Part shown: piece by piece, positions 1 through 64,000 of the stretch | Layout of the letters: every line of letters begins with the position of its first letter | Position numbering within the stretch: the first letter of the stretch is position 1 | Assembly (NCBI GenBank): GCA_964346295.1 | Contig: CAYFUG010000004.1 | Span: 532 to 64,531 of the forward strand | From: an uncultured Bdellovibrionales bacterium | GTDB lineage: Bacteria > Patescibacteriota > Minisyncoccia > Moranbacterales > DUUL01 | Reading direction: 5' to 3' | DNA length: 64,000 bases | Notes under the pieces: generated by a model | What the model was told of the DNA's origin: nothing | The model's input: only the letters and a program-made list of their open reading frames with translations | Databases searched by the model: none | Made by a program: the position numbers and the translations under genes

Positions 1-2
1 CG

Positions 3-1250
3 GTGGAGCGGTCGCTTTTCGGTTTGCATTTAGCGGCTGGGACCACTTATTGGAAAATTTTTTGTCCACCGCAAATTGTGATTAATTCGGGCTCCTTAAC
101 TGATCAGCAGGCTCATTTTTGGGAGCGGCTTTACCGAGAAGGGATGGGGCAGTTTTATTTTGAAAATCAACTCGATCCTAACCAGCTAGCGCCCAAATTT
201 CCAGTGGTTGAATCGGAATTACCTTCAAATATGTCCTTTAATCCCCCTAGCCCCAATGATTCAGGCGAAATTTCAGATTTATCAGGTTATTTATTGCCTT
301 GGGGTGGAGGCAAAGACTCCATCGTGGCTTCAGAGTTGCTGAAGGAAAAGCTCTTAAATCAAAAAAAAGACCCTCAGGAGGAGATTTTACTGTTTTCGGT
401 ACGAAATTCCTTGATTCAGCAAAAAAGCGCCGAGAAGGCCCAAATTGAGCGAATAGTGGCCGATCGGAAGCTGGCCGACAATCTTCAGCAGGTGCAGAGT
501 GAAGGGGGTGGCTATGCCGGGCATGTGCCTATTACAGCCATTTATGCTTTTGTAGAGGCTCTAGTAGCGATTATTTGGGGCAAAAAAACCATTGTGATGG
601 CCAACGAAAAAAGTGCCGATGAAGAGAACTTGATCTATAAGGGTCTCAAAATTAACCATCAATATTCTAAAACTAGCCAGTTTGAGCAGGATTTTCAGAC
701 TTATTTGTCTCAGTTTGTCACTCCTAGCCTTCAATACTTCAGCATTTTGCGAGGCTATTATGAAATCAAAATAGCTCAAATTTTTGCTCAGTATCCTCAG
801 TATTTTGAGAGCTTTTCTTCTTGTAACCGTAATTTTTCTCTTAAAGACTCAGAGAAGTTAGAGAACGCTTCTCGTCTAAAAGAGAATTCAAACGAGAATT
901 TCCTAAAAGAAGGGGGAAAGCTTTGGTGTGGCAAGTGCCCTAAGTGCGGCTTTGTGTTTTTGCTTTTGGCGGCTTTTTTGCCTAAAGAAGAAGTGGTAGG
1001 CAAAATTTTTGGTCAAGACTTGCTAGATAATTCGGACCTCAAAGGTTTGTTTGAAGAAATTCTGGGCCTAGAAGGTCACAAGCCCCTGGAATGCGTGGGA
1101 ACGGTAGCAGAATCTCGTCTGGCGATGCTGAAAGTGATTGAAAAAGGAGAGTTTCAGGATAGTGTGTTGGTTTCTCAATTGGCTGAAAAGATTCTACTTC
1201 TGCAAGAGGAGATTTTGGCACAAGAGGGGGAGTTGATGGGGAATCTCTAA
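3..1250 (+). CDS. PP-loop ATP pyrophosphatase, QueC-like, with a C-terminal Cys cluster (5' partial)
   Basis: ORF open from the window edge. PP-loop-like motif LPWGGGKDS. C-terminal WCGKCPKCGF cysteine cluster resembling the QueC zinc site. Length about twice that of canonical QueC. Confidence 0.4.
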   Translation: MERSLFGLHLAAGTTYWKIFCPPQIVINSGSLTDQQAHFWERLYREGMGQFYFENQLDPNQLAPKFPVVESELPSNMSFNPPSPNDSGEISDLSGYLLPWGGGKDSIVASELLKEKLLNQKKDPQEEILLFSVRNSLIQQKSAEKAQIERIVADRKLADNLQQVQSEGGGYAGHVPITAIYAFVEALVAIIWGKKTIVMANEKSADEENLIYKGLKINHQYSKTSQFEQDFQTYLSQFVTPSLQYFSILRGYYEIKIAQIFAQYPQYFESFSSCNRNFSLKDSEKLENASRLKENSNENFLKEGGKLWCGKCPKCGFVFLLLAAFLPKEEVVGKIFGQDLLDNSDLKGLFEEILGLEGHKPLECVGTVAESRLAMLKVIEKGEFQDSVLVSQLAEKILLLQEEILAQEGELMGNL

Positions 1251-1280
1251 ATATTAAGATGCAAATTTTGTATTAAAATT

Positions 1281-1925
1281 ATGGCTAAATACCTGATAAT
1301 TAATGCCGATGACTTTGGTTATAGTAAGATTTTCAATGAAGTTATTTTAGAACTGATCAAGAAGGATTTAATTCGCTCTACAACGGTAATGGTTGACAGA
1401 ATTACAGATAATCAAAAAGGGCAGTTCGACGACTTGGTTAGTCTTTCAAGGAGCAAAAACCTAAGTATCGGCCTTCACCTGGAATTTGAAAATTTGGACT
1501 ATTCTTCGCAAATAAAATCTCAGCATCAAAAATTCAAAGATTCTCTTGGTTTTAACCCATCGCATATTGATATTCATAAAGCACACAGCTTAATAGAATC
1601 CTTTTCTGCTGTCGCAGAATTTTGTAGAAAAAATAAACTCCTCCTGAGAAATAGTGGCGTATTCCATGAAGGAATAAAAACCACCGCCTCCGAAGCATTT
1701 TTCGGTAGCATTCCTGATTTTAATGAAATTGAGGAATGGATTAGAACTCTTGAAAATGGAAAATATTACGAAATTCTATTTCATCCTGGAAGATTTGATC
1801 CTACCTGTGAATCAAGTCTTAATAAAGACAGGGAGCGAGATGTGGAGCATATCAAAAAATTGAATTCGATTCTTGATGAAAATAATATAAGGGTTATTAG
1901 CTATTTGGATTTAGCTGATGTTTAA
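1281..1925 (+). CDS. YdjC/ChbG-family carbohydrate deacetylase
   Basis: N-terminal IINADDFGYS motif characteristic of the YdjC family. 214 aa. Confidence 0.6.
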   Translation: MAKYLIINADDFGYSKIFNEVILELIKKDLIRSTTVMVDRITDNQKGQFDDLVSLSRSKNLSIGLHLEFENLDYSSQIKSQHQKFKDSLGFNPSHIDIHKAHSLIESFSAVAEFCRKNKLLLRNSGVFHEGIKTTASEAFFGSIPDFNEIEEWIRTLENGKYYEILFHPGRFDPTCESSLNKDRERDVEHIKKLNSILDENNIRVISYLDLADV

Positions 1926-1997
1926 ATAAGATTCCGGATATTTTCTTTTAAAAATGAAAATTCCGGAATGACATAATTTTTTAGATGCCATTTTTCC

Positions 1998-2732
1998 ATG
2001 CCAGTTTTCTTTTTTCAAGCTTTGGGTGCGGCCCTGGTGGCTAGCCTGGTCTCTTTGGTGGGAGTAGTGTTTTTGGGTTTGGCGCAGAAGAGACAAAAAA
2101 GATGGCTGTTTGGACTGATTAGTTTTTCGGCTGGAGCGCTTTTGGGAGGAGCTTTTCTTCATTTGTTGCCGGAAGCTCTGGAGGAGCTGGAGAGCGCCCA
2201 GGCTGTTTTTCGTTTAGCACTGGGAGGATTTGTGCTATTCTTCCTTTTGGAGCGAGTGTTGCTCTGGCATCATTGCCACGAGGATCATTGCGAAACTCAT
2301 CGGCTTTTGGGCTATCAAAATTTGGTTGGAGACGGCCTGCACAATTTTTTGGATGGCCTAGTTTTGTTAGCGGCTTTTTCGGTAAATATCGAGGTAGGTC
2401 TGGCAGCTACTTTGGCAGTGGTGCTGCACGAGATTCCTCAGGAGATTGGTGACTTTGCCGTGCTTCTGTATAGCGGCTTTTCTCGTGTTAAGGCTATTGT
2501 TTTCAATTTGATCTCCGCTTCTTTGGCAATTTTAGGGGTAATAGTAGGATTTTTCTTGTTGGATAGGATTCCTCACTTGGTAGGTTTTTTGCTTCCAATT
2601 GCCGCAGGAGGTTTTATTTATATCGCGGCGGCCGATTTAATCCCGGAATTGCATCGGGAAAAAAGCCTCCAAAAATCACTTTCGGCTTTTGGGTTGTTCT
2701 TGGTGGCGCTGGTAGTGATGGCAGTGATTTAG
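1998..2732 (+). CDS. ZIP-family divalent metal transporter (ZupT-like)
   Basis: HEIPQEIGDFAVLL ZIP signature. His-rich loop HHCHEDHCETH. Multiple hydrophobic TM segments. Confidence 0.75.
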   Translation: MPVFFFQALGAALVASLVSLVGVVFLGLAQKRQKRWLFGLISFSAGALLGGAFLHLLPEALEELESAQAVFRLALGGFVLFFLLERVLLWHHCHEDHCETHRLLGYQNLVGDGLHNFLDGLVLLAAFSVNIEVGLAATLAVVLHEIPQEIGDFAVLLYSGFSRVKAIVFNLISASLAILGVIVGFFLLDRIPHLVGFLLPIAAGGFIYIAAADLIPELHREKSLQKSLSAFGLFLVALVVMAVI

Positions 2733-2810
2733 TTTAGGTTGATAGTTTTTGAAGACCAGGTTTTCCCAGGAAATAATTTTAAAAAATTTTAAGGCAAAAT
2801 AAAATTTAAG

Positions 2811-5273
2811 ATGAATTTTAAAAGAGAACAAATACCTAGAGCCAAAGAGGCGATTCCAACTGTTTCCTTGGAAGCGAGAAATCGGAAAATAGCAGCGGCA
2901 CAGCCAGCTTTTGATAGGGAGCTTTTTCAAAGAGAATGGGAGGATCAGGGTTGGTCAGAGAAAGAGGTTCATCGGATGGCTTTAGTTAGTTTGAGTCCCC
3001 GAGCTTTGAGGGCCGCTTATAACTTAATAAGTGAGGATAATCCAAGTGATGCTGATCAATCAGTCTTGGAAGCGGAGTTGCCTGATGGACTTTCCAGAGA
3101 GTCGCTTTTAGAGATGGCCCAAAATGTCAAGTTAGAGGGGAGTTTTGGTTCTTCGGATATTTTTGCCTTTCAAGTTCCTAAACTGGTGGAAAAAAAGGAT
3201 TTGCCTCGAGAGTTGCAAAAAAGAGCGGATAAGAATGAGCTCCTAAAGTCAATGGAGAGGTTTTCCCAGGCGGACTTAAAAGAGCATGCTTATGTGGCGG
3301 ATATCGCCCTAGAAATTTATCCTGATAACGAGCGAAGACTGCGGTACACTCAGTTTTTCCTGGATAAAATAGAGACTATTAGAGGTAAATTTCCTGCGAA
3401 AGCAAGGGATAGAGAAGCTCGAGAGGCGGCGATCACTGAATTCGTGGAAGAGCAAAAAGAAGGTCTGTTTTTACGGGCTCAAGAGCAGTGGGACCCCCTT
3501 TTTTGCAATAATATAGAATCTTTAAGTAGAAAACTCAAAGGTCTGGTAAATTCTCCCGAGGGTAATCAGGAGGCTAAGAAATTTTACCGTGATCTTTTTC
3601 AGCATTACAAGACGGAAGGCGAGGAGTTAAGAAGTCTAAGAGAGCAATTAAGTTCCTGGGTGAGGCCGGACGAAAATTTTAAAGGGTTAAAAAGGCATCA
3701 ATTGTTGGGAATTAATTTTCTTCTTAAAAAAGAGCGGGCAATTTTAGCGGATGAAATGGGGCTCGGGAAAACTTTGACGGGAATTTTTGCCGCTTTGGGA
3801 GCCCAAACTAAGCGCAATGTGGTGATAGGCCCTAACTCCTTGATTTCTAATTGGCGAGAAGAGCTAAAACGAACTAATGTTCCCGAGGAAAATATTTTAG
3901 TAGTGAGGGGTAAAGAGGAGTTGGTAGCCTTAGAAGGTGGACCAGCGGGAGCTGATTCAAGCTTTCCAGTGTTTATTCTTTTTAATAATGAGAAACTAAG
4001 CGGAGATTATGCGGAGAGAATTACTCAACAAATTAATGATAACTCTCAAGATACGACTTTGATAGTGGATGAGGCTCATAACTTCAAGTCTTCTTGGGCT
4101 AATTCTAATCGAACAGAAGCTATAGCGGGATTGAAAAGTAAGAAGCTTTTCTTGTTGTCGGGGACCCCTATAGTAAACGGGGGAGAGGATTTGTATAATT
4201 ACCTGAGCTTAATAAGCTCAGAGGAATACCCCCAAGAAGCAATTTCCAAAAAAGGCTTTAAGCAAAAAATTAACACTCCCGAAGGAGCGGAGGAGGTTTA
4301 TAAAATTCTCAAAGGTTGCATGCTGAGAAGGAGAATCGCTGATTACGATCAAAGAATTAGGGAGATCAAGGAAGCGGCAGAAAAACAGGAAATAACAGTG
4401 GATTTGAAGGGTAAAATTAGAGAAGTCTATCTGAGGGTGATAAAGTCTTTTCAAGAAAAGGCCAAGACAAGCGATGTGCTCTCTCAGAAGGATTATATTC
4501 GAGCGTTACATCTTTTGAAAAAACTAGAAACCGATCCGTTTTTGGTAAGTGATCAGGCGAAGGAAAACACCATTTTCTCCTACCTAACCAGTCAGGAGCT
4601 AGAAGAAGTTTTTGAAACCACTGATCCGGAGCAAGTGGCAACAATTTTATCCCGGGAGCTTTTACCAGAAAAAATTCAAAAAACCATTGAGATGATCAGG
4701 AATCTCCCGTCTGATCAAAATGCGGTGGTTTATGTCTGCAACCCGGAAACAACCAAAAGAATGGCAGAGTTGTTAAATGAGCAAGGAGTGGTGAGTACTT
4801 TTATTTCTGGAGAAGTCAAAGATGATACCAGAAGGCAATCCAGGAGTGAGCGAATAGCAGATTTTAATGATCCTACCTCTGTTACTAGGGTCTTAGTGAT
4901 GAATCAAGTGGGAGGAGAGGGGCTTAACTTGCAATCCGCCAGTCATCTTTTTAAGCTGGATAGCCCTTGGACAGCTGCTCAAGATGCTCAAATTGACGCT
5001 CGGATTATTCGTCTGGGTCAGAAATTGGCGGTAAAAATTTATTCTTTTATTACTAAAAATCTCTCGGAATTAACCTCTTCGGACGGGAGTGGCCAACCGA
5101 TTAGAACCATTGATTCTTATGCCAGAAGAGTGGTTTTGCCCGCCAAAGAACGGCTAGCAGAATTCTTTTTAGAGGGCTTACTAACCAAGGCTGAACTAGA
5201 AGAACTGGAAGCAATGAGGGATGCTGAGAAAAGGATTATGCTTAGATTAGCAGGTGTAACAATCGCAGATTGA
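2811..5273 (+). CDS. SNF2-family DNA/RNA helicase (RapA/HepA-like)
   Basis: Motif I LADEMGLGKT, motif II IVDEAHNFK, motif III LLSGTPIVNG. C-terminal helicase domain GGEGLNLQSASHLF...Q. Confidence 0.85.
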   Translation: MNFKREQIPRAKEAIPTVSLEARNRKIAAAQPAFDRELFQREWEDQGWSEKEVHRMALVSLSPRALRAAYNLISEDNPSDADQSVLEAELPDGLSRESLLEMAQNVKLEGSFGSSDIFAFQVPKLVEKKDLPRELQKRADKNELLKSMERFSQADLKEHAYVADIALEIYPDNERRLRYTQFFLDKIETIRGKFPAKARDREAREAAITEFVEEQKEGLFLRAQEQWDPLFCNNIESLSRKLKGLVNSPEGNQEAKKFYRDLFQHYKTEGEELRSLREQLSSWVRPDENFKGLKRHQLLGINFLLKKERAILADEMGLGKTLTGIFAALGAQTKRNVVIGPNSLISNWREELKRTNVPEENILVVRGKEELVALEGGPAGADSSFPVFILFNNEKLSGDYAERITQQINDNSQDTTLIVDEAHNFKSSWANSNRTEAIAGLKSKKLFLLSGTPIVNGGEDLYNYLSLISSEEYPQEAISKKGFKQKINTPEGAEEVYKILKGCMLRRRIADYDQRIREIKEAAEKQEITVDLKGKIREVYLRVIKSFQEKAKTSDVLSQKDYIRALHLLKKLETDPFLVSDQAKENTIFSYLTSQELEEVFETTDPEQVATILSRELLPEKIQKTIEMIRNLPSDQNAVVYVCNPETTKRMAELLNEQGVVSTFISGEVKDDTRRQSRSERIADFNDPTSVTRVLVMNQVGGEGLNLQSASHLFKLDSPWTAAQDAQIDARIIRLGQKLAVKIYSFITKNLSELTSSDGSGQPIRTIDSYARRVVLPAKERLAEFFLEGLLTKAELEELEAMRDAEKRIMLRLAGVTIAD

Positions 5274-5302
5274 TCTTGCAAGAGGTCTGCTAGAAAAGCA
5301 AA

Positions 5303-5340
5303 AATGGGCGTACCCAAGAATCGGGTGCGCCCATTATTTA
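5303..5340. terminator. bidirectional rho-independent terminator
   Basis: GGGCGTACCC-loop-GGGTGCGCCC hairpin flanked by an A-run and a T-run. Lies between convergent genes. Confidence 0.55.
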
Positions 5341-5364
5341 GTGGATAAATTCCGAGCCTTTAAG

Positions 5365-5775
5365 TTAGGAAAAAATTGACTCTAAAGCTTCTTCTTTGAG
5401 CCATTCTCCTTTGAGGCCAAATTCTTCTACCAGTTTTGAGGCAGCTTCTGCTTGGTCTCCGGTAAGGCCTCGGAAAAGGATCAGGGTGCCTTCGTTTGGA
5501 TCTTCTCTAACCCGAAGAAGGGGAGGGAAAGCTTCCTTAGTCCCAAAATTAGCCCCAAAAAAGGTATCGAAAAGATTCAGATTTCTTGTCGCTAATTCTT
5601 CTGGGACTTCTCCAATGAAATTCACCGGGAAATTGAAAAGGGGCATTTCCCGGGCGGTTTTTCCCAGCCCCTCTAAAACCTCCCTTGAATCTCCCTCCTC
5701 CTTGAGGCGGAAGGCCAGGTTTAGGCCATTGGAGGAGCAGGAGCTGGGAGAGTAGCAAAGAATTTTATTTTCCAT
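5365..5775 (-). CDS. hypothetical protein (136 aa)
   Basis: AGGAGA RBS 6 nt upstream of the ATG on the minus strand. The overlapping plus-strand ORF 5396..5755 is judged spurious. Confidence 0.45.
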   Translation of the reverse strand: MENKILCYSPSSCSSNGLNLAFRLKEEGDSREVLEGLGKTAREMPLFNFPVNFIGEVPEELATRNLNLFDTFFGANFGTKEAFPPLLRVREDPNEGTLILFRGLTGDQAEAASKLVEEFGLKGEWLKEEALESIFS

Positions 5776-6085
5776 GACATTTTCTCCTTTTTTTGGTTTA
5801 TTTTTCTATTTTAACCTCTTTGAATTTCAAAAACAAATCAATAGATCAAAATCAAAGAGGGAAAATTAGAAGAGCGTCGAACAAGTCGACTAGTTTGTTT
5901 AGCAGGGAATTGGATTTTTGTAAATAGCGGGATTTATAGGGCGGCTTTGATAAGAAAAGAGGGCCGCATAGTTGCCTAATTATTAGCTTCCCAGAAGCTT
6001 TAAAGCACATCGGTTTAGGCCGGTGTTTTTTGTTGGAAAAAATAAGATAGAACATTTTCGCCCCAGTAATTTTTTAGCTAAGATC

Positions 6086-6140
6086 CTTCGACTTTTTTCT
6101 TCGCTAGAGCTACGACGGACAAGCCGCTTGGGATGACAGT
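6086..6140. repeat. dispersed repeat family, A-type module (partial copy)
   Basis: ttcttcgctagagctacgacggacaagccgcttgggatgacag is homologous to copies at 34318, 42262, 46940, 25135, 19745 and 44770. Confidence 0.5.
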
Positions 6141-6257
6141 TGAAAAATTTTTAGATTTAGAGCGAAATTTATTGAATTACAATTCCATAAATTTGAATTA
6201 ATTTATAGATTATGCTTCTATATATTATAATTAATTTATGGAGTTAATTTTAACAAA

Positions 6258-7505
6258 ATGGCTAATGATAAGGAATTCGGTAGATTTTTTAATTTAGAAA
6301 GACTTATTTCTACTGTTCCAGGTAAAATTCTGGTAATTCAGGGGCCTCGAGGAGCGGGCAAGACCCGAACTTTGAGGAAAATTGTTCGGGAATTAAGACT
6401 TGATTGTCACTGGGATTCTGGAGATAGTTTTAGATTACAGCAGCTATTCAGAGATCCGGAAGCAGCTAAGATTTTGCAGTATATCCAAAGCCGAGAGTGG
6501 TTAGTGGTAGAGGAAGCCCAGAAAATTCCCAATCTAAGAGAGGGGCTAGAAATTATAAGGAGGCATAAACTAAAACTAAAAATTATTCTGAGTAGTTCTT
6601 GGAGGCTAGATTTGGCTACTGCGCCTAAGGGCGAAGAGGAGCGGAGGACTTTTGGTCAAAATTTTTGGCAAGTAGATCAGCAGTTAGGATCAGAAGAAGA
6701 TCCTTGGGAGGAGCAAAAGACTATCATTGACTTGCTACCTCTTTCTCAGGCGGAACTTAACCAAAAATATACTCGGTTTCAACTGCGAGAATTGCTGCCT
6801 TGGTTTCTGATTTTTGGCACTTATCCTCAGGTGATAAGGGCGGCTAATAAGCCTCAAATTGAAGAATTTCTTGGGGAGTTAGTGTTTTCTCAGCTACTTC
6901 CAGAAGTGGTGATCCAGGGTAGAGTTAAGAAGCCAGAAAAACTCCTCCAGCTAAGCAAGCAAGTGGCTTTTCGGATAGGTGAGGAGCTTTCTCTTAACGA
7001 ACTTTCGGAATTGGTGGGGGTGGATGTTAAAACGATAGACCGCTACTTGGAATTGCTAGAAAAAGCCCTCATCATTAAGAAAATTTCACCTTTTAGTCGT
7101 AATTTGAAAAGAGAGATTGATTTTAAGGCTAAATATTATTTTTACGACACCGGAGTGCGCAATGCGCTAATTTCTCAATTTAATGAATTAGAAAATCGGA
7201 ATGATGGGGCGGCGTTATGGGAGAATTTTCTTGTGATGGAGAGAATTAAAATGTTTGAAATAAATCAAAAAAACGCCAGTTTTTATTTTTGGCGGACTTA
7301 CGATGGGCAGAGGGTAAATTGGATCGAGGAGACTAAAGAAAGACTGCGGGGAGGGGAATCTAAAGGTGAATTGCGAGGCTATCAATTTCAATGGAAGCAA
7401 ACTAACCGCAAGAGATCTAAAGCCCCTCAGGATTGGCTACGGACTTACCCAGTGACGAATCTTGAGATTATTAGGCCAAGTAACTATTTGGATTTTTTGA
7501 TTTAG
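6258..7505 (+). CDS. AAA+ ATPase with C-terminal DUF4143-like domain
   Basis: Walker A GPRGAGKT, Walker B-like VVEEAQ. Paralogous to 7623..8957 and 47103..48377. Confidence 0.7.
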   Translation: MANDKEFGRFFNLERLISTVPGKILVIQGPRGAGKTRTLRKIVRELRLDCHWDSGDSFRLQQLFRDPEAAKILQYIQSREWLVVEEAQKIPNLREGLEIIRRHKLKLKIILSSSWRLDLATAPKGEEERRTFGQNFWQVDQQLGSEEDPWEEQKTIIDLLPLSQAELNQKYTRFQLRELLPWFLIFGTYPQVIRAANKPQIEEFLGELVFSQLLPEVVIQGRVKKPEKLLQLSKQVAFRIGEELSLNELSELVGVDVKTIDRYLELLEKALIIKKISPFSRNLKREIDFKAKYYFYDTGVRNALISQFNELENRNDGAALWENFLVMERIKMFEINQKNASFYFWRTYDGQRVNWIEETKERLRGGESKGELRGYQFQWKQTNRKRSKAPQDWLRTYPVTNLEIIRPSNYLDFLI

Positions 7506-7523
7506 TTTCTAGCTAAAATTAGC

Positions 7524-7554
7524 TAAAAACACCCCTAAAGCAGGGTGTTTTTTG
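7524..7554 (+). terminator. rho-independent terminator
   Basis: ACACCC-ctaaagca-GGGTGT stem followed by TTTTTT. Confidence 0.65.
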
Positions 7555-7572
7555 AGCAAAGGGTTGACTTTT

Positions 7573-7632
7573 TGTAAATAAATGGTACCATGTTTAGACA
7601 TAAGATGTAAATAAATGGTACCATGTTTAGAC
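7573..7632 (+). repeat. tandem duplication (27 nt units, period 33) spanning the start codon of the next gene
   Basis: tgtaaataaatggtaccatgtttagac occurs at 7573 and again at 7606. The second copy contains the ATG of the 7623 gene. Confidence 0.8.
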
Positions 7633-8957
7633 GAAAAATCGAGAAAACTCTTTTAGAATGGAAAAATAGAGCAGAAAGGAAGCCTTTGATTTTAAGGGGT
7701 GCTCGCCAAGTAGGAAAAACTACTTTATTAGAGAGTTTTGCTCAAGAAAAATTTGCTGATTATCTGAAAATAAATTTTGATAATGGAGAAGATCTGAGGA
7801 ATTTTGAAAAAGTAGATAATTTAAAGGATTTTGAAGAAGTGGTTAAAGCCGTTTATCATAAACAGTTTAACAAAGACACTCTTGTTTTTATTGATGAAAT
7901 TCAAAATCTTCCTAATATAATCAAGCTTTTAAGGTTCTTTTGGGAAGACAGAAGAGAAATTCCAGTGGTAGCGGCGGGGTCGCTTTTGGAGGTAAAAATT
8001 AAACAAGAAGGCTTTTCTCTGCCGGTGGGAAGGGTAGAATTTGCCTATCTTTACCCCTTAAGCTTTTTTGAGTTTCTTGATGCCAGGGGAGAAGACCAAT
8101 TATTAGCCTATATTAAAGAGGCGAATTGGAAAAATCCTCTTGGTCAGACATTGCATCAAAAGTTAGAAGATTTTTTTCTGGAGTATGTTTTGTTGGGGGG
8201 TATGCCGGAGGTAGTAAAGACTTTTGTGAGGGAGGGTAGAGCAGATTTAGCAAGAATTTATCAGTCTTTGCTTCAAACTTATGCAGAAGATTTACATAAA
8301 TATTCCTCTCAATCCGAAGCTAAATACTTAAGATTTGTTTTCGATAATGCTCCTTTTTATGCTGGAAGTCTGGTTCATTATCAAAATTTTGCCCAGTCGG
8401 AATATCGCACTCGGGAGATGCAAGTAGCCTTCGAAGCCCTGCGGGATGCAATGCTCTTGGAAACCATTTTCTCTACCGGCTCTAAGCGCTTACCTTTAAC
8501 AGGTAAAAACAAGCGGCCTAAAAAGCTGCTTTTTCTAGATTCCGGGTTAGCAAGTTATAAAAGAGGTTTTGAAAGGAGTGACTTGAATTGGAACAGCTTA
8601 GATGATGCTTATAAAGGGGGAGTTTTTGAACAGACCATAGGTCAAAACCTCAAGTCTCTTTTTGCTAATGAGCAGAAAAAGCTTTTTTACTGGAGCAAAG
8701 AGAAGGCTCGGGGAGCAGCCGAGGTGGACTTCTGTTTCGAAAGTAGAGGCAAAATTGTGGGGCTGGAAGTTAAGGCGGGAGTGGCTACTCGAGCTCGTTC
8801 TTTGTTTAGTTTTGCTAGCCAAGTGGAAAATAGTGTGATTGTGAGAATTTATCCCGGACCACTTCGAAAAGAGCGAGTAAAACTAGGAGGAGATGAATTT
8901 TCTCTGGTTTCGCTCCCTTTTTACCTAATTGAAAGAGTTTTGGATTTTATAGATTAG
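7623..8957 (+). CDS. AAA+ ATPase with C-terminal DUF4143-like domain
   Basis: Walker A GARQVGKT, Walker B FIDEIQ. 444 aa. Confidence 0.7.
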   Translation: MFRRKIEKTLLEWKNRAERKPLILRGARQVGKTTLLESFAQEKFADYLKINFDNGEDLRNFEKVDNLKDFEEVVKAVYHKQFNKDTLVFIDEIQNLPNIIKLLRFFWEDRREIPVVAAGSLLEVKIKQEGFSLPVGRVEFAYLYPLSFFEFLDARGEDQLLAYIKEANWKNPLGQTLHQKLEDFFLEYVLLGGMPEVVKTFVREGRADLARIYQSLLQTYAEDLHKYSSQSEAKYLRFVFDNAPFYAGSLVHYQNFAQSEYRTREMQVAFEALRDAMLLETIFSTGSKRLPLTGKNKRPKKLLFLDSGLASYKRGFERSDLNWNSLDDAYKGGVFEQTIGQNLKSLFANEQKKLFYWSKEKARGAAEVDFCFESRGKIVGLEVKAGVATRARSLFSFASQVENSVIVRIYPGPLRKERVKLGGDEFSLVSLPFYLIERVLDFID

Positions 8958-8982
8958 AATTCTTTGCTAAAGAGTATATTTC

Positions 8983-9015
8983 AAAAACACCCCAATTATA
9001 ACGGGGTGTTTTTTG
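8983..9015 (+). terminator. rho-independent terminator
   Basis: ACACCCC-aattataac-GGGGTGT stem followed by TTTTTT. Near-identical design to the terminators at 7524 and 12748. Confidence 0.7.
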
Positions 9016-9045
9016 ATAACATTAGAAGTCAGTGGGTAATTATCC

Positions 9046-9074
9046 TTGACATTTTTTTATAAATATGCTATTAT
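9046..9074 (+). promoter_or_regulatory. sigma70-type promoter P1 of GC island 1
   Basis: TTGACA, 17-nt spacer, TGcTATTAT extended -10. Preceded by an AT-rich region. Confidence 0.55.
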
Positions 9075-9127
9075 AGACCGTCCAGCTGAAATGGGGAGCA
9101 AAAACGGGGGCGAGTAGTGACACGATA

Positions 9128-9156
9128 TTGACAAGGTTTCAAAAATATGCTACACT
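9128..9156 (+). promoter_or_regulatory. sigma70-type promoter P2 of GC island 1 (tandem with P1)
   Basis: TTGACA, 17 nt, TGcTACACT. Followed by cGTCAAGCTAAGAAAAGG, which is conserved at the other two islands. Confidence 0.6.
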
Positions 9157-9939
9157 GTATCGTCAAGCTAAGAAAAGGATTCAGGCGAGCACCTTAAAAG
9201 CACTATCATAAATTATTCTTTGAGGAGAGAGTAATCTATAAAAAGAGTTTAACAATTGGACCTTGAGGGCTAAAAAGATTTTTAAATTAGCTCCCTAGAA
9301 AGGTTGTTATTCAAATTAGATTACAAAGCGGATTTATTTCTCTCTCAAAGTTTTTTCATCGTTTTCTCATCGGCAAGAACGATGGGAACCGACAAGAGGT
9401 GGGAATGAATCCGTTTTTTATTGCTTTTGTGGCAAGCCCGATGGAGGAGAGAGTTAAAATCCAAAAGTTTCCGCGGTTACGAAGTCATAACTATTGAATC
9501 GCGAGAAAGTATTGGCCGTAGTTTTTTCTACACCTTCATCGGGCTTCTCGCAAAGTCGAGGAGCGATTCTCAGCGAAGAATCACTGAACCCAATTTAGAG
9601 CGTTTTAACAGCGCTCCTACAAAGAACCTTACAATCAGGAATTTCTAGAATTTATCTAAAAATTCCTAAAACAAATGTTTAAGCTTTGCTTTTGAAAAAC
9701 CTCCCCGCCGCTATTAACGCTTTGGCGGGGTGCTAAGCAAATCTAATTCTCACTCAGCCTTCAAGGCTGGCTCGGATTGATTTGTTGGCAGAGGAGAGAG
9801 GCTCTAGCAGAAAACTAGAGTTCCCGAGAGGAGAGAGCAAGGTCGAATCATGAACATTTCTTTTGTTTTAGCCGGTCTTTTATAAAGACGGGCGGACATC
9901 TGCCGGTAAGAAGTTTCAACGCAAATTTCTTGCTGGTGA

Positions 9940-9977
9940 TGTCTCTCAACGGAGAGACTGTTCTTTGAAAATCTTAG
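9940..9977 (+). promoter_or_regulatory. boxB-like hairpin plus boxA-like antiterminator motif in leader
   Basis: GTCTCTcaacgGAGAGAC hairpin immediately followed by gttctttgaaaatcttag. Resembles rrn boxA (GCTCTTTAACAA / gram-positive TTCTTTGAAAACT). Confidence 0.5.
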
Positions 9978-10228
9978 TTACTGTTTAGTCTATTTTCTCC
10001 TTATTTTTAAGGTGAAAGGTGATTAGCTTCTTTAGGGTGGTTTGCCATTTGGTCATTGCAATTTGCAATTAGCAATTAGAAGGCAAGCCGCTGGAAAGGA
10101 GTTAATCACCAACAACCTTATTTCTAAATCCCGAAAAGGAAGGCAAAAGTAAAGGCCCGGTCCGCTTTGGGCGGATGGTCGGGAGCTACACTGACTTTTG
10201 CTGGAATTGGAGGGAGAAGGAGAGGATC

Positions 10229-11209
10229 ATGACCAATTTCGCGAGCAAATTTGACGGCAAGGGGATCCATGTAATCGCAACCGGTTCGGTGGACGGGGTT
10301 TTGACCACCGCGGCATTTTTGCGGGTGATCGGACTCCATGAGGAGAAGGCAGGGGTGGAGTTTACCCAGGCCTTCACGGTTGACAAGCTGAATCCGGCCC
10401 AGTGGCCGGAGGGGCGGCAGGTCGTTTTCGTGGACCTGGCGGTCAACAATCAGAACCCGGAGATGACGGCGGATTTCGTCCGGCGCATTCGGGAAGCGGG
10501 ACATGAGATCGTTGCCGTATGCGACGAGCACGACGCCGACGCCTGGAAGCGGGTGTTGGGGCAGGAGCCCTTTGAGGCCCTGATCGTAAAGCCCCAAAGT
10601 CAGAAAAAGGGCGAGGCCCAGTCCAGCGGCGCCATTTTATTGGAGGCGCTGGGGGACGAGGCCGATGACCACACTCGCGAGCTGTGCGAAGCCGCGAATG
10701 CCGCCGACCAAATGGATTTTTCCACCCATTTTGGCAGTTACGCCAATCGGGCGGTTAAGTCCGCCATGGGAGACAACTCCCGGCGGGTGCATTTGGCTGG
10801 GCACTTTGCTGCCAACCGGGAGCCGGACGAAGTTATCAGCAGCTGGTGCGCCGAGTACGAGGCGATTATCGCCACCCACGAGGAAGTCCTGGGAAACCGG
10901 GAAGACCTGGGAAGCGGGATCGTCCGGATCGACTGCACTGGCAAGAAGGTGGACATGACCACCTTGATGGGCCAGGTCTACGATCTGCCTGAAACGAAGG
11001 CCTGCCTGGTGATCGGGCCGGTGTATAACAAGGCCAAGGGCGGAATCGAGGTTATGGCCTCCTTCGGAACACGGATTGAAGGCTTCGACATTCAGGCCGC
11101 GATTCAGTCCGAAGGTGTTTCGGCCGGCGGCTTTGCCTCCAAGGCGAATGTCGATCTGGAAAACGAAAAGGCGGCCATTGAGGCCGTCAGAAAAGCGCTT
11201 AACGGCTAG
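10229..11209 (+). CDS. hypothetical protein, GC-rich (about 60% GC), possible degenerate DHH-like phosphoesterase
   Basis: Strong RBS GGAGGGAGAAGGAGAGG then ATG at 10229. Protein-like composition. Weak DHH-like motifs (HVIATGSVDG, VVFVDLA, AVCDEHD). Surrounding antisense and alternate-frame ORFs are treated as GC-driven artefacts. Confidence 0.55.
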   Translation: MTNFASKFDGKGIHVIATGSVDGVLTTAAFLRVIGLHEEKAGVEFTQAFTVDKLNPAQWPEGRQVVFVDLAVNNQNPEMTADFVRRIREAGHEIVAVCDEHDADAWKRVLGQEPFEALIVKPQSQKKGEAQSSGAILLEALGDEADDHTRELCEAANAADQMDFSTHFGSYANRAVKSAMGDNSRRVHLAGHFAANREPDEVISSWCAEYEAIIATHEEVLGNREDLGSGIVRIDCTGKKVDMTTLMGQVYDLPETKACLVIGPVYNKAKGGIEVMASFGTRIEGFDIQAAIQSEGVSAGGFASKANVDLENEKAAIEAVRKALNG

Positions 11210-11685
11210 ACAGTAGCCCCGTTCGTAACTCTCCTCTCTGCTATTTTTATAGTAGAGCAGCGACGAGTGCGTTCGGGGCCTAGCCAAAGATTTTCGTGTG
11301 GTTCAGGGAAAGGAGTTTGTCGGCAACATTCGACAGCTCCTTCCTTCTAAGCTCGGCAACTGAAAGTTTTCAGCTGGTGGTTTTAGAAGGGAATAATGTT
11401 TCCCTAGAGAGTGTATCTCTAAGATATGCTCTAGTTCTTTGACAAGTCCTATTTATACTAGACTCTAAGCTCTGGAGGTTTGATTCTCAAGCTTTTCCCA
11501 TTCCTTAATTTCCTTAAATTCCTAGCTTTACCATCACTGCCTGAGAGCGCAAATACGAATATCCGTTGAAGTAGCGGAAAGTTGTCTAAAATTTGTGCTT
11601 GCAAGTGGTGATGGTAAAAACCCTGGCCGGAATGTTTCCGGTGGGGGTTGGAAGTAATTTTTGAAAAAAGGAAAAAGGAGAAGTC

Positions 11686-12459
11686 ATGGAAAACAATTCC
11701 AAAGAGATGGCGAAGGTTGTGGCTGAGGGATTAGTCGGATTTTTGTCTGGCACTCTTATACTGTTTATTATGGCAAGGATTGCTAGTCCAGGGCCTTCAG
11801 TGTTCCTTGGAATAGCTACAAACCTCCTGTTCTTCATGGGCAGGATTAACTGGATTGGGGGGTGGGAGAAAAAAATACTTTTCATTTTCACTCCAATTAT
11901 CCTCTGGATGGCTCTTATAGGAGCCTGGGGGTTGGGATTATTTCAAATGCCCGACCCAATCAGGCCACCCGTAATCGAAGAGGGGCCGGAGGTGGAGGCC
12001 GTTGAGCTTGATGCGGAAACTTTTATTCCCCGAGTTGAGCGAGAAGAGGGGAAGTTAAGAGTTTCCCTGCATCGACTTAGGCCGTCTACAGAGAAACTCT
12101 TTTTTGCCGTTCAAGAGAACGGCTATTTCTTTCTCGAGTTTAATTTTGGGGGAGGCCGTCTTGCTAAAATAGAGCGCAGAGCCTTCGCCTCCAGCGAAAA
12201 CCCCAGGGAAAGATGGGATTACAGGCTGGAGGGAGGGGCAAGCTCTTTGCTCGAATGGCTTCAGGAAGAGAGAGTTGCTCTTGGAGACCGCGACATGGAA
12301 GATTTCGAAAAATTCATGGAGTGCTTCGGTTTCCAGGGCGAAATCGCCAGGGCGTTTTTCTTGGCCTGCCAGTTTGGAATGGACTGGCCGGAAAAATATT
12401 CACTCGAGACCCAGTTGGCTCGAGAGCTTTTCCGGGAATTAATTTCCGGGGAGCTGTAA
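11686..12459 (+). CDS. hypothetical membrane-anchored protein
   Basis: RBS AAAAGGAGAAG then ATG. Two or three N-terminal TM segments followed by a soluble domain. Intermediate GC. Confidence 0.5.
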   Translation: MENNSKEMAKVVAEGLVGFLSGTLILFIMARIASPGPSVFLGIATNLLFFMGRINWIGGWEKKILFIFTPIILWMALIGAWGLGLFQMPDPIRPPVIEEGPEVEAVELDAETFIPRVEREEGKLRVSLHRLRPSTEKLFFAVQENGYFFLEFNFGGGRLAKIERRAFASSENPRERWDYRLEGGASSLLEWLQEERVALGDRDMEDFEKFMECFGFQGEIARAFFLACQFGMDWPEKYSLETQLARELFRELISGEL

Positions 12460-12858
12460 AAATAGGACTACTAAAGAATAGGATGGGGCGCGCGTTGGAT
12501 CGTCAACCGCGCCTCCCCTATCATCCGGTGAGACCGGATCTGATGAGGTTTTCTGAATAACATTTCAGAGTCAAAGCCGAAATAGGGATTGTTTCTTTGT
12601 AATGTTTTTAGTGGTAAAAGTTAGCCTTTTGTGGGCTGTAGTGTCAAATTCAAAAACCTCTCTCCTCCTCTATTGGTTATAAATACTAGCTATTTAGTCA
12701 CTAGAGTTGAATTTGATGCTCAGCCCAAAGGAGGCTAAGTAAATAAAAAGTAAAAACATCTCTTATCCAGGGGGTGTTTTTTGATGGAAATTTTGATTAA
12801 TTGGAGTTTTTTGCTAAAATTCAAAAAAGATCTGAGAAATAAAAGGATAAAAAAAATT

Positions 12859-15192
12859 ATGGAAAAGGAAAATCAACAACCATTAGAAAAGGGTAAGCCT
12901 GAAGAAGTTAGGAGGAGCCCCGAAAGTCAAGCAGGGAATTTCTGGAAATGGGAAGATTTAGAATTAGGTGAATTAACCCTAAGAAGAGTAGCGGAATTGA
13001 AAGCACAGATTGAAGCAGAAGGGCGAAGAGAACAAGAAGGCCTGAATAAAGAGCAAAAAGAATACAACAGTCATCGATTAGTAGTTTTTGAGCCAGGAAG
13101 AAGCTCTGGAGAGTTAGTTACTAGAACTTTAGGGAAAGTTGGCCTTGTAAAAGAAAACCCTCAGGAGCTGAAGGTGGAGCCAGGGAAAGTTTACGATGTG
13201 ACAATTGTAGAAGAGGTTTCTGGGAAGGGAAAGGGAGGATTTTTTCAATTAAGAGTAGAAGAGGAAATTGATCCGGATCAAATCGATGACCGGACTTTGT
13301 TTCGCTATAATAACTTGGAAGTAAAAGAGGCGGCTGAAAATCCAAAAGGAACTAATTTGCGACAGCTGTCTTTTGAGCAGAGAAAGGGAAGATGGGGCGC
13401 AGTTTATCGAGATTACAAAGGATCTGATTTGGATGGGGTGGAGCGTACTGGGCCTCGCTTAGTTACTCTCAATGAAGAGAATTTTTCGGTTGGAGAGGTC
13501 AAAGAAGGAGAGGAGTATCTGGTAGTACTTGGAGAAACTGGCAGAGAAATACCCACTAGAAGAGGTGGAAAAATGGTTTTGCAAAAAGGAATGGTTCTGA
13601 AGCCGGCTCGAGAATGGCTAATGCAGCCTCGCTTTAATCGCTTGGGTGGAATCGAGTTGTATTTGCTGCGGGGAGTCAAAAAGGAGAGTCTTGTTCAGGT
13701 TGGCTCTCGGGAAGATATTGAAAAAAAGCTTCCAGTTGAGATCCCTTCTGAATACCGGGCCAAGTTAGAAGCAATGTTGAAAATAAAAGAGTGGGAAAAA
13801 GGGCAGAATCAAGAACGAGATAAAATAGCAGTGGAATTTATCAGAGGATTTCAAGAGGCTTGGGAGCAGGCGGAGGCGAGGTATTGTGAAGAAGAGGTGG
13901 AGCTAAAGGAAGTCAGTGAGGATTTTTGCCGGTTTGAGTGGGATAATCAGGATTATACTTTTGAGCCTTATCTTCCACCTTCGGAATTAGGAAGAGCGCC
14001 CGGCTTTTTTGTGAAAAAGGGTGATAAACCAGGAATTAAAAGCAGTGAAGATCCGGTGAGTGAGCATCCTTATTTTAAGGCTTGGGAGGAGCAGAGAGGG
14101 CAAGACCCGGATTATCTTTTAAAGACAGAAATTGTGCGGGCTTTAATGAAGTATTCTCAGGAAGATCCCTTAGAGATTGATTGGGGGGATAGCGGCATTT
14201 TCGATAGTTCTGCAATGCGAAATTTAGTAGGGGATATTAGATCTCAGGGGGCAGAGATGGATTTAGACTTGGATAACCAAGGGGCAGCAGTGGCTAGGGT
14301 TAGTAATGAGGAGGCTAAAGAGGTTTACTTAGGAAGCTCGGGATTAGGCCAAGGAAGATTGAAAGGCAGTTTGGTTTTTCGGTCAGCCTTAGTGGAACAA
14401 GGAGGGCGGTATTTTATTCGGTATGTGGTGGACCCGGAGAAGACTGAGTTAAAAGTAAATTCAAAGACACTTCACCTTAAATTGAAGGCAAGAATCAAAA
14501 CGGAAATTCTGGATCCGTTGATAGAAGAATTGTCTCAAGCAACCAAAGAGGGAGAGCAGTTGATCAAAATGGGCGGTCAAGAAGAAGAGGGGGAAGTAGC
14601 CAGAGGGGGTTCTGGGGAAACATTGGAGACCGATCAAGGAACCCCGGGAGCTTTTGATCCAGGTGAAATGGAAGGAGGAGGAGATCAAGAAAGCTTCTCA
14701 AAAGGATCCGCACCAAACAGTTATCGGGAGCTTAATCTAGGGGAATTATCAGATGATGAATATGGACGGGCAGGAGCCTGTGCAAATGAAGTATTGAATT
14801 ATGCTAAGTATGATCGGAACCTTTCTTTTAGTGTCGGGGAGGCAAATAGTACTAGAGATGAATTGACTCAACTGGTTGCTTTTGAGAGGCGATACAATCC
14901 GGAGGGCCCTATCGCTGAGGCTATTCAAGGGACTGAGCGCTTAACTGGTCAGGACTGTGCTGTTGTTTGGAGGATTTACAAAAGGGAAGAGATTAGCGCA
15001 ACTTCTGAAAATTCGGAGAGCGCCCAGGGGAGTCCAGAAGTAGCAGAGGAAGTCTTAGGGGAGCCTGTTCCCGCTCAAGGAGATACTCAACAAGCATCTC
15101 CTACGGCAGGCTCGTTGGCTGATTTAAAAGCGATGTTTGGAGGAGAGGGGTCCAAAAAGAAGAATAAAAAATCTTCCAAAAAGAAAAAATAA
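12859..15192 (+). CDS. large hypothetical protein with Lys-rich C-terminus (alternative start 12784)
   Basis: Long ORF with no recognisable motifs. The upstream TTG/ATG codons at 12781/12784 overlap a terminator hairpin, so the start is set at MEKENQQ. Confidence 0.5.
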   Translation: MEKENQQPLEKGKPEEVRRSPESQAGNFWKWEDLELGELTLRRVAELKAQIEAEGRREQEGLNKEQKEYNSHRLVVFEPGRSSGELVTRTLGKVGLVKENPQELKVEPGKVYDVTIVEEVSGKGKGGFFQLRVEEEIDPDQIDDRTLFRYNNLEVKEAAENPKGTNLRQLSFEQRKGRWGAVYRDYKGSDLDGVERTGPRLVTLNEENFSVGEVKEGEEYLVVLGETGREIPTRRGGKMVLQKGMVLKPAREWLMQPRFNRLGGIELYLLRGVKKESLVQVGSREDIEKKLPVEIPSEYRAKLEAMLKIKEWEKGQNQERDKIAVEFIRGFQEAWEQAEARYCEEEVELKEVSEDFCRFEWDNQDYTFEPYLPPSELGRAPGFFVKKGDKPGIKSSEDPVSEHPYFKAWEEQRGQDPDYLLKTEIVRALMKYSQEDPLEIDWGDSGIFDSSAMRNLVGDIRSQGAEMDLDLDNQGAAVARVSNEEAKEVYLGSSGLGQGRLKGSLVFRSALVEQGGRYFIRYVVDPEKTELKVNSKTLHLKLKARIKTEILDPLIEELSQATKEGEQLIKMGGQEEEGEVARGGSGETLETDQGTPGAFDPGEMEGGGDQESFSKGSAPNSYRELNLGELSDDEYGRAGACANEVLNYAKYDRNLSFSVGEANSTRDELTQLVAFERRYNPEGPIAEAIQGTERLTGQDCAVVWRIYKREEISATSENSESAQGSPEVAEEVLGEPVPAQGDTQQASPTAGSLADLKAMFGGEGSKKKNKKSSKKKK

Positions 15193-15244
15193 AAATCCAA
15201 GAGGTAGATATATTAAAGAGAGATAAAAAGTGACTTTCAGAGTA

Positions 15245-15280
15245 GAAAAAACCACTTGCCAGTAGGCAGGTGGTTTTTTA
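15245..15280. terminator. bidirectional rho-independent terminator between convergent genes
   Basis: AAAAAA-CCACTTGCC-agta-GGCAGGTGG-TTTTTT. Confidence 0.7.
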
Positions 15281-15292
15281 GTTAGAGAAGAG

Positions 15293-18200
15293 CTATAAAT
15301 TTGTCAAGATTGGCATATCAACAAAAGTATTAGAAGATCCAGAGTGGGTGATCTTATAATGAGTAAGAAAAATCCGATCTGTTTTGTCTGCTAAATTTTC
15401 CTGAGTTAGCTTTATTCCCAGGTTGATACCAATTTGAACAGCCAAGGCGGCTGACCAGCGTCCTGCTAGTATCCTAATTTTACTTTTTTCGGGAGAATTT
15501 TTAAGTACCAAGATTACTTGAGAGGAGATGTTTCTGACTAGCTCGCTAATAATTTCTGGTTTATCTAAATCCAGAAAGCCCTTAACGCCAATTTCACAAT
15601 CGAATTTCTCTATTGGAAAAACTTCCCCTGCTAAATTTGTCACTCCTTTTGACTTGATCTCCTCTTGATTTTCCAGGGGGTTATTTTGCCCGATGTGAAG
15701 ATTAATATACCCGTTCTTATCTGGAGTTAATTCTCTTTTTTCTGGCAAAGGCCGAAAGAAAGAATTGGGAATGGAAAGCTTTCCTTCGGTTTGGCGCCAC
15801 TCCTCGATTTGTTCTAGAGTAGCCTGAAGATTTTTATTTTCAGGAAAGGCAGTTTGAAGGTCTTCTAGTAGCCGAGGATTAGCGCGGGTGGTTTCCTTCC
15901 AAAATTGAGGAAAATCCCCGTAAGGATATCGGTCAAGAAGTCGCTCTAAGTTTTGAGCAAACTCCGGGTGGATAGCTTCTTTATTCTCCTTAGCCAAGAG
16001 CCCCAGGTAGTTAGCGAGGGTGGTTTCATTGACAACTTGCAAATCTCGCTTTCGATTTTCTTCCTGGAAAGCCTGATATTCACCAGAAAGCACAATTTTT
16101 TCTAGAGCGGGAATTAAATTACTAGGCTCTGGTTGACTATTTTCTAGGGCAGGGCGGGTTAATTTGCCTAAAATCCCGTAAGCTTTGCTGGCGATTTTAG
16201 CTGGTAGATAGGGGAATTGAAAAGCGGCGTAGTGCTCGTTCATGCCAGTGGGAACCAAAAACTTCTTGCGATCCATTTTGGGAGCTAATCGGTAAACACG
16301 ATGAAGGGCGGTGGGATTTTCGCTGATATTTGCCAAGATAGGAAGCAGTTCTTGAGTTGGGTCAAGTGCTTCCATCCAGCTGAGATCTAAATCTTCCAAG
16401 CCGTTGAGAGCATTGTGAATATCTTCTACTTGGTCTAAATAATGCCGCAACATCTTTAAGGCCCGTTGATTTTTAGCCTTGATGATTTGGGGTGGGTCTT
16501 GATAGCCTTCTTGAGTGGCAGCTTGGTTCCAGGCTAGCCGGGAAAGATCATCCATTTCTTCATAAAGTTCGAAATCGCTCTCGTAAATCCGGAAAGATTT
16601 TCCATCGTCAGAGAAGATTAAATCCAGACAACCCTCGGGAGCACGATATTGACCACGGTGCTCTGACGGGTAGTGGGCTTCATAATTTTCAAAGTCTAAT
16701 TTTCCTGCCAGCTGGCTAGCTCTTTGCCGGAAATCCTTTTTGTTGTCCGAGCGTTCAAAGCTCAAGAGATCTTTGAGGACGGTAAGAATTTCTTCTTGAT
16801 TGAGGCTGGTGCCAGCGGGGCCGGTTGCCACAATACCCCGGTGGCCGCCAAACTGACTTTGCTCCACCGAAAAAGTAGGTCGGGAGCCGTGCCAATTCTC
16901 GTACTGATTGAGCCGAGCGATTAATCTCTCCAGGTCGAAGTTTTCTCCGGTGGTATCTCTCAAGGAGGTCAAAACTAACTTAGGAGGTAACTCTTCTTCA
17001 GGCTGGTCGATATCAACCCGGTCCACTTGGAAAAGTAAAAAATCAGGCTCAAAATTATACTGTTGCTTAATTTGATTGGCTAAAAATCCGCTGGCTCCTT
17101 CTAAGTTTTTTAAATCATCTCCCGTAAGGTCTACTGCGGCAAGTTTAATTCCTCGGAAGGTGGTGGCGGTTTCTAGAAATCTTCCCTCTGCGCTGCTGAT
17201 TTTTTCGGTGGCAGTTCTTTTTAATTGGCTTTGAAGTTCTTGGTTTTGGGCTTCAACTTGCCCTCGGTTTTCCCGATAGTCCGAGTCAATTTCTGCAGCA
17301 GCTGCTTGTAGCGTACTTGAATCGCTGGAGTCTTGGCCGCGTTGGAGCATTTGATCCATAATCCGAATCATTTGCTGGATGAATTCCGGGCGATTTTCCT
17401 GGTGCTTAGAGAGATCACTAGAGTGTTGCTGGTCAAAAATTTTCTTTTTGGTGTAAAAAATTTGCTTAAGAGCAGCTAAATCCTTGGCTCGAAGATTTTG
17501 AGGCTGAAAGCGGCCACCATCACGGTTGTCAGCACTGGAAAGCCACTGGCCTAATTCCCAGAGTTGAGCCTGACGAATCAATTTAGGATTTTTCTCTTTT
17601 GTTTCACTTCTCAAGAGTTCTTTTAAAGCTTCCGGATTAGAGAAATTTTTACTATTGGCTCGTAAAATAGCTTCGGTGGTGGAATGGCCTCGGTCTAGGT
17701 CATCGTTGTAGTTTCCAGAAACTTGAGCATTGATCCCGAATTGCTCTTTTTGATCACGGTTGATGCCTTCCAGGACTAAAGTGCCACTATCTCTCAGGGC
17801 TTCTTCGGTTACTTGAGCGCCGAAGTTTATTTCTAAAGCATTGATATCTCGGCCTTGAAGGGCGACATAAAGGCTAAAAAGTTGGTCTAAGTCGAAATCA
17901 TTCCAGGAATGGCCTAAAAAGACTCGAGAGTGGTCTAGGCCTTCTACTAGTCGTTCAGGAGCCATTTCGGGCGAGGCGGCAATTTCACTTTCAGCAGGAA
18001 GGGTGATTACTTCTAGCATACAGTAAACCCTTCCTTGAGGACTTTTAGTTTTCCGGATCCTCAAGCTTGCACTATCTGGAATAGTGCCAGAGTTATAAAT
18101 GGCATTTCCCACTACTTCTGGGCTAACTTGGATGTCGTTTTCAGGTCCAAGGCCTGACCGGATAAACCCAAATTTACCCTTGCTTTTTCTTTTTTTTTCG

Positions 18201-18412
18201 AATTCAAGGGGCGCAGTATTAACAACTGTGGTTTCACCTCCCACTTCTAAATCAGTCAAAGCTTCTAATCCGTTAGCTGGAAGGGTTGTTTCCGCGTCAG
18301 GCGTTTCTGTGGGCGACTTGGGTTTGGGAGGGGCTTCCATTTTGATGTTGGTTTTGATTTGAGATAATAAAAATCTAAAACTAGAATAGCAGAAAGACAG
18401 GTAAATTTGCAA
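15293..18412 (-). CDS. very large hypothetical protein (about 1015-1039 aa); start probably internal, at MEAPPKP (18340)
   Basis: Uninterrupted 3.1-kb ORF on the minus strand with no recognisable catalytic motifs. Confidence 0.55.
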   Translation of the reverse strand: MQIYLSFCYSSFRFLLSQIKTNIKMEAPPKPKSPTETPDAETTLPANGLEALTDLEVGGETTVVNTAPLEFEKKRKSKGKFGFIRSGLGPENDIQVSPEVVGNAIYNSGTIPDSASLRIRKTKSPQGRVYCMLEVITLPAESEIAASPEMAPERLVEGLDHSRVFLGHSWNDFDLDQLFSLYVALQGRDINALEINFGAQVTEEALRDSGTLVLEGINRDQKEQFGINAQVSGNYNDDLDRGHSTTEAILRANSKNFSNPEALKELLRSETKEKNPKLIRQAQLWELGQWLSSADNRDGGRFQPQNLRAKDLAALKQIFYTKKKIFDQQHSSDLSKHQENRPEFIQQMIRIMDQMLQRGQDSSDSSTLQAAAAEIDSDYRENRGQVEAQNQELQSQLKRTATEKISSAEGRFLETATTFRGIKLAAVDLTGDDLKNLEGASGFLANQIKQQYNFEPDFLLFQVDRVDIDQPEEELPPKLVLTSLRDTTGENFDLERLIARLNQYENWHGSRPTFSVEQSQFGGHRGIVATGPAGTSLNQEEILTVLKDLLSFERSDNKKDFRQRASQLAGKLDFENYEAHYPSEHRGQYRAPEGCLDLIFSDDGKSFRIYESDFELYEEMDDLSRLAWNQAATQEGYQDPPQIIKAKNQRALKMLRHYLDQVEDIHNALNGLEDLDLSWMEALDPTQELLPILANISENPTALHRVYRLAPKMDRKKFLVPTGMNEHYAAFQFPYLPAKIASKAYGILGKLTRPALENSQPEPSNLIPALEKIVLSGEYQAFQEENRKRDLQVVNETTLANYLGLLAKENKEAIHPEFAQNLERLLDRYPYGDFPQFWKETTRANPRLLEDLQTAFPENKNLQATLEQIEEWRQTEGKLSIPNSFFRPLPEKRELTPDKNGYINLHIGQNNPLENQEEIKSKGVTNLAGEVFPIEKFDCEIGVKGFLDLDKPEIISELVRNISSQVILVLKNSPEKSKIRILAGRWSAALAVQIGINLGIKLTQENLADKTDRIFLTHYKITHSGSSNTFVDMPILTNL

Positions 18413-18654
18413 TACTAGACAAATCCGGAGTCAAATTCCGGAATTGTCCGGAGTTGACCTTCGAGCTCGTTTTGGTTAGTTGCCGATTTAGCAAGAAGTG
18501 GTAAAATTATCTGCATTCAAGAGTCAAAAAAATAAATATTTACGTCTTCCTTGATTTTGCTCAATTCCCTTTGCCCCCTTTCTCCCTTTACAAAAGAGGG
18601 GAGTCGAAATAGACCCGTCGGTAAAATTGAGGAAACTCTAATCATTTCAACAAC

Positions 18655-19716
18655 ATGATCAAACGCAAAAAAACTAGGCAAATACAAGTAGGGAAAGTAA
18701 AAATTGGAGGGGATGCGCCGGTAGTGGTGCAATCAATGACTAACACTGATACCCGAGAGGTGGCGGCTACCGTGGAGCAGATTAACGCCTTAGAGGGGGC
18801 TGGTTGCGAATTAGTGCGAGTGGCAGTTCCCGATCAAGCAGCGGCCAAAAAGTTAGGCGAGATTAAAGCTCAAATTAATATTCCCTTAGTAGCCGATATT
18901 CATTTTTCGGCCGATCTAGCCTTGGAGGCGATTGCTCAAGGGATTGACAAGCTCCGGATTAACCCCGGCAATATGCGGCCCCAGGAAAAGATTCTTGAGA
19001 TTGTGGCGGCTTGCAAAAAGAAAAATATTCCTATCAGGATTGGAGTGAACGCCGGTTCTCTGGAAAAAGATCTGCTGGAAAAACATGGTGGCAAGGCCAC
19101 CGCTGAAGGAATGGTAGAATCGGCTTTGCGGCATATTAAAATTTTAGAGGAACTAGATTTTCAGGATATCGCCATTTCTCTCAAGGCCTCGGACATTGAG
19201 CGCACGGTGGAGGCTTATCGATTACTTAGCAGCCAGGTGGATTATCCTTTGCATGTAGGCGTGACGGAGGCGGGGACCAAGTTTCGAGGCACTATCATGT
19301 CCAGTGTGGGAATTGGGATGCTACTTTACGAAGGTATCGGGGATACCATCCGAGTTTCTCTGACTGATAATCCTCTGGAAGAGTTGCCAGTGGCTTGGGA
19401 GCTTTTAAGTGTGCTCGATTTGCGCCACAAAAAGCCTACGGTGACCAGTTGCCCCACCTGTGGCCGAACCGAGATTGATCTGGTAAAATTAACCAATCAG
19501 GTAGAAGAACTGGTGAAAGACTTTCCGACTCATTTGCACATTGCCGTAATGGGTTGTGTGGTGAATGGTCCGGGTGAGGCTCGAGAGGCGGATATTGCGG
19601 TAGTAGGAGGAAGAGGTGTGGGGCTAATTTGTCGTAAGGGCGAAACTCTCAGAAAAGTGAAGGAAGAAGATTTATTGGAAGAGTTTAAAAAGGAATTAGA
19701 TAAAGAGGTTGTGTAA
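18655..19716 (+). CDS. ispG: 4-hydroxy-3-methylbut-2-en-1-yl diphosphate synthase
   Basis: VGKVKIGGDAPVVVQSMTNTDT N-terminus. CPTCGRTEIDL plus a GCVVNGPGE Fe-S cysteine motif. Confidence 0.9.
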   Translation: MIKRKKTRQIQVGKVKIGGDAPVVVQSMTNTDTREVAATVEQINALEGAGCELVRVAVPDQAAAKKLGEIKAQINIPLVADIHFSADLALEAIAQGIDKLRINPGNMRPQEKILEIVAACKKKNIPIRIGVNAGSLEKDLLEKHGGKATAEGMVESALRHIKILEELDFQDIAISLKASDIERTVEAYRLLSSQVDYPLHVGVTEAGTKFRGTIMSSVGIGMLLYEGIGDTIRVSLTDNPLEELPVAWELLSVLDLRHKKPTVTSCPTCGRTEIDLVKLTNQVEELVKDFPTHLHIAVMGCVVNGPGEAREADIAVVGGRGVGLICRKGETLRKVKEEDLLEEFKKELDKEVV

Positions 19717-19739
19717 TTTTTAATCCAGAATTTTAAACT

Positions 19740-19795
19740 TTCAAATCCGCTTTCGCTAAAGCTACAGCTAGGCATGGCAATTTTAAATACAAAAA
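19740..19795. repeat. dispersed repeat, A-type module copy
   Basis: caaatccgctttcgctaaagctacagctaggcatggcaattttaaat is closely similar to the copy at 44770. Confidence 0.5.
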
Positions 19796-19963
19796 CTAAC
19801 TTTATAGCCTTAGAGAGCTAATTTTTATTAAAAATTGAGTCATTAAGTTATTGTTTTGAAATTAAAAATTTAAAATTAGAAATTGAGCGTTGCTTGTGGC
19901 TTAAGGCTGGATTAATTTAAAGATATCCTCGATTAAGTGAATATTTAAAATATCAAACCTAAA

Positions 19964-21265
19964 ATGCACCAGGAAATAGTTAACAAAAAGAAAAAGATTG
20001 CGGTGATTGGCTTGGGCTATGTGGGCCTGCCAATTGCTTTGGAGTTTGCCAAAAAGTTTTCCGTGATAGGATTCGATATTAGCACCGAGCGAGTAGCCAT
20101 GATGAAGAAGGGAATCGACCCTTCCGAAGAACTGGATAGAGCGGTTTTTGAAGGTTGTGATATTGAATTCACGGCCGACCCCGAAGATCTTCGGGCGGCT
20201 AACTTTTTTGTGGTAGCAGTACCTACTCCGATTGATCGGCATAATCAGCCGGATTTAAAGCCACTTTTAGCGGCGAGTAAAACGGTTGGGAAGGTCTTAG
20301 ATAAAGGAGATTTTGTGGTCTACGAATCAACGGTTTATCCGGGTTGTACGGAGGAGGATTGCGTGCCAATTTTAGAAAAAGAATCCGGTCTCAAGTTCAA
20401 AAAAGACTTTAAGGTAGGTTTTTCTCCGGAACGGATCAATCCCGGCGACAAAAGTCACACCTTAACCTCCATTGTTAAAGTAGTCTCTGGTTGCGACGAG
20501 AAATCACTGGCAGAGATTGGCAAAATTTACGGGGAAATTATTACGGCAGGGATTCACCCGGCTAGTTCCATCAAGGTAGCCGAGGCTTCTAAAATTATTG
20601 AAAACACTCAGCGTGACATCAACATTGCTTTCATGAACGAGTTAGCAGTGATCTTTGGAAAAATGGGGATTAATACCTACGAAGTATTAGAAGCGGCTCG
20701 CACTAAGTGGAACTTCCTTCATTTTTTTCCTGGCTTGGTGGGAGGGCATTGTATCGGGGTAGATCCTTACTATCTTAGTTATAAAGCTAAAGAGCTGGGT
20801 CACCATCCTCAGATGATCGATGCTGGGCGTCAAATCAATGACGGAATGGGAGCCTATGTTGCTGGTCAAATTGTAAAAAAGATTATTGCTCGAGAAAAAA
20901 ACATTCGAGATGCGAGAATTTTGATTATGGGAGTGACTTTTAAGGAGAATGTTAGTGATATTCGTAATTCTAAAGTAGTGGATATTTATCGAGAATTAGT
21001 AGATTTTGGGGCACTAGTGGAATTAGTAGATCCCTTAGCGGATTCTAATGAGGTGAAAAAAGAGTACGGCTTTGATTTGACTAAAAACCCCCAAGGGAAG
21101 TATGATGCAATTGTGCTGGCAGTTGGTCATCGGGAGTATCGAGAGCTTTCGGAAGATTACTTTACAAAGCTTTCTACTGAGAAGGGTTTTGTGGCAGATG
21201 TGAAGGGTTTTTTGAAGAAGAGGCTTGCTGGCGAGGGCAGTAAGCTAGGGTATTGGAGTTTGTAG
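19964..21265 (+). CDS. UDP-glucose/GDP-mannose dehydrogenase family nucleotide-sugar dehydrogenase
   Basis: KIAVIGLGYVGLPIALEF Rossmann N-terminus. Catalytic GGHCIGVDPYYL. Confidence 0.85.
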   Translation: MHQEIVNKKKKIAVIGLGYVGLPIALEFAKKFSVIGFDISTERVAMMKKGIDPSEELDRAVFEGCDIEFTADPEDLRAANFFVVAVPTPIDRHNQPDLKPLLAASKTVGKVLDKGDFVVYESTVYPGCTEEDCVPILEKESGLKFKKDFKVGFSPERINPGDKSHTLTSIVKVVSGCDEKSLAEIGKIYGEIITAGIHPASSIKVAEASKIIENTQRDINIAFMNELAVIFGKMGINTYEVLEAARTKWNFLHFFPGLVGGHCIGVDPYYLSYKAKELGHHPQMIDAGRQINDGMGAYVAGQIVKKIIAREKNIRDARILIMGVTFKENVSDIRNSKVVDIYRELVDFGALVELVDPLADSNEVKKEYGFDLTKNPQGKYDAIVLAVGHREYRELSEDYFTKLSTEKGFVADVKGFLKKRLAGEGSKLGYWSL

Positions 21266-21520
21266 TTCTAGAAGGGATTTCTAGCTTTTGAACCTTGCGT
21301 TAGGATTTCATCCAATATGGCAAGAATCTTGTTGTCGTCACCCGATTTTCGATTGCAGAGTTATCTGGAATTGGAGCTTCTCTGAAATTTGAAAGCCCCC
21401 AGTCCTTTGCTGTCTTGTTGTGCTTGTACAAGTTGTGCAAGTTGATAAAATAATTCTAAAATTTAAAATTTAAAGGCTAGTCAGAATGACTAGTTGTAAT
21501 TTCCAATACTAAATCATTTT

Positions 21521-23302
21521 ATGAAAGAGCACACTAAAAAATTAGGGGGAAAGTTTTTGGCGATTATTTTGTTAGCAATTTTAGGGACAGTATTAGTGAG
21601 TCCGCGGGAAACCGGGATTGCTGGGATCGACAATTTTACTGACCGCTTCAGCTATAATTTAGGACTGGATTTAGCGGGAGGAGCTCGATTGACTTATCAG
21701 GCTGATATGAGTCAGGTTGATTCTGGTGATCAAGGAGAGGCCTTGAGTGGTTTGCAGGATGTAATTGAGCGGCGAGTAAATGCTTTTGGGGTAGCGGAGC
21801 CAAAGATTCAAACTGTTCAGAGCGGTAACAATTATCGCCTAGTAGTGGAATTGGCTGGCATTAAGGACCTAGGAGAGGCTAAGGAGATGATCAAAGAAAC
21901 GCCCTTTTTGGAGTTTAAGGAGCTAGGAGAGCCTCGAGACGAGAGCGATTTAACCGAGGAGGAAAATCAATTAATCGAGGAACAAATTACTCAAATAGAA
22001 GATTCTAATGAAGAGCAACGAAAAAAGGCTCAGGAAGTACTAGAAAAAGCTCTGCAAGGAGAGGATTTTGCTCAGTTAGCAGAGGAGTATTCAGAAGACA
22101 CTGTGAGCACGGAGCAAGGAGGGGATTTAGATTTTTTTAAGCGAGGGATAATGACAGAGTCTTTCGAAGAGACAATTTTTAGCGAAGAATTAGGAATCGA
22201 TGAGATTCACCCCGAGTTGGTGAAATCTCAATTTGGCTATCATATCATTAAAAAAACTGGGCAGCGAGGAGAGGGGGAAGAAGAGGAAGTAAAAGCTTCT
22301 CACATTCTTTTTAAGACCACGGAATCGGATCAATTGCGGCAAGCTTTTTTGGATCAGTTCTTGCAAGGCAACTTTGAGACTACTGAATTGACCGGAAAAG
22401 ACCTAGAAGGGGCTCAGATGGTGATTCAAAGTCAGCCGGGTCAAATTACTCAGCCGGTGGTACAGCTCCAGTTCAACAGTGAAGGAAGGGAAAAATTCAA
22501 GCAGATTACTGAAAGAAATGTAAGTAAGCCGGTAGCGATTTTTTTGGACGGACAGATTATTAGCTCCCCGGTGGTTAATAGTGTGATTAGAGATGGAAAG
22601 GCGGAGATCAGCGGTAAGTTTTCTGTTAAGGAGGCTAAGGAGTTGGCGCAACGCTTGAATGCGGGAGCCTTGCCGGTACCAATTAACTTAGTTAGTCAAG
22701 AAAGCGTAGAACCTTCTTTGGGGCAGAACGCTCTAGAGAAAAGTTTGCGAGCGGGAGCCTTGGGAATGGCGGCGGTAGCGATCTTTATGATTTTTTACTA
22801 CCGACTAGCGGGGATAGCAGCGGTGCTAGCCTTGGCTTTTTACGCCTTAATGATGGGCAGTATTTTTAAGTTTTCTTCGGTGTCTCAAATTACCGCCATT
22901 ACTTTAACTCTTTCGGGGATTGCTGGATTTATTCTTTCCTTGGGAATGGCGGTGGATGCTAACATTCTCATTTTCGAGCGAATGAGTGAAGAGGTGGCTC
23001 GAGGTCGGGATCTAAAAAAGGCTCTTAAGGAGGCTTATAAGCGAGCTTGGACTTCTATTCGAGACGGTAATGTTTCTACTCTGCTTACTTGTGGAATTTT
23101 AATGGCCTTTGGAAGTAGTTTTATTCAGGGTTTTGCGATTATTCTGGGTCTAGGAGTATTGCTCTCAATGTTTACTGCGATTGTGATTACCCGAGTTTTT
23201 ATGGAGCTACTGTTGCAAATCAGTTTTGTTAATAAGGCTCCGGGCTTGGTGATTGCACCCAAGCGGGTTAGAGGGTATAATAGAAAACGGAAACGCTCTT
23301 AG
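21521..23302 (+). CDS. secD: protein translocase subunit SecD with an embedded PpiC-type (parvulin) domain
   Basis: N-terminal TM segment. Parvulin signature EQGGDLDFFKRG...FGYHIIKK at about aa 170-240. SecD P1-head and TM motifs (GALPVP, ANILIFERMSEE). No SecF gene follows. Confidence 0.75.
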   Translation: MKEHTKKLGGKFLAIILLAILGTVLVSPRETGIAGIDNFTDRFSYNLGLDLAGGARLTYQADMSQVDSGDQGEALSGLQDVIERRVNAFGVAEPKIQTVQSGNNYRLVVELAGIKDLGEAKEMIKETPFLEFKELGEPRDESDLTEEENQLIEEQITQIEDSNEEQRKKAQEVLEKALQGEDFAQLAEEYSEDTVSTEQGGDLDFFKRGIMTESFEETIFSEELGIDEIHPELVKSQFGYHIIKKTGQRGEGEEEEVKASHILFKTTESDQLRQAFLDQFLQGNFETTELTGKDLEGAQMVIQSQPGQITQPVVQLQFNSEGREKFKQITERNVSKPVAIFLDGQIISSPVVNSVIRDGKAEISGKFSVKEAKELAQRLNAGALPVPINLVSQESVEPSLGQNALEKSLRAGALGMAAVAIFMIFYYRLAGIAAVLALAFYALMMGSIFKFSSVSQITAITLTLSGIAGFILSLGMAVDANILIFERMSEEVARGRDLKKALKEAYKRAWTSIRDGNVSTLLTCGILMAFGSSFIQGFAIILGLGVLLSMFTAIVITRVFMELLLQISFVNKAPGLVIAPKRVRGYNRKRKRS

Positions 23303-23463
23303 AAACTGTCTGAAAAGTATTATCCTACTGCAAATCCCAAATCTCGACTGCAAATTTATCAAATCTCGTCACCGTAGCTTAGGTTACAACTTCCTCAATT
23401 TTCAAAATTTTCGCACGAGATTATGAAATTTTCGTCGACGAAGAATACTTCTCAGACAGTTTC
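23299..23463. mobile_element. MITE-like element with 21-bp terminal inverted repeats
   Basis: AGAAACTGTCTGAAAAGTATT at 23299 and its reverse complement (1 mismatch) at 23443. The left TIR overlaps the secD stop codon. The interior carries the tcaccgtag motif of the dispersed repeat family. Confidence 0.55.
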
Positions 23464-23836
23464 TTAGGGGAACTTGAAGGAGGGCTTCCAAATTTTGAAA
23501 ATTTTAGAGCTAGATTATAAAGAGCAGTTCCCCCTTTTGAAGGGGGGTGACCGGTAACAGTCTTTCTGGTTATTAGGGGTTGTAGAAACTAGAAAAGCAA
23601 TTGATTTCAAAACTAAAACTAAAATTAAAATAAAAAAGAGAATTTGATTTGAGTTTAGATATTTGAGCTCAGAGGTTGAGATTGAAAATTAGTTATTAAG
23701 CCAGAAACCCCGCCTCTGGCGGAGTGCAGGGAAAACTAATTTTTATCTATCACTCGCAAGCTCGCTCTGATTCAAATTGTTTTCTCTACAAAATAAAAAT
23801 GAAAATTAAAAGTAGAAAAGGGGGTGAGGAAGCTTA

Positions 23837-24118
23837 ATGCATGCTTTATTTTCCCGAACTTTCTTCTTATTTGCTTCTATGGCTCTAGCGGCCGCGATGT
23901 ACGGATGGGGAATCCAAGATATTTGGCTGGCTTCTACGCAATGGATGCAAGTGGCAACTGTCTTTTTACTAATGGCGATTTTTGTGAAGATGAGTGAAGA
24001 GGACGACAAACGAATTGAAGAAGAAATGCGAAAAATTGCCGAAGAAAAGGCTAAAAATGCCCCAAAGAGCAAGAAGAAAGACAAGAAAGATCACAAGTCT
24101 TTTAAGTTGTCTAAATAG
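23837..24118 (+). CDS. small membrane protein with Lys-rich tail
   Basis: Two hydrophobic segments followed by a KK-rich C-terminus. Confidence 0.4.
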   Translation: MHALFSRTFFLFASMALAAAMYGWGIQDIWLASTQWMQVATVFLLMAIFVKMSEEDDKRIEEEMRKIAEEKAKNAPKSKKKDKKDHKSFKLSK

Positions 24119-24260
24119 AACGGAGCCTTACTCATTTTGAAAATTTCGTTGTTGAAATCCGGGCTTCCCTTTCACCGTACACTTCAGTACGGCTCAAGCA
24201 AAGCCTACCTGCCTGTCGGCAGGCAGGGATTTCGCCTAGAACTCTCCTAAAATGAGAAAG
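24119..24260 (+). repeat. dispersed repeat family, B-type module
   Basis: ttgaaaatttcgttgttgaa...caccgtacacttcagtacggctc (CCGTAC/GTACGG hairpin) then ...gcctagaactctcctaaaat. Confidence 0.55.
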
Positions 24261-24377
24261 TCTCTTAGGCTATTCTAAGAAAAAGGAAAATTGCTTCATG
24301 GATTTGTTTTAGATAAGGTCCCTCAATTTCGCTCGGGCTGACAGAGGGCTCGTTTTAATTTAAATTAAATCAGGATT

Positions 24378-24995
24378 TTGAAGCAAGGCTTTTTAGTTAT
24401 TGCTCATAATATCCGCAGTTGCTACAATGTTGGCTCGATTTTTCGTAGTGCGGATGCTTTGGGCGTGGAAAAGATTTATTTAACCGGCTACACTCCCAGA
24501 CCGGGTGTTTTGGTTACTTCCGATGCTGAAAGTGGTCTTGATAAATTAAGCTTTAAGGTAAATTCTCATTCCGATTCAAATTTAAGTCTCGGAGAAAGAA
24601 GAGGCCCCAAAACGAGCTTTACTGAGGCGCTAAAAGCTAAAAAAGATGCCAAAAAGATTGCTAAAACGGCTTTAGGAGCAGAAGAAGTAGTTGCTTGGGA
24701 ATACCAGAGGCAATTAGGACCACTGATTCAAAAATTGCAGTCGCAAGGGGTGCAAGTGGTAGCTCTGGAGCAAGCTTCTAATAGTCTAAAATTAACTGAT
24801 TTTAAGCCCAATTTTCCTTTGGCGCTGCTAGTGGGTAACGAAGTGCGAGGAATCTCTCCTCAAATACTGAAAAAAGTGGACAAAATCGTAGAAATCCCGA
24901 TGCAAGGAAAGAAGGAGTCCTTGAATGTTGGGGTGGCATTTGGAATCGCCGGTTTTTGGCTCCAAGCTGTTGATTTTGGTAAATTTCGTTGTTGA
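24378..24995 (+). CDS. SpoU/TrmH-family RNA 2'-O-methyltransferase
   Basis: LVIAHNIRSCYNVGSIFRSADALGV motif. The C-terminus FGKFRC-stop is supplied by the dispersed repeat. Confidence 0.7.
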   Translation: MKQGFLVIAHNIRSCYNVGSIFRSADALGVEKIYLTGYTPRPGVLVTSDAESGLDKLSFKVNSHSDSNLSLGERRGPKTSFTEALKAKKDAKKIAKTALGAEEVVAWEYQRQLGPLIQKLQSQGVQVVALEQASNSLKLTDFKPNFPLALLVGNEVRGISPQILKKVDKIVEIPMQGKKESLNVGVAFGIAGFWLQAVDFGKFRC

Positions 24996-25185
24996 AGTCT
25001 CCACTTCTCGCTCACCGTAGCTTTATTACGGCTTGCTTCGATGCTCGACTTCGCCTAGAACCTTACTCAAAATCAATAGCTTGGCCTAGACTGTGGCTGC
25101 TTCAGATTAAACTCAAAATATTGTCTAAAATTTCCTCCCGCTTTTGCCAGTGCTACAGATGGGACAGATAAAACTTGAAAAACTT
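24996..25185 (+). repeat. dispersed repeat, near full-length copy (B+A modules)
   Basis: ctcaccgtagctttattacggc...gcctagaacc... then ...gccagtgctacagatgggacagataaaacttgaaa. Confidence 0.55.
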
Positions 25186-25342
25186 AGGCCTAGTCGTAGT
25201 TATTCTCTATTCCTGTTTTAAAAATTGCTTTCGCGACTAAATTTGGAAATTGCAGTAGAGATTAGATTTTTAAAACAGGCTCTTAGTGCCTAAGTGCTAT
25301 TTTAAAAAATAAAAAATCTAAGAAAGACTAAATTAAAAACTA

Positions 25343-28009
25343 GTGGAGAGACTTGTTGTCGATAGAAGTGAAGAGAAGAGAAACGGACCGGAAAGAAATC
25401 CGGGGTTTTTTCAGTTAGCTGCTTATCCAAAAGAAGATTGGGATTTGTTAAGGGCTGTGAATAAGGTGTTGTCGAAAGATAGTAGTCGAGTTTATGGTTT
25501 GCAGAGGGCTTTATTGGATTATCCCGAACTAGGGAACGAAGAGACAAAGGAGGTAATTTTAGAAAAGATGGAAGAAGAACTTTTAAGCATTTATTCTGAT
25601 GATTTAAGACTGGAAAATGGAATAAACTCGATAAAAGATGCTTTTGAGGGAATAAGGGGGATTTATTTAGGGAAAATAGAGACAGAGAAGGTTGTGATCG
25701 AGCGAGTCAACCAGCTTTACCCAGCGGAGTTGGAAGCCTTTGAGGATTTATTGGGCGACTTTATAGTTTATAAAAAAGTTTTACCTAAAGATGTTATTCA
25801 GGCAATTTACAGAAATAGGCTAGAGAAAATTGGAAATGTAAATCTTAATAATCTTTTTAGTTATGGAGATGTAGGCTTAGAAAAAGAGTGTTTAGGGGTT
25901 AATGAAAGAATTTTTGAAGCTCTAGAGGAGCTAGCCTTGTTTTCTGATATTTCCGAAGGTCAGAAAGCGGAACTTTTTCAGTCAGTGGCAAGGGGGTTAT
26001 TTGGAAGGGAAAAAAAGTTTTTTGTAGACCCAGAAAAGGCTTTGAGATTTGTAAGAGTCACTTTTCAAAGTCCAGAGACCAAGCGCTATGCCAAGCCACT
26101 TTTCATGAATTATTGGTGGGAGTGGGAGAATGCTATTGAAAAAATGCAGTCAGAAATTGATTTTGAAGATCAGAGCAAGGAGAATATTAGGAAAATAGCA
26201 GAGTTGGCGGAAATTTACGGGGCAGTTTACGGAGAATTGATAAAGAGGGGAATCGAACCTAATAATGATGGGGCAGTTTACATGTTGAATTTTATTAACC
26301 AGGCGGGAGGAGTAGACGATTTTTACCTTAACTTAAAGGTTAAGCAAGCCGTTTTTCTTATTCAGGCTGATGCTTGCCTTTATTATGAGGAAGGCGAGGA
26401 TTGGCAAAAGGAAGGAAGGGCGCAGTTGATTTATAGTGCGGCTCAAACTTTGGGAACTGATCTGCAGCTTAGTGGCGAGGAGCTGCAGCAATTTTTAACT
26501 GATATAAAAGGTTTTTTTGGGCAAAAATTAACTGCCGAAATTGAACCTCTTGTTAAGGGGCAGGTGGCAGCTCCGGGAGTAGAAGGGCATTTTGATGATG
26601 ATTTTGATCTGGTGCTACTGGAGGAGGAGAGAGGCAATGAAGGTGATAGGCTGAAGTTTAGCGAATTTATTAAGTTGAATTACTACGATGTTATTGAAGA
26701 GGGCGATTTTCTGGATTTGATGTTTATGCAAAATTTATTCATCAAGAAGCGAATTTCCCAGGAGTTAGGCGTGGCTTTGCATAACTTAGAGTTGAGAGCT
26801 CAGAATCAGTTTTTAAACTTCATTAAAAATGCCTCCCAGGAGAGAGTGAGACAAGTGGCAGAATTCGTAAAAAATCCAGCAGAAGAAGAGCAGCGCTTAA
26901 ACCGCCTGAGAGTCTTTCTTTCCTTGGAAGAGGGCCATTTTTCAGGAGATCAGCTATTGGACTTGCCTTCCAGGATTGATGCTGACCAAGCGCAGCAAGT
27001 TTTTGACCAGTATGGGAGACTGGTTCAAGACGCTTTTTCGGAGCAGTCGACCCTTCAAGAAGTGCTAAAGAATCCGGAGGATTTGGCCAAAATTGATCAA
27101 GAAAAAATCACTCAAAATTTGCTCTTCCGAGGCCAAAAAATCCTTCAAAGGCTAATTGAGTCTAGCGAGCCAGAGAGAGAGGCAGAAAGTGTTTTATCCA
27201 GCCTTTTAGCACAAAAATGGCAAATTCAACTAGCGGGAGCAGTTTTTAGGGAAGGGATCGAGGCTGGGATGAGTTTAGATGATTTAGAGGGTGGCAGAAT
27301 TGAGGTTTTAACCGTCCAAGACTTAATTCAAAAACCAGAATTGGTGGCTAAAATGAGGGATATTTATTCTAATAATTTCTCCAAAAAACCTGATTTGCAA
27401 GGAGCGGTTTTGCAAGGATTTGATCAAAAAATGACAGAAGGAGGCGTTAATTCGGAGTTTGCTTTGGCCTTTGTGGGCGAAGAATTGGTGGCTTTTAGCC
27501 GCAGTGATCATGTAGACGAAAAAACTCGCTATTTTGCTTCTCTAAACTCTTCTTATGGCGGTGCCAAGTTTGGAGAAGCTCTGAGGAGGAAAAGAGAGGC
27601 TCAGGTGGGAGAAAATTTTGATATTCGGGCTCATAGTGAGCCAGAAAGTGCCATGAGTACGCTGTATATTGGCCCAGAGGGAGGATTTATAGCCGATGGG
27701 GTAGAATTTAATTATCACAACACCGAGGCTAATTTATTCAGTATTACTAGACAAAAAACCCCGCCCAGTTACTATGCTTGGAGTAAGCCTCGAGAAGAGC
27801 TAGTCAAAGAGGCGAAAGAACTTGCGGATAGTGAGATAAGTAGCATTTCTCTAGAAAAGGGTAAGCCTCTGGTTTTAAGCCTCCAGGGGCTAGAAAATAC
27901 ACTAGTGGCACTAAAAACCCTACTCAATGAGCAGGGCGGCCAGTTGACCAATTATTGGTTTCAGGGCGGAAGATATTTTTTAGCTATAGAAAACCCTAAA
28001 TCAAGCTAA
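25343..28009 (+). CDS. large hypothetical protein (888 aa; start uncertain)
   Basis: Long uninterrupted ORF with no recognisable motifs. Starts with GTG at 25343; the alternative ATG near 25567 follows an AAGGAGG. Confidence 0.5.
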   Translation: MERLVVDRSEEKRNGPERNPGFFQLAAYPKEDWDLLRAVNKVLSKDSSRVYGLQRALLDYPELGNEETKEVILEKMEEELLSIYSDDLRLENGINSIKDAFEGIRGIYLGKIETEKVVIERVNQLYPAELEAFEDLLGDFIVYKKVLPKDVIQAIYRNRLEKIGNVNLNNLFSYGDVGLEKECLGVNERIFEALEELALFSDISEGQKAELFQSVARGLFGREKKFFVDPEKALRFVRVTFQSPETKRYAKPLFMNYWWEWENAIEKMQSEIDFEDQSKENIRKIAELAEIYGAVYGELIKRGIEPNNDGAVYMLNFINQAGGVDDFYLNLKVKQAVFLIQADACLYYEEGEDWQKEGRAQLIYSAAQTLGTDLQLSGEELQQFLTDIKGFFGQKLTAEIEPLVKGQVAAPGVEGHFDDDFDLVLLEEERGNEGDRLKFSEFIKLNYYDVIEEGDFLDLMFMQNLFIKKRISQELGVALHNLELRAQNQFLNFIKNASQERVRQVAEFVKNPAEEEQRLNRLRVFLSLEEGHFSGDQLLDLPSRIDADQAQQVFDQYGRLVQDAFSEQSTLQEVLKNPEDLAKIDQEKITQNLLFRGQKILQRLIESSEPEREAESVLSSLLAQKWQIQLAGAVFREGIEAGMSLDDLEGGRIEVLTVQDLIQKPELVAKMRDIYSNNFSKKPDLQGAVLQGFDQKMTEGGVNSEFALAFVGEELVAFSRSDHVDEKTRYFASLNSSYGGAKFGEALRRKREAQVGENFDIRAHSEPESAMSTLYIGPEGGFIADGVEFNYHNTEANLFSITRQKTPPSYYAWSKPREELVKEAKELADSEISSISLEKGKPLVLSLQGLENTLVALKTLLNEQGGQLTNYWFQGGRYFLAIENPKSS

Positions 28010-28762
28010 TTTTCGGGAATAATCCCAGTGAAATTCGAACAGGGATTTGTGCATTTGGTAAATATTGGGATCTTGGATTAGCATAGCGATTTTGTGTTCT
28101 TCTGAAAGGGAGATGTAAATGACTTTTCCTTCGTAAATTTGCATTACAGAACCCGAGAAGGGGTATTTTTCTTGATCAATAAGCTTAATTTCTGTAATAT
28201 CTCGCAGATAATTTTGCAAGTAATTTTTGGCAAAGGCAGAGTCCAGGACCAGAACCTTTTTGTTAAGGTTAAGCTTGGATCTTTTTTTCATGTAGCACTG
28301 ATTGATTTTTTCGGTGTATTTGATAACAGCCTCCAGGTCGGCATAAGTGTAAATAATTTCTTGACTGGTGAGAGTGTCTTCCAGGGCCTCTTGAATGCCT
28401 TCTAGTCCCTCAAAATAGCGGACGTCAGGTTTCTGAGAAACTAAATTAAATTCTGATGTCAGTGCATCTAGATTGGCCGCTAGGTTTTTATGAGTTTTTT
28501 CTAGTTGGGAAGATTGATCGCGGAGTAATTCTTCTAATTGATTAGGGTGTTGAGGATAAAAATGAGTCAATTTTCCCTTTTTTTTGCTAATTACCAGGCT
28601 TTTTTCTTCTAAAGATTCTAAAACATTGTAAACCACCCCCTTTTGGAGGGTGGTTTTTTTAATGATTTCGCTGGCAGGAACTGCTCCAGAGCGAAGCAGG
28701 AATTCGTAAATAGTGGCTTCATTAGGGGTCAGTCCAACTTGAGTAAGGATGTCTTGGTACAT
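28001..28762 (-). CDS. TrmB-family HTH transcriptional regulator, divergent from GC island 2
   Basis: N-terminus ILTQVGLTPNEATIYEFLLRSGAVPASEI is typical of the TrmB HTH. Paralogous to 39074..39868 and 58052..58837. Confidence 0.7.
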   Translation of the reverse strand: MYQDILTQVGLTPNEATIYEFLLRSGAVPASEIIKKTTLQKGVVYNVLESLEEKSLVISKKKGKLTHFYPQHPNQLEELLRDQSSQLEKTHKNLAANLDALTSEFNLVSQKPDVRYFEGLEGIQEALEDTLTSQEIIYTYADLEAVIKYTEKINQCYMKKRSKLNLNKKVLVLDSAFAKNYLQNYLRDITEIKLIDQEKYPFSGSVMQIYEGKVIYISLSEEHKIAMLIQDPNIYQMHKSLFEFHWDYSRKLA

Positions 28763-28877
28763 GTTATTGAAGGTTAGTATTCTGTAAAAAGACTATTTTA
28801 AATGTATTTTTAAAAGATATTTCTACTTTAAATAAGGTAAAATAATAGATTAAGTTAAATTTTTAGTCATTAAATAC

Positions 28878-28906
28878 TTGACAATTTTTTAATAATATGC
28901 TACAAT
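28878..28906 (+). promoter_or_regulatory. sigma70-type promoter of GC island 2
   Basis: TTGACA, 17 nt, TGcTACAAT. Embedded in the TTGACAA...TTGTCAA palindrome. AT-rich UP-like region upstream. Followed by GTCAAGCTAAGAAAAGG. Confidence 0.65.
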
Positions 28907-29108
28907 GCCTTGTCAAGCTAAGAAAAGGGTAAAACTCCGAAGCTTGAAGAACTGAAAGGTTCTAGCCAAATAAGAATAGTTGGCTCTTAGTACATTATAT
29001 CGAGAATAACCACACAACACAAACCACAGGAAAGTTTCTTGCAAGGCTTTTCTAGAGGTGTTTTTTGTGTTGTGGAAACATTCTCTAGCAAGAGCCCTGC
29101 AAAAAACT

Positions 29109-29154
29109 CTCCTATCACGGGGAGTTTTTTGTTCTTTGAAAACTCAGAAATCAG
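29109..29154 (+). promoter_or_regulatory. boxB-like hairpin plus boxA-like antiterminator
   Basis: CTCTCCtatcacGGGGAG hairpin, then gttctttgaaaactcagaaatcag. Confidence 0.55.
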
Positions 29155-29335
29155 TAAAGTGGTTTTCTCCTAGGGCTTTTGTCCTTGGTAGGCAGCTTAG
29201 TGCTTATGAAAGTTTGTAAGCGCTGAGCTGTTTATCAAGCAAGGAAAGCCCGGGCGTCCTAGTCACCGGGAAATTTTACAAAAAAATTATCCGGGCTGTA
29301 CTAGGCAGCCCATTTTTCAGAAAAGGAGAAAGACC

Positions 29336-29785
29336 ATGAAGAAGAATTTCAAACTCGTTCCCGGATCCAAAGGTGCTCGCCGCTCCTTCGCCGTTACTTG
29401 TGGCCTGCAAGAGGGCTACGAAGACGGAACCCTTCACACTTTCCAGGAGGCCGTTGAGGTTGCCTTGGAATGGATGAGGGGGCGGGCCGCCGCCGGTGAG
29501 CAGTACTTGACTGGGACCTTCGTCCAGGGTGAGGTGGTGTTTGCCTGGCCCGAAGGCCCTGGCAAGGCCGGTGGCGGTCACGAGGCGACGGTGATTTACC
29601 AGGGCGAGGTCAGCCCGATCTACAACGCGGGCATGACCGATGAAGAGGCCGTCGAGATCCTCAATGACCTGGCGGCCCATCTGGGGACCGCTCTGGGCCA
29701 GACCCGGGTCTATGTCGCCTTGTGCGACCAGATCTGGATTCTCCAGGCGGAAGAGACGGAAACCCCCACCGGGGAGACCGTCTAG
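29336..29785 (+). CDS. hypothetical protein, GC island 2 gene 1 (149 aa)
   Basis: RBS AAAAGGAGAAAG then ATG. About 60% GC. Protein-like composition. Confidence 0.55.
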   Translation: MKKNFKLVPGSKGARRSFAVTCGLQEGYEDGTLHTFQEAVEVALEWMRGRAAAGEQYLTGTFVQGEVVFAWPEGPGKAGGGHEATVIYQGEVSPIYNAGMTDEEAVEILNDLAAHLGTALGQTRVYVALCDQIWILQAEETETPTGETV

Positions 29786-30072
29786 CGGCCGTTTTTCTGT
29801 CCCCCTTCAATTTGCTTTTGGCATTTAGGAGGGGGCAGCGCTGATTTCTGAGTAAGAGGGTTCAAGGAAGGCGGATTCACATTGTGCGTCCGCCTCCTTT
29901 TCTCAAATCTCAAGTTTAATTGAGGTTTGAGATGAAGGATTGCACCTTGAAAAATTTTCCCTATTTCTCCTTTCAATTGCCTTTTTTCACTTAGTGAAAA
30001 CAAATCCAACTTCGTTGATTGAAGTGAGGCAATTGACGATTTTCAACTGAAAAAAGGGAGAGGAGAAGGGGC

Positions 30073-30513
30073 ATGAAAATTCGAGTCAGGGATCCCAAAG
30101 AGGCGGCCGCCATTACCGGTGGCTGCACCTTTGAACCGGCTATCGGTTGGTGGACCTATACCGACCAGCCGGAAGAGCACGGAAGGCTGGGGCGGCTGTT
30201 TGAGGGGGAGCGGGATGCTTTATATATCCCCACACTCCAGAAAAATGGTCAGCCGGTGGCGGAAGAGGCCATTGCCCGCTTTAAGGTGCGAGCCAAGGAG
30301 TTGGGTTTTGGTGAAATCTCCGGAGCCTCCGGTATGTGGATTTTGTCCGACACGGGGGAGGCCCAGGTCGAGTACATCTGGATCTGTTGGGCTTCCCAAG
30401 TTTCGGATGAGACGCGGTCTCAGATGGCCGCGTTGGCAGAGGAAATCAAAGCCGCCACTAACCAGGACTGCGTGGCCTGGGAAAACGGCGGCCAGCTATT
30501 TTTCACGGGATAA
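30073..30513 (+). CDS. hypothetical protein, GC island 2 gene 2 (146 aa)
   Basis: RBS GGGAGAGGAGAAGGGG then ATG. Confidence 0.55.
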   Translation: MKIRVRDPKEAAAITGGCTFEPAIGWWTYTDQPEEHGRLGRLFEGERDALYIPTLQKNGQPVAEEAIARFKVRAKELGFGEISGASGMWILSDTGEAQVEYIWICWASQVSDETRSQMAALAEEIKAATNQDCVAWENGGQLFFTG

Positions 30514-30526
30514 GGAGGAGACACTT

Positions 30527-31306
30527 ATGAAACGGATTTTTGTTGTCCCTATCAACGATGGGGAGGCGGTAGAGATTAGGAATCTCCTACAGGATGGCGG
30601 TGAAGTGGTTGTGGAAAGCGTCCTCCGTTGGGGAGCCCGATGGGAGAAGCTGGAACCGGAGGTGGTGGCGGAGATCGAAAGGCTTCGCTCCCTTAATCCG
30701 GGAGTTCAGATCTACGGCGTGGAGCTGGCCGGCCCCAATCAGTGGGGGGCTCGCAACATCGACCACCACAAGTACCAGGATGAGGATCGGAGTAATTCCA
30801 AGTCCTCCCTGGAGCAAGTGGCGGAGTTGTTGGGCGTCCAGCTGACCCGGCACCAATTTTTGGTTTCGGAGAATGACAAGGGTTGGATCCCGGCGCTAAT
30901 AGCGGCCGGAGCCAGTCCCGACGAGATCGAACTGGTGCGGGCGCAGGATCGCCAGGCCCAGGGGGTTACCCCTGACGACGAAGCCCAGGCTCTTCGGGAT
31001 ATCGAGGCGGCCCAGTGGCAAGGTCGGAAGGTCTGGCTCCAGTGTCTCAAGGGGGCCACCTCGGCCCACACTGACCGGCTCTTTGGTCAGTTTGACGAAG
31101 CCCTGACGGTGGATGGGGTCAACGGAAAGTGGATCTATTTTGGTCCGCGATCCGAAGATTTCTTCGCCCTCACCGAAGGGGGCACCGAAGGGATACGCTG
31201 GAAAAGCCCTCGACCAGGGGGGTACTCCGGGGCGGAAAAGCCCCAGGAGGAGACCCAGGAAGCAATCCGGAATTTTTTTGGGAGTAATTCCCTTACCTCT
31301 TTTTAG
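30527..31306 (+). CDS. hypothetical protein, GC island 2 gene 3 (259 aa)
   Basis: RBS TAAGGAGGAG then ATG at 30527. The longer track ORF from 30119 has an R/P/W-rich N-terminal extension that overlaps gene 2 in another frame and is judged spurious. Confidence 0.55.
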   Translation: MKRIFVVPINDGEAVEIRNLLQDGGEVVVESVLRWGARWEKLEPEVVAEIERLRSLNPGVQIYGVELAGPNQWGARNIDHHKYQDEDRSNSKSSLEQVAELLGVQLTRHQFLVSENDKGWIPALIAAGASPDEIELVRAQDRQAQGVTPDDEAQALRDIEAAQWQGRKVWLQCLKGATSAHTDRLFGQFDEALTVDGVNGKWIYFGPRSEDFFALTEGGTEGIRWKSPRPGGYSGAEKPQEETQEAIRNFFGSNSLTSF

Positions 31307-31457
31307 CTAAGACGCACTAAGGAGAAGGACAAAATCAGCGTCGGGTTCAGATGGGCTGGCGAGAACCTCGTTAGCCCATCCTTTCCTAGTTCAGCACTAA
31401 AGTGGTGGTGGGCTAAGAAGGGATTAACGAAAAATCACCAAAAAAGGAGGCCCCAAA

Positions 31458-32003
31458 GTGTCTTTAACAAAAGAGCAATTCTCCAGATTAGCGAAGGTAG
31501 CGCTCCAGGTGGCAAAAGAGCGGGGCCAGAGCTTTTACGGGTGGGTTAATCCGCCTCAAATAGAGAGTGGAAAATTGACCCATGACTCCGGAAAAGGACC
31601 CCAGAAGATTTCTCCGGAAGAATCCCTGGCGATTTATAAGAGGAAGCTGGACGGGGTCTATGGGGAGAGATTCATTACCTCTTTGGGCACAATAGCTGCT
31701 TTGATAGCCAATGGCTATTCGGTGCGGCTGGTGCAGTTTTACAAGGAGGTAGGCCTGCCTTTTGACGCGGAGGGTTGGCTAGTGGTGATAATCGAAACCA
31801 TGCCAATTTTCCATGTTTCGCCGGGGGATCTGCGCCTGGAGCAGGTGGCGGATCTGGTTGAGGTGCTAGATGACAATCAAGCGCCCGATGTCTGCCACAA
31901 GGGCACCGACAAGCCGGGAGAGTTTGCGGCTCTTTTGCAGGGCTCTCTTTCTCCGGAGTTGGATTTGGTCAAGATTGCCCAGGAAAACAGTGGCAATTTT
32001 TGA
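31458..32003 (+). CDS. hypothetical protein, GC island 2 gene 4 (181 aa, GTG start)
   Basis: RBS AAAAAGGAGG, 7 nt, then GTG. Confidence 0.5.
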   Translation: MSLTKEQFSRLAKVALQVAKERGQSFYGWVNPPQIESGKLTHDSGKGPQKISPEESLAIYKRKLDGVYGERFITSLGTIAALIANGYSVRLVQFYKEVGLPFDAEGWLVVIIETMPIFHVSPGDLRLEQVADLVEVLDDNQAPDVCHKGTDKPGEFAALLQGSLSPELDLVKIAQENSGNF

Positions 32004-32104
32004 TTCTGTCTACTTTCGATTTTCGTTCATTTCCAATGGATCAGGTGTCATTGTGCATCTGATCCGGAATTCTGAGCTTAGCTCTATTAAGAGGTAGGTT
32101 CAGC

Positions 32105-32128
32105 GTTCTTTAAAAACTCAGAAATCAG
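32105..32128 (+). promoter_or_regulatory. second boxA-like motif, internal to the island 2 operon
   Basis: gttctttaaaaactcagaaatcag lies between gene 4 and gene 5, as a spacer boxA does in rrn operons. Confidence 0.5.
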
Positions 32129-32269
32129 GAAAATCCAACTTTCTATCTTTTCTCTTTGTCTTCTAAAAGTTGTTGGTTACCCGAGAGAATTTAATCTAGT
32201 TAATGAACTGAATTAGCCAGTTAAGTTTTTTTGGGCAACCAACAACCAAGGAAAGAGAAGGAGGAAGAC

Positions 32270-32518
32270 ATGAGATACCAAGGAGCGAGAGAATACAAGG
32301 GCCAGAGGGTGGAAATCCAGCTGCGGGCTGGGGGCAATAATCCCGGAAACGCCTCGGTAACGCTGGTTATCAAAATGGATGGCCAGGAGGTTTTTCGGAG
32401 AAGTGCCGGCCGAGACGGAATGGGCCAGGTGGAAGCCCTGGCCGTGGCTGAAGTGGCCAAGGTCCAAGAGTTGGGCGAAGAAATATATATCGTCCAGTTC
32501 AATGCCGAAGCTATCTAG
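32270..32518 (+). CDS. hypothetical protein, GC island 2 gene 5 (83 aa)
   Basis: RBS GAAGGAGGAAG then ATG at 32270. Confidence 0.5.
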   Translation: MRYQGAREYKGQRVEIQLRAGGNNPGNASVTLVIKMDGQEVFRRSAGRDGMGQVEALAVAEVAKVQELGEEIYIVQFNAEAI

Positions 32519-32704
32519 CCCTTACCTTAGAATTTTTTTGATTTCTAGGCCCTCTCCATCAGGCCTCCTGCGAAGTTAGCAGGTTTTAAAAATTTGGATG
32601 GTAGTCCGAGCGGCGGAAATGACTCAAAACTATCCGCAAAATTAGCCCTGACAATCAGGGCCGGCCGAGGCAAGCGCAATGCCGCTTTAGCCTAAGAGGC
32701 CACC

Positions 32705-32836
32705 AAAAGGCCCGAAAGAGTCTGGCCAACGCGCTAAATCTTTCGGAGGGACGAACTTGTTGAACACAACATTTTCGTCCCCTCTACTAGCAACTTAATT
32801 TGAGACTTGATCTTTTATTGAGTTGCTTGAGAGAAT
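32705..32836 (+). repeat. 132-bp direct repeat, copy 1
   Basis: Near-identical (2-3 mismatches) to 34004..34136. Contains a GGGACGAA-cttgttgaacacaacatt-TTCGTCCC hairpin. Confidence 0.85.
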
Positions 32837-32924
32837 CTATTTTGAAAGGCGAGTTCTTTGAAATATATCCAAAGCTTCATTGTAATCTTTGGGTACTTCA
32901 ACCAAACCAGAAAAGGGGGATGCC

Positions 32925-33971
32925 ATGGGTAAATTTCAGGAAATCACACTGGAATTATTGTTGGAAAATGAAGTTTTGAGGAAGTATCTTCTCAAGGCAA
33001 GAATTGGTCCAGCTAAAAAAGGCGACGGTGCTTTTGTGGGGACTTATGATATTGCCCCGAAGGAGTTTCGGAGTTTTGGAATTGTTTTGCCCAGGGGCGG
33101 GATGATTATTCCAGGGGCAGATCCTGTCAAGTTAAAGGAAATGGTCAAGGAGCCTGAGCGCCGGCGTGAGGCGGAGGACTTGGCAAATCGTCGTGCTGTT
33201 GAAAAAGATTATCTCAATCAGGTGAAAGAGATAATTGCTGAAGCTGGCCTCACGGATATTGAAGTGGTGGAAGAAGACGGAGTGGACTTCCATAGTATCG
33301 GCGCCACCAGCTGGCACAAGAGCTTTTTGGTAAGAGAAGGAGAGAAAATCTTCAGTCTTCACAGCGAAGAGGAGCCGTATCGTGGCTTAGATGACGATGG
33401 TTCGTACGAGCCGTGGAGGACGGAGTTTACTCCGTTGGAAGAGGTGAAATCCTTCCTTGAAGAGGAGGCGCGTCTTGTTGGTCCGAGAAAAATGTTTGCT
33501 GATCGGATCAGGCGGCTTATTGATATAAGCCACAATGTTGGTCAGCAAGGGCCAGATGAAACTGGCTGGGATCGCCCTCGAGTGGAATTATTTTTGTACG
33601 ATGACTATAAAAAAGGCAGGGACTGGGGTTTTTTCGGTCATCGTTGTCAGGGTATCTCTTCGGCCCACAGGATTTACTATCGAAAAAAACTCTATGAGAT
33701 TACCGAAGAAGGCATTTCTCGCCTTGAGTATGAAATCGGAGAAAGGGAGGAGGCGCTAGAAGCAAGACGAGCGATGCTCAAAAGACTCTTCGAAGAGAAG
33801 GGCAGAGTTTTTGAGGAACTCAAAGAAGAGAAAGATTGCTATGCCGGAAAGTCACTGGCAACCGGCAAGGCAAAGTACGATGAGTGGACTGAAACGCGCT
33901 ACTTTCTCGGCGACACAGAAGTTACCGAGGAAGAGCGTGATTGGCTGAAGGGCTTACCTAAGGATAATTAG
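32925..33971 (+). CDS. hypothetical protein (348 aa) bracketed by the 132-bp direct repeats
   Basis: RBS AAAAGGGGGA then ATG at 32925. Charged soluble protein with no recognisable motifs. Confidence 0.55.
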   Translation: MGKFQEITLELLLENEVLRKYLLKARIGPAKKGDGAFVGTYDIAPKEFRSFGIVLPRGGMIIPGADPVKLKEMVKEPERRREAEDLANRRAVEKDYLNQVKEIIAEAGLTDIEVVEEDGVDFHSIGATSWHKSFLVREGEKIFSLHSEEEPYRGLDDDGSYEPWRTEFTPLEEVKSFLEEEARLVGPRKMFADRIRRLIDISHNVGQQGPDETGWDRPRVELFLYDDYKKGRDWGFFGHRCQGISSAHRIYYRKKLYEITEEGISRLEYEIGEREEALEARRAMLKRLFEEKGRVFEELKEEKDCYAGKSLATGKAKYDEWTETRYFLGDTEVTEEERDWLKGLPKDN

Positions 33972-34003
33972 TGGATAAGGCCCTCAAGACTCTTCAAATT
34001 TTC

Positions 34004-34136
34004 AAAAGGCCCGAAAGAGCCTGGCCAACGCGCCAAATCTTTCGGAGGGACGAACTTGTTGAACACAACATTTTCGTCCCCTCTACTAGCAACTTAATTT
34101 GAGACTTGATCTTTTATTGAGTTGCTTGAGAGAATT
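34004..34136 (+). repeat. 132-bp direct repeat, copy 2
   Basis: See copy 1. Confidence 0.85.
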
Positions 34137-34169
34137 TTGATAGATCTTAGGAAAGTTAATAGATACAGC

Positions 34170-34205
34170 AAAAAAGCGCCGGTATTAGTCCCGGCGCTTT
34201 TTTAT
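34170..34205. terminator. bidirectional rho-independent terminator
   Basis: AAAAAA-GCGCCGG-tattagtc-CCGGCGC-TTTTTT. Confidence 0.75.
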
Positions 34206-34317
34206 TCTACTGCTTTTAGCTATTCAATTCCCCTAATCCCTCCTCCTTTGCTAAAGCTATGGTCGGCAGGCTTTTGTAAGGGGGTTGCTGAGCAGGGAAA
34301 GGCTAAGATCTCTTGAC

Positions 34318-34372
34318 TTCCTCCTTCGTCAAAACTTCGGAGGACAAGACGCTCGGGATGACAAAGAAAAAA
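34318..34372. repeat. dispersed repeat, A-type module copy
   Basis: tccttcgtcaaaacttcggaggacaagacgctcgggatgacaaag. Confidence 0.5.
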
Positions 34373-34373
34373 A

Positions 34374-36866
34374 CTACAATACGGCGCTGGCGGCAATCTT
34401 TTCATTTTTCTTAAGCCGCATAATGCGCACTCCTTGAGTAGCGCGATTAAGGACAGAAATCTTGTCAATGGGAGTGCGAATGATTTGTCCTCGGTTAGAG
34501 CTAACAATCAAATCCGCTTTTTCTTCTTGATCTTCTTGAGTGATGACATGAGCCGCTACCAAGGGGCCGGTTTTTTCCGTCACGAAAGCAGTTTTAATGC
34601 CGCTACCAGCGCGAGACTGAGTTTTGTAGCGCTTGAGGGGAGTTCGTTTGCCGTAGCCGTTTTCCATCAGCACTAGCAATTGATCTTCTTTTTTAGCACC
34701 CGCTTCTTCTTTTCTCTTGCGGATCACGCTCATACTGACAATTTCATCCTCCTTCTTAAGGCGGATAGCTTTGACACCAGCGGCAACTCGCCCCATGGGA
34801 CGAGCCTGACTTTCTTTAAAGCGAATTGATTGGCCCTGGTGAGTAGTCAAGATTAAGTCATCGGTGCCATCGGTGAGACCGACCCAACCCAAGGCGTCAT
34901 CTTCGTCCAAGCGAATAGCGATCATGCCTCCGCGACGCACATTCTCAAAATCCTTGAGGGCGGTTTTTTTGATTTTGCCCTTACGAGTTTGCATCACCAT
35001 GTATTGACACCGGGTATCTTTGGAGACAGCTAGGATGGAAGTTATCTTTTCATCTGGGGAGATTTGAATAAAATTGACAATTGCCTGACCTTTGGCGGTA
35101 CGGGAAGACGGGGGAATTTCGTAAGTTTTCAATTTAAAGACTTGGCCACCACTAGTGAAGAAAAACAGATCGTCGTGAGTCATAGTGGCGAGTACTTTGT
35201 CTACGGCGTCGCCTTCTTTAATATTGCCGCCGGCCACTCCTTGACCACCGCGTTTTTGGCTGCGCAAAATGGTGGGGGCGATGCGTTTAATGTAACCATC
35301 CTCAGTAAAGCTGATAATAGTCTCTTCGTTGGCTACCAAATCCTCTTGAGAAAATTCTCCGGCATTGGAATCGATAATTTTAGTGCGGCGTTCGTCGCCG
35401 TACTTCTTTTTGATCTCTAGGAGTTCCTCTTTGATGATACTCAAGATTTTTTGAGGGTCGGCTAGGATAGTTTCTAATTCTTCAATTAGTTTTAGCTTTT
35501 CCGCTAGCTCTTCCTCAATTTTTTGGCGCTCTAGACCGGCGAGGGTTTGCAAGCGCATCTCCAAAATTGCTTCGGCTTGCCGGTCGGAAAATTTGAATTT
35601 GGCCACTAAGTTCTCGTGAGCCTTTTCTTTGGTAGCGGATCCTCGAATAGTCTCAATTACCTCATTAATGTGATCCAGAGCTTTCTTGAGTCCTTCCAGA
35701 ATGTGAGCTCGCTCCTGGGCCTTCCTTAATTCAAATTCAGTACGGCGAGTAACTACCGTTTGGCGGTGAGCTACATAATATTCCAGCACCGACTTCAAGT
35801 TCAGCACTCGGGGCTCCAGGCCATCCACCAAGGCCAGCATATTCAAATGGAAAGTTTTTTGTAGCTCGGTCATAGAGTAGAGCTGGTTTAAAACTTTCTT
35901 GGGAAAAGTATCTTTTTTGAGCTCGACTACAATTCGGACACCATCCTTGTCAGATTCGTCTCGTAAGTCTTTAATGCCTTCAATTTTACCGGTCTTTACT
36001 AACTGGGCAATTTTTTGAATCAGAGTTGCTTTGTTAGTTTGGTAGGTAACTTCGCTTACTACAATTTGGAATTGACCGTTTTTAACTTCCACAATATCTG
36101 CCTGAGCCCTTGTAACCATGCCGCCTCGACCCGTGGAATAAGCGTTCAAAATGTCCTGGCGATTATAGAGAATGCCAGAGGTGGGAAAGTCGGGACCTTG
36201 AATGTATTTAACTAATTCTTCAATGGTGATATCGGGGTTTTCAATATAAGCAGTGATACCATCCACTAGCTCGCTCAGATTATGAGGAGGAATATTGGTA
36301 GCCATCCCAACCGCGATTCCTAGGGCGCCATTCAAAAGTAATTGAGGAAGTTTGGCGGGTAAGGTGGCTGGTTCTTTGCGAGTTCCGTCGTAGTTTTCTT
36401 TCCAATCCACAGTCTCTTTCTCAATATCAAAGAGCATTTCGTCGGAAATAGATTGAAGCTTAGCCTCGGTGTAACGCATGGCGGCTGGGTTGTCGCCGTC
36501 CATAGAACCAAAGTTTCCTTGGCCTTCTACTAGAGGGTAGCGCAAAGAGAAATCTTGAGCCATGCGAACCATGGCAATGTAAACAGAAGCGTCGCCGTGA
36601 GGATGATATTTACCCAATACCTCACCGACTACGGTGGCGCTTTTGCGGAATTTGGCACTAGAACGCAGACCCAGCTTCCACATGGCATATAAGATGCGGC
36701 GTTGCACCGGCTTGAGGCCATCCCGGACATCCGGCAGGGCGCGGGTAACAATTACGCTCATGGCATAAGAGAGATAGGATTCTTCCATTTCCGAGACAAT
36801 GGGGCGAGGTTGGACTTTTCCGATATTGCTAGTTTCGTTGGATTCGTTTTGGTTGTTGGGTTGCAT
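34374..36866 (-). CDS. gyrA: DNA gyrase subunit A
   Basis: N-terminus ...[33 protein letters not shown]... and the C-terminal beta-pinwheel repeats. Confidence 0.95.
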
Positions 36867-37204
36867 TGGGCTAGTTGTCTAGTTTTTAGTTTATGGTTGG
36901 TAGTTTTAGGCTGGATCTATTAGAGATGCAGAGTGAATCTATTATTGAGTTGTCTGATAATGTATATGTCTAGGAGCACAGATTTGTAAGTTACTATAAA
37001 AATTGGCAAAAAAGTCTGATACAAGGTCTGATATTAAGTGAAGTTAATTTAGTTTAATTTTAGTCTAAAAACACCAAAAAAATCTCCAGAATCAACTTTT
37101 AATTCTGGTGGCTAGCAGAGGCTTAATTACGGTAAGGTATTTTTTAAATTTATCAATTAAATCAATCTCTCCGAATTCTTTCTTAGAGGCAATTGATAAC
37201 TCAA

Positions 37205-37489
37205 TTAATCTTCTAGTTCAGTCAAATCAGATTGATTAGAGAATAAGTAAGTTTTCAATTCCTGAGCAAATTCTGAGTCGTTTTGCTCTAGCCAGCCAAT
37301 CAACATCGCAGCGTGCTCTTTTTCTTCCTGGGCGTTGTGTAGTAAGATTTTCCTAAGATTCTCATCCTGACAAGCGTCTGCTCGTTGTTGGTACCAATCT
37401 ACGGCTTCTAATTCTTCTTTGAGGGAGTCGATAGCTCTTTTGAGCTCCAAGGTTTTGGGAGAAACTTTGTTTCTCTCTTCGTGAAGCAT
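37205..37489 (-). CDS. small ferritin-like/rubrerythrin-like protein (EncFtn-like)
   Basis: 94 aa with paired E..H motifs: ELEAVDWYQQRAD and AQEEKEHAAML. Confidence 0.4.
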   Translation of the reverse strand: MLHEERNKVSPKTLELKRAIDSLKEELEAVDWYQQRADACQDENLRKILLHNAQEEKEHAAMLIGWLEQNDSEFAQELKTYLFSNQSDLTELED

Positions 37490-37559
37490 AGTATTGAGTT
37501 TAAGGTTTAGGTTAAATCTATTACAATCATAAAAAATTTAAAGGAAAAAGTAAAGCTAA

Positions 37560-38255
37560 TTAGCGATAAAGGTCTAATACTACTAACCAAATCAAAAGAG
37601 CTTCTCGGCTGTAGCGACGAGCGCGGGTGGTAAGCTTAGTCCACCAAGAGTAGTGGGAACGATCGATAGTGCCCAGGCTGTCGACGGCTAACCCTACACC
37701 TACTAGCCCTAATTTTTGACAATGGTAAATAATCCGGGGTAGATGGTAGTGTTGAGAGATAAAAACCACTTCTCTTTGAGAAGAGAATTTATCAATTTCT
37801 GATCGGCAAGTATCAGGGGTGCTAAGAGCCAGAGGATCCAACTCGATTTTATCTTTGGGAATCCCCGCATTTTCAAGTTCTCTGAACATTACTTGGGCCG
37901 CCCGGGGAGCGTTGGAGGCCACCAAGGAATCAGTTTTATTTTCTTCCCAGATAATTTTTCCTGCTGCTAAGCGCTCCTGGAGAATGGGGGAGGGTTTTTG
38001 ATCGGATCCAAGATTAGCTCCAAAAATTAGAGCAGCGTCTGACTTTTGGAGATCTTCAGGAGAGGTGAAAATTTGGTCTCTAGTAATTTGAAGAAGAATC
38101 AAGTAGGGTGACCAAAAAACAGCTAGAGCCAGGATGGCTAGAAGCAGAAACCAGAAAACCTTTTTTTTAAAGCTTCGTGGGGCAGGTTTCGTGGGGAAAT
38201 CTTTGAGGGAGGGACTCTCTGATTGAGAAAAGAGAGGTTGAGGCTTAGTATCCAT
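37560..38255 (-). CDS. DUF218 (SanA/YdcF/ElyC-like) membrane-anchored protein
   Basis: N-terminal TM segment. ISQHYHLPRIIYHC matches the DUF218 HxxR motif. Confidence 0.6.
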   Translation of the reverse strand: MDTKPQPLFSQSESPSLKDFPTKPAPRSFKKKVFWFLLLAILALAVFWSPYLILLQITRDQIFTSPEDLQKSDAALIFGANLGSDQKPSPILQERLAAGKIIWEENKTDSLVASNAPRAAQVMFRELENAGIPKDKIELDPLALSTPDTCRSEIDKFSSQREVVFISQHYHLPRIIYHCQKLGLVGVGLAVDSLGTIDRSHYSWWTKLTTRARRYSREALLIWLVVLDLYR

Positions 38256-38586
38256 GTTGAATTGTCATTAGGATGCCCAGGATAACAAATCCCCCTAAGG
38301 CACCAAAGAGGAATGATTCGGCGGGTGAAAGGACTTTATTGAAGTCATAGCCAACAATAATACAAAAGAAGATTAAAAGAAGCGTCATTCCTACAAAAAT
38401 TTGAAAAATGGGGACTGTTCTGTCGTCCATTTTAATAACAATAGGAAGGAAAATCAGGGCATTTAAAAAAGCTCCCACTAGCCAAAGAAAAGCTGAAAAA
38501 TTATCTTCTCCAGTGAGCTTTAGAGTTGCTATCATTAAACAAGCCAGAGGTGGCAATAAAAAAAATATTCTCATTGCTTTAAGCAA
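38245..38586 (-). CDS. hypothetical integral membrane protein (113 aa)
   Basis: Three or four hydrophobic helices. Overlaps the downstream gene start by 11 nt. Confidence 0.4.
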   Translation of the reverse strand: MLKAMRIFFLLPPLACLMIATLKLTGEDNFSAFLWLVGAFLNALIFLPIVIKMDDRTVPIFQIFVGMTLLLIFFCIIVGYDFNKVLSPAESFLFGALGGFVILGILMTIQHGY

Positions 38587-39073
38587 AATGGTTTAAAAAA
38601 GGATTTAAGTTACTTGACAATCAATTGAGAAAAAGATAACTTCTAACTTAATTGCTTTTTATTGAGTCCGCTAAGGCAGCGTAACATTTTTTAGGGAATA
38701 AATCTACCCCCTGAGTAAGGAGGACTGGACTTTCTTGGAAAATGTTGTTAATATTGTAGACATAATTTGTCAGACTTCCTTAGGAGGGTAAATTAATTCC
38801 TGTTTAATTTCTTTAATATGCCTTAAATAAGGGTAAATTTAAAAAAGAAATTTTAATTAGGAAATTGATTAAGAGTTTTAATTTTATGTTAATGATCTTA
38901 ATTTAATTTCTCAAAATTTAATTTCTCATCTCAAAAGGGATTAGTTTATTTTTCTGGAAAATCTGAAATTTAATCTACGACTTGAACTCTGCTTGCTGGC
39001 TAGACTTGCAAAATTTAGAGAAGCAGTTTATAATAAAGTTAGAAATGCAGGAGGGTCAAGTTTTAAAAGAGTT

Positions 39074-39868
39074 ATGATGTTAGATGAAGAATTGATTAAA
39101 CTGGGCCTTTCCGAGAAAGAGGCAAAAGTTTACTTGGGGGCAATTCAATTAGGAGCCTCCACTGTCCAAAAAATTTCTCAGAAGTCTCAAGTTAACCGGG
39201 CGACTACTTATGTGATTATCGAGAGTTTAATGCGAATGGGCTTGATGTCTACTTTCGAGGAAGGTAGAAAAACTTTCTATGTTGCAGAGAAGCCTCGTCG
39301 TTTGGTAGAGTTCTATAAAAATAAGAAGACTCGCCTGGATGAGAAGATTGAAAGGTTAAGCGAGATCGTGCCGGAGTTGAATTCTCTTTATAACGATCAT
39401 TCCGACCGACCCAGAGTGAAGTATTATGAGGGCAGTGAGGGTTTATTAGCGATTTATGATGATTTCGAAAGTACTTTATCAGGGGGGCAAGAGATATTAA
39501 TATTTACTCCCATTGATGATTTCAAGAAAATCAAGAAGCCTCAGATGAGTCAAAGGATTGAGAAGTTTAGAGACAAGAGATTGAAAAAAGGAGTGAGAGC
39601 CAGGACTATATATAGCTCTGCGAGCGGAAGGGACGAAATATTTGAAGAAAGTATTAGAAAATTAGGTGAAGAGATCCTATTTTTAGAAAAAGATAAGAGT
39701 GGTCTCAATGGTTTAGACGCGGGTTTAAATGTTTATGGTAATAAGGTTTTCCTTTTTAGTTACCAAGGCAAGAGAGGCGGAGTTTTGATAGAGAGTCAAA
39801 GCGTGGCCAATCTTTTAGGAGGTATATTTGAAATAGTTTGGTCTCATTTGAAATCTTTAAAAAAGTGA
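39074..39868 (+). CDS. TrmB-family HTH transcriptional regulator
   Basis: LIKLGLSEKEAKVYLGAIQLGASTVQKISQ HTH. Start set at MMLDEE (39074). Confidence 0.65.
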   Translation: MMLDEELIKLGLSEKEAKVYLGAIQLGASTVQKISQKSQVNRATTYVIIESLMRMGLMSTFEEGRKTFYVAEKPRRLVEFYKNKKTRLDEKIERLSEIVPELNSLYNDHSDRPRVKYYEGSEGLLAIYDDFESTLSGGQEILIFTPIDDFKKIKKPQMSQRIEKFRDKRLKKGVRARTIYSSASGRDEIFEESIRKLGEEILFLEKDKSGLNGLDAGLNVYGNKVFLFSYQGKRGGVLIESQSVANLLGGIFEIVWSHLKSLKK

Positions 39869-40024
39869 ATTTAATTAATATTAATTAATTTAAACGATAT
39901 GGCACCAGGTTTAAAAATGAAAAGAAGGTCAGTCAAGAAAAGGGCTCAGAAGAAATAATTTCTTTGAGAAACTTTTGTCTATAAAATAAAAGCCGGGTTT
40001 TTGGTCTGGTTTTTATTTTAGGTT

Positions 40025-40882
40025 TTGATTTTTATGCATAATCAAGCGAGAGCAATGCAGGATTTTGAAATGCTAAGAGCACTTCAAGTAATTCAGCTCG
40101 ACTTAGGACCAAATCACTTGGTTGATTTGGGTTTTGTTCGAATTGTAATTTGCCCTTATGCGGATAATGAATTTTGGAACTTTGCAGTTTTTCAGGACGA
40201 AATCACATCATCTCAACTGAGGGAATTGGAGCAAAAATTTCAACAATTAGAAGAAGAGGCAGATAAGGACTTTGCTATTTGTGCTTCGGATAATCAGACT
40301 CAGGTTCTAAGACTAGTGAAGAAGACTGGCTACAAGAATATTCTGCACCGGTCGTTTTTTGTTAAAGACCTGGATGGATTTCAGGAAAGGACGCTTGATA
40401 GCCCTTTCGATAGTTTCAGTGAGAAGCTCCGTTTTGAAAAAGTTCAATCTGATCAGGGCTGGGAGGATTTTGTAAAAGTCTTTGATGAAGCTTTTAGGGA
40501 GGAAAATTCTGCCTCTCTTCATCCGGGGCCGATATATCTGGAGGTAATGGAAGAGGTCTGGCGTAAAGATCAGTCCAAGGGAGGCAAGATTGTTAATCAT
40601 CTCGTTTTGTACCAAGAGGGTGAGCCAGTGGCGGTAGCTTCTAATTTTAATTCTTTGCAGCATCGGATGAGTTATATCTCTAATGTAGGAGTGCATCCTA
40701 GGTTCAGAAAAAAGGGATTGGGAGGTCGGATAGTCAATTTTTGTCTGGCCGATTCTCAAGAATTTGGCAATGAGCAGGCAACCTTAGTAACAGAAAACAA
40801 CGCCGGCTTGAGAAGTTTCTATCGAGGATTGGGATTCCAGAATTTATTTGACTTTAGCTATTATGCCAAAAAATCCAATTAA
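40025..40882 (+). CDS. GNAT-family N-acetyltransferase
   Basis: C-terminal VGVHPRFRKKGLGGRIVNFCL acetyl-CoA binding motif. Confidence 0.65.
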   Translation: MIFMHNQARAMQDFEMLRALQVIQLDLGPNHLVDLGFVRIVICPYADNEFWNFAVFQDEITSSQLRELEQKFQQLEEEADKDFAICASDNQTQVLRLVKKTGYKNILHRSFFVKDLDGFQERTLDSPFDSFSEKLRFEKVQSDQGWEDFVKVFDEAFREENSASLHPGPIYLEVMEEVWRKDQSKGGKIVNHLVLYQEGEPVAVASNFNSLQHRMSYISNVGVHPRFRKKGLGGRIVNFCLADSQEFGNEQATLVTENNAGLRSFYRGLGFQNLFDFSYYAKKSN

Positions 40883-42125
40883 AAAGCCTAAGATATTGGT
40901 GGCGCTGAGCGGAGGGGTAGACTCGGCGGTGGCGGCCCTGCTTCTTCTGGAGCAGGGTTTTGAGGTGCAAGGGATTCATTTTTTGCTGAGTAGCGAGAAA
41001 TTGATTAGCGCAGAAAAAGTTCGGTTGATTGCTAATGAATTGGGGGTCGAGCTAGAAGTAAGAGATATTTCTCGGGAGTTTCAAAAAGAGGTGGTGGATA
41101 GTTTTGCTAAAACTTATCAAAAAGGAGCGACGCCTAACCCTTGCGTGATTTGCAACCGGAAGGTAAAATTTAAGCAGTTACTCCAGGCTCGCGAGGAGCT
41201 AGGCTGTGATCTAGTAGCCACCGGACATTACGCACGGATTGCTGCTGGTGAGGGCTCCCTGAAGGCGATCTCCACTCAATCCTCTCAATCTCTCCATCTT
41301 CGCCAGGACTACAGTCGACAGGCTCTACAAAAGGGGGAGACTGAGGGTTTTTTTCTTCAAAAGGCCAAGGATCAGCGCAAGGATCAGTCCTATTTTCTCT
41401 ATCGATTAACCCAGGAGCAGTTGCAATTTTGTCGCTTTCCCTTGGGGGAGCACTTCAAAGATTGGGTCAAGCAGCGGGCTAAAGATTTAAATTTAGGCCT
41501 AGAAAGGCAAGGAGAGTCCCAAGACATTTGTTTTTTTGAGCCAGAGGAAAGCCTGCGAGATTTTCTTGGAAGGCGCTCTAAACAAAACTTTACAGAAGCT
41601 TCAATAATTTCGGACAAAGGTGAGCCTTTGGGGAAATGCGAGGGTTTGGAGTTGTTCACGATTGGCCAGCGCAAGGGCCTAAATCTCAGTGGGGGGCCTT
41701 GGTATGTTTTGAATAGAGATTTCACCAAGCGGCAGCTGGTAGTCACTCGCGATTCGGAAAGCCCGGATTTTTGGCAAAAGGGAATTTTTATCGAGCAAGT
41801 CAACTGGATTAATCAATCTCCTCAGCCGGGAAAATGGTACGACTTGCAAATTCGTTATCAAGGAAAAGTTTATCAAGGGATGCTTGAGAAATTAAAAGAG
41901 GGGCTTCGAGGGCAGGGCGGGGGATATTCCGTCCCCACTCCTACGGGGGTTGCTCAATCCCCCCAGCCCCTCCTCCTTCGCCAGGACTACAGTCGACAGG
42001 CTTTACGAAAGGGGGAGCCTAGCTGGAAGGTTAGCTTGAAGGAGGCGGCCCGGGCGGTAGCAGCGGGGCAATCGTTGGTGGTGTATGAGGGTAGTCAAGT
42101 TTTAGGGGGAGGAATCATCTTCTAG
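40848..42125 (+). CDS. mnmA: tRNA-specific 2-thiouridylase MnmA with two in-frame repeat-derived insertions
   Basis: PP-loop LVALSGGVDSAVAA, NPCVICN, GHYARIA...KDQSYFLYRL, C-terminal SLVVYEGSQVLGGGIIF. About 60 extra residues arrive in two blocks that share the peptide LRQDYSRQAL. Confidence 0.85.
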   Translation: MTLAIMPKNPIKKPKILVALSGGVDSAVAALLLLEQGFEVQGIHFLLSSEKLISAEKVRLIANELGVELEVRDISREFQKEVVDSFAKTYQKGATPNPCVICNRKVKFKQLLQAREELGCDLVATGHYARIAAGEGSLKAISTQSSQSLHLRQDYSRQALQKGETEGFFLQKAKDQRKDQSYFLYRLTQEQLQFCRFPLGEHFKDWVKQRAKDLNLGLERQGESQDICFFEPEESLRDFLGRRSKQNFTEASIISDKGEPLGKCEGLELFTIGQRKGLNLSGGPWYVLNRDFTKRQLVVTRDSESPDFWQKGIFIEQVNWINQSPQPGKWYDLQIRYQGKVYQGMLEKLKEGLRGQGGGYSVPTPTGVAQSPQPLLLRQDYSRQALRKGEPSWKVSLKEAARAVAAGQSLVVYEGSQVLGGGIIF

Positions 42126-42261
42126 TTAGTAGTTTTTGATTTTTAGTTCTTAGTTAATTTCAGAAGGGAATAATTTTTTGGCGTTGCTAACTAAAAATAC
42201 ACAGCTATTGTCATTCCGACTGAAGCGAAGCGAAATGGAGGAATCTTAGCTGAAAAATAAT

Positions 42262-42330
42262 ATAAGATCCCTCGACTCCCTCCTTCGCCAAGGCTACGGC
42301 GGGCAAGGCGCTCGGGATGACAAACTAAGA
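42262..42330. repeat. dispersed repeat, A-type module copy
   Basis: ctccctccttcgccaaggctacggcgggcaaggcgctcgggatgacaaa. Confidence 0.55.
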
Positions 42331-42370
42331 ATTTTAGAAGCTATACTTTATTGGCAATACCAATTTTTTT

Positions 42371-42871
42371 ATGAAGAAGTTTTTTCAACGGCATCGCAAA
42401 TTATTTTTGATCGTATTTGTTTGCTTGGTATTTTTGTGGAGTGGCTGGCAAGTTGCCAAGTGGGGGTTTAGAGAACTAGCACAAAGAGGAATTTTGCAAG
42501 GTGAGCAAGTTCACGCAGTTAGTTTTTTTGTTAACCTCAACGAATTGGAAGTGGCGACCGGTGAAGGAATTGATCGGGGTCAGATCGAAATTTTTTGGAA
42601 CGGCGAGCGGGTTTTTGCTGAAGGTAGAGTTTTGAAGTCGAATTTCAACAAGCGAGAAGTGCGTTATAAATACGGCCCTCAATCGTTTGGGGTCAAGTAC
42701 CGAGGAAAGGAATTAAGCAAGTCAGAGGATATTAAATTTATTGATTACAAAGCTAATAATTGGGATTGTAGCCACTATAAATTTGATATAGTTCAAGAAG
42801 AAAATGGCAAGGTGGCAGCTTATTTTTCTTCTGATTATGGCCACAGTAAAATAAAATTTACCCAAAATTAA
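42371..42871 (+). CDS. hypothetical membrane-anchored protein (166 aa)
   Basis: N-terminal TM segment (LFLIVFVCLVFLWSGW). Confidence 0.45.
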   Translation: MKKFFQRHRKLFLIVFVCLVFLWSGWQVAKWGFRELAQRGILQGEQVHAVSFFVNLNELEVATGEGIDRGQIEIFWNGERVFAEGRVLKSNFNKREVRYKYGPQSFGVKYRGKELSKSEDIKFIDYKANNWDCSHYKFDIVQEENGKVAAYFSSDYGHSKIKFTQN

Positions 42872-43021
42872 TTTGATTTTATGAACGAGTTTTTTGAATT
42901 TTTTATCAAGCGATTGTTATGGGTTTGGATGCCGCTCTATGCACTGTATAGAGTCATTCTTGACTTTATTGAAGAGCGAGAACAGACCTGAGAGTTTTTT
43001 GAGTTGCTTTAATCAAGAAAT

Positions 43022-44218
43022 TTGACTTCAAAGAAAAAAAAACAGACCAGTTTTTTAGGGGACAAGAAGGTGGCTTTAGTCCACGATTTTTTGTTATACT
43101 GGGGGGGAGCGGAGGCCACTTTGCAAGTGTTGGCCAAAATGTTTCCTCAGGCGCCGATTTACACCCTGCTTCAGGATGAGCAGTTTACCAAAAAGCACTT
43201 CAGGGGGCGAGAAATCCGGACCTCGTTTTTACAGAAAATTCCCCGCTGGATCCGCAAAAAACACACTCGCTTATTGCCGCTAATGCCAACCGCCATTGAG
43301 TCGCTCAATTTGCGGGATTATGACTTGGTAATTTCCTCCTCTTCGGCTTTTGCCAAGGGAATTGTGGTGAAGCCTAAGACCACCCATGTTTGCTACATGC
43401 ACGCCCCTATGCGTTATGTCTGGGACTACTATCACCAGTATTTTCAAGAGCGCTTTGGCAATCGAGCTAAAATTTTTACCCGGACTTTTCTCAACTACTT
43501 GCGAACTTGGGATCGAGCCAGTGCCGACCGGGCTGATCATCTGGTTGCCAATTCTCGTTACACTGCTCGGCGAATCGAAAAATATTATCGTAGAGAATCC
43601 ATGGTGATTTATCCCCCAGTGGAGGTGGAAAAATTCGCCCTCAGTCCGGACAAGGCAAATTCCAGTATTTCTTCTAGCTCTGATTTGATAGAGAAGCAAA
43701 ATCAGGCCAGGAGAGGTAGCTATTTTTTGACAACGGGGCGCTTAGCGACTTATAAGCGGGTAGATCTTTTGATTGAGGCTTTTCAGAAGCTCAAGTTGCC
43801 GCTAGTGATAGTGGGTGATGGCCCGGAGCGTAAAAAGCTAGAGAAATTAGCCCAAGGGAACAGCAAGATAAAAATTTTAGGCTGGCAAAGTGAGGAAAAA
43901 TTAATTCGACTTTATCAAAATTCCCGGGCCTTTGTTTGTGCCACCGAAGATGATTTCAATATCACTTGCGTGGAGGCAATGGCAGCCGGAACGCCGGTAA
44001 TTGCCTTAAAAAAGGGCGGCGTGCAGGAAACAGTAATCGAAGGTCAGACGGGAATATTTTTCCAGGAGGCACGGTTGGAGCTAGTGGTGGATGGAGTGCG
44101 GCGGTTTATTGAAAAAGAGGCTGATTTTGACTCGGAGGTGATTCAGGCTCGAGCGAGGGAGTTTTCGAGGGAGAGATTTGAGAAGGAGATGCGAAAGTAC
44201 TTGACTTCCATTTTTTGA
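43022..44218 (+). CDS. glycosyltransferase family 4 (RfaG-like)
   Basis: EAMAAGTPVIALKKGGVQETVIEGQTGIFF GT4 signature. Confidence 0.8.
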   Translation: MTSKKKKQTSFLGDKKVALVHDFLLYWGGAEATLQVLAKMFPQAPIYTLLQDEQFTKKHFRGREIRTSFLQKIPRWIRKKHTRLLPLMPTAIESLNLRDYDLVISSSSAFAKGIVVKPKTTHVCYMHAPMRYVWDYYHQYFQERFGNRAKIFTRTFLNYLRTWDRASADRADHLVANSRYTARRIEKYYRRESMVIYPPVEVEKFALSPDKANSSISSSSDLIEKQNQARRGSYFLTTGRLATYKRVDLLIEAFQKLKLPLVIVGDGPERKKLEKLAQGNSKIKILGWQSEEKLIRLYQNSRAFVCATEDDFNITCVEAMAAGTPVIALKKGGVQETVIEGQTGIFFQEARLELVVDGVRRFIEKEADFDSEVIQARAREFSRERFEKEMRKYLTSIF

Positions 44219-44325
44219 AAATTTTGGTGTCAAAATCTCCGCTACTCCCTCACCGTAACTCTCAGTACGCCTCGCTCGCTGCTCGATTTCTCCTAAAAAT
44301 TTCCTAAAAAATGAAAGTCCTTAAA
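44219..44325 (+). repeat. dispersed repeat, B-type module
   Basis: ttttgaaaattttggtgtcaaaatctcc...ctcaccgtaactctcagtacgcctcgctcg...tcctaaaaatttcctaaaaaatg. Confidence 0.55.
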
Positions 44326-44417
44326 TATTTCTCGGATAGATGATAACTAGATTAAAATAAGACCCTGGATATTCTTTTTGGAAATTCCGGAATGGCAGGG
44401 TTTTAATTACAATCAAT

Positions 44418-44768
44418 ATGGGGATTCAAGTGGAATTTAATCCGGATTTGGCACTGAGAAATATTCAGCATTTTAATTCGGGGAAGCGCCAAAAAGAAGA
44501 GTGCATCCCAAAGCCTTTAGAAGAGGGTGGAGTCTATAACTTTCTGAAAGAAGGCCAGCGCAATTATTGGCTAGAAGGCGAGTTGCCGCTTTTAGAAACG
44601 GAAGGCGGGGGTCAGCTCTCTCGGCCTCGGGCCAGTATTGTGATTTTAGAGGCGACACACCTTTTAAAAAATGGTAAAATCTATACTAAGGGTAAGTATC
44701 AAGTGAAGAAGATCTTAGAAGAAGGGGAGGGGATTTATTTTGAAGGATTTAGTAAGGTGAGGAGTTAA
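44418..44768 (+). CDS. hypothetical protein (116 aa)
   Basis: ORF with moderate protein-likeness. No recognisable motifs. Confidence 0.35.
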   Translation: MGIQVEFNPDLALRNIQHFNSGKRQKEECIPKPLEEGGVYNFLKEGQRNYWLEGELPLLETEGGGQLSRPRASIVILEATHLLKNGKIYTKGKYQVKKILEEGEGIYFEGFSKVRS

Positions 44769-44924
44769 TTTTCAAACCCGCTTTCATCTTAGGGCTTCAG
44801 CGAGGCGCAGCAATTTTTAATATTTTAATGATTGAATTTTAAATAAGCAGAGCAGGAAAAACAAAAACAGCCCTTTTAGGGCTGCTTGAAAGCTTATTTT
44901 TATTCTAAATATAGCAAAGCAATA

Positions 44925-44998
44925 GAAGGGGGAACACTCGTTAAAATGTCTTCTTCTGCTATAATGTCGGTAGACATTTTAACGAGTGTTCCCCCTTC
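44925..44998. repeat. perfect palindrome: 27-bp arms, 20-nt loop containing TATAAT
   Basis: gaagggggaacactcgttaaaatgtct (44925..44951) and its exact reverse complement (44972..44998). Loop tcttctgctataatgtcggt. Confidence 0.9.
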
Positions 44999-45191
44999 TG
45001 TCAATACCCCTGAAAACAAAATTGTAATTGATAGCAGCAGTGAAATTTGTATTAAAAGTAACAACTTTGAAAGTTTCAGCATAAGTGATTTATTAGAAAA
45101 TATTAAGATTCTGATTAAGCATATTTTAGCATATTCAAGGGAAAAATCAAGGGTAAAAATCGATTCTAAGCGAGTAATTTGTCAAGCAAAG

Positions 45192-46835
45192 ATGAAAACA
45201 AAAACAAAAGCTAGTTCGCAGTCAGAAGAGGGGGGAATTTGGGATAGTTTTTGGGCTTGGGAGGCCCAGTTTAAAGAAGCTTTTTTTCGCAAAAGAAAAT
45301 TGCTGAGTGGGATGATTTTGGGACTGGTGCTGGTGGCCGGATTGCTTTTACGGCTAGGCTTCGCCCCTGCTAATCTGGCGGCAAATCCCGCTTCGGAGCC
45401 TTTTGTTTCCATTCTCCAAGAGCGCACTTTTTGGTACGATGAGGCGTTTACCGGAATTTTGCTAAAAGCCTCCTGGAAAGAGATGAATCAGATGATCTAT
45501 GACGATGTTCACCCTCCCCTTTATTACTGGTTGGCCAAGCCCTGGAGCGCAGCCTTTGACTATTCTCCGGTGGGGATTCGCTCTTTCTCTTTACTGTTTG
45601 GAATGCTGACAATAGTCTCTTTGTTTTGGATCGGATCGCGACTATTTGGCCCTAAGGCGGGTCGGTTGGCGGCAGCCTTGGCAGCCTTTTCGCCTTTTGC
45701 AGTGCAATATTCTCAAGAAGCTCGAATGTATGCCTTACTGGGCTTTTTGTTTTTGTGGGCTAGTTGGTTTTTCTATCGGGCTTTAGACAAAAATCGCCTC
45801 CAGGATTGGCTGATCTGGGGAGTTTTAGGCGGGCTTTGTTTTTACACTCACTACTTATCGTTGTTCTTTTTCGTTTCTTTTTATATTGCCTTTTATTTTT
45901 ACCAAGTGCTATTTCTCCAGGGCGGCTATTTTTGGTCCCTGTGGGGACAAAAGCGGCCGCTATTTTGGTTGGGAGTAGCGATAATAGGTGGCTTTTTTGC
46001 CAGTTGGTTGAAAGTTTTTTGGGTCCATTTTACCAAAACAGACGGGGACTTAGGCTGGATTGCGCCTTCTAACCTCAGTGATTTACCAGGAACACTGCAG
46101 ATTTTCCTTTTTGGTCATCCTCCGGGAGCAGGAGGCACGCCCGATGCTAATCCGTTAAAATTCTTTTTTGATCAAAGCTCGGTAGGACTTCTCGTCCTAG
46201 TGGCTATGGCGGTTTTGATTTTTTGCGCTTGGATTAAAAAGCGGCGTCGGCCGGAAATTCTAGTCTTGGGGACGATTTCCTTGGGCGCCTTACTGCTTTT
46301 AATTATCATCTCTCATTTTGACATTAAGTTTTATGTGGCCCGTTACATGATGCCAGCGGCAGTGATTTTTTACCTGCTTTTGAGTGGTTTGATAGTTTCT
46401 GCTACTCGGTGGCGACCAGGGCTGAAGGCAGTGATTTTTCTAGTGGCTTATTTGGCTCTCTTGTCAACTCTTCAACCGATTGACTACGCTCGGGGTTGGG
46501 CTAGGCTATATCAAGTGGATCAAGAAGTGGATTATCTCAAAAGCCGAATTCTGATAGCCAATGGTCCTTTTGAATACACTTCGGCTCGTTACTATTTTGG
46601 TCAAGAGCGAGTACGGTTTTTCAGCCCGGGTAATCTGGGAGAGGATTTTTCTGGTTGGGTGGTGGTGGGGAACCACAATCGCCTCAGTAGCAAAGAAGAG
46701 CTTCGGGCTAGCCCAAACTTTACAATTGTAGATCGGCAGTGTGAGTGGGAGGAGCTGAACTTAGAGGGCTATTCGATGAATATGAAGAGGTACGGGGAGA
46801 TGAGATTGTGCGTGCCGGGAACTTCCAAATTTTGA
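45192..46835 (+). CDS. GT-C glycosyltransferase (GT39/ArnT/PMT-like); start uncertain
   Basis: Many TM helices. DDVHPPLYYWL motif typical of GT39/GT83. The track ORF from 44886 would read through the palindrome, so the start is set at MKTKTK. Confidence 0.6.
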   Translation: MKTKTKASSQSEEGGIWDSFWAWEAQFKEAFFRKRKLLSGMILGLVLVAGLLLRLGFAPANLAANPASEPFVSILQERTFWYDEAFTGILLKASWKEMNQMIYDDVHPPLYYWLAKPWSAAFDYSPVGIRSFSLLFGMLTIVSLFWIGSRLFGPKAGRLAAALAAFSPFAVQYSQEARMYALLGFLFLWASWFFYRALDKNRLQDWLIWGVLGGLCFYTHYLSLFFFVSFYIAFYFYQVLFLQGGYFWSLWGQKRPLFWLGVAIIGGFFASWLKVFWVHFTKTDGDLGWIAPSNLSDLPGTLQIFLFGHPPGAGGTPDANPLKFFFDQSSVGLLVLVAMAVLIFCAWIKKRRRPEILVLGTISLGALLLLIIISHFDIKFYVARYMMPAAVIFYLLLSGLIVSATRWRPGLKAVIFLVAYLALLSTLQPIDYARGWARLYQVDQEVDYLKSRILIANGPFEYTSARYYFGQERVRFFSPGNLGEDFSGWVVVGNHNRLSSKEELRASPNFTIVDRQCEWEELNLEGYSMNMKRYGEMRLCVPGTSKF

Positions 46836-46995
46836 ACCCCGCACTAGAGCTTTGCTCAATGCGGGACAAGAATCTCGTTGTTGCCGGTTGCGTTTCGAAC
46901 TCATCGTACCTTTAGTGCGACTCGTCCGAAGCCTCACCCTTCTTTCCCACTTTCCGCTAAGGCTACAGAAGGGACAGATAAAACTTGAAAGTCCT
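46836..46995 (+). repeat. dispersed repeat, full-length copy (B+A modules)
   Basis: tccaaattttga overlaps the gene's SKF-stop. Then ...ctcatcgtacctttagtgcgactcg...ccgctaaggctacagaagggacagataaaacttgaaa. Confidence 0.6.
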
Positions 46996-47017
46996 GTCTT
47001 ATCCGGAAATATTCCAT

Positions 47018-47100
47018 TGATAAAATTTCCAGGAAAAACAATCAGTGGAGTGATATAAATTCCTTGATTTTTTATCAGTGGAGTGATAAAATTTCCAGGT
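47018..47100 (+). repeat. interleaved short direct repeats upstream of the ATPase gene
   Basis: tgataaaatttccagg occurs twice (47018, 47084). atcagtggagtgata occurs twice (47041, 47074). Confidence 0.7.
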
Positions 47101-47102
47101 AA

Positions 47103-48377
47103 ATGATTAATTCTAGAAAAATGATTTCAAGAGAAATTTATCCTAAGCTTTATAGTTGGGCGAAAAAGGGCAAGATTATTATTTTGAAGGGACCTCGTCA
47201 GGCGGGGAAAACGACCCTGATGAATTTTTTATTAGACAATCTTAAAAAAGAAGGTCAAAATACCGCTTATTTGTTGGCAGATGACATTGATAAGCAAGAG
47301 TTGTTTAAGTCTCCAGCCGCTCTGGAATTTTACTTGAGTCAGAAGTATAATTTTCCCGAAAAACATCTTTTTCTTTTTATTGATGAGTTTCAATACATTG
47401 ATCAGGCGGGACTCTTCATTAAAAACTTTTTTGATAAGCATCAGGGCCAGGTAAATTTAATTTTAAGTGGGTCTAGTTCCCTGGAAATCACTCAAAATCA
47501 AGAGTTTTTGACCGGTCGGGCGGTGGAGTTTGAAATGGGAACTGTTAATTTTCGAGAGTTTTTTAATTTTCGAGAAGGAACTCGGATTAAAAAATTTCCC
47601 CTTGAAAGCCAGGATGATTTAAGTAATTTTTATAAATCCTTTGAGAGTAAGCTAAGCCTCGCCTTAAAGAATTTTTTAGTTTTTGGGGGGTATCCTGAGG
47701 TGGTGGAAACCTCATTAGAGGAAGATAAGAAAGTAATTTTAAAGTCGATTGTTAAGAAATATTTAGAAAAGGATGTGGCGGGTTTTTTGCAAATCGAAAA
47801 TATCACTGCCTTTAACAACTTAACGAAGATTTTGGCTTCTCAAATTGGTAATTTAGTTAATATTAGCGAACTGGCTAATACGGTAAACTTATCCATTAAC
47901 ACCGTTAAAAGATATCTGGATGTTTTGCAAGGGACATATGTCTTTAGTCTGGTGCGACCATATGCTAAGAACATTCGCAAGGAGCTAAGCAAAATGCCTA
48001 AAGTTTATATTCAAGACTTGGGGGCAAAAAATTATCTTTTAGGTGATTACAAAGACAATTTATTTGGTGGCAAGGAAGTGGAAAATTTTGTTTTTTTAGG
48101 GATGGCTAATAATTTAAGTTCAGAAGGAGTTAACTTCTATCGAACCAAGGGAGGCTCAGAGGTCGATTTTATTTTAGAAAAAGAGGGTGGCTTGAATTTG
48201 ATAGAAGTTAAATATCGGTCGGTTTCCAAGATCAAAGAGCCTCTGGCATTCGCCAATTTTTCGGAAAATTATGGAGACAGAGTTCAAAACAAGATTGTGA
48301 TTTCCAAAGATGTTTTAAAAAAAGATGGGAATATTTACTTTATTCCGGCGGTGCTTTGGCCCTGGATAGAGTTATAG
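47103..48377 (+). CDS. AAA+ ATPase with C-terminal DUF4143-like domain
   Basis: Walker A GPRQAGKT, Walker B FIDEFQ. Confidence 0.7.
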   Translation: MINSRKMISREIYPKLYSWAKKGKIIILKGPRQAGKTTLMNFLLDNLKKEGQNTAYLLADDIDKQELFKSPAALEFYLSQKYNFPEKHLFLFIDEFQYIDQAGLFIKNFFDKHQGQVNLILSGSSSLEITQNQEFLTGRAVEFEMGTVNFREFFNFREGTRIKKFPLESQDDLSNFYKSFESKLSLALKNFLVFGGYPEVVETSLEEDKKVILKSIVKKYLEKDVAGFLQIENITAFNNLTKILASQIGNLVNISELANTVNLSINTVKRYLDVLQGTYVFSLVRPYAKNIRKELSKMPKVYIQDLGAKNYLLGDYKDNLFGGKEVENFVFLGMANNLSSEGVNFYRTKGGSEVDFILEKEGGLNLIEVKYRSVSKIKEPLAFANFSENYGDRVQNKIVISKDVLKKDGNIYFIPAVLWPWIEL

Positions 48378-48419
48378 CTTTCAGGTGGTTTTTTAGGCAA
48401 ATTAAATTAAAACAAAAAT

Positions 48420-49652
48420 ATGAAACAAACTAAAATTATTACCGAAAAGTGGGAGCAGGTGAGTCCAAGATTTATCTCTAGCTACCAAAAGACAGGAGGT
48501 TATCAGGATTTGGCTAAAGCCTTAAAAATGGGTCCGGATCAGGTACTTCAAGAGGTGTTAGCGTCTGGTCTGGCCGGTCGGGGCGGGGGCGGATTTCCTA
48601 CCGGAAAAAAGTGGCAAACGGCTTTAGAACAAAAAGCTTCGGAAAACTACTTTATCTGCAATTTGGATGAATCGGAGCCAGGGACTTACAAAGATCGCTA
48701 TTTAGCGGAAAGTAGTCCTCACCAGCTTTTAGAGGGCATTATGATTGCTTCTTTTGCCCTCAAGGTGAAGAAGGCTTACATTTACCTCAATGGAAATTTT
48801 CACGCCGCTCGGCAGTTGCTGCAAAACGCCCTTCAACAAGCCCAGGAAGCCGGATTTTTAGGAGAGAATATCTTGGAGAGCGGTTTTGATTTAGAAATCG
48901 AACTATTCGTGGGGGCGGGGGCCTATATTTGCGGAGAGGAATCAGCTTTGATTAATTCTATTGAGGGTAAAAGAGGGGAGCCACGGCGCCGGCCTCCTTT
49001 TGCTTGTGTTTGCGGACTGCATAATCGCCCTACGGTTGTGAACAACGCCGAAACTATTGCCAACTTGCCTTGGATAATCCAGAATGGCGGCAAGGCTTAT
49101 TCCCGGGTTGGCCTGCCAGATCAGCCGGGTACTAAACTTTTTTCCATCGGGGGAATGGTGCGTAACCCTGGTTTGTACGAGTTTCCTTTGGGCGTCAGTG
49201 TGCGAGAATTGGTTTACAAAGCGGGAATGGGCATGCGGCCAGGATTGGATTTTTGGTTTGCTCAAGTGGGGGGATCAGCCGGTCGCCTGGTAACGCGCAA
49301 TTTATTGGATGAAATTCCTAGTTATTCTCGCAAGGCTCGGATTTCGGTAGGATCGGGGGCGGTGCTGGTGGTAGATAAAAACCAGGACATCAAGGAACTT
49401 TTACTAGCTTGGAGCCGGTTTTTTGCTCGGGAGTCTTGCGGGCAGTGTGTTCCGTGTCGAGAGGGGACTTTCCGTTTGCAGCAGCTTGTAGAGCGCTTGG
49501 GGGGAGAAAATTTCAGTCAAGATGATTGGGAGGACATGCAGCGCATTATTTTCACTCTGGAGCGGAGTACTTTTTGCGCTTTAGGGAAGTTTGCAGCGGT
49601 GGCGATTAAGGATGCGCTGGAGCTGAAGTTGGTGGAGGCTTCCAAATTTTGA
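48420..49652 (+). CDS. NuoF-like NADH-binding FMN/Fe-S flavoprotein (complex I 51-kDa / HoxF-like)
   Basis: GLAGRGGGGFPTGKKW FMN motif. ESCGQCVPCREGT 4Fe-4S motif. The C-terminus EASKF-stop is supplied by the repeat. Confidence 0.8.
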   Translation: MKQTKIITEKWEQVSPRFISSYQKTGGYQDLAKALKMGPDQVLQEVLASGLAGRGGGGFPTGKKWQTALEQKASENYFICNLDESEPGTYKDRYLAESSPHQLLEGIMIASFALKVKKAYIYLNGNFHAARQLLQNALQQAQEAGFLGENILESGFDLEIELFVGAGAYICGEESALINSIEGKRGEPRRRPPFACVCGLHNRPTVVNNAETIANLPWIIQNGGKAYSRVGLPDQPGTKLFSIGGMVRNPGLYEFPLGVSVRELVYKAGMGMRPGLDFWFAQVGGSAGRLVTRNLLDEIPSYSRKARISVGSGAVLVVDKNQDIKELLLAWSRFFARESCGQCVPCREGTFRLQQLVERLGGENFSQDDWEDMQRIIFTLERSTFCALGKFAAVAIKDALELKLVEASKF

Positions 49653-49745
49653 AAATTTTGGTGTTGCAAGCTGCGTTTGGCACTCACCGTACCCTTCAGT
49701 ACGGCTCGCACCAAGCCTCGCTTGCGCCTAAAAATTTCCTAAAAT
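49653..49745 (+). repeat. dispersed repeat, B-type module
   Basis: ttgaaaattttggtgttgcaagctgcgtttggcactcaccgtacccttcagtacggctcgcaccaagcctcgcttgcgcctaaaaatttcctaaaa. Confidence 0.6.
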
Positions 49746-49815
49746 TTGGAAGCCTTAATCCAGCGGTTATTTTTAGTGGGAGATTTTTACAAGTTAACTT
49801 TTAAAATTTATTAAA

Positions 49816-50349
49816 ATGCAAAATCAGCCTAAAAATTGGCCTCAGGGGGGGGCAGAGCGAGGTAGCAGACAAGAGTTTTTTAATGCTCCAGAAAGAGAGC
49901 AGCAAGTAAGGGCTAAAAGATTAGATTCCTTGCTTGCTAGAGAGCGAGGAAATTATTTAGATTTTTGCCTGAATTTGTATAAATACCCTGATAGATTCAA
50001 AGGTAATTCTGAGAAAAATACAAAAATTTTTAATCAGCTTAGCTCTGGAAGTAGGATTTTAGAGAGGGCATTTGCTTTTTTTCTTGCTCAAAAAAGAAAT
50101 CAGGACACAAAAGGAGCCCATGAGGAATTGGGAAATATTATACAAAGTGATACTGGTGGTATTTCTGACCCTAATAATTTTCAGATTGATATCGATAAGG
50201 CTAAAGAAATGTTTCGATGGGGATTAGATTTGTATGTCAACGGAGGTGGTGAAAAAATTGGTAGGACACCTACTATCTCTGGAGGAGAGATTGATTCTTT
50301 GGTGGACGATATGGGGGAAATTTTAACAAAGGTAAATCAGTGGAGGTAG
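49816..50349 (+). CDS. hypothetical protein (177 aa)
   Basis: ORF with no recognisable motifs. Co-oriented with, and closely spaced to, the next gene. Confidence 0.45.
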   Translation: MQNQPKNWPQGGAERGSRQEFFNAPEREQQVRAKRLDSLLARERGNYLDFCLNLYKYPDRFKGNSEKNTKIFNQLSSGSRILERAFAFFLAQKRNQDTKGAHEELGNIIQSDTGGISDPNNFQIDIDKAKEMFRWGLDLYVNGGGEKIGRTPTISGGEIDSLVDDMGEILTKVNQWR

Positions 50350-50373
50350 TTTAATTAAAATCAAAAATTAAAA

Positions 50374-51525
50374 ATGGAGCGATTAATCAATCTCAAAAAG
50401 CCGGGTAATTTTGCTGGTAATCCAGAGGAATTCAGAGCTCTAGTAGCCTCGGCGAGTTCAAGTGAATCAGAGGCAGTTAAGAGCTTCTTGGAAAAAGCCG
50501 AGGATGAAGAATTCGAAACCTTTTCTTTGTTTTTAGAAAATGCTGATAAGCACTTAGGACTTTCTTTTGATCAGCTGGAGGAGTTGAAAGTTTTGTTAAT
50601 TAAAAACTTGCGAGGAGAGGGCAAGGAAGATTTTTTAAGGGCAATGCAAAGGGCCAATCAGATTTTGCAATTTCAAGGTAGGGATGGTTTACTTGATACT
50701 ATTCAAGCTAAGAGAAGGGCTAGGGATGGTGCTAAAGTTTTAGTTGAACCAGCCTTGGCTTGTCTGTTGGCAGTTTTCTTAACAGTAGGAATTGCGGGAG
50801 AAGCGTTTTCTTCGACTGATATGGAGGGAATGACTTTTAGAGAAGTCAGGGAATTTGTTACGAGTGGAAATCAAGAAAGTGATAAGAAGCTACCCTTTAA
50901 AATCCTTGGTATGAAAACTGCTAGCAATGGAGCTTGGCGAGCAGTAGAAAGCGAAATAAGACATTCAAGGGAGCCCATTACAAAAATAGCAAGAAAGGTG
51001 ACGGAAGGAGTTGAGAGAGTCTATTTTTATTATGAAGGTGAGATTAGGCCTAGTTACTCTTGGAGTGGAAGGAAAGGCGAAAGTGACGTTGTTGAGTCAG
51101 TAGGAGGGGCTAAAGAAATCTCTGCAAATCTTTTAGAAGATGGCTTTAGAGGGAGTGTCGATCAATTGAAAGAATCATCAAGTAGAGCTGTTTTTAGTAA
51201 GTTAAGTAAAAACCAGCGAGAGGCTCTAGGGGATTTTTTATCTAATATAACAAGCAATCCTCAAGTAGGGGTAAGCTTTAATGAGTACACTCTTTCCTCG
51301 GGCAAGACAATCTTGATTCCTTTGGTAAGTTATTTTATTGGAGGGTATGAAGTCAAGGTTAAGTTTCTTTTTAATAGGACAGAAATTACAGCTAAAGGGA
51401 AAGAGAAGGAGTTGGGTGGTCAGGAAACTAAGCATATTTTAATTAAGAAAGGAGGTGGTTTTTCTAGTTCTGACATATTAAGTTTAATTAATGGACAAGA
51501 TGACCCGGAAAATCAGCGTCAGTGA
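50374..51525 (+). CDS. hypothetical protein (383 aa) with one central TM segment
   Basis: ORF. Hydrophobic stretch LACLLAVFLTVGIAG. Confidence 0.45.
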   Translation: MERLINLKKPGNFAGNPEEFRALVASASSSESEAVKSFLEKAEDEEFETFSLFLENADKHLGLSFDQLEELKVLLIKNLRGEGKEDFLRAMQRANQILQFQGRDGLLDTIQAKRRARDGAKVLVEPALACLLAVFLTVGIAGEAFSSTDMEGMTFREVREFVTSGNQESDKKLPFKILGMKTASNGAWRAVESEIRHSREPITKIARKVTEGVERVYFYYEGEIRPSYSWSGRKGESDVVESVGGAKEISANLLEDGFRGSVDQLKESSSRAVFSKLSKNQREALGDFLSNITSNPQVGVSFNEYTLSSGKTILIPLVSYFIGGYEVKVKFLFNRTEITAKGKEKELGGQETKHILIKKGGGFSSSDILSLINGQDDPENQRQ

Positions 51526-51540
51526 CGACAATCTAAGAGA

Positions 51541-52860
51541 ATGAAAAAATTTAACAAACCACAATTATTGGCGCCGGCGGGGAGTTTGGAGAAGATGAAA
51601 ATTGCTTTGGCTTTTGGAGCGGATGCGGTCTATTTGGGGCTGCCGGATTTTTCTTTGCGAGCCCGAGTTAATAATTTCACTCCAGAGCAGTTGGAGGAGG
51701 CGGCGGAGTATTGCCGAGAGCGAGGCAAACAGTTTTATCTCACTCTCAATATTTACGCTCATCAAAGGCATCTAGAAAAGCTTCCGGAGCAGATCGCGTT
51801 AATCCGTAAGTTGCAGCCCAGTGCCGTGATCGCCTCGGATCCGGGGGTTATTACTCGTCTAAAAGCAGAGGTGCCGGAAATCCCTCTCCATCTTTCTACC
51901 CAGGCCAATGTCACCAATGCCGAGGCGGCTAGATTTTGGTGGGAGCAAGGGATCGAGCGGGTGATTTTGGCTCGAGAGCTAAGCTTGTCAGAGATTAAAC
52001 AAATCAAAAAAGCAGTACCAGAGTTGGAGTTGGAGTGTTTTGTTCACGGGGCAATGTGCATGGCCTATAGCGGCCGGTGCCTGCTTTCTAGCTGGATAAC
52101 AGGAAGAGGGGCGAATGTGGGGGATTGCGCACAGCCTTGCAGGTGGTCATATCGTCTTCAAAATGAAGAATTGTTTAAGATTCAGGACGATCAAGAGCGG
52201 TTTGAGATTGAGTTGGAGGAGGATCAAAATGGGACTTATCTTTTCAATAGCTACGATATCAATTTGATTGATCAGTTGAACAAATTACTGGAGGCCGGAG
52301 TGGAGTCCTTCAAGATAGAGGGGCGTTCTAAAAGTGTTTATTATGTGGCGGTGGCCACCCGCGCTTATCGAAAAGTTTTGGATGCTGCTTTTGATTTTCT
52401 CCAGGATAAGCTCTCGCAGAATGCTTATGAAGAGCTAATTAAAGAGCAAAAACAGGAGTTAGAAAAACTCTCTCATCGGGGGTACTGGACCGGATTTTTG
52501 CTGGGTCAGCAGCCGCCGCATCTCACAGATCAAGACGCAGTGCGGAGTGACTGGGAGTTTGTGGGAATCGCGGCCTCAACTGAATCCGGGAGCTCTAGCT
52601 CTAAGCCAAGCACCAAATTAAATCCTAAAAAATCTGAGGGAAAGTGGCGGGCGGTGTTTGCGCACAATGCTTTGCGAGAAAATGACCAGGTGGAAGTGGT
52701 GACGCCAGAGGAGAATTATTTGGTGGAAATTAAAAAGATCGAAAATAGTCAGGGTGAGCAGGTGGATTCGGCCCACGGTGGCCAAAATGAAATTTTTTCG
52801 GTAGAATTCTCGCAGGTGATTGAAGAGGAAGTTTTTTTGCTGAGGAAGAAAATTAGTTAG
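51541..52860 (+). CDS. U32-family peptidase (PrtC/YegQ-like)
   Basis: PQLLAPAGSLEKMKIALAFGADAVYLG N-terminus. E..C..YSGRCLLS motif. Confidence 0.8.
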   Translation: MKKFNKPQLLAPAGSLEKMKIALAFGADAVYLGLPDFSLRARVNNFTPEQLEEAAEYCRERGKQFYLTLNIYAHQRHLEKLPEQIALIRKLQPSAVIASDPGVITRLKAEVPEIPLHLSTQANVTNAEAARFWWEQGIERVILARELSLSEIKQIKKAVPELELECFVHGAMCMAYSGRCLLSSWITGRGANVGDCAQPCRWSYRLQNEELFKIQDDQERFEIELEEDQNGTYLFNSYDINLIDQLNKLLEAGVESFKIEGRSKSVYYVAVATRAYRKVLDAAFDFLQDKLSQNAYEELIKEQKQELEKLSHRGYWTGFLLGQQPPHLTDQDAVRSDWEFVGIAASTESGSSSSKPSTKLNPKKSEGKWRAVFAHNALRENDQVEVVTPEENYLVEIKKIENSQGEQVDSAHGGQNEIFSVEFSQVIEEEVFLLRKKIS

Positions 52861-52965
52861 AATTTCTAATTTTAATTATTAGGGCGATGCATGGATTAAT
52901 TGAAAAATTTAAGAAGCATGTAATCGAAGAGTCGGGCAGATCAGATTTTATTCATCATAAGTGGT

Positions 52966-53475
52966 TTGAAATATCATCTGGAGATTGTGGAGAGGATTGC
53001 TAATGAGCTGTGCGATGCCTACCCGGAGGCTGATCGAGACTTAGTGAATGCGCTGGTCTGGCTCCATGATTATGGCAAAATCCTTGATTTTGATAATCAG
53101 TACCAGGCCACTCTTGAGGCGGGTAAAAAGAAGCTTTTAGAGTTAGGATTATCTCCTGAATTTACTTCTCGAGCAATTGAGTATGTTGATATCACCAATA
53201 AAAAATTAGAACTTGACATTGCTAAGCAGTCAATTGAGGTGCAGATTATTTCTTCGGCCGATGTAGCCGCTCATTTCGTGGGACCTTTTTTCAGCCTGTG
53301 GTGGTACGAAAATCCCGATAAGCCTTTCGAAGAACTGATGGCTGATAACTTAAAAAAGGCCCAAAAAAACTGGGAAAGAAAAATGGTCTTGCCAGAAATT
53401 AGAGAGAAATTTTATCAAAGATATAGAATTACATTAGAAAATAGTGGACAATTTCCCGAGCGATTTTTAGATTAA
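52966..53475 (+). CDS. HD-domain phosphohydrolase (start uncertain, possibly TTG)
   Basis: H...[14 protein letters not shown] motif. No in-frame ATG upstream; a short ORF in another frame precedes it. Confidence 0.45.
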
Positions 53476-53489
53476 ATTTATCGACTGAA

Positions 53490-54254
53490 ATGAAATTAAC
53501 GGCTTTGCAAAAGGCCCGGACGGTGGTTTCAGTAAACTTCTTTATTTTGTTTATTATAGCCACATTAACTCCTCGTTTGGTGAGGGGCGATTTTTGGGTT
53601 TTGGGGGAAGAGACGATTGAAGGGATGTTTCTCTCTTTGGAATTTTTAGCAATGGTCTTGATTTTTCGCTACTATGATCAGCACAGCAAGAAGAGCGAGG
53701 AGGATCGCTTGGAGCTAGAGGGTCAGTTAAAAAAGAAAGAGCGAGAGCTTCTAGGTACTTTGGAATATTTGGGTAAGGTAAATGTAAAGATTTCTTTGGT
53801 GCGCTCTATCATAGAAAATACTAAAGCGCCAGGCAGTCGGAGTGAATTACGAGAAATTTATTCTCAACTGCTTAGTAGCGTGCGAAGTCTTGCTAAGAGA
53901 AAAAAGATTTTTTTGAAAATTGTCGATTTAGAAGAAGGAAAGACTATTAGTGAACAGACAGAGACTATGAAAGAAGAAGATAGCGGTAAAAAGCAGGCTT
54001 TTCATTTTGAAAATAAGACTCTGCTAGAAGCTTATAAATCTAAACAAGAGCTAATAAAAAATGCAGAAGGGAAGCAATTTAGGGTTTATTATTCTAGGCT
54101 AGAAAACTTCTCTCTGAAGGCTTTTATTATTGTTCCTAAAAACGGGCAAGGAGATCCCACGGAAGATGAAAAGGAATTTTTGCAGGCGATTGCCAATCAA
54201 TGCGAGGTGGTATTTTTGTTGTTTAATTCGGCTTATTATAAGTGCAAAGTTTAG
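53490..54254 (+). CDS. hypothetical membrane-anchored coiled-coil protein
   Basis: Two N-terminal TM segments followed by a charged coiled-coil-like region. Confidence 0.45.
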   Translation: MKLTALQKARTVVSVNFFILFIIATLTPRLVRGDFWVLGEETIEGMFLSLEFLAMVLIFRYYDQHSKKSEEDRLELEGQLKKKERELLGTLEYLGKVNVKISLVRSIIENTKAPGSRSELREIYSQLLSSVRSLAKRKKIFLKIVDLEEGKTISEQTETMKEEDSGKKQAFHFENKTLLEAYKSKQELIKNAEGKQFRVYYSRLENFSLKAFIIVPKNGQGDPTEDEKEFLQAIANQCEVVFLLFNSAYYKCKV

Positions 54255-54386
54255 CAAGAATCATCCCAGGATTAGAGAGTTTTGTTCCTCGAGAAGTCTC
54301 AATAGTTATGTTCTAAGTGCAAAGGCAACTGAGAAGCTATTGTGGGATTTAATCTTTTATCAAATTATCAAATTTAAACTAAACAA

Positions 54387-55868
54387 ATGGAAAAACCGAA
54401 AATTCACTTGGGGTCACTGGAAGAGTATCGAACTTCCGTCCTTAAGTATCTAGAATGGATGTTAAGCCGCTACTATCAAGGTCAAGATTTGAGCAAAATT
54501 TCTCTAGAGGAAATTGAAAAAGATTCCCTGGAGATCAATGCTTATGAAAATTTCTCTCATCTTAAGCCGATTGATGAGAAGGCAGTGACTATTTTAGATG
54601 ACGAACGAATCAATACTAAGTGGGCTGAGAAGGCAGTTTTGGAGGGCAAGATTCTTTGGGAGCATACGGCAGCTGGTGAGGCCACTCGTTTGGGATTGGG
54701 CACCAAGTACCTTCTTAATTTAAGTCGTTTTTCTCTAGACGAGGTGATTTTTCATATGAAAAAGGAAGCTCAGAAAGAGCTATCCAAGCAAGAACTTTCG
54801 GAATCAGAAAAGGAGGAGCGGCTCAAGAATATTGAGAAGCAAATTGATCGGGATCAGGTTTTAGCTCAGATGGGCGGTGACCCCAGCGAACTGGGAGAAA
54901 TTTCCTTGGGTAATCGGCATATGTTTCAATTGGCTTTCGACATTAAAAAGCTGGCTCAAAATAACGGAGTTGATCCAGGGGAGGCACTTGCCAAGCAGAA
55001 AAATTTAATAATTCTCAATGAGCAAACCGCCGAAGAAATCATCGAAGAGTTCAAGCGCTTCAACTTCTTTGGCTTTGAACCGGAGAATATTTATTTTATG
55101 GTTCAGCGAGCTTTTCACGGGATTTATTTAAGAGAAGGAGGTCTCTTTTTTGATATCACCACTGAACGTAATAAGCGTTTGCATAATCATGGCCAGATGA
55201 TCATGCAAAAAACTCACGACGAAATGATTTTTCAGGTTGATCGCAATAATTTGCGCAATCGTAAGTTTCTTTTTAGCCAGGAGCTTGAAGATCTTTTAGC
55301 TCAGCACAAAGATTTATTGTCCTATAATGTAGAAGATCTAGCCTACCTTAATAGTGCGATTGATCTGCCTAGTTTAGCTTTGGCGCTTGAGTTAAAAGAT
55401 CAAGGTTACAATATGACCATGGAAATTGTGGCTAATAATCCTATTAAGCCACAAAAAGGAGGAGCCTGCTTTTACGATTCTAAGTTGAAGCGAGTAGTGA
55501 TGATTGAGTCCAATCAGCTTAAGGACATTAAAAACGAAGAAATTAAGCACCTTAATAAAAATTTTAATCACTATGTTGATCCAGTAGTAGCGTTTCGGGC
55601 AGTTAGAGAACAAGGACTGCCGCTTAGCTTTGATGTTAAAGCGGCTTTTAATCAAAGCGGAGAAGCTCAAAAATATATCTATCCTTGTCCGGTCCAAGGA
55701 GATGTCAATTTTTTGGTTAAAACCGCTTTTGTGATGCGCAAGAATATCAAGCCAATTTCTAACTGGAAGTCTCCCGCTACTACTCCGGCTGCTGTTAAGG
55801 CGATGTTGGATCAAGACGCTCAAGAAGGCTTCTTGGATTTGGTAGAGAAGGTTCAGAATGGGAAGTAA
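54387..55868 (+). CDS. hypothetical protein, possibly a UDPGP-type nucleotide-sugar pyrophosphorylase
   Basis: WEHTAAGEATRLGLGTKYLL resembles the GGxGTRLG nucleotidyltransferase loop. The size (493 aa) fits the UDPGP family. Confidence 0.4.
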   Translation: MEKPKIHLGSLEEYRTSVLKYLEWMLSRYYQGQDLSKISLEEIEKDSLEINAYENFSHLKPIDEKAVTILDDERINTKWAEKAVLEGKILWEHTAAGEATRLGLGTKYLLNLSRFSLDEVIFHMKKEAQKELSKQELSESEKEERLKNIEKQIDRDQVLAQMGGDPSELGEISLGNRHMFQLAFDIKKLAQNNGVDPGEALAKQKNLIILNEQTAEEIIEEFKRFNFFGFEPENIYFMVQRAFHGIYLREGGLFFDITTERNKRLHNHGQMIMQKTHDEMIFQVDRNNLRNRKFLFSQELEDLLAQHKDLLSYNVEDLAYLNSAIDLPSLALALELKDQGYNMTMEIVANNPIKPQKGGACFYDSKLKRVVMIESNQLKDIKNEEIKHLNKNFNHYVDPVVAFRAVREQGLPLSFDVKAAFNQSGEAQKYIYPCPVQGDVNFLVKTAFVMRKNIKPISNWKSPATTPAAVKAMLDQDAQEGFLDLVEKVQNGK

Positions 55869-55967
55869 GGAGTTTTAAATTTTGAAAGGATTCGAGTGAA
55901 TTATCAAGATACTTTTTGGAAAAATTGTTTAATTTGATTTTTTTAAACTAAAATACTACAATTCCTA

Positions 55968-56358
55968 GTCGCTTGGTCTAGCTTTGTCTAGATCAAGAGG
56001 AAAGTCTGGACACCAGCCGGCTTTCAATTGGAAGCCAGTTAAAAGGGTAATCGGTAACGCCGATCGGGCTCGATGTGAGTCGAGTCAAGGGATAGCGCCG
56101 CAGAGACAATACTAGTTAATGCTCTGCATTAACGAAAGGTGAAAAGTGTCGAGGGGCTCATTTCTTCGGAATTTGAGCTACTCGACTCGGCTATTGGCGA
56201 CAATAGTTTGTGGCAAGCCCTACCCGGTGCAAGGCCGTGTCTTCTCGTAAAAGAGAGGAAGTGCCGCTAAAGTTCAGCAGTGATGTTGAATGTAGATAAA
56301 TGACTAGGCCAATTTACTTTGGTAGATTGGTACAGAATCCGGCTTATTTTATCTAGTT
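55968..56358 (+). ncRNA. rnpB: RNase P RNA (bacterial type A-like)
   Basis: P4 strands AGAGGAAAGTCTGGAC ... ACAGAATCCGGCTTAT. Also conserved GGTAACGCC, AAAGGTGAAAAG and GGCAAGCCC...GCAAGGCC elements. The ends are approximate. Confidence 0.65.
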
Positions 56359-56658
56359 TTCAGTTAGTAGTTTTCAGTTTTTAGGCCGCATGGAGGCAGC
56401 GCAGGTTATAGAAGCGAGTCCTTTGTAAAAATCTCGAGCGTTGTTTACAGCTTTCTTTATTAGTAGAACACCTCTATTTTTCTTCATGAGGCATTTTGTC
56501 TCCTATATAAGGCAATAAACGCCGTCATTAAAACTGGAGCGGTTTGAAATTGAAATTTAAAAATGTAAACAACGCTAAGGAATCTTACAAGTTATTTCTT
56601 ATCTTGAATTTTCTGGTGTAGTATATGCTGAGCTAAGATAGAAAATAAAATCAAAAGA

Positions 56659-57144
56659 ATGGGTCAATTTGTTTATTTTATACCCCATTTATTCCCACTG
56701 ATTGTCGGAGGGGTGGTAATTTTCTCTCTGGGACATTTTAGCTTTAAATTCTTTATGCACCTTGTGAATAGGAGGTTTTATGTAGCTCCTAGGGAAGGCT
56801 CTATTCTTGGTAAGACGGCAGCTTTCTTGTCTTTGGGATTTTTACCAATTTTTTTCTTAGTAGGAATGCTGGAGTCTAAATTGGATGGATTTTTGAATGA
56901 CCTAATGTTAAATTCTAGTATTTTTCAGCGGGGGACTTTTTTAAGAAAAGCTATCTTTTATCTAGAGCAAAGTTCACTTGCTCTGATTTTTCTAGTTGTT
57001 TATTTAATTTTTTACTCATTTTTAATCTTTCTTTCATATTCCAAAGAGTCAAATAAAAAGTGGGCCTTTCTTTCAGAAGTTGTAATTTTTATTGGGATAG
57101 GCTATTTGGGCTATTTGCTTTTAGTGGCATTTGGAGTGGGATGA
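56659..57144 (+). CDS. hypothetical integral membrane protein (161 aa)
   Basis: Four or five TM helices. Overlaps mreC by 14 nt. Confidence 0.45.
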   Translation: MGQFVYFIPHLFPLIVGGVVIFSLGHFSFKFFMHLVNRRFYVAPREGSILGKTAAFLSLGFLPIFFLVGMLESKLDGFLNDLMLNSSIFQRGTFLRKAIFYLEQSSLALIFLVVYLIFYSFLIFLSYSKESNKKWAFLSEVVIFIGIGYLGYLLLVAFGVG

Positions 57145-58018
57145 TTTTTTAGTTTTAATTGCTTCATTTTCTATGGTTAAAAGATCTTCGGGTAAAATTA
57201 AATATGGAGTGGTTGGGGGAGTTTTTTTATTGGTTTTATTGGTGGTCTTTGTGACTAGAGGGAGCGATAAAAAACCCCTGGAGGGCTTTTGGAATTGGAC
57301 AGTGCGGCCAGTAGCAGGAGTTTTTTCGGCAGTGGGAGGTTGGTTTGGTCAAAAAACTTCGGTGGTTACTTCCATTGGGGAAGTTAAAGAGGAGAATAAC
57401 CGCTTAACGGAGGAGAATTTAAAATTAAAATTTCAATTATCTCAATTGGCTAGTATTCAGCGAGAAAACGAGGAGTTGCGGAGTTTGTTGGCCTTGGCAC
57501 CAGTGGATAAATACGATCTGGAATCAGTGCTGATTGTGGGGCGAGATGTGAATGGTCAAAGAGAGGTGGTTTATCTTAGCAAGGGCAGCAAGCAGGGCAT
57601 TCAAGAGGGGATGGGAGTAGTGGTAGGTGAGGGGGTGTTGATTGGAAAAATTTCTAAAGTTTTTGCTAATTCTTCACAAATGGAGTTTTTAGTGAGTGAT
57701 ATGCGAGTAAACGCTGAAATTGTGGAAGCGGGAGCCAAGGGTGTAGTGGTGGGCCGCTATGAAACGGCAGCGCTAATGGAGATGATTCCTCGGACAGTAG
57801 AGGTAAACAAAGGCGATGCGATTATCACTTCTGGGGTGGGAAAAACTCTCCCCAGGGGTCTTTTGATCGGTTATGTAGCGGAAGTTAAACCTTCTTCTAA
57901 CCAGCTTTTCCAAGAGGCTAGTATTGAATTTTTGGTGGATTTTCAAAAAATTCGGGGAGCGTGGGTGGTGAAAAAGGCTAAGGATGAGGAAGAGGAAGTT
58001 GACCGAGTAGAAAACTAA
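57131..58018 (+). CDS. mreC: rod shape-determining protein MreC
   Basis: N-terminal TM segment, then a coiled coil (ENNRLTEENLKLK). Beta domain motifs VVVGEGVLIGKI and IITSGVGKTLPRGLLIGYV. Confidence 0.8.
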   Translation: MEWDDFLVLIASFSMVKRSSGKIKYGVVGGVFLLVLLVVFVTRGSDKKPLEGFWNWTVRPVAGVFSAVGGWFGQKTSVVTSIGEVKEENNRLTEENLKLKFQLSQLASIQRENEELRSLLALAPVDKYDLESVLIVGRDVNGQREVVYLSKGSKQGIQEGMGVVVGEGVLIGKISKVFANSSQMEFLVSDMRVNAEIVEAGAKGVVVGRYETAALMEMIPRTVEVNKGDAIITSGVGKTLPRGLLIGYVAEVKPSSNQLFQEASIEFLVDFQKIRGAWVVKKAKDEEEEVDRVEN

Positions 58019-58051
58019 CTCTTTTGGCTAATATAAGGCGTTTATTGATTA

Positions 58052-58837
58052 TTAAGCTGGCAAAGTTTTCCAAAGTTGCTCAAATTGGGTGCGTTGGAGA
58101 GCGTAGATTTGAGGATCTTCGATAATGATGGAAATTAACCCGGAGGACCCGATTGCCTGGTAGGAGATTTTATTGTGATAAATTTGAATGGAAGCGCTGA
58201 AGTTAAGGGCGCTTTTTTTAATGAAACGCACTTGAGTGATGGCCTGGTAATTAGCGGGAGCAGTTCGATATTCTTCGATTATTCCGGGTTCATCAAGATC
58301 GATAATCCTTTTTTGGAGCCCCAAACGGGCTCTTTTTTGAGTGTAGCGAGCGTTGATCTTCTCATTGTTTTTGGCTAATTTCGGATCAGTGGTTCTAAAA
58401 ATAGCAGCAGAATCGATTAAAGTGAGAATTTCCGTGTCGCTGCGCAAAGTGTCCTCCAGCACTTTCTCTAGACCTTCGGAGCCCTCTAAAAAGCGAATTC
58501 CTGGTCGATTGAGGCCCAAATTGTATAAAGAAGCTAAGTTAGGCGCCATCTCTAAGAAGGCGCTTTTTTGTTGCTTAAATTCTTGCTCTTTTTGATCGAG
58601 GATTTTTTGGATTTGAGCCGGGTGTTGAGCGGAAAAACGGGCTACTTTGCCTTTTTTATCAAGCCTAAAGACTAGTTCCAGGTTCTCTAGCTCAGCCAGA
58701 ATTTTATAGGCGGCTTCTCTGGGGCGGTTGGTTTTTTGGGCAATTTCTCGGGCTCGGGTCGGTCCGTTTTGGTAGAGGAATTCCAAGATTTGGGCTTGGG
58801 AGGGGGTGAGGCCGATGCTTTGGAGAAGTTCCAGCAT
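58052..58837 (-). CDS. TrmB-family HTH transcriptional regulator, divergent from GC island 3
   Basis: LLQSIGLTPSQAQILEFLYQNGPTRAREIAQ HTH. Confidence 0.7.
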   Translation of the reverse strand: MLELLQSIGLTPSQAQILEFLYQNGPTRAREIAQKTNRPREAAYKILAELENLELVFRLDKKGKVARFSAQHPAQIQKILDQKEQEFKQQKSAFLEMAPNLASLYNLGLNRPGIRFLEGSEGLEKVLEDTLRSDTEILTLIDSAAIFRTTDPKLAKNNEKINARYTQKRARLGLQKRIIDLDEPGIIEEYRTAPANYQAITQVRFIKKSALNFSASIQIYHNKISYQAIGSSGLISIIIEDPQIYALQRTQFEQLWKTLPA

Positions 58838-58859
58838 ATTGAGAAGAACTTCCAGATTT

Positions 58860-58960
58860 GGCGAATCTCGATGTTACTCGCTGCGTTTAGTACTCACCAT
58901 ACTTCTTAGTACGCCTCCCACTAAGCCTCACTTGCACCTAGAGCTTCACTCAAATCTGAA
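58860..58960 (+). repeat. dispersed repeat, B-type module
   Basis: gctgcgtttagtactcaccatacttcttagtacgcctcccactaagcctcacttgcacctagagc. Confidence 0.55.
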
Positions 58961-59119
58961 AGTTTTAAAGTAAGCTGTTTATTTTGTCATGGGTAATTTT
59001 AGCACATTTATATTTTTTGTAAACTTTTAAGATTACATTTTTTAGGCTTATTTAATTATTTTATCTTTATTGAGTTATTTTTTAAAGTAACATTTTCAAT
59101 TTTAGTGTAGTTTTGATTA

Positions 59120-59148
59120 TTGACAAATATTAATTATTATGCTACAAT
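59120..59148 (+). promoter_or_regulatory. sigma70-type promoter of GC island 3
   Basis: TTGACA, 17 nt, TGcTACAAT. Within the TTGACAA...TGTCAAGCTCAGAAAAGG palindrome. About 150 bp of very AT-rich sequence upstream. Confidence 0.65.
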
Positions 59149-59239
59149 GCTCTGTCAAGCTCAGAAAAGGTTCAGATTCGTGGGTTTTGATTGTTGGAAT
59201 AATTTTGAGATCCGGAAAAAGGCTTAAAAAGCTTTTCTC

Positions 59240-59285
59240 GGGCTCTCAAAGCAGAGCCTAGGTTCTTTGAAAACTTAGAAATCAG
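59240..59285 (+). promoter_or_regulatory. boxB-like hairpin plus boxA-like antiterminator
   Basis: GGGCTCTcaaagcAGAGCC hairpin, then gttctttgaaaacttagaaatcag. Confidence 0.55.
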
Positions 59286-59420
59286 TTACTTCGAGATTCT
59301 TACTTGGAAATTGATAAAGAGGGTAGTTATCAGTCTTTTGAGGCTCTAAATTGCAAAATTTGGGGCTTGAGATGACTGATAACTTATTTTTTATTTTCTT
59401 TTATCAACAAGGAGGATATC

Positions 59421-60554
59421 ATGAAAAAAATTTTTTTATACAGTCCGGGCGCGGATCTGCTCCTTTCCTGGGGCGCTCATTTGATCGAACGGCCTGATCT
59501 GTCAATCGAACGGGACATGCTCGCGGGCGCGATCAGCGAATGGAACCGGAACGAATTGCTGGCGGATTTCCTGGAATCCTGGCCGACCATGCTGGAAGAC
59601 GCCAACAAGGCGCAAGCGTTTTTTGAAGCTCGTCCCGTCATTCCCAATGATTTCACCGATCCTGACTGGAATGAGGCCATTGACGCCCTGCGGGCGTTCG
59701 ACCAGGTCGTTCATCTGTGGGTCGCGGTCGAAGACTTGTTCAGTGACAACGCGCCGGAAGTCATCGACGAACTGGAAGGCCGTTGTTACGACATTTCCGA
59801 ATGGCTTGACAACGCCGAATCGTTTACCAGCCTTCGTCTGGCCCCCTTGAACGAATGGCGGAAAAACCGGATTGAACGCGTCGAAGCGTCTTCCCGGTTC
59901 CTGTTTCCCTGGCTTGCCGATATGGCATGGGCCCCCGCCGACGCGCTGGAACAGCTTGAAGCCCATTGGAACGCGGTTCGGGAAAAAGGCGTTGGCGGCC
60001 TTTCATTTATCGCCGAGCCGGACCGCCTCATTTTCTGGGATTATTTAAAACGCGACATCGGGCTTCAGCAGGAAATGGAAAACCGCCGGCGGCTGGACAT
60101 CGCCATCGCCGACGCCGTGGATCAGAGCCTTCCGCTTCAACTGTTGCGGGTATACGAGAAGCATGTGCAAATATCCGACGTGCCGGAACACGTCCTTCGC
60201 CATGGACTGGCCAACGCGGCCTGCGCCGCCCTGACGGGCGACCGGCATGACGAAGCGTCCCATGAAGACCTGGGCCCCGCCCTGGAAGCGGCCATGGCGC
60301 AAAACGCTCCCATCGAGCGCGTGCTGACGACCGCCCTTTGCGGCCCCTTTCTTACCGACGCCCAGCGGCTTGCCGCGTTCAAGCGGGCCGCGATGAAGCT
60401 GGAAAAAGACGTCTCGGTGGGCGGTTTGGAGGGAATCTTCACCCAGGTGGACCTATGGATGAAAAACGAACTGACGGACGGCGATTTTGCCGACGCGATG
60501 ATGGCCGCCTGGGACCGGATGGCGGAAAACGCCATGAAAGGAGGTGATAACTGA
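59421..60554 (+). CDS. hypothetical protein, GC-rich (377 aa)
   Basis: RBS AAGGAGG, 6 nt, then ATG. About 60% GC. Balanced amino-acid composition. The antisense and alternate-frame ORFs are treated as GC artefacts. Confidence 0.55.
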   Translation: MKKIFLYSPGADLLLSWGAHLIERPDLSIERDMLAGAISEWNRNELLADFLESWPTMLEDANKAQAFFEARPVIPNDFTDPDWNEAIDALRAFDQVVHLWVAVEDLFSDNAPEVIDELEGRCYDISEWLDNAESFTSLRLAPLNEWRKNRIERVEASSRFLFPWLADMAWAPADALEQLEAHWNAVREKGVGGLSFIAEPDRLIFWDYLKRDIGLQQEMENRRRLDIAIADAVDQSLPLQLLRVYEKHVQISDVPEHVLRHGLANAACAALTGDRHDEASHEDLGPALEAAMAQNAPIERVLTTALCGPFLTDAQRLAAFKRAAMKLEKDVSVGGLEGIFTQVDLWMKNELTDGDFADAMMAAWDRMAENAMKGGDN

Positions 60555-60671
60555 TTTCTAGTGGTTCTTTTCGGATCAGGCTCGCAATGCGCGCTTGGTC
60601 CGGAATTCTGAGCTTGTCTGGAGCAATTTGATTGCTTTAGGCAAGTTGAGAATTCTTGAGTGATATTTTTT

Positions 60672-60708
60672 CAAACCTGGCAGATCTAAAGATAGGCCAG
60701 GTTTTTTG
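60672..60708 (+). terminator. rho-independent terminator
   Basis: ACCTGGC-agatctaaagatag-GCCAGGT followed by TTTTTT. Confidence 0.7.
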
Positions 60709-60813
60709 ATGGTGCTCAATTTCCCTGTCTCCCTTTGCAAAAAAAAGGGGGAGCTGGGAAATTGTTTTTTGTTTAGCTAACTGTTAAAATTAGGCTATCA
60801 ATTTCTATCAACT

Positions 60814-61050
60814 CTAGGAAGATCTTAAAAAATAAAAACTAATGTTGGGCGAAAAAATTATCGATAAAAAAAGATTTGATTCTCGTTTTTTATCCTCATG
60901 AGTGTACTTCATTGCGTCTCCTCGTTGTTCAATGATCTTGTCAATTTGCTTTTCTGATAGCTCCGGATCATCGTTTCCAGTGAATTTTGCCATCATCATT
61001 TGAAGTCTCCGCTCCTCTGTTTTTTCAGATTTTTCCAATTCCTTGCTCAT
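60814..61050 (-). CDS. small hypothetical protein (78 aa)
   Basis: Overlaps the upstream small gene by 4 nt (ATGA-type coupling). Confidence 0.35.
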   Translation of the reverse strand: MSKELEKSEKTEERRLQMMMAKFTGNDDPELSEKQIDKIIEQRGDAMKYTHEDKKRESNLFLSIIFSPNISFYFLRSS

Positions 61051-61298
61051 TGCGTTGTTTTTTGAAGGTAATTAAGCAAAAAAACGCTCCCTTTGGATTT
61101 TCTTGAGTCTTCTTCTTTTTCAAAGTAATAATCTAAAGAATCCCTCAATTCCTTTTTCAGTAAGATAGAAATCAAAAAACGAGCCTCTCTTGAAGTGATT
61201 AAACTTTCCTTTTTCGCTTCAACGATTCTATCAATTTTTAAGTCAAGTTCGTCGGAGTAGTTGTTCTTGGGACGGATTGTGATGCTAGTAGTATTCAT
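61047..61298 (-). CDS. small protein with ribbon-helix-helix-like N-terminus (CopG/antitoxin-like)
   Basis: TSITIRPKNNYSDELDLKIDRIVEAKKESLITSREARFLISIL fits the beta-alpha-alpha pattern of RHH proteins. Confidence 0.35.
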   Translation of the reverse strand: MNTTSITIRPKNNYSDELDLKIDRIVEAKKESLITSREARFLISILLKKELRDSLDYYFEKEEDSRKSKGSVFLLNYLQKTTQ

Positions 61299-61521
61299 TA
61301 GATTGATTTTATCTTTATGGTTTCATTTTAACTCAATTAGAGAAAAAATCAAGAAAGCAATTGAGGCAGTTAATCCTGAAGCTCCCTTCTTTAGAGATTT
61401 TTTTGTGAAAAATTTACCAGTTGCGAGAGTTGGAAAATCTTGTAAACTGAAAATGTAGTTAGCAGATTTTAATTTCCTTATCTATTCCAAACAGGCTCTA
61501 AGCCACTATTCAGATTATGTT

Positions 61522-62046
61522 ATGGGCAAGATCATTTTTTTCTTTTTATTTCTCACTTTTTTTGTCGAGTTCTCTCTTTTGGCAGCTTTTCCGGGGGATT
61601 TTTTTGCGGGAGCCGGTTTTTTCGCAGTTTTTTTGCTGGCAGTAACTCTCAAGCGAGATGAGGAGGAAAGTCTATTTTGGGCTATTTCCGGAGGTATTTT
61701 CTTGGATTATTTCTCGTCTTTGCCCTGGGGAACTAATGCCTTGGCTTTTGGATCAATAGTTTTTTTGGCTGCTTTAGTAAAACAGAAGTTGCTTTCTCAG
61801 GACCAGCGCTTTTATCAAGCTTTTGTCTTGGTGCTGGTCTTGGAGATCATCTTTTCAATCCTGATTCTTTTGTGGGGTAATTTTTTATCGTTAATCACGG
61901 GAGAGGGTTGGTTATGGCTAGGTTCTTCGGCGGGAAGTTACTTAATTTCGCAGGTGTTTTTTGCTCTTTGGGGAGGATTTTTCTACAAGATACTGTGGCT
62001 GGGAGAGAGTTATTTGGAGAAGAAAGAGAGACGGTTGATTGTCTAA
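61522..62046 (+). CDS. mreD: rod shape-determining protein MreD-like membrane protein
   Basis: 174 aa, 5 TM segments. Lies between mreC and the PBP2 gene. Confidence 0.55.
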   Translation: MGKIIFFFLFLTFFVEFSLLAAFPGDFFAGAGFFAVFLLAVTLKRDEEESLFWAISGGIFLDYFSSLPWGTNALAFGSIVFLAALVKQKLLSQDQRFYQAFVLVLVLEIIFSILILLWGNFLSLITGEGWLWLGSSAGSYLISQVFFALWGGFFYKILWLGESYLEKKERRLIV

Positions 62047-62142
62047 GACAGTCCCCAAGAAAGCTTCCGAGACAGCTTTCAGAAAAGTTTTCCAGGAATA
62101 TTTTTTAGATAGATTTTGAAATTGAAAATTAGCTCTTTTATC

Positions 62143-64000
62143 ATGGGTTTATTTAAAAAACACAAAAAAATAGCGAACTTTGAGATCGATAATCCCTTAG
62201 GCTACTCTCGCCGGAAGAGTGGCTTAGGGGAGGCGGAAGAGTCAGATAAGGATTCAGCCTCTCTTAATCGTGGGATAGCTTGGCTAATAATGGCCGGTTT
62301 TTTCGCATTGCTATTTGGCAGGGTTTTTTATCTGCAAATAATATCCGGGGAGCATTATAGGGAGATAGCTAGGGAAAATCGAATTCAATCCAAGGTGATT
62401 CCAGCCTTGAGGGGATTGATTAAGGATCAAGAGGGAGTGGCTTTAGTGCAAAATAAACCTGGATTTGATGCGGTAGTGATTCCGGCCTTACTCCCTAAGG
62501 AAGAAAAGGAATTAGAAAAAGGCATGGAGATATTTTCTCAAATGGTTGATATAAGCAAGGAAGAGTTGCGAGTTCAGGTTAAACAATATCGACCCTATGA
62601 TCAGAACATGCATTTAATTGAGGAAGGAATCTCAGAAGAGAAAGCCTTAGCAATTGCCGAAAAACAAGGGGAGTTTCCAGGGTTCGAAGTGGCGAACTTT
62701 GCTAAGCGCTATTATCCGCGAGGACCGGCTTATGCTCATATTTTGGGGTACGAAGGGAAAGTTAATCAGGAGGAGTTGGACTTAAATCCTGGCTATCTCT
62801 CAACTGATAATATCGGAAAGAGTGGCTTAGAGTATACTTATGAGCAATACTTAAAGGGAGAGCACGGAGAGTATCAATTCGAGGTAGATTCTCAGGGGCG
62901 TTTAAAAAAAGAATTAGGAGAGGATCCTCCAATTCCCGGGAGTGATCTAGTTTTGCATTTGGATAGTCAATTGCAAGAGATGATTTATCAAGAGTTATCC
63001 TTGGTAATGGAGGAAAATCCAGATGCTACTGGAGCCACGGCAATCGCAATCGACCCTCGGAATGGAGGAGTACGGGCACTGGTAAGTGTTCCTTCTTTTG
63101 ATAACAATCTTTTTTCTGGAGGAATAGGGCAGGAGGATTACAATAAGTTATTGCATAATCCTAACCGCCCACTCTTTAATCGGGCAGTGAGCGGAGAGTA
63201 TCCTCCGGGCTCCACTTTTAAGCCGGTGGTAGCCCTGGCAGCCTTAAATGAAGGTACTGTTAGCGAAAACCTCATTCTCCAATGCAAAGGAGGGATTAAA
63301 GTAGGAGAGTGGTATTTTCCAGATTGGAAAACCCATGGCCCGACCGATATCAAAAAGGCGATTGCTGAGAGTTGTAATGTATATTTTTATGCTATAGGAG
63401 GAGGTTGGGGAGATGTTCCAGCCTTGGGAGTTGATCGAATTAACAAATATGCCAAGGGGTATGGATTCGGAGAAATTTTAGGTATTGATTTGCCCGGAGA
63501 AAAGGGGGGGCTAGTGCCGAACGATGCTTGGAAGCAGCGTCGATTTGGGGAGAGTTGGTATGTGGGAGATAGTTATCATATTTCGATTGGCCAGGGTTAT
63601 TTTTTAGCCACTCCTCTTCAGGTGGCTAACATGACAGCAGCAGTGGCTAACGGGGGTACTTTATATCGACCTCAGTTAGTAGACAAGATAGTAAATGCGG
63701 AGACCAGACAGGAAAAACAGCTGTCCTCTGTGGTGTTGGGCAAGGAAATAGTTTCTCCGGAGGCAATGCGAACAGTGCGGGAGGGCATGAGAGACACCGT
63801 GATAACGAAACATGGAAGCGGATGGCCCCTTAAGGAGTTGAAAGTGACTAGTGCTGGGAAAACTGGGACGGCTCAATTTGGAAATGAAGATAAGACTCAC
63901 TCTTGGTATACTTCTTTTGCGCCTTATGAGAACCCGGAACTGGCGATGGTGGTGTTAGTTGAATCAGGAGGAGGAGCTTTTGATTGGGCGGTTCCAGTTA
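62143..64000 (+). CDS. mrdA: penicillin-binding protein 2 (3' partial; not in the supplied ORF track)
   Basis: ATG at 62143, frame open to the window end. N-terminal TM segment. SxxK GSTFKP, SxN AESCNVYFY, and KTGTAQ motifs. Confidence 0.85.
   Translation, partial: MGLFKKHKKIANFEIDNPLGYSRRKSGLGEAEESDKDSASLNRGIAWLIMAGFFALLFGRVFYLQIISGEHYREIARENRIQSKVIPALRGLIKDQEGVALVQNKPGFDAVVIPALLPKEEKELEKGMEIFSQMVDISKEELRVQVKQYRPYDQNMHLIEEGISEEKALAIAEKQGEFPGFEVANFAKRYYPRGPAYAHILGYEGKVNQEELDLNPGYLSTDNIGKSGLEYTYEQYLKGEHGEYQFEVDSQGRLKKELGEDPPIPGSDLVLHLDSQLQEMIYQELSLVMEENPDATGATAIAIDPRNGGVRALVSVPSFDNNLFSGGIGQEDYNKLLHNPNRPLFNRAVSGEYPPGSTFKPVVALAALNEGTVSENLILQCKGGIKVGEWYFPDWKTHGPTDIKKAIAESCNVYFYAIGGGWGDVPALGVDRINKYAKGYGFGEILGIDLPGEKGGLVPNDAWKQRRFGESWYVGDSYHISIGQGYFLATPLQVANMTAAVANGGTLYRPQLVDKIVNAETRQEKQLSSVVLGKEIVSPEAMRTVREGMRDTVITKHGSGWPLKELKVTSAGKTGTAQFGNEDKTHSWYTSFAPYENPELAMVVLVESGGGAFDWAVPV

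Follow-up and report, generated by a model that had tools for sequence, protein, structure and literature searches.

The locus raises the question of why the strongest promoters of a 64,000-nt window (the whole stretch of DNA that was analysed) are reserved for three small GC-rich gene islands, and what the long non-coding leader of the first island does. The locus in the window, called WIN, lies on the + strand; L001, L035 and similar names denote related loci. The terminator of the upstream gene sets the 5' boundary of the unit, and the following features open it:

8988..9017, + strand, intrinsic terminator of the upstream DUF4143 ATPase gene, CACCCCaattataaCGGGGTG then a T run
9046..9074, + strand, promoter P1, TTGACA-17-TATTAT with a TG extension, 11 of 12 matches
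9128..9156, + strand, promoter P2, TTGACA-17-TACACT with a TG extension, 10 of 12 matches
9162..9178, + strand, conserved initial transcribed sequence GTCAAGCTAAGAAAAGG, which the three islands have in near-identical form

An earlier note on this DNA had described two consensus promoters about 80 bp apart at 9046 and 9128; both are present, with starts spaced 82 nt. Under a strict score, the 64 kb contain only four near-consensus + strand promoters (9046, 9128, 28878 and 59120), which are the heads of the three GC-rich islands. The P2 promoter and its start sequence are common to the islands at 28878 and 59120 (three matches, none expected). In one of two near-isoenergetic predicted folds, GTCAAGCTAAGAAAAGG pairs with 9406-9425. 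An Rfam scan at gathering score found no rRNA genes in the window, and a metagenome scan with the 24-nt boxA string gave no matches for the organism's own rRNA operon or for sister islands.

The stretch from about 9163 to 10228 (about 1,066 nt) is free of credible ORFs, as the earlier note had stated. The longest ORF in the leader has 75 aa (9421-9648, TTG start) and no homologue among 5.8 billion proteins. With TGA taken as sense, no frame stays open for more than 120 codons, and tblastx of the leader against all related loci gave a best E of 0.13. The ORF listing, TGA read-through, tblastx and protein search together rule out a hidden ORF or an alternative code. In the homologous L001 and L035 leaders, indels are not multiples of three.

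We then compared the leader with known RNA families. The Infernal/Rfam check proposed in the earlier note returned no family: Rfam 15, which covers riboswitches, 6S, tmRNA, OLE, GOLLD, ROOL, HEARO, raiA and others, had no match in the leader, and the sole gathering-score match in the window was RNase P at 55953-56363. At E values up to 10, five weak matches occurred over 8900-11800. Two of them lay within 9040-10228, the rimP leader (E = 0.016) and SpF41 (E = 7.3); they cover the terminator of the upstream gene and reach P1 (9058) at most, and the sub-threshold rimP-leader match aligns exactly to the 8988..9017 hairpin and T run. The remaining three lay in or beyond the coding region. With no Rfam match in the leader itself at E up to 10, identities as 6S, tmRNA, a riboswitch family or a known large RNA were dropped. 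The long hairpins were also read as integron attC sites, and this was rejected because their terminal bases are in the wrong order (GTT...AAC, not AAC...GTT) and no integrase was found among the ORFs scanned. An IS110 bridge RNA, a retron and a group II intron were set aside because the protein has no recombinase or reverse-transcriptase domain.

The leader ends at the gene:

10209..10225, + strand, purine-rich ribosome-binding region GGAGGGAGAAGGAGAGG, read from sequence
10229..11209, + strand, gene for a 326-aa protein with a predicted DHH/DHHA1 fold (DEH variant), GC 0.60, GC3 0.75

The earlier note had given 327 aa, about 62% GC and a strong ribosome-binding site; the site is indeed long and purine-rich, while the counts are 326 codons and a GC of 0.60. 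The window has a GC of 0.43, and the GC3 of 0.75 compares with 0.32-0.53 for other genes. A GC3 excess, about 0.2 above neighbours, was present in 45 of 50 independent loci, and it tracks the GC3 of the host (r = 0.65). Such a consistent excess in one family over dozens of genomes is an unusual evolutionary signal.

Pfam, NCBIfam and PDB sequence profiles gave no credible match for the window protein. Pfam DHH (PF01368) matched 1 of 43 family members (E = 0.065), and the family profile found no DHH protein among PDB sequences. Structural modelling nevertheless predicts a two-domain DHH + DHHA1 fold. By the profile searches that the earlier note had named as its test, its DHH assignment fails; the relationship is visible in the fold alone, and the motif that gives the superfamily its name reads DEH. 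D99-E100-H101 is invariant in 43 sequences, at DHH motif III. The residues at the presumed motifs are S20-x-D22, D69, D157/D160 and G-G301-F302-x-x-K305-x-N307, a presumptive correspondence assigned by position after beta strands rather than by residue-level superposition. With 237 cluster representatives among 1.84 billion, this is a small, isolated DHH/DHHA1-fold family missed by sequence profiles. PHROGs had no match for the island proteins except one weak match of an island 2 protein, and a phage origin was rejected. In island 3, the protein is similar to Csx30 of type III-E CRISPR systems.

Next, we analysed the folding of the leader. The main stems are the following:

9426..9554, + strand, long irregular hairpin with AAGCCCGATG and CATCGGGCTT arms, carrying GAGGAGAGAG motif 2
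10008..10120, + strand, long hairpin with 39-nt arms (z = -7.2 for the subwindow starting at 9976), a candidate RNase III or stabiliser stem
10156..10183, + strand, short GC-rich hairpin near the ribosome-binding site, from the predicted fold

The results showed z-scores of -3.5 to -7.2 for 150-nt subwindows of the leader, against a window-wide mean of -0.59 (sd 1.7); subwindows starting at 9451 and 9526, in the first hairpin, had z = -5.2 and -4.4. For 9935-10245, z was -6.5, and 0 of 100 shuffles folded as well. Across the 64 kb, the most structured subwindows cluster in the leaders and spacers of islands. In 71 loci, the 250 nt before the start codon had a mean z of -4.8, compared with -1.05 for control coding windows, and GC hairpins comparable to that at 10156..10183 precede the start codon in L001, L035, L041 and L055. 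The elements listed in the earlier note were all found in place: complementary arms at 9426-9447 and 9533-9554 (22 nt, 82% complementary), a CCCGCCG / GGCGGGG pair at about 9705-9731, the complementary segment CAGCCttcaaGGCTG at 9756-9770, and GTCTCTCaacgGAGAGAC at 9941-9958 directly followed by GTTCTTTGAAAATC at 9960-9973. Its description of a structured leader was borne out, folding being far stronger than in shuffles.

The covariation check that the note had proposed could be answered only in relatives. Neither blastn nor nhmmer found a homologue of the WIN leader among about 100 loci, a four-way MAFFT alignment of leaders was not trustworthy, and four other assemblies of the same organism carry the leader 100% identical. 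With neither alignable homologues nor strain variation, covariation evidence can come only from relatives, and no base pair of the WIN leader is backed by it. L050/L055 gave a modest excess of compensatory changes (fraction 0.19-0.23, null 0.08), with the overall fraction of pairs kept not above null; L001/L035 gave no excess.

The 5' part of the leader carries repeated purine-rich motifs and a terminator-like hairpin:

9222..9231, + strand, GAGGAGAGAG motif 1, proposed 5' strand of an antiterminator, from duplex energy
9325..9417, + strand, terminator-like long hairpin (9325-9411) and TTTTTT (9412-9417), predicted to fold at -37 kcal/mol
9444-9453, + strand, GAGGAGAGAG motif 2, inside the hairpin 9426..9554
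9791-9800 and 9828-9837, + strand, GAGGAGAGAG motifs 3 and 4, flanking a small hairpin GCTCTAG / CTAGAGT

Four of the eight copies of GGAGAGAG in the window lie in the island 1 leader, within 620 nt, and the GAGGAGAGAG motif is absent from the island 2 and island 3 leaders. Across loci, related motifs number 48 on the sense strand and 3 on the antisense strand, and the motif is kept between the otherwise diverged leaders of L001/L035 and of L050/L055. Three of the four GAGGAGAGAG copies have no start codon (ATG, GTG, TTG) within 12 nt downstream; an 11-codon ORF begins 12 nt past the fourth.

With its 87 nt, the hairpin is atypical among intrinsic terminators, and a simple terminator scan made no call; the relatives have compact hairpins and U runs. 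It is the predicted minimum-energy form for 9160-9430, also with motif 1 blocked. The best duplex of motif 1 with its 5' arm has -21.0 kcal/mol and beats all 378 background windows. A hairpin and U run follow motif 1 in six leaders (WIN, L001, L035, L040, L050 and L055), and the duplex ranks at 0.023 or below against background in five of the six; in these segments the flanks are lineage-specific, as read from the paired segments. In folding models, mutually exclusive pairing of motif 1 and the terminator-like hairpin thus recurs in relatives. WIN has two alternative predicted folds, at -69.5 and -69.7 kcal/mol, 0.2 kcal/mol apart, a bistability of the 5' domain seen in WIN only and varying with the chosen 3' end. 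Since the minimum-energy fold of the relatives is the terminator form, a switch would have to be kinetic.

Further downstream, the leader carries a boxB-boxA module, and a related tract follows the gene:

9941..9958, + strand, boxB-like hairpin GTCTCTC-aacg-GAGAGAC, 7 bp, ending 1 nt before boxA
9960..9973, + strand, boxA-like element GTTCTTTGAAAATC, one mismatch to GTTCTTTGAAAACT
9993..10002, + strand, pyrimidine tract UUUUCUCCUU, a predicted pairing partner of the Shine-Dalgarno (SD) region
11228..11241, + strand, pyrimidine tract ACTCTCCTCTCTGC just past the stop codon, a complement of motifs 3 and 4

The boxB-like hairpin and boxA-like motif reported in the earlier note form a textbook boxB/boxA arrangement of a hairpin and GTTCTTTGAAAA. 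The minimum-energy fold pairs 2 of the 14 boxA bases, and the centroid pairs the first base only. Further copies of the motif stand at 29131, 32105 and 59262, and a weaker one at 11434. With 0-1 mismatch, the window's four best matches all fall on the sense strand, each of them in an island leader or spacer. Across loci there were about 40 sense-strand matches against 2 antisense, and in a dozen loci boxA lies 140-490 nt ahead of the DHH-like start codon. By analogy, we infer that the module would act as an rrn-type Nus antitermination signal. BoxA is known to protect long untranslated RNAs (PMC7665894); here it lies about 800 nt downstream of the transcription start, so the upstream part of the leader would be beyond its protection.

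About 27-49 nt after boxA, an SD-complementary sequence was found in all five modules of the window. Its complementarity rank against background was 0.043 or below in four of them and 0.14 in the island 1 module. Predicted masking of the ribosome-binding site by the post-boxA tract applies to the five modules of this window and fails in L001, L035, L041 and L055. A function of the ACTCTCCTCTCTGC tract is suggested by its sequence, and the 9-mers CTCTCCTCT and TCTCCTCTC have complements in the leader at -402 and -439. A general leader-trailer helix around the gene was rejected, 9-mer complementarity being unenriched (9.4 vs 7.9 hits per kb). Leader-trailer matches of 10-14 nt are present in WIN, L041 and L077.

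About 90 related loci, mostly from the Candidate Phyla Radiation (CPR), share this layout. Their promoters are strong and often tandem, spaced 87-128 nt and placed 800-1,460 nt upstream of the gene in L040, L050, L055, L062, L071 and L077. Their leaders are ORF-free over 0.7-1.4 kb and carry GAGGAGAGAG motifs on the sense strand, the first of which can pair with the 5' arm of a terminator-like hairpin that lies about 150-260 nt into the leader. A boxB hairpin with a GTTCTTTGAAAA boxA is placed 140-490 nt upstream of the start. The module order is kept in at least six distant genomes, and the leader architecture across proteins only 50-67% identical. Among homologues, the leader measures between about 130 nt and over 2 kb, so the gene does not require the long 5' part. 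Spacers of some relatives carry hammerhead type III ribozymes on the sense strand. Gene neighbourhoods vary between genomes, and in L001 an IS200-type Y1 transposase adjoins the gene.

The explanation we favour, to which we give about even chances, is that island 1 heads a strongly expressed operon of a mainly-CPR type and that its 1,066 untranslated nucleotides are a modular cis-acting leader and no mere spacer. Between the two options of the earlier note, a large non-coding RNA or a cis-regulatory leader, the latter is favoured, the same modular plan preceding the gene family in many genomes. Judged from sequence, transcription start, read-through, processing and Nus dependence would proceed as follows. 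Polymerase would initiate at P1 or P2. Within the first 260 nt, pairing of motif 1 with the CU-rich 5' arm of the terminator-like hairpin would allow read-through; a trans factor on motif 1 would let the hairpin and U run form and stop transcription, the candidates being a 30S subunit on the SD-like sequence and a protein, perhaps the DHH-like product itself. Polymerases past the terminator would meet boxB-boxA, load NusB/NusE-type factors and resist termination across the remaining untranslated RNA and the multi-gene unit. The long hairpins might be cut or serve as 5' stabilisers, the SD-like GAGGAGAGAG motifs may work like STAB-SD elements, and the post-boxA CU tract could keep the ribosome-binding site masked pending processing or refolding of the RNA. 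The mRNA might gain stability or translation efficiency from its GC-rich synonymous sites and from a coding region that folds more than average.

A bolder form of this cis-acting reading, which we offer tentatively and consider possible though rather doubtful, is a new mainly-CPR class of cis-RNA that joins a GAGGAGAGAG attenuator to an rRNA-style Nus antitermination/processing cassette and sets the level of a DEH branch of the DHH superfamily that had gone unrecognised. Within it, that protein would feed back on its own purine-rich leader, or free 30S subunits would be sensed, and the family-wide synonymous GC excess would reflect selection on the mRNA (stability or structure). If true, this would be mRNA-level selection in organisms thought to be weakly selected in this way, and rRNA-type antitermination signals would be put to use on messenger RNAs. 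CPR bacteria (Patescibacteria) cannot be grown alone, and to our knowledge almost nothing is known of their control of gene expression; the locus offers a concrete, testable picture of it. CPR bacteria are believed to rely on scavenged nucleotides, which makes a very highly expressed, elaborately controlled nuclease- or phosphodiesterase-like enzyme a plausible key function.

Other readings draw on the same evidence. The first 250-800 nt could form an independent non-coding RNA with a role of its own, such as titration of a GAGGAGAGAG-binding protein, either as a small RNA ending at the 9412-9417 T run or as a large RNA ending before boxA, with the DHH-like gene expressed only through read-through or processing. 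The strong tandem promoters, a terminator-like hairpin and U run that six leaders keep between +150 and +260, a predicted fold that pairs the 5' end with the 3' end into a closed rod-like domain, and repeated single-stranded motifs among hairpins, which recall protein-sponge RNAs, all agree with it. So do L035, where other sequence and another gene part the long 5' element from the DHH-like gene, and L057, where ORFs of at least 90 codons lie between the motif-bearing 5' region and that gene. However, no Rfam family matches, including 6S, tmRNA and known large RNAs, the sequence between motifs is not conserved, and the element heads only operons containing the DHH-like family and is absent from the two sister islands, which fits gene-specific cis control. 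We regard this reading, which can coexist with a cis-acting leader, as unlikely. A small-molecule riboswitch is improbable. Here motif 1 and the CU arm would form the P1 helix of an aptamer at 9219-9350, and a ligand, for instance a nucleotide or dinucleotide that the DHH-like enzyme uses or makes, would pick antiterminator or terminator. The layout is of the ON type, with the 3' strand of the closing helix overlapping the 5' arm of the terminator, and DHH/DHHA1 enzymes act on nanoRNAs, pAp, pGpG and c-di-AMP, to go by how the top structural matches are described. In known aptamers, the nucleotides that contact the ligand are conserved, whereas the sequence inside the helix shows no conservation from one lineage to the next; what is conserved is a simple purine run with three more copies downstream, and no Rfam riboswitch matches.

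That the region is an ordinary long intergenic one, with real promoters and incidental hairpins and motifs, we consider quite improbable. The WIN leader has no sequence homologue, covariation is weak, and z-scores alone are weak evidence; yet the clustering of the most structured parts of the 64 kb in island leaders and spacers, the strand bias of the GAGGAGAGAG-type motif and boxA, and the module order conserved in at least six distant genomes all speak against it. Least probable, and very unlikely in our view, is a recent foreign island, in which a GC-rich gene was horizontally acquired and the upstream region is junk or a remnant of decayed cargo. The high GC and GC3 of the gene (0.60 vs 0.43; 0.75 vs 0.32-0.53), the differing neighbourhoods, the Y1 transposase of L001 and the Csx30-like protein of island 3 would suit such an origin. 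But the GC3 excess in 45 of 50 loci and its correlation with the host (r = 0.65) indicate that the gene has long been resident under selection and was not transferred recently. Three islands share the promoter, start sequence and boxA, which are AT-rich and of a native style; the leader exceeds the rest of the window in structure and has enriched strand-specific motifs, and its architecture is conserved across proteins of 50-67% identity.

We finally compared the locus with the closest known systems. Like the DHH/DHHA1 phosphoesterases (NrnA, PggH, GdpP, RecJ and archaeal RecJ-Cdc45), the protein in its model appears to have acidic residues at the ends of the beta strands that carry motifs II, III and IV. 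It differs in motif III (invariant D-E-H instead of D-H-H) and, by the presumed correspondence, in motif I (S-x-D instead of D-x-D) and in the replacement of the DHHA1 motif GGGH by G-G-F-x-x-K-x-N.

Ribosomal RNA operon leaders combine tandem promoters with boxB-boxA-boxC and antitermination by Nus factors. Island 1 resembles them in its tandem near-consensus promoters (P1/P2), a hairpin directly followed by a boxA equal in sequence to that of rRNA spacers, the repetition of boxA in intergenic spacers (11434 and 32105) and long processing-type stems after boxA. Its CU tract past the stop codon could also pair with the leader, and a leader-trailer helix is described for rRNA operons (PMC10250234). 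Unlike those operons, island 1 drives protein-coding genes, a large extra domain puts its boxA about 800 nt from the start, and its long stem closes ahead of the gene, not around it.

The 558-nt 5' UTR of cry3A in Bacillus thuringiensis has an SD-like element, STAB-SD, at which translation is not initiated; the 30S subunit bound there keeps RNase J1 from degrading the RNA 5' to 3' (PMC4113751, PMC2358910). GAGGAGAGAG contains AGGAG and lies in a long 5' UTR, and by analogy with this element and other polypurine stabilisers, such as that of mycobacterial katG, the motifs may be 5' stabilisers. Unlike STAB-SD, island 1 has four copies over 600 nt rather than one near a processed 5' end, its conserved motif GAGGAGAGAGU is longer than the SD core, and its first copy also takes part in the predicted alternative pairing with the terminator-like hairpin.

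In attenuation by TRAP (trp leader) and PyrR (pyr leaders), the antiterminator strand is purine-rich and single-stranded, and its binding lets a downstream terminator form. Island 1 differs in having neither the spaced GAG/UAG triplets of TRAP nor the PyrR binding loop, and the WIN terminator stem is unusually long. It is like both systems in that its purine-rich motif 1 is one strand of the proposed antiterminator.

The window is a bacterial chromosome segment of low GC content (0.43) that carries gyrA, secDF, gcpE, mnmA and the RNase P RNA. The same contig was found in microbial-mat (PRJEB25599) and other metagenome assemblies (JGI 3300012002). GC rises far above the rest of the window in three short stretches, islands 1 to 3 (about 10.2-11.2 kb, 29.3-32.5 kb and 59.4-60.5 kb). 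The earlier note had placed two promoters at 9046 (P1) and 9128 (P2), and both proved near-consensus, with TG extensions and a spacing of 82 nt. A strict promoter score returned four + strand sites in 64 kb, namely P1, P2 and the heads of islands 2 and 3. P2 and the latter two also have their first transcribed bases in common, TATGCTACA(A/C)TG-N4-GTCAAGCT(A/C)AGAAAAGG, and the promoter/start pattern of the three islands matched three times in the window against 0 expected. Because the upstream gene has its own terminator, a new transcription unit begins after it. The features of island 1 are as follows.

8988-9017, the upstream gene's own terminator
9046 and 9128, + strand, tandem promoters P1 and P2
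9222, 9444, 9791 and 9828, four leader copies of the purine-rich GAGGAGAGAG motif (the copy at 9222 is motif 1)
9325-9417, terminator-like hairpin
10229-11209, + strand, DHH-like gene
12516-12587, sense strand, candidate type III hammerhead from a pattern search, in the gap between genes 2 and 3 of the island 1 operon

Islands 2 and 3 (28878-29335; 59120-59420) have the same promoter, first 17 transcribed bases and hairpin-plus-boxA as island 1; their leaders are short (about 420 and 265 nt), and every island 2 gene has its own structured spacer upstream. The island promoters (9127-9170, 28877-28920 and 59119-59162) have an inverted repeat, TTGACAA ... TTGTCAA, made up of the -35 box and the start region. 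Among the related loci, which carry homologues of the DHH-like gene, L001 and L004 (and L014, the same contig) have a TrmB-family regulator gene, assigned by precomputed Pfam match, which lies upstream of the promoter and is read from the opposite strand; in L041, a divergent 265-aa upstream ORF resembles such a regulator by eye only.

The leader of island 1 starts at about 9163 and covers 1,066 nt, up to the gene's ATG (10229); it has no credible ORF, as had been claimed from the sequence. Its longest ORF (75 aa, TTG start) had no relative among 5.8 billion proteins, reading TGA as sense still gave no credible ORF, and tblastx of the leader against about 100 related loci gave nothing better than E = 0.13. 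The complementary segments reported earlier were all present, and the leader is structured well beyond chance. We scanned the whole 64 kb in 150-nt windows (mean z = -0.59, sd 1.7). The results showed z = -3.5, -5.2, -4.4, -5.2, -4.3 and -7.2 for the leader, and the strongest-folding windows lay largely in leaders and spacers of the three islands. Segments 9935-10245 and 9160-9430 gave z = -6.5 and -3.1, respectively. Rfam had no match in the leader at the gathering score, and at E up to 10 the interval 9040-10228 was touched only by weak matches on the upstream gene's terminator, reaching P1 at most. No sequence homologue of this leader was detected in the related loci. The most structured spot of the window (44921-45001, z = -12.7) is a perfect 27-bp inverted repeat, GAAGGGGGAACACTCGTTAAAATGTCT / AGACATTTTAACGAGTGTTCCCCCTTC, around a loop with TGCTATAAT; beside it a promoter-like site on the - strand starts at 45004.

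In the relatives, the architecture of the leader is conserved while its sequence is not. Most loci whose upstream sequence was long enough had strong TGnTATAAT promoters about 130 to 2,500 nt ahead of the gene, and tandem promoters 87-128 nt apart were found in L040, L050, L055, L062, L071 and L077. ORF-free leaders of 0.7-1.4 kb occurred in L001, L040, L041, L055, L077 and L096, among others, and the 250 nt upstream of the start codon folded with mean z = -4.8 over 71 loci (77% below -3). L055 (protein identity 52%) matches island 1 module for module, with two promoters, AGGAGAGAG, more motif copies, a hairpin plus AGTTCTTTACA, a long hairpin, GC hairpins and a ribosome-binding site; AGGAGAGAG stands at +59 from the inferred start in both. 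The L050 and L055 leaders are homologous (nhmmer E = 1e-55), as are those of L001 and L035. Both pairs retained the purine motifs and the terminator-like hairpin, with the intervening hairpins replaced, and their indels had lengths that are not multiples of three.

Island 2 has a leader module of about 145 nt that is also found in the leader of the DHH-like gene in another genome (window 29027-29175, L041 3157-3299, L072 1303-1431; nhmmer E = 1e-8 to 1e-10). It comprises an outer stem whose sequences differ with complementarity kept, a conserved hairpin GGAAAGTTTCTTGCAAGGCTTTTC, an A/T-rich hairpin and boxA. The palindromic core CTTGCAAG also occurs at 11598 and within the terminator-like hairpins of L001 and L035. 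Dozens of independent assemblies end within the leader, 70-480 nt upstream of the gene (e.g. L034, L037-L039, L043, L048, L049, L059, L068 and L069), which suggests repeated modules or strain-level hypervariability. About 0.8 kb before its tandem promoters, L050 has a LOOT RNA (RF03000, 82 bits) on the - strand, at 1713-1832.

In six leaders (island 1, L001, L035, L040, L050 and L055) the first and second motifs are separated by a hairpin plus U run, located 150-260 nt from the start; the 5' arm of this hairpin is complementary to the first motif and the bases flanking it. We regard this arrangement in the first 260 nt as a candidate attenuator. We ranked the energy of this duplex against background windows.

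Duplex between the first motif and the 5' arm of the U-run hairpin (leader, energy, rank)
Island 1, -21.0 kcal/mol, better than all 378 background windows
L001, -19.5 kcal/mol, better than all 384 background windows
L035, -17.5 kcal/mol, rank 0.018
L040, -18.3 kcal/mol, rank 0.023
L050, -13.7 kcal/mol, rank 0.022
L055, -11.4 kcal/mol, rank 0.156, not significant with the segment chosen

Read from the paired segments, the duplex flanks vary by lineage with complementarity kept (CUUUGAG/CUCAAAG in island 1, GCAAG/CUUGC in L001 and L035, GUAAGAGGA/UCCUCUUAC in L050). In island 1 the two predicted folds are mutually exclusive and almost isoenergetic, the antiterminator form at -69.5 kcal/mol (9160-9428) and the terminator form at -69.7 (9160-9430), and blocking motif 1 gave the terminator form. 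The terminator-like hairpin of island 1 is long, and a simple terminator scan did not call it; in the relatives the terminator is the minimum-energy fold. A crude covariation test found compensatory changes of 0.19-0.23 vs 0.08 for L050/L055 (p ~0.003) and no excess for L001/L035.

The motif itself is concentrated in the leader. GGAGAGAG occurred eight times on both strands of the window against about 4 expected, with four occurrences inside 620 nt of leader against about 0.04 expected. Across loci, the 1.5 kb ahead of the gene had 48 related motifs on the sense strand vs 3 on the antisense strand. The GAGGAGAGAG motif was absent from the leaders of islands 2 and 3, indicating that it goes with the island 1 operon type and not with the promoter cassette. 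Sense-strand pyrimidine tracts at 12657-12670 and 11228-11241 are complementary to the leader motifs; the CCTCTCTCCTCCTC tract belongs to the apical portion of a long hairpin and the ACTCTCCTCTCTGC tract is 19 nt downstream of the stop codon. Spacers of L013, L015, L022, L043, L054 and L087 contain similar ATCTCTCTCCTC tracts.

Further downstream the leader has an rRNA-style module, the boxB hairpin GTCTCTC-aacg-GAGAGAC followed after one base by boxA GTTCTTTGAAAATC. The top four boxA sites of the window, with 0-1 mismatch (9960, 29131, 32105 and 59262), all fall in leaders or spacers of the islands, on the + strand, and in islands 2 and 3 the match lengthens to the 24-mer GTTCTTT(G/A)AAAACT(C/T)AGAAATCAG. 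Across loci (at most 1 mismatch) there were about 40 sense vs 2 antisense boxA elements, lying 140-490 nt upstream of the start codon in a dozen loci. In island 1, a CU tract 3' of boxA (9993-10002) is predicted to pair with the ribosome-binding region, closing a domain with a 113-nt hairpin and a GC hairpin. The region after boxA is complementary to the Shine-Dalgarno (SD) region in all five boxA-to-start modules of the window (rank at most 0.043 vs background in four, 0.14 in that of island 1); this was not seen in the relatives tested.

A structural pattern search of the loci and the window found eleven type III hammerheads, all on the sense strand in spacers of DHH-like gene operons and several directly 5' of a boxA-like element. 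Five of them also scored with the Rfam model (E = 4e-8 to 3e-6), with one passing the gathering score. The candidate at 12516-12587 has all core bases (CUGAUGA, GAAA) and a UC cleavage site; its stem III is 6 bp and its stem II 32 nt long, and boxA-like GTTTCTTTGTAA follows at 12592. The candidate drew no Rfam match at E up to 5, and relatives have model-supported hammerheads at equivalent places. From these sense-strand spacer hammerheads, the operons appear to be processed polycistrons.

The 326-aa protein of the DHH-like gene had 114 close homologues, none named, and no match in Pfam, NCBIfam or PHROG. Most homologues of the gene belong to genomes of the Candidate Phyla Radiation (CPR; Uhrbacteria, Portnoybacteria, Doudnabacteria, Saccharimonadia, Paceibacterota and Peribacteria). 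A profile search of 1.84 billion cluster representatives recovered 237 members only and no canonical DHH protein, and Pfam DHH touched one of 43 members (E = 0.065). The AlphaFold model (pLDDT 96, pTM 0.91) had only DHH/DHHA1 enzymes as top structural matches (Foldseek: PAP phosphatase, PggH, GdpP, RecJ and NrnA, E ~1e-10 to 1e-8). Residues invariant or nearly so in the family (S20-x-D22, D69, D99-E100-H101, D157/D160, and G-G-F-x-x-K-x-N in place of GGGH) fall, judged by their position in the model, where the DHH motifs would lie; they follow beta strands 1, 3 and 4 or are part of a helix, and they are non-canonical. The DHH guess of the earlier note is therefore right at the level of fold and fails by Pfam and profiles; judged by sequence criteria, the protein is a separate DEH branch.

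In the window, GC3 was 0.59-0.75 in island genes vs 0.32-0.53 in all other genes. Over 50 non-redundant loci the gene averaged 0.71 vs 0.50 for its neighbours, exceeding the neighbour mean in 45 and correlating with it at r = 0.65; the exceptions were mostly the most distant homologues (at most 38% identity), including two chlamydial records (L029 and L031). The coding region also folded strongly (mean z = -3.1 vs -1.05 in control coding regions). GC richness is a family trait and not a local accident, and the pattern across loci argues for long residence with selection, or gene-specific bias, over recent transfer of the gene.

The sole GC-rich gene of island 3 (59421-60554; 377 aa, GC3 0.69) encodes a protein matching NCBIfam NF041234, type III-E CRISPR-associated Csx30 (E = 4.4e-45, 154.5 bits vs a cut-off of 125), over profile positions 2-347 of 560 only; the large ORFs scanned in the window included no further type III-E component. 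In three loci (L009 3402-3789, L053 2882-3270 and L067 2909-3288) the DHH-like gene has a leader of only about 130 nt, and a divergent RNase P RNA gene is its immediate upstream neighbour; the RNase P RNA of the window (55953-56363) is 45 kb away.

The simplest account, to which we give an even chance, is a modular cis-acting leader for very high but controlled expression. Strong tandem promoters would drive the leader, an early terminator/antiterminator decision would be keyed to the purine motif, polymerases passing it would come under Nus-type antitermination, and hairpins and SD-like motifs would set processing, stability and ribosome access. A stand-alone RNA, co-transcribed with the gene, is unlikely and would be compatible with such a cis-acting leader. 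A small-molecule riboswitch is distinctly improbable. Recent foreign origin, which the GC3 pattern speaks against, deserves very little credence, and so does incidental structure.

The literature searches returned no description of this combination of leader ingredients, of a conserved GAGGAGAGAG leader associated with a DEH branch of the DHH superfamily, or of a family-wide GC3 excess in CPR bacteria. Taken singly, boxA antitermination, attenuation, SD-like stabilisers, hammerheads and the DHH fold are all of known types. Nus complexes that depend on boxA shield long untranslated RNAs, rRNA and CRISPR arrays, from Rho (PMC7665894). The GAGGAGAGAG motif contains the Shine-Dalgarno core AGGAG, and three of its four copies have no start codon after them. 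Such SD-like copies in a long leader resemble cry3A, in whose 558-nt leader a 30S subunit bound to STAB-SD stops RNase J1 (PMC4113751), and the motif also recalls the polypurine stabilisers described elsewhere (PMC2358910).

Follow-up and report, generated by a model that had tools for sequence, protein, structure and literature searches.

TrmBL2 of the Thermococcales, a chromatin protein and global repressor, is the closest structural relative of the regulators described here; its two wHTH domains sit in adjacent major grooves, and an octamer model of it spans about 3.5 turns of DNA (PMC4877046). Parts of the locus also recall Nus-factor antitermination of rrn and phage nut transcripts, the 5' stabiliser stem-loops of ompA, ermC and aprE, and the BrxR/CapW-type regulators of defence islands. 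In the window, i.e., the whole stretch of 64,000 nucleotides that was analysed, three islands of cargo genes each open with a near-consensus sigma-70-type promoter made up of TTGACA, a 17-nt spacer and a TGn-extended -10. We consider it somewhat probable that the cassette combines such a promoter with a conserved transcript 5' end that carries a hairpin, a boxA-like leader, and a TrmBL2-like regulator acting at or upstream of the -35.

Divergent regulators and their linkage to the cargo promoter

The TrmB-family genes that the initial annotation had placed divergently from islands 2 and 3 are real:

28001-28762, minus strand: TrmBL2-like regulator gene, 253 aa, with wHTH, long dimerisation helix and C-terminal alpha/beta domain (Pfam TrmB 1.2e-10)
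58052-58837, minus strand: second TrmBL2-like regulator gene, 261 aa (Pfam TrmB 6.6e-11)

In both, the N-terminal wHTH is PF01978 with a match above the gathering score, and the two proteins are 36% identical over their full length; 37 homologs were retrieved for the first. Its AlphaFold model (pLDDT 90.8) has a helix at residues 75-109 followed by an alpha/beta domain, and with this predicted model as query a full-length Foldseek comparison with the PDB gave TrmBL2 as the best match (E 9e-16) and TrmB as the next (E 2e-9). As modelled, the protein is of TrmB-family architecture, with the dimerisation helix and C-terminal domain shared with TrmB and TrmBL2, and this architecture equals that of TrmBL2 (PMC4877046). 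The sugar-sensing TrmB/TrmBL1 subgroup was ruled out, as the window regulators have 253 and 261 aa against about 340 aa with an extra sugar-binding subdomain; they score 16-23 bits with the NCBIfam TrmB/TrmBL1 equivalogs, whose cut-offs are 500-650. Island 1 has no divergent TrmB gene; upstream of it lies an AAA_14/DUF4143 ATPase in the same orientation.

Metagenome contigs were scanned by DNA pattern only (promoter plus +1 box), which gave at least 120 matching stretches; the distinct promoters among the matches listed, together with the three of the window and homolog loci found earlier, number 106. For 68 distinct promoters among the matches listed, 1100 nt or more of upstream sequence was available; in 37 of them tblastn placed the start of a divergent TrmB-like gene less than 700 nt upstream of the promoter, and inspection added at least five with a TrmB-like N-terminus that tblastn had missed, i.e., about 42 of the 68. 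These regulators are 22-57% identical, reaching down to 22-30% identity with those of the window. A link between this promoter type and TrmB-like genes in many uncultivated bacteria is thus strongly supported by gene neighbourhood. Three orthologous loci retain the TrmB-like gene without the cargo promoter, so that control of the cargo may not be the sole task of the regulator.

Promoters and the -35/+1 palindrome

The promoter elements of the three islands are the following:

28878-28906, plus strand: island 2 cargo promoter, -35 TTGACA at 28878-28883, 17-nt spacer, extended -10 TGcTACAAT at 28898-28906 (exact pattern match)
28911-28928, plus strand: island 2 +1 box TGTCAAGCTAAGAAAAGG, the downstream 'arm' of the palindrome, with the inferred transcript start at G28912 (5'-GUCAAGCU...)
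28866-28869, plus strand: GTCA box preceding the -35 by 12 nt, or about one helical turn; with the TGAC that the -35 contains it would make a candidate pair of half-sites
59120-59170, plus strand: island 3 promoter and +1 box CTGTCAAGCTCAGAAAAGG, -35 at 59120-59125, -10 at 59143-59148, G at 59154
9118-9178, plus strand: island 1 main promoter, TGAC box at 9118-9121, -35 at 9128-9133, -10 at 9151-9156
9161-9178, plus strand: island 1 +1 box CGTCAAGCTAAGAAAAGG (pattern match)
9046-9085, plus strand: degenerate tandem promoter copy upstream in island 1 (TTGACA ... TATTAT ... GTCCAG; 2 mismatches)

All three have the features of a sigma-70-type extended -10 promoter, namely TTGACA, a 17-nt spacer and TGn before a TATAAT-like -10, and the family consensus is TTGACA-N14-TGcTAtAcT. 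Together with the degenerate copy at 9046 they share TTGACA(A)-N17-TAcAaT followed by (C/T)GTCAAGCT(A/C)AGAAAAGG. At every island the -35 does lie within TTGACAA, as the initial annotation had noticed (9128, 28878, 59120). This heptamer by itself is unremarkable: the window has 18 of them, where 10 would be expected. The exact pattern TTGACA-N14-TGNTAYAMT-N5-GTCAAG, on the other hand, is found at the three island sites where chance predicts none, the copy at 9046-9085 being a fourth with two mismatches; likewise TGTCAAGCTMAGAAAAGG is found three times with at most one mismatch (9161-9178, 28911-28928, 59153-59170), again with none expected.

GTCAAG is absent from the consensus promoters of the TrmB genes themselves, which indicates that the box belongs specifically to cargo promoters and does not simply mark any transcription start. 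As the metagenome sample was selected for GTCAAG, conservation of the +1 box can be judged only from the about 10 loci found through the protein: the box is exact in four and variant in five, with one or two substitutions and in one case also a shift of 2 nt. It could be argued that the three promoters are recent copies and the palindrome an accident without functional link to the TrmB genes, as TTGACAA is common in the window and the complementarity of a single family consensus amounts to one a posteriori observation. Conservation is however block-wise, i.e., the -35, the extended -10 and the 17-mer are kept while the spacers differ, and more than 100 independent metagenomic copies are enriched in TrmB-like neighbours, whose own promoters lack the box. 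The metagenome scan, the TrmB linkage and the comparison of TrmB promoters largely refute such a coincidence, which we regard as highly improbable.

The initial annotation had further proposed that an inverted complement of the -35 lies just past the -10 and that the resulting palindrome is bound by the TrmB-like regulators. The box is indeed present at all three islands; the repeat is perfect only in island 2, where it has 8 bp (CTTGACAA/TTGTCAAG). It is reduced to 6 bp in island 3 (TTGACA/TGTCAA) and to 5 bp in island 1 (TTGAC/GTCAA, below the reporting length of the repeat finder), and GTCCAG breaks the symmetry in the upstream island 1 copy. Conservation of mirror-image half-sites was not found among the 106 promoters: only TTGAC/GTCAA is common, and the positions that would extend it match in 20-37%, a T preceding GTCAAG in 30/106, another T one position further in 21/106 and a C preceding TTGACA in 39/106 (promoters among the matches listed). 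The arm centres are 33 bp apart, whereas half-sites for a wHTH dimer in adjacent major grooves would be spaced by about 10-11 bp. Variants of the +1 box are matched by changes in the downstream arm of the hairpin described below, and the -35 stays TTGACA; ATCAAAC is compensated by GTTTGAT downstream at one locus (L259) and GTCAT by ATGGC at another (L258). The -35/+1 palindrome therefore does not look like the binding site of the regulators, and what was found is essentially what the initial annotation had named as speaking against its operator, namely an ordinary -35 followed by a conserved transcript start, with a symmetry that homologs do not keep.

It is still conceivable, if rather unlikely, that TTGACAA at the -35 and TTGTCAA at +1 are two half-sites over which a TrmB-like tetramer or higher oligomer, covering about three helical turns, occludes RNA polymerase. 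Regulator and promoter are strongly linked, GTCAA complements TTGAC exactly and is confined to the cargo promoter, the arms, about 3.1 helical turns apart, lie on one face of the DNA, and the TrmBL2 octamer model covers about 3.5 turns (PMC4877046); further TGAC/GTCA boxes upstream suggest that TGAC may be a recognition core. Against this, a dimer of the TrmBL2 fold contacts sites about 10 bp rather than 33 bp apart (PMC4877046), the family symmetry ends at 5 bp, which is all that island 1 has, and variants of the +1 box are compensated downstream and not in the -35. A single site would also have to serve regulators that are 22-57% identical with variable recognition-helix positions, several paralogs in one genome would share one operator, and the box is present at island 1 with no adjoining regulator.

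As a candidate operator, the TGAC/GTCA box that precedes the -35 by one helical turn is preferable to the palindrome. Among 75 non-redundant promoters, 19 have such a tetramer with its start 9-15 nt ahead of the -35, as against 2.4 ± 1.4 in shuffles. TrmBL2-like proteins would most likely control the promoter by binding the -35 or the sequence immediately ahead of it, at this box, or by coating the promoter region.

The probable transcript 5' end and its leader

The downstream arm of the palindrome is probably not a second operator half-site; the transcript would begin with it, and 5'-GUCAAG(C/A)U(G/A)A... would be its conserved 5' end. From the distance to the -10 and the pairing of the next T we infer transcript starts at G in 28912, 59154 and 9162: that T pairs in relatives, often as a wobble, which indicates that it is transcribed, and the hairpin would be truncated were transcription to begin at A+4. 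In many family members the +1 box would supply the 5' side of a stem-loop starting at RNA nucleotide 1-2, which in island 2 is:

28913-28947, plus strand: 5'-terminal RNA stem-loop in which UCAAGCU (28913-28919) pairs with AGCUUGA (28941-28947) around a 21-nt loop

A complement of GTCAAGMT with at least 6 of 8 Watson-Crick pairs lies within 3-52 nt in 43 of about 100 promoters listed, compared to 17.5 in shuffles. Position 7 covaries (A-T in 16, C-G in 24, mismatched in 3), and where the partner of T2 or T8 is not Watson-Crick it is G in 15 cases and another base in 5. The loops vary from 3 to 44 nt, and predicted hairpins of relatives, starting at nucleotide 1, have z-scores of -3 to -6. A 5'-terminal stem with covariation and wobble is thus found in the family and, within the window, for island 2 only, where it is convincing at 7 bp even though z is only -1.2; island 3 has a weak one, and there is none in island 1. 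About half of the family members have no obvious local hairpin, so that the hairpin alone does not explain the conservation of GTCAAG, and the RNA model offers no reason why GTCAA should exactly complement TTGAC, the core of the -35.

The same pairing data would fit a local DNA palindrome, GTCAAGnT ... AnCTTGAC, that serves as a roadblock operator for a TrmB-like dimer from +1 to about +25. The arms are 3-8 nt apart in several relatives, a plausible spacing for a dimer, and the conserved arm sequence suggests sequence-specific recognition. Over the family, however, arm spacing runs from 3 to 44 nt, a range that no single rigid dimer could accommodate, the second arm is missing in many members including islands 1 and 3, and non-complementary partners are biased to G opposite T (15 vs. 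5, where 1:2 is expected), a strand-specific signature of RNA. We find such a roadblock improbable and retain the RNA hairpin, which may shield the long untranslated leader from 5'-end-dependent decay.

The leaders carry further elements:

28912-29335, plus strand: island 2 untranslated structured leader, about 424 nt, MFE -167 kcal/mol, z = -9.4 against dinucleotide shuffles
29107-29154, plus strand: in the island 2 leader, boxB-like hairpin CUCUCC/GGGGAG, then boxA-like GTTCTTTGAAAACTCAGAAATCAG (29131-29154)
32105-32128, plus strand: second extended boxA-like copy GTTCTTTAAAAACTCAGAAATCAG, inside island 2 ahead of the next cargo gene
32853-32864, plus strand: third, weaker island 2 boxA-like copy (motif match)
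59154-59420, plus strand: island 3 structured leader, z = -5.1, with a hairpin and boxA-like GTTCTTTGAAAACTTAGAAATCAG at 59262-59285
9162-10228, plus strand: island 1 leader, about 1.07 kb, with boxA-like GTTCTTTGAAAA at 9960-9971 after the hairpin TCTCTC/GAGAGA
11434-11445, plus strand: further island 1 boxA-like copy (motif match)

We call the repeated element boxA-like for its resemblance to what we take to be the rrn boxA consensus. Exact GTTCTTTGAAAA is found in all three leaders of the window, and around the 106 listed promoters the motif is strand-specific, with 45 sense and 2 antisense matches downstream against 0 and 3 upstream. In the family it lies 10 nt to about 1 kb downstream of the +1 box, and 15 matches, among those listed, are 10-58 nt from the start. 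The island 2 leader belongs to no Rfam family, RNase P being the only Rfam match in the window, and no 16S signature was found within 5 kb of any of the 106 listed promoters, as an rRNA operon leader would have. A boxA-like element on the sense strand agrees with an antitermination leader, in which NusB/NusE binding and read-through of terminators are putative: the element would recruit Nus factors, with which RNA polymerase could traverse 0.25-1 kb of structured untranslated leader and the successive cargo genes.

The cargo, a possible platform and known counterparts

The genes downstream of the island 2 leader are mostly of no known family:

29336-33971, plus strand: island 2 cargo genes

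They include a DHH-like gene at about 30530-31306 (PADLOC DHH_CorA 3.2e-31), and GC content is 51-62% over 29201-32000 compared to about 42% in the window overall. Cargo is hypervariable and somewhat GC-rich throughout the family, and most of it falls into no known protein family. At other loci the cargo includes a Csx3 and an HNH toxin. An integron-like platform was rejected, as neither the island ORFs of the window nor 112 scanned cargo proteins include a recombinase and the repeats between cargo genes are boxA-like and not GTTRRRY cores.

It is tempting to speculate, with considerable doubt, that the cassette is a previously undescribed, lineage-wide expression platform for horizontal genes, in which TrmBL2 homologs are dedicated silencers or sensors that recognise phased TGAC/GTCA boxes. 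Such a platform may have four parts, i.e., the TrmBL2-like regulator, the consensus promoter, the fixed 5'-GUCAAG box with its hairpin and the repeated boxA-like elements. It may be present in several copies per genome, each with different, mostly family-less and GC-enriched cargo, and orthologous sites may hold different cargo or stand empty. The boxes at about -46, -35 and +1 may then form a longer array of sites, of which the two arms of the initial annotation are a part. The hosts probably belong to the candidate phyla radiation, to judge only by the kinds of sample, groundwater and leachate. If true, this would be a rare case in which promoter, transcript 5' end, antitermination signal and regulator are all legible from sequence in unculturable organisms. 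The cassette would mark dozens of hotspots for insertion and expression of genes of unknown function and help to locate accessory or defence functions in such genomes, and TrmBL2-type proteins, known as archaeal chromatin proteins, would extend to locus-specific bacterial regulators.

Compared with known systems, the regulators share with the TrmBL2/TrmB family the N-terminal wHTH (PF01978), the long dimerisation helix and the C-terminal alpha/beta domain, and with TrmBL2 a length of about 255-265 aa and the lack of the extra sugar-binding subdomain of TrmB and TrmBL1. They differ in being only 18-19% identical to TrmBL2 and in being bacterial, multi-copy and paralogous within one genome; TrmBL2 is a single abundant protein that coats the whole genome, whereas each copy here is tied to a specific divergent promoter. 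As in rrn and phage nut antitermination (boxB plus boxA), a hairpin is followed by boxA-like GTTCTTTGAAAA or TGCTCTTTAAAA near the transcript 5' end, in a strand-specific manner and repeated ahead of successive genes. Unlike rrn, the cargo is protein-coding and hypervariable with no rRNA gene downstream, and unlike boxB, it is the 5' arm of the hairpin and not the loop that is conserved. The stem resembles the ompA, ermC and aprE stabilisers in beginning within 1-2 nt of the inferred 5' end, in its variable loop length and in pairing held by covariation and wobble, but the sequence of its 5' arm is the same in distant genomes, which is not required of a stabiliser. BrxR/CapW-type loci likewise have a wHTH gene divergent from a variable, apparently horizontally acquired gene set, and the DHH_CorA match in the window cargo and the Csx3 and HNH toxin of other loci are in line with this. 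The regulator fold here is however TrmBL2-like and not WYL, most of the cargo is without defence annotation, and the BrxR/CapW-type systems have nothing that corresponds to the common arrangement of promoter and leader.

Promoter type and TrmB-like neighbours

The window holds three promoter-leader-cargo loci, islands 1 to 3. As the initial annotation stated, TTGACAA forms the -35 element at all three (9128, 28878, and 59120), and a pattern scan of the window found the composite TTGACA-N14-TGNTAYAMT-N5-GTCAAG exactly at these sites. At 9161, 28911, and 59153 stands the conserved box of the inferred transcript start (the +1 box, TGTCAAGCTMAGAAAAGG), with no more than one mismatch in any copy; chance would give none in the window. 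The -35, the TGn-extended -10 and a 17-mer are kept in the three copies while the spacers and the sequence past the 17-mer diverge, and because conservation is block-wise the copies are taken to be under selection and not recent duplicates. In the genome collection the 17-mer GTCAAGCTNAGAAAAGG gave single chance matches only, in unrelated taxa, and the full promoter was found in none. Four unrelated promoter-like matches and no TrmB-like relatives were found on viral contigs, and the cassette is not evidently of viral origin. The islands are flanked by GyrA and MreC and are therefore chromosomal, among core genes. No tRNA genes were found in the window. Features around the islands are:

7623-8957, + strand: AAA_14/DUF4143 ATPase gene, upstream of the GTCAAG-type promoter of island 1
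9046-9085: degenerate tandem promoter copy of island 1 (TATTAT, GTCCAG)
34374-36866, - strand: GyrA
55953-56363, + strand: RNase P RNA, bacterial class A (144.6 bits), the sole Rfam family in the window
57131-58018, + strand: MreC

The degenerate copy and the promoter at 9128-9167 are 82 bp apart; tandem copies are also seen at two homologous loci on other contigs (L-numbers), with distances of 209 bp in L199 and 881 bp in L250.

The divergent TrmB-family genes annotated at islands 2 and 3 were confirmed, as both ORFs match Pfam TrmB; they share 36% identity. Island 1 lacks one; there the AAA_14/DUF4143 ATPase gene is the upstream neighbour, and an ATPase gene of the same kind stands in for the TrmB-like gene at L148, in divergent orientation. 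Metagenome contigs were scanned with TTGACA-N14-TGNTANNNT-N5-GTCAAGMTNA, which gave at least 120 stretches where we estimate that chance would give a handful; the deduplicated matches listed, the window sites and L122, L124, and L126 make up the 106 promoters analysed. A divergent TrmB-like gene starts less than 700 nt away in 37 of the 68 promoters with at least 1100 nt upstream, and inspection of the remaining neighbours added at least five further divergent and two co-oriented genes; identity to the regulators of the window falls to 22–30%. The association of the promoter type with TrmB-like regulators is real and general. The test for co-variation of regulator and palindrome proposed initially is positive for the promoter type, with a divergent TrmB-like gene at about 62% of promoters with adequate upstream sequence, but not for the palindrome as such. 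An rRNA promoter was ruled out, as no 16S signature lies within 5 kb of any of the 106 promoters, and so was an integron-like platform (no recombinase, no attC sites). Literature searches covering TrmB among candidate phyla radiation bacteria, GTCAAG with boxA, and Patescibacteria promoters returned nothing relevant.

The island-2 regulator has 37 homologs. Their genomic contexts are syntenic: the TrmB-like gene converges with a gene for a large protein of 633–1189 aa, and its other flank has a divergent promoter with leader and cargo, or nothing. The large protein matches no Pfam or NCBIfam family, in the window or at L122–L126 and L251–L260; its gene (in the window 25343-28009, + strand) always converges with the island-2-type TrmB-like gene and overlaps it slightly. 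Of the 13 distinct loci, 3 are "empty" (L123, L254/255, L260): a TPP-enzyme gene lies upstream and the cargo promoter is absent, yet even there the pair of TrmB-like and large-protein genes is retained.

Leaders, boxA-like elements and cargo

Directly 3' of the promoters there is no convincing ORF for about 1.07 kb (island 1), 0.42 kb (island 2), and 0.27 kb (island 3). The leaders of islands 2 and 3 fold far more stably than shuffled sequences (z -9.4 and -5.1), and none matches an Rfam family at gathering or permissive thresholds. Each leader carries an exact GTTCTTTGAAAA preceded by a hairpin (9960, 29131, and 59262), and near-copies lie ahead of later cargo genes (11434, 32105, and 32853):

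9960-9971 and 11434-11445: boxA-like elements, island 1
29107-29130: hairpin ahead of the first island-2 element, A6/T6 flanks (AAAAAACUCUCC...GGGGAGUUUUUU)
29131-29154, 32105-32128 and 32853-32864: boxA-like elements, island 2
59262-59285: boxA-like element, island 3

The element of islands 2 and 3 is longer, GTTCTTT(G/A)AAAACT(C/T)AGAAATCAG, and is similar to rRNA leader boxA. Over 107 kb on the downstream side of the promoters the pattern [GT][CT]TCTTT[AG]A[AC]A has 45 sense and 2 antisense matches, against 0 and 3 over 107 kb on the upstream side; 15 matches lie 10–58 nt from the start, right after a hairpin, as in L216 (GTCAAGCTTAAAAAGCTTGA TGCTCTTTAAAAA). Within an island each cargo gene or gene group has a boxA-like element of its own ahead of it, two of the island-2 copies being near-identical over 24 nt, and the copies could be a series of antitermination sites or mark cassettes that came with a leader each. 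Judged by its sequence, the hairpin at 29107-29130 looks like a terminator, intrinsic or bidirectional, and may be an attenuation point; the corresponding hairpins of islands 1 and 3 are without a T-run.

Purine motifs of the GGAGAGAG or AGAGAGAG type recur in long leaders (window 9222-9232, 9441-9455, 9790-9803, and 9826-9838; also L122, L126, L203, L215, and L251), with no start codon after them. The L126 leader holds, at about 2430–2640 on the opposite strand, an ORF inside a hairpin that by eye is GIY-YIG nuclease-like, and GTCATCCTGAGC-type repeat elements lie in leaders or intergenic regions of L122 and L124; the long leaders of relatives seem to tolerate selfish insertions.

Cargo in the window has 51–62% GC versus about 42% for the window, and almost all of its genes are without a Pfam or PADLOC family. 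Across loci the cargo side exceeds the upstream side by 3.5 GC points on average (37 of 49 loci, Wilcoxon p 4e-5). The 332 ORFs behind the 106 promoters show next to no similarity between loci, and about 15 of 112 cargo ORFs scanned had any Pfam match, each a different one, including Csx3, an HNH toxin and several housekeeping genes; the latter probably belong to unrelated chance promoters. Cargo proteins singled out are:

about 30530-31306, + strand: DHH-family protein, 259 aa, NIDHH motif (PADLOC DHH_CorA, 3.2e-31)
10229-11209, + strand (island 1), with L122 2261-3307, - strand, and L238 10072-10956, + strand: one shared cargo family
59421-60554, + strand: island-3 protein, 377 aa, about 60% GC

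PADLOC describes DHH_CorA as a DHH hydrolase, a potential RNase, associated with CorA. The shared family stands behind different cassettes of different genomes, island 1 without and L122 with a TrmB neighbour. Since island-1 cargo has homologs in L122 and L238 cargo, cargo genes appear to move between cassettes, and these sequence matches suggest exchange. The other members of the island-3 protein's 90%-identity cluster (the proteins P0044 and P0045) have 576 aa and lie on other contigs; the island-3 copy may be truncated, or the gene mobile.

The downstream arm of the palindrome

Initially, TTGACAA and an inverted complement just past the -10 were read as a TTGACAA/TTGTCAA palindrome, a candidate operator of the divergent regulators. 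The inverted complement is present at all islands, with a length of 8 bp (island 2), 6 bp (island 3), or 5 bp (island 1). Among the 106 promoters the base 5' of GTCAAG is T in 30 and the next base further 5' is T in 21, while the base 5' of TTGACA is C in 39; the palindrome is limited to the 5-bp core TTGAC/GTCAA. With symmetry ending at this core and arm centres 33 bp apart, such an operator is not supported. A general palindrome scan found AT-rich palindromes everywhere across -110 to +60 and was therefore uninformative. GTCAA is strongly enriched 81–100 bp upstream of the -35 (32 observed versus 1.9 expected); there it belongs, as the -35, to the TrmB-like gene's own promoter, which stands back to back with the cargo promoter (TTGACA-N17-TATAAT, other strand). 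GTCAAG is absent after the -10 of these promoters, and is therefore specific to the cargo promoter or transcript and not to strong promoters generally. The reading of the inverted TTGAC at +1 as the -35 of an antisense promoter was ruled out, as the composition of positions 10–15 shows no conserved -10 at the required distance; the actual TrmB promoter lies about 85–100 bp upstream.

In many of the promoters the +1 box has a partner on its other side. A complement of GTCAAGMT (at least 6 of 8 Watson-Crick pairs, 3–52 nt downstream) was counted by our own script in 43 of about 100 promoters versus 17.5 in shuffles, and base 7, the variable one, shows covariation with the base it pairs with (A-T 16, C-G 24, mismatched 3). 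Non-Watson-Crick partners opposite the two T positions are G in 15 cases and another base in 5, where 1:2 is expected; judged from these base counts, the excess of G is a signature of sense-strand G-U wobble. Loops range from 3 to 44 nt, differing among 5' ends, and when sequences are folded singly the predicted stem begins with nucleotide 1 of GUCAAG (relatives have z -3 to -6). Within the window the predicted stem is weak in island 3 and missing in island 1; in island 2 it is:

28913-28919 with 28941-28947: predicted 7-bp 5' stem

Among the 13 loci reached through the regulator, GTCAAG stands five bases past the -10 in four (island 2, L122, L124, and L126), and variants are GTCGAG (L252), GTCATG (L258), GTTAAG (L251/L256), and ATCAAAC (L259). 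ATCAAAC is paired by GTTTGAT 26 nt downstream and GTCAT of L258 by ATGGC, with the -35 unchanged as TTGACA throughout. As these variants are compensated further downstream and the -35 is invariant, covariation ties the +1 box to this pairing partner rather than to the -35. For the downstream arm of the palindrome, the best explanation is a conserved RNA 5' end, that of a structured leader bearing a boxA-like element. Recognition of the GTCAAG box as DNA, taking together an operator spanning the -35 and the +1 box and a local palindrome at +1 to about +25, seems rather unlikely; it retains this much weight because the leader reading does not account for the fixed GTCAAG, complementary to the -35 core.

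Regulator fold and an upstream operator candidate

In the recognition helix of 39 TrmB-like proteins R41 and Y45 are conserved and other positions reach 31–56%, a variability that, at the sequence level, argues weakly against one operator common to all paralogs. Among the 75 promoters left after redundancy filtering, 19 have a TGAC/GTCA tetramer starting 9–15 nt upstream of the -35, versus 2.4 +/- 1.4 in shuffles; in the window these are:

9118-9121: TGAC, island 1
28866-28869: GTCA, island 2

Subfamilies have upstream repeats of their own, for example TTGACC-N6-TTGACA and TTCACA-N5-TTGACA. The upstream box and the TGAC within the -35 are one helical turn apart and therefore fit TrmB family geometry, and the box would be a better operator candidate than the palindrome. 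A weaker form of the initial proposal is thereby kept alive, in which the -35 lies inside a regulator site whose partner box is upstream and not at +1. The underlying observation was largely correct and the TrmB-like association is real, but the TTGACAA/TTGTCAA operator is not supported.

The AlphaFold model of the regulator, built with 36 sequences (pLDDT 90.8), has a wHTH followed by a long helix (75-109) and then an alpha/beta domain. Over the full length its best fold match in the PDB is TrmBL2 (E 9e-16), with TrmB next (E 2e-9); at the sequence level, similarity is detectable in the wHTH region only. The TrmBL2 dimer places its wHTH domains in adjacent major grooves, the tetramer covers about two turns, and at higher concentration the protein binds non-specifically as a filament (PMC4877046). 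Going by the model, a half-site separation of 33 bp does not fit a dimer of a TrmBL2-like fold. TrmBL2 is made up of a wHTH, a long helix and an alpha/beta domain and lacks the sugar-binding subdomain (PMC4877046), exactly the same three-part architecture as that predicted for the regulator.

Follow-up and report, generated by a model that had tools for sequence, protein, structure and literature searches.

Among the known systems that invite comparison with the locus described here are anti-CRISPR operons controlled by Aca repressors, and viral proteins that degrade or sponge up signals (the ring nuclease AcrIII-1, the candidate AcrIIIB4 and anti-CBASS sponges). Others come from the defence side. 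SAM-AMP is a type III CRISPR signal that is degraded by NrN, an enzyme that hydrolyses SAM-AMP only (PMC10600005), and both NrN and SAM-AMP lyase remove this signal (PMC10600005, PMC12255297). Type III-B loci with CorA carry one enzyme or the other, and the SAM-AMP lyase paper proposed phage lyases as anti-CRISPRs. The N-terminal part of Csx30, from type III-E (Craspase) systems, binds RpoE and Csx31, while its C-terminal part has the cleavage site (bioRxiv 10.1101/2022.08.22.504715; PMC11106740). Finally, boxA/Nus antitermination operates in rRNA operons and CRISPR arrays (PMC7665894, PMC5725501), and boxA is also used outside rRNA operons (PMC7665894).

We analysed 64,000 nt of a CPR genome (the window), centering on a five-gene operon (operon A; A1–A5). 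Our preferred reading, which we regard as about evenly poised, is that operon A belongs to a group of three or more regulator-controlled expression cassettes whose products quench or decoy immune signals. The cassette proteins would have been taken, or be descended, from bacterial immune-signalling pathways, and each cassette would put a TrmB-family regulator together with a strong promoter of standard type and with hairpin and boxA-like RNA elements. A1 and A3, with the partner A2, would cleave SAM-AMP-type or related SAM or nucleotide second messengers (substrates that we infer, as we do the biological beneficiary). A4, a sensor-side domain lacking the killing domain, would bind signal and give zero output, and B1 of a second cassette, which corresponds to the N-terminal, sigma-factor-binding region of Csx30, would serve as a decoy that cannot be cleaved. 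Together, the products would quench or decoy alarm signals of the type III CRISPR and CBASS kinds; if so, a CPR-type bacterium would be destroying or soaking up immune alarm molecules, which was not previously known for such bacteria.

Regulator-controlled cargo from immune signalling gives the cassettes a layout like that of anti-CRISPR operons. They pair a very strong promoter with an adjoining helix-turn-helix regulator, their cargo consists of predicted immune-nucleotide destroyers and sensor-domain-only or decoy proteins as among viral proteins, and an NrN homologue occurs within the early operon of a real phage. Unlike anti-CRISPR operons, the cassettes are chromosomal, have housekeeping genes such as mreC and mreD on either side and no adjoining mobile-element genes, use a TrmB-family regulator rather than a known Aca family, and form a module that is syntenic across many CPR lineages. 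Integron gene-cassette arrays likewise place small, compositionally foreign ORFs behind a common promoter, with hairpin-forming spacers between ORFs and defence-related cargo, but operon A has no integrase, its divergent gene being the TrmB regulator; no attC-like sites were identified, and its A2-A3 core is syntenic rather than shuffled.

Operon A products and their genomic context

A1 (29336-29785, + strand; 149 aa) has a SAM lyase/SAM-AMP lyase fold. SAM and SAM-AMP lyases were the first matches to its family profile, at a marginal E value of 0.02. Compared with the SAM-AMP lyase active-site residues given in PMC12255297, Q122 and Y57 of A1 align with lyase Q108 and Y48, and H82-E83 with E71-E72, which leaves the catalytic Glu one residue off (His82 on E71, Glu83 on E72). 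A2 (30073-30513, +; 146 aa) has the same fold in a more distant, PII-like form and is an obligate partner of A3, the two genes lying side by side in every CPR locus and being joined as a fusion in one protein, P0003. A3 (30527-31306, +; 259 aa) is, by sequence, a DHH phosphodiesterase of the NrN family, matching the PADLOC model DHH_CorA at 3.2e-31 and the NrN structure 9lq9 in the PDB at 1.4e-17, with its DHH motif (D79-H80-H81) kept across the family. A4 (31458-32003, +; 181 aa, GTG start) shares homology with P0217 (residues 312-478) and P0219 (residues 210-378), whose N-terminal parts are S_4TM (PADLOC 'Effector 4TM'), and a SMODS cyclase gene directly precedes the P0217 gene. Homology thus identifies A4 as a stand-alone C-terminal domain of CBASS 4TM effectors, without the membrane effector domain. 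Another protein, P0200, is an A4-A4-A2-A3 fusion, and these natural fusions tie A2, A3 and A4 together functionally. The initial annotation had seen no known domains in the operon and left its function open, a view overturned by the NrN, SAM-lyase-fold and CBASS-effector assignments.

Relative to CorA type III-B systems, A3 is an NrN sequence homologue with the DHH motif, and A1 shares the lyase fold, the active-site Gln and a Glu at the T-loop end. Operon A differs in carrying both enzyme types together, in adding the partner proteins A2 and A4, in having no nearby Cas10, CorA or CRISPR array, and in lying in a CPR genome behind a putative TrmB-gated promoter.

A large protein, TrmB, a long leader and A2-A3 form a set whose synteny is kept in at least eight CPR genomes, and in every one of these the A2-A3 genes have a higher GC content than the genes around them. 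Here, the large neighbour (25343-28009, +; 888 aa) had no match in Pfam, PADLOC, NCBIfam or the PDB, and homologues of its C-terminal half lie immediately upstream of the TrmB gene in seven CPR loci. This synteny across CPR classes counts against quenching or decoying, as it would suit a resident function better than a mobile payload for counter-defence; moreover, if matching sensors are missing from the CPR cell, it is not obvious what a cytoplasmic quencher would act on.

Alternatively, the cassettes could be ancillary off-switch or tuning modules for the cell's own type III CRISPR, CBASS or Craspase elsewhere in the genome, resetting or shaping the signal as NrN does for Cmr-CorA, a reading that we consider unlikely but give a real share of probability. 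In type III-B CorA systems, NrN and SAM-AMP lyase are genuine components on which immunity depends, so the same proteins could serve a host system beyond the 65-kb contig that is all of the genome in view. A3 homologues adjoin Cas10/RAMP genes in Acidobacteria-type contigs, and Csx30, Csx20 and Mvol_0529, the latter two represented by Csx20-like and Mvol_0529-family proteins in other CPR cassettes, are CRISPR-associated families. However, there was no strong Cas10, CorA, cyclase or RAMP match among the matches listed for 38 long ORFs, among the cassette proteins scanned singly or within 8-10 kb in L005 and L006; nor, among the matches listed, did Cas10, CorA, a cyclase or Cas7-11 turn up in the window or within 8-10 kb of the module in three CPR genomes. 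The neighbours in all eight CPR loci are TrmB and the large protein of no known family, not cas genes. A4 and B1, as domain-only truncations without the effector or protease-docking parts, also fit decoys better than working components.

Conservation across CPR lineages would also suit a metabolic role in SAM and nucleotide salvage for an auxotrophic, reduced-genome bacterium, with the SAM lyase yielding methylthioadenosine and a DHH nanoRNase recycling short oligonucleotides. Housekeeping nanoRNases belong to the DHH family, and a nucleoside diphosphate kinase gene lies beside A1-A2-A3 homologues in a Taylorbacteria cassette. We nevertheless think salvage improbable: A3 groups with CRISPR-associated NrN rather than NrnA, scoring with the CorA-associated PADLOC model while the Pfam DHH and DHHA1 models give it no score, and neither the CBASS-effector domain, the truncated Csx30 and the Csx20-like and Mvol_0529-like cargo nor a regulator-gated consensus promoter is explained by it.

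A captured Csx30 fragment in a sister cassette

The promoter and leader of operon A recur at 9128 and 59120, each ahead of another GC-rich gene. Cassette B (58052-60615), inserted between mreC and mreD, comprises a TrmB paralogue (58052-58837, −), the promoter at 59120, a boxA-like element (59262-59285), B1 (59421-60554) and a 3' hairpin (60572-60612). At 154.5 bits (4.4e-45), B1 exceeds the cut-off of 125 set for the curated NCBIfam model CAS_csx30, the match spanning positions 2-347 of the 560-position profile, and 1,104 nt of its DNA (59434-60537) are 92.3% identical to L110, a genuine type III-E CRISPR locus encoding CHAT, sigma-like, 416-aa and Csx30 proteins. L110 comes from an organism of 54% GC, found in a mat sample that also contains the window's strain. 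Homology to L110 ends 13 nt inside the B1 start and 17 nt before its stop, and AT-rich native sequence flanks B1 on both sides within a single contig. Such DNA identity indicates recent capture, making B1 a Csx30 fragment recently acquired from the type III-E locus of a GC-rich organism. Horizontal acquisition, which had been proposed for operon A, is therefore shown directly for its sister cassette, and the operon A block is compositionally foreign. A one-off acquisition does not hold, given the synteny in at least eight CPR genomes.

At the protein level B1 is 88% identical to the full-length Csx30 adjoining the CHAT protease. Of the 576 residues of that protein it has only the N-terminal 377, which leave out the region for protease docking and cleavage, and it stands solitary with a new start, stop and promoter. 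Cassette C (9046-12459, +) has tandem promoters (9046 and 9128), a 1.07-kb leader, boxA-like cores (9960 and 11434), the GC-rich gene C1 (10229-11209; GC3 0.75), for which family searches gave zero matches, and C2 (11686-12459).

B1 also bears on whether the cassettes encode tightly repressed suicide effectors that TrmB releases on infection, as defence outputs detached from their original sensors. It resembles in extent the Csx30 N-terminal fragment that is toxic in the Desulfonema system, according to work cited within bioRxiv 10.1101/2022.08.22.504715, and a dedicated repressor with a strong promoter suits a dangerous product. Toxicity in Scalindua, however, needs RpoE and Csx31 (bioRxiv 10.1101/2022.08.22.504715), neither of which is among the matches listed here; A4 has no membrane effector domain, and A1 and A3 are by homology probable signal-degrading enzymes, not toxins. 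We give this abortive-infection reading a slim chance.

Composition and coding signal

GC content in 500-nt windows was 0.55-0.61 across 29250-31250, compared with 0.33-0.44 upstream and approximately 0.45 downstream. The genes A1–A5 (29336-32518) have a GC content of 0.52-0.62 and GC3 of 0.59-0.76, against approximately 40% GC in neighbouring genes and GC3 of 0.32-0.53 in fifteen other window genes, bearing out the distinct GC-rich block of the initial annotation. The order GC3 > GC1 > GC2 expected of coding sequence was found in A1, A2, A3, B1 and C1, while in A4 and A5 GC1 was equal to or slightly above GC3. The annotated Shine-Dalgarno sequences were read directly, as GGAG-type motifs, upstream of all five ORFs, and the first four protein lengths stand; A5 (32270-32518, +; GC3 0.63, strong Shine-Dalgarno) has 82 rather than 83 aa and zero matches in family and PDB searches. 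That the ORFs are real coding genes is supported by confident fold models and tens of homologue clusters per protein (44-101 for each of A1–A3, with A4 having 46 cluster representatives), and no Rfam families, rRNA or tRNA were found in the operon A region. An artefact, whether an rRNA-like or other non-coding RNA locus in which the ORFs are spurious or a chimera assembled with DNA of a GC-rich organism, has next to no probability and is effectively refuted: GC-rich islands behind an rRNA-style promoter and boxA in AT-rich genomes are typically rRNA operons, and B1 closely matches the DNA of a different member of the community, but the coding signal and homologues, the same arrangement assembled independently in four datasets and the native flanks of B1 argue against both.

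Promoter, regulator and boxA-like elements

The textbook promoter reported upstream of A1 proved to be TTGACA (28878-28883), 17 nt and TG-n-TACAAT (28898-28906), located at 28878-28906 (+) downstream of 115 nt of AT-rich sequence. With 11/12 matches plus the extended TG, it is one of only four extended −10 consensus promoters in 64 kb (9046, 9128, 28878 and 59120). An inverted repeat read from the sequence, CTTGACA/TGTCAAG (28877-28917), flanks the core promoter as a candidate operator, with its downstream arm lying in the conserved transcript start GTCAAGCTNAGAAAAGG common to loci A, B and C. The divergent winged-helix regulator (28001-28762, −) likewise matches Pfam TrmB (1.2e-10), as annotated. 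It is 36% identical to the locus B regulator over its full length, and its orthologues are transcribed away from the cassette in L005, L006/L015, L011-L014 and L021. TrmB may bind the inverted repeat and would keep the promoter closed.

Once the promoter is released, RNA polymerase would read an extended untranslated leader rich in hairpins, as well as the long spacers between genes, with boxA-like sites heading these stretches recruiting Nus-type factors that would keep it from terminating. The leader (28913-29335, +; ~420 nt) is strongly structured, with a minimum free energy of −167 kcal/mol compared with −108 for shuffles (z = −9.6) and terminator-like hairpins at 29109-29124 and 29293-29311; zero Rfam families reach threshold. 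Immediately 3' of a 13-bp hairpin (29100-29131) lies boxA-like element 1 (29131-29154, +), which in the predicted fold is mostly unpaired, with central residues in one weak 5-bp stem. Its 24-mer, GTTCTTTGAAAACTCAGAAATCAG, recurs with one mismatch at 32105, between genes 4 and 5 where a second boxA had been annotated, and a third copy lies at 59262; none of these is expected by chance. The core GTTCTTTRA occurs in 13 sense-strand copies in 61 kb of cassettes (nine CPR loci) compared with 3 in 329 kb elsewhere (P ~5e-14), upholding the claim that promoter and element are real and common to several cassettes. Element 1 agrees at 9/12 positions with the E. coli rrn boxA, GCTCTTTAACAA; with this resemblance and the enrichment as its basis, we call the motif boxA-like.

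As in boxA/Nus systems, the cassette motif is short and U-rich (GTTCTTTGAAAA), lies largely unpaired on the sense strand 3' of a hairpin and opens a long untranslated RNA. It differs in having several copies per operon, one ahead of most cistrons, and an extended conserved 3' half (ACTCAGAAATCAG), of which an inverted copy after A1 (29841-29853, −) could pair with 29142-29154 across that gene. A hairpin follows A1 (29864-29899, +; −21 kcal/mol, z = −5.6), with the loop CATTGTGC and then a T-rich run, and the same loop motif occurs in hairpins 3' of A4 and B1. The post-A4 hairpins, followed by boxA-like element 2 (32105-32128), span 32038-32128 (+; −42 kcal/mol, z = −7.2), and 32049-32079 resembles 60585-60615 after B1. 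A third boxA-like core (32853-32864) precedes the ORF A6, the two spanning 32853-33971 (+; 360 aa from TTG 32889 or 348 aa from ATG 32925). Operon membership of A6 is uncertain because its GC3 of 0.48 matches host genes; a 133-nt direct repeat lies on its flanks.

Composition and control of the GC-rich cassettes

Windowed GC content (500-nt windows) rose from 0.33-0.44 upstream to 0.55-0.61 at 29250-31250 and then lay near 0.45-0.53 until ~32750, a block that contains the five genes of operon A: A1 (29336-29785), A2 (30073-30513), A3 (30527-31306), A4 (31458-32003, GTG start) and A5 (32270-32518, 82 aa). These genes have a GC content of 0.52-0.62 and a GC3 of 0.59-0.76, compared with a GC3 of 0.32-0.53 in 15 other genes of the window; GC3 was raised in all five, with the full coding pattern (GC3 > GC1 > GC2) in A1-A3. 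This agrees with the initial annotation, made from sequence alone, which had described a GC-rich block distinct from its flanks and five ORFs, all present at the sizes it gave except the last, which encodes 82 rather than 83 amino acids. A GGAG-type ribosome-binding site precedes each gene (5/5), as expected from the strong Shine-Dalgarno sequences that it had noted.

An integron was dropped because no integrase was among the Pfam matches listed across the window; neither a tyrosine-recombinase integrase adjoining the array nor attC sites were found, and the divergent gene is a TrmB-family regulator. The possibility that the block is an rRNA operon or a non-coding RNA with spurious ORFs was ruled out by the coding GC3 pattern and by the lack of any Rfam family, rRNA or tRNA at operon A. 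The sole family at Rfam gathering thresholds in the window was bacterial RNase P RNA class A (55953-56363, + strand, 144.6 bits), leaders A and C yielded just sub-threshold chance matches when scanned permissively with Rfam, and the contig holds no rRNA operon.

Operon A begins with the consensus extended -10 promoter that had been proposed, TTGACA-17-TGcTACAAT (28878-28906; 11/12 plus the extended TG), and the divergent gene (28001-28762) does belong to the TrmB family. A plausible candidate operator is the inverted repeat CTTGACA (28877-28883)/TGTCAAG (28911-28917); the conserved transcript start constitutes its 3' arm. Folding of leader A gave -167 kcal/mol, compared with -108 for shuffled sequence (z = -9.6). 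The boxA-like motif previously placed in the leader and between genes 4 and 5 was located at 29131 and 32105, and the same 24 nt occur at 59262, with a chance expectation of none; the 3' half of the motif has an inverted copy just downstream of A1. An ORF of uncertain membership in the operon, A6 (32889-33971), is flanked by a 133-nt direct repeat (32704-32836 and 34003-34135, 98% identical), each copy of which holds a strong hairpin (GAGGGACGAA...TTCGTCCCCTC); the repeat may mark an insertion or duplication.

A repeat search revealed further copies of the promoter and first ~17 transcribed bases (GTCAAGCTNAGAAAAGG) at 9128 and 59120, plus a weaker tandem one at 9046; no extended -10 consensus promoter other than these four (9046, 9128, 28878 and 59120) occurs in the 64 kb. 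The four head three cassettes, operon A and its sisters B and C, each with a long untranslated leader (~1070, 420 and 265 nt for C, A and B, respectively) followed by GC-rich coding sequence (GC3 of 0.75 in C1, 10229-11209, and 0.69 in B1, 59421-60554). The initial annotation was right on shared control elements: the promoter and leader are present at 9128, 28878 and 59120, and a boxA-like core in all three cassettes. Locus B has its own divergent TrmB paralogue (36% full-length identity to the locus A regulator) and lies between mreC and mreD, and therefore looks inserted. Two small AT-rich ORFs of 78 and 83 aa, at 60814-61050 (-) and 61047-61298 (-), lie between B1 and mreD and may be part of the inserted segment.

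Six copies of the boxA-like core GTTCTTTRAAAA (≤1 mismatch) are spread over the window, at 9960, 11434, 29131, 32105, 32853 and 59262, all of them on the + strand, within the three cassettes and 72-269 nt before a start codon. A stable hairpin stands directly 5' of the sites at 29131, 32105 and 9960, with the motif itself mostly unpaired, and the site at 59262 has a weak fold that pairs part of the motif; hairpins with the loop CAWTGYGC are found downstream of A1, A4 and B1. Among nine loci, the core GTTCTTTRA was found 13 times on the cassette sense strand, in four of them, as against three occurrences in 329 kb of other sequence (P ~5e-14), and is a real, oriented element linked to the cassettes.

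As with rrn-type boxA, the boxA-like sequence occupies the sense strand of leader and spacers with a hairpin 5' of the motif, and we take it to resemble Gram-positive-type boxA. A metagenome scan with the boxA-like 22-mer returned 11 unrelated loci, mostly within other organisms' genes, and no rRNA; the exact string gave nothing useful in the literature searched. In CRISPR arrays, boxA guards transcription against premature termination (PMC7665894). The placement of boxA-like sites at the head of long untranslated stretches would fit, by analogy, protection of this kind, and cassette expression is likely to be high and protected.

Another CPR genome (locus L021) carries its own promoter and transcript-start module twice in one cassette locus, at 3853 and 5561, so a standard promoter and leader are re-used in more genomes than this one. 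Inspection by eye also revealed repeated GGAGAGAG-like purine blocks in long leaders (window 9165-10228; L005 5200-6180; L006 3790-4570, the latter two in other CPR assemblies), in leader C for example near 9225, 9445, 9790, 9820 and 9950. Transcript starts of different genomes have a purine-rich stretch in common, by eye only (AGAAAAGG, GAGAGAAGG, AAGAAGTGG), which may be a 5' stabiliser or protein-binding site.

Proteins related to SAM-AMP and CBASS signalling

Where the initial annotation saw proteins with no recognisable domain, profile and structure comparisons revealed relatives for A3, A1 and A4. A3 matched the PDB entry for NrN, 9lq9 (E = 1.4e-17, residues 2-159), and the PADLOC model DHH_CorA (3.2e-31, positions 1-178 of 245); its DHH motif, D79-H80-H81, aligns with that of NrN (D85/H86/H87 in B. 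fragilis NrN), and H80 is invariant among 35 homologues, with D79 and H81 at least 90% conserved. On this evidence A3 belongs to the NrN family, as a predicted DHH phosphodiesterase. NrN is a type III-B CRISPR phosphodiesterase that hydrolysed SAM-AMP and no other tested substrate (PMC10600005). Association of A3 with Cas10 and CorA was found neither in the window, among the matches listed, nor in the CPR loci, and was seen only for distant A3 homologues (loci L007 and L109). More broadly, no Cas10, CorA, cyclase or RAMP was among the Pfam and PADLOC matches listed for 38 long window ORFs, where strong matches would have been included, in individual scans of cassette proteins, or within 8-10 kb in L005 or L006. 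Beyond the CPR group, homologues of A3 have Cas10/RAMP genes next to them or sit in an early operon of a genuine phage.

Predicted structures were confident for A1 (pLDDT 92) and A2 (pLDDT 93.6), and the models show the ferredoxin-like PII fold of the SAM lyase/SAM-AMP lyase class of PII-like trimers, superimposable on 6zm9 and 9gab, with A2 the more distant of the two. When the A1 family profile was compared with PDB sequences, SAM/SAM-AMP lyases ranked first with a full-length match, at an E value of only 0.02. Relative to the lyase active-site residues (PMC12255297), the invariant Q122 of A1 aligns to Q108 (the B-loop Gln, Q108/Q104) and Y57 to Y48, while H82-E83 is aligned by HMM to E71-E72, placing its Glu one position off the catalytic E71 (E71/E69, at the T-loop end). 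The A2 profile had no PDB match by sequence; its invariant Q131 sits in a loop equivalent to the B-loop by position only, and E96 at the T-loop-equivalent end by secondary-structure position only. The A1 family was not found in the viral contigs searched.

A4 has 46 homologue representatives, and its domain corresponds to the C-terminal part of two homologous proteins, P0217 and P0219, whose N-terminal part is a CBASS 4TM effector (Pfam S_4TM, 2.9e-77; PADLOC, 1.7e-82); the P0217 gene directly follows an SMODS cyclase gene in a defence island. A4 itself lacks the S_4TM membrane domain and resembles these proteins solely in their C-terminal, non-membrane domain. Fusions among the homologues (A2-A3 in P0003; A4-A4-A2-A3 in P0200) argue that the four proteins work together. 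A5 matched no family, and neither A4, A5 nor the 888-aa product of the conserved neighbour gene (25343-28009, + strand) matched the PDB. C1 had DHH-like motifs by eye, but profile comparison showed no relation to A3, and it had no match in Pfam, PADLOC, PHROG, NCBIfam or PDB. The cargo of other CPR cassettes includes two more families associated with CRISPR, Csx20-like (5.9e-6) and Mvol_0529 (6.5e-27).

B1, a captured Csx30 fragment

B1 scored 154.5 bits against the curated NCBIfam Csx30 model (cut-off, 125; E = 4.4e-45) and matched PDB 8eey_E (2.7e-7). It spans profile positions 2-347 of 560, or residues 9-378 of a 576-aa relative, and is without the C-terminal region of full-length Csx30 on which Craspase docks and which it cleaves. 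The conserved N-terminal part of Csx30 binds RpoE and Csx31, and the Craspase protease docks on and cuts a part that B1 lacks (PMC11106740; bioRxiv 10.1101/2022.08.22.504715).

The 90% cluster of B1 includes 576-aa proteins, one of them at locus L110 of a 54%-GC organism, from the same mat sample that also gave an independent assembly of the window locus (L002). L110 encodes at 3840-10273 a CHAT protease (745 aa), a sigma-factor-like protein (209 aa), a 416-aa protein, Csx30 (576 aa) and an ORF ended by the contig, whose N-terminus is Cas7-11-like by eye. This is a type III-E-like locus, in which the gene order places protease and accessory genes before the effector gene. The Cas7-11, TPR-CHAT, RpoE and Csx31 neighbourhood is present around this 88%-identical relative and absent around B1.

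At the DNA level, window positions 59434-60537 align with L110 positions 8026-9129 at 92.3% identity over 1104 nt without gaps; the similarity ends 13 nt inside the B1 start and 17 nt short of its stop, beyond which the sequence is native and AT-rich. This marks B1 as a fragment of recent capture, now furnished with a start, stop, ribosome-binding site, leader and promoter that are all new. The GC3 of B1 (0.69) matches that of the donor (0.68), so donor origin explains the composition, at least for B1. Among the loci compared, B1 alone has a near-identical donor; none was found for the operon A genes.

Conservation in CPR bacteria and possible roles

The search for A3 placed homologues in 80 species-representative genomes. 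Across the CPR loci compared (L005, L006/L015 from Taylorbacteria, L011-L014 and L021), the common order is the large protein, divergent TrmB, a 0.9-1.3 kb leader, variable small genes and A2-A3, with no large-protein match in L021. Total GC of A2 and A3 was above that of the neighbouring genes for TrmB and the large protein in 8/8 loci, by 5 to 22 points, and A2-A3 GC3 exceeded those neighbours by >15 points in five of the eight. Given this synteny and GC offset, operon A is not a one-off recent import; the foreign composition proposed in the initial annotation stands. The composition offset was either maintained or renewed.

The cargo is predicted to consist of signal-destroying enzymes and proteins with a sensor or adaptor domain only, without sensors or killing domains, behind a consensus promoter that we infer to be gated by the adjacent helix-turn-helix regulator, TrmB. 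In function, though not in family membership, this resembles the anti-CRISPR operons of viruses, with their Aca repressors, and viral signal degraders or sponges. Candidate beneficiaries may be immune systems of the cell itself, a mobile element or the CPR cell in parasitising other bacteria. A speculative and rather improbable reading is that CPR bacteria, which live on or off other bacteria, keep a regulated counter-immunity arsenal, built up by taking genes or single domains out of the immune systems of neighbours with high GC, perhaps their own hosts. Each piece would then have been fitted out with a standard promoter, boxA-like leader and Shine-Dalgarno, and the cargo would comprise enzymes that degrade SAM-AMP, a sponge made of a CBASS sensor domain and a Csx30 decoy that cannot be cleaved. 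If true, anti-CRISPR/anti-CBASS-type functions would for the first time have been shown in use by a cellular organism rather than by a virus or a plasmid, and the B1 donor would point to the host.

NrN, SAM-AMP lyase, Csx30, the CBASS effector domain and boxA are each already known; their combination was not found in the literature searched. It unites CRISPR-less, domain-trimmed immune-signalling proteins, several copies of them within one genome behind a shared promoter and leader, with a dedicated regulator and conservation across CPR lineages. These cassettes supply concrete candidates for new signal-degrading enzymes and sponges, including the A2 and A4 families, which lack a described function, and B1 represents a defence-gene fragment caught during domestication. 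A further question that they pose is why bacteria that are ultra-small and symbiotic should need functions of this kind.

Several further features of the window were observed. Three ATPase genes of the AAA_14/DUF4143 type score against PADLOC's candidate system PDC-S01 (to 1.8e-136, among the matches listed), two of them, at 6258-7505 and 7623-8957, just upstream of cassette C. A third TrmB-family regulator (38993-39868, + strand) is ~25% identical to the other two and has no GC-rich cassette or consensus promoter adjoining. Intergenic repeat families of 35-85 nt, which resemble miniature repeat elements strewn between genes, occur at 24122-24260, 24975-25079, 44200-44317, 49634-49752 and 58880-58962; at 6079-6147, 34304-34372 and 42263-42331; and at 34223-34290, 41275-41342 and 41953-42020, one copy sitting between the locus B regulator and promoter. 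Short tandem repeats with a 33-nt period (7573-7638 and 47018-47128) are likewise intergenic and lie just 5' of genes.
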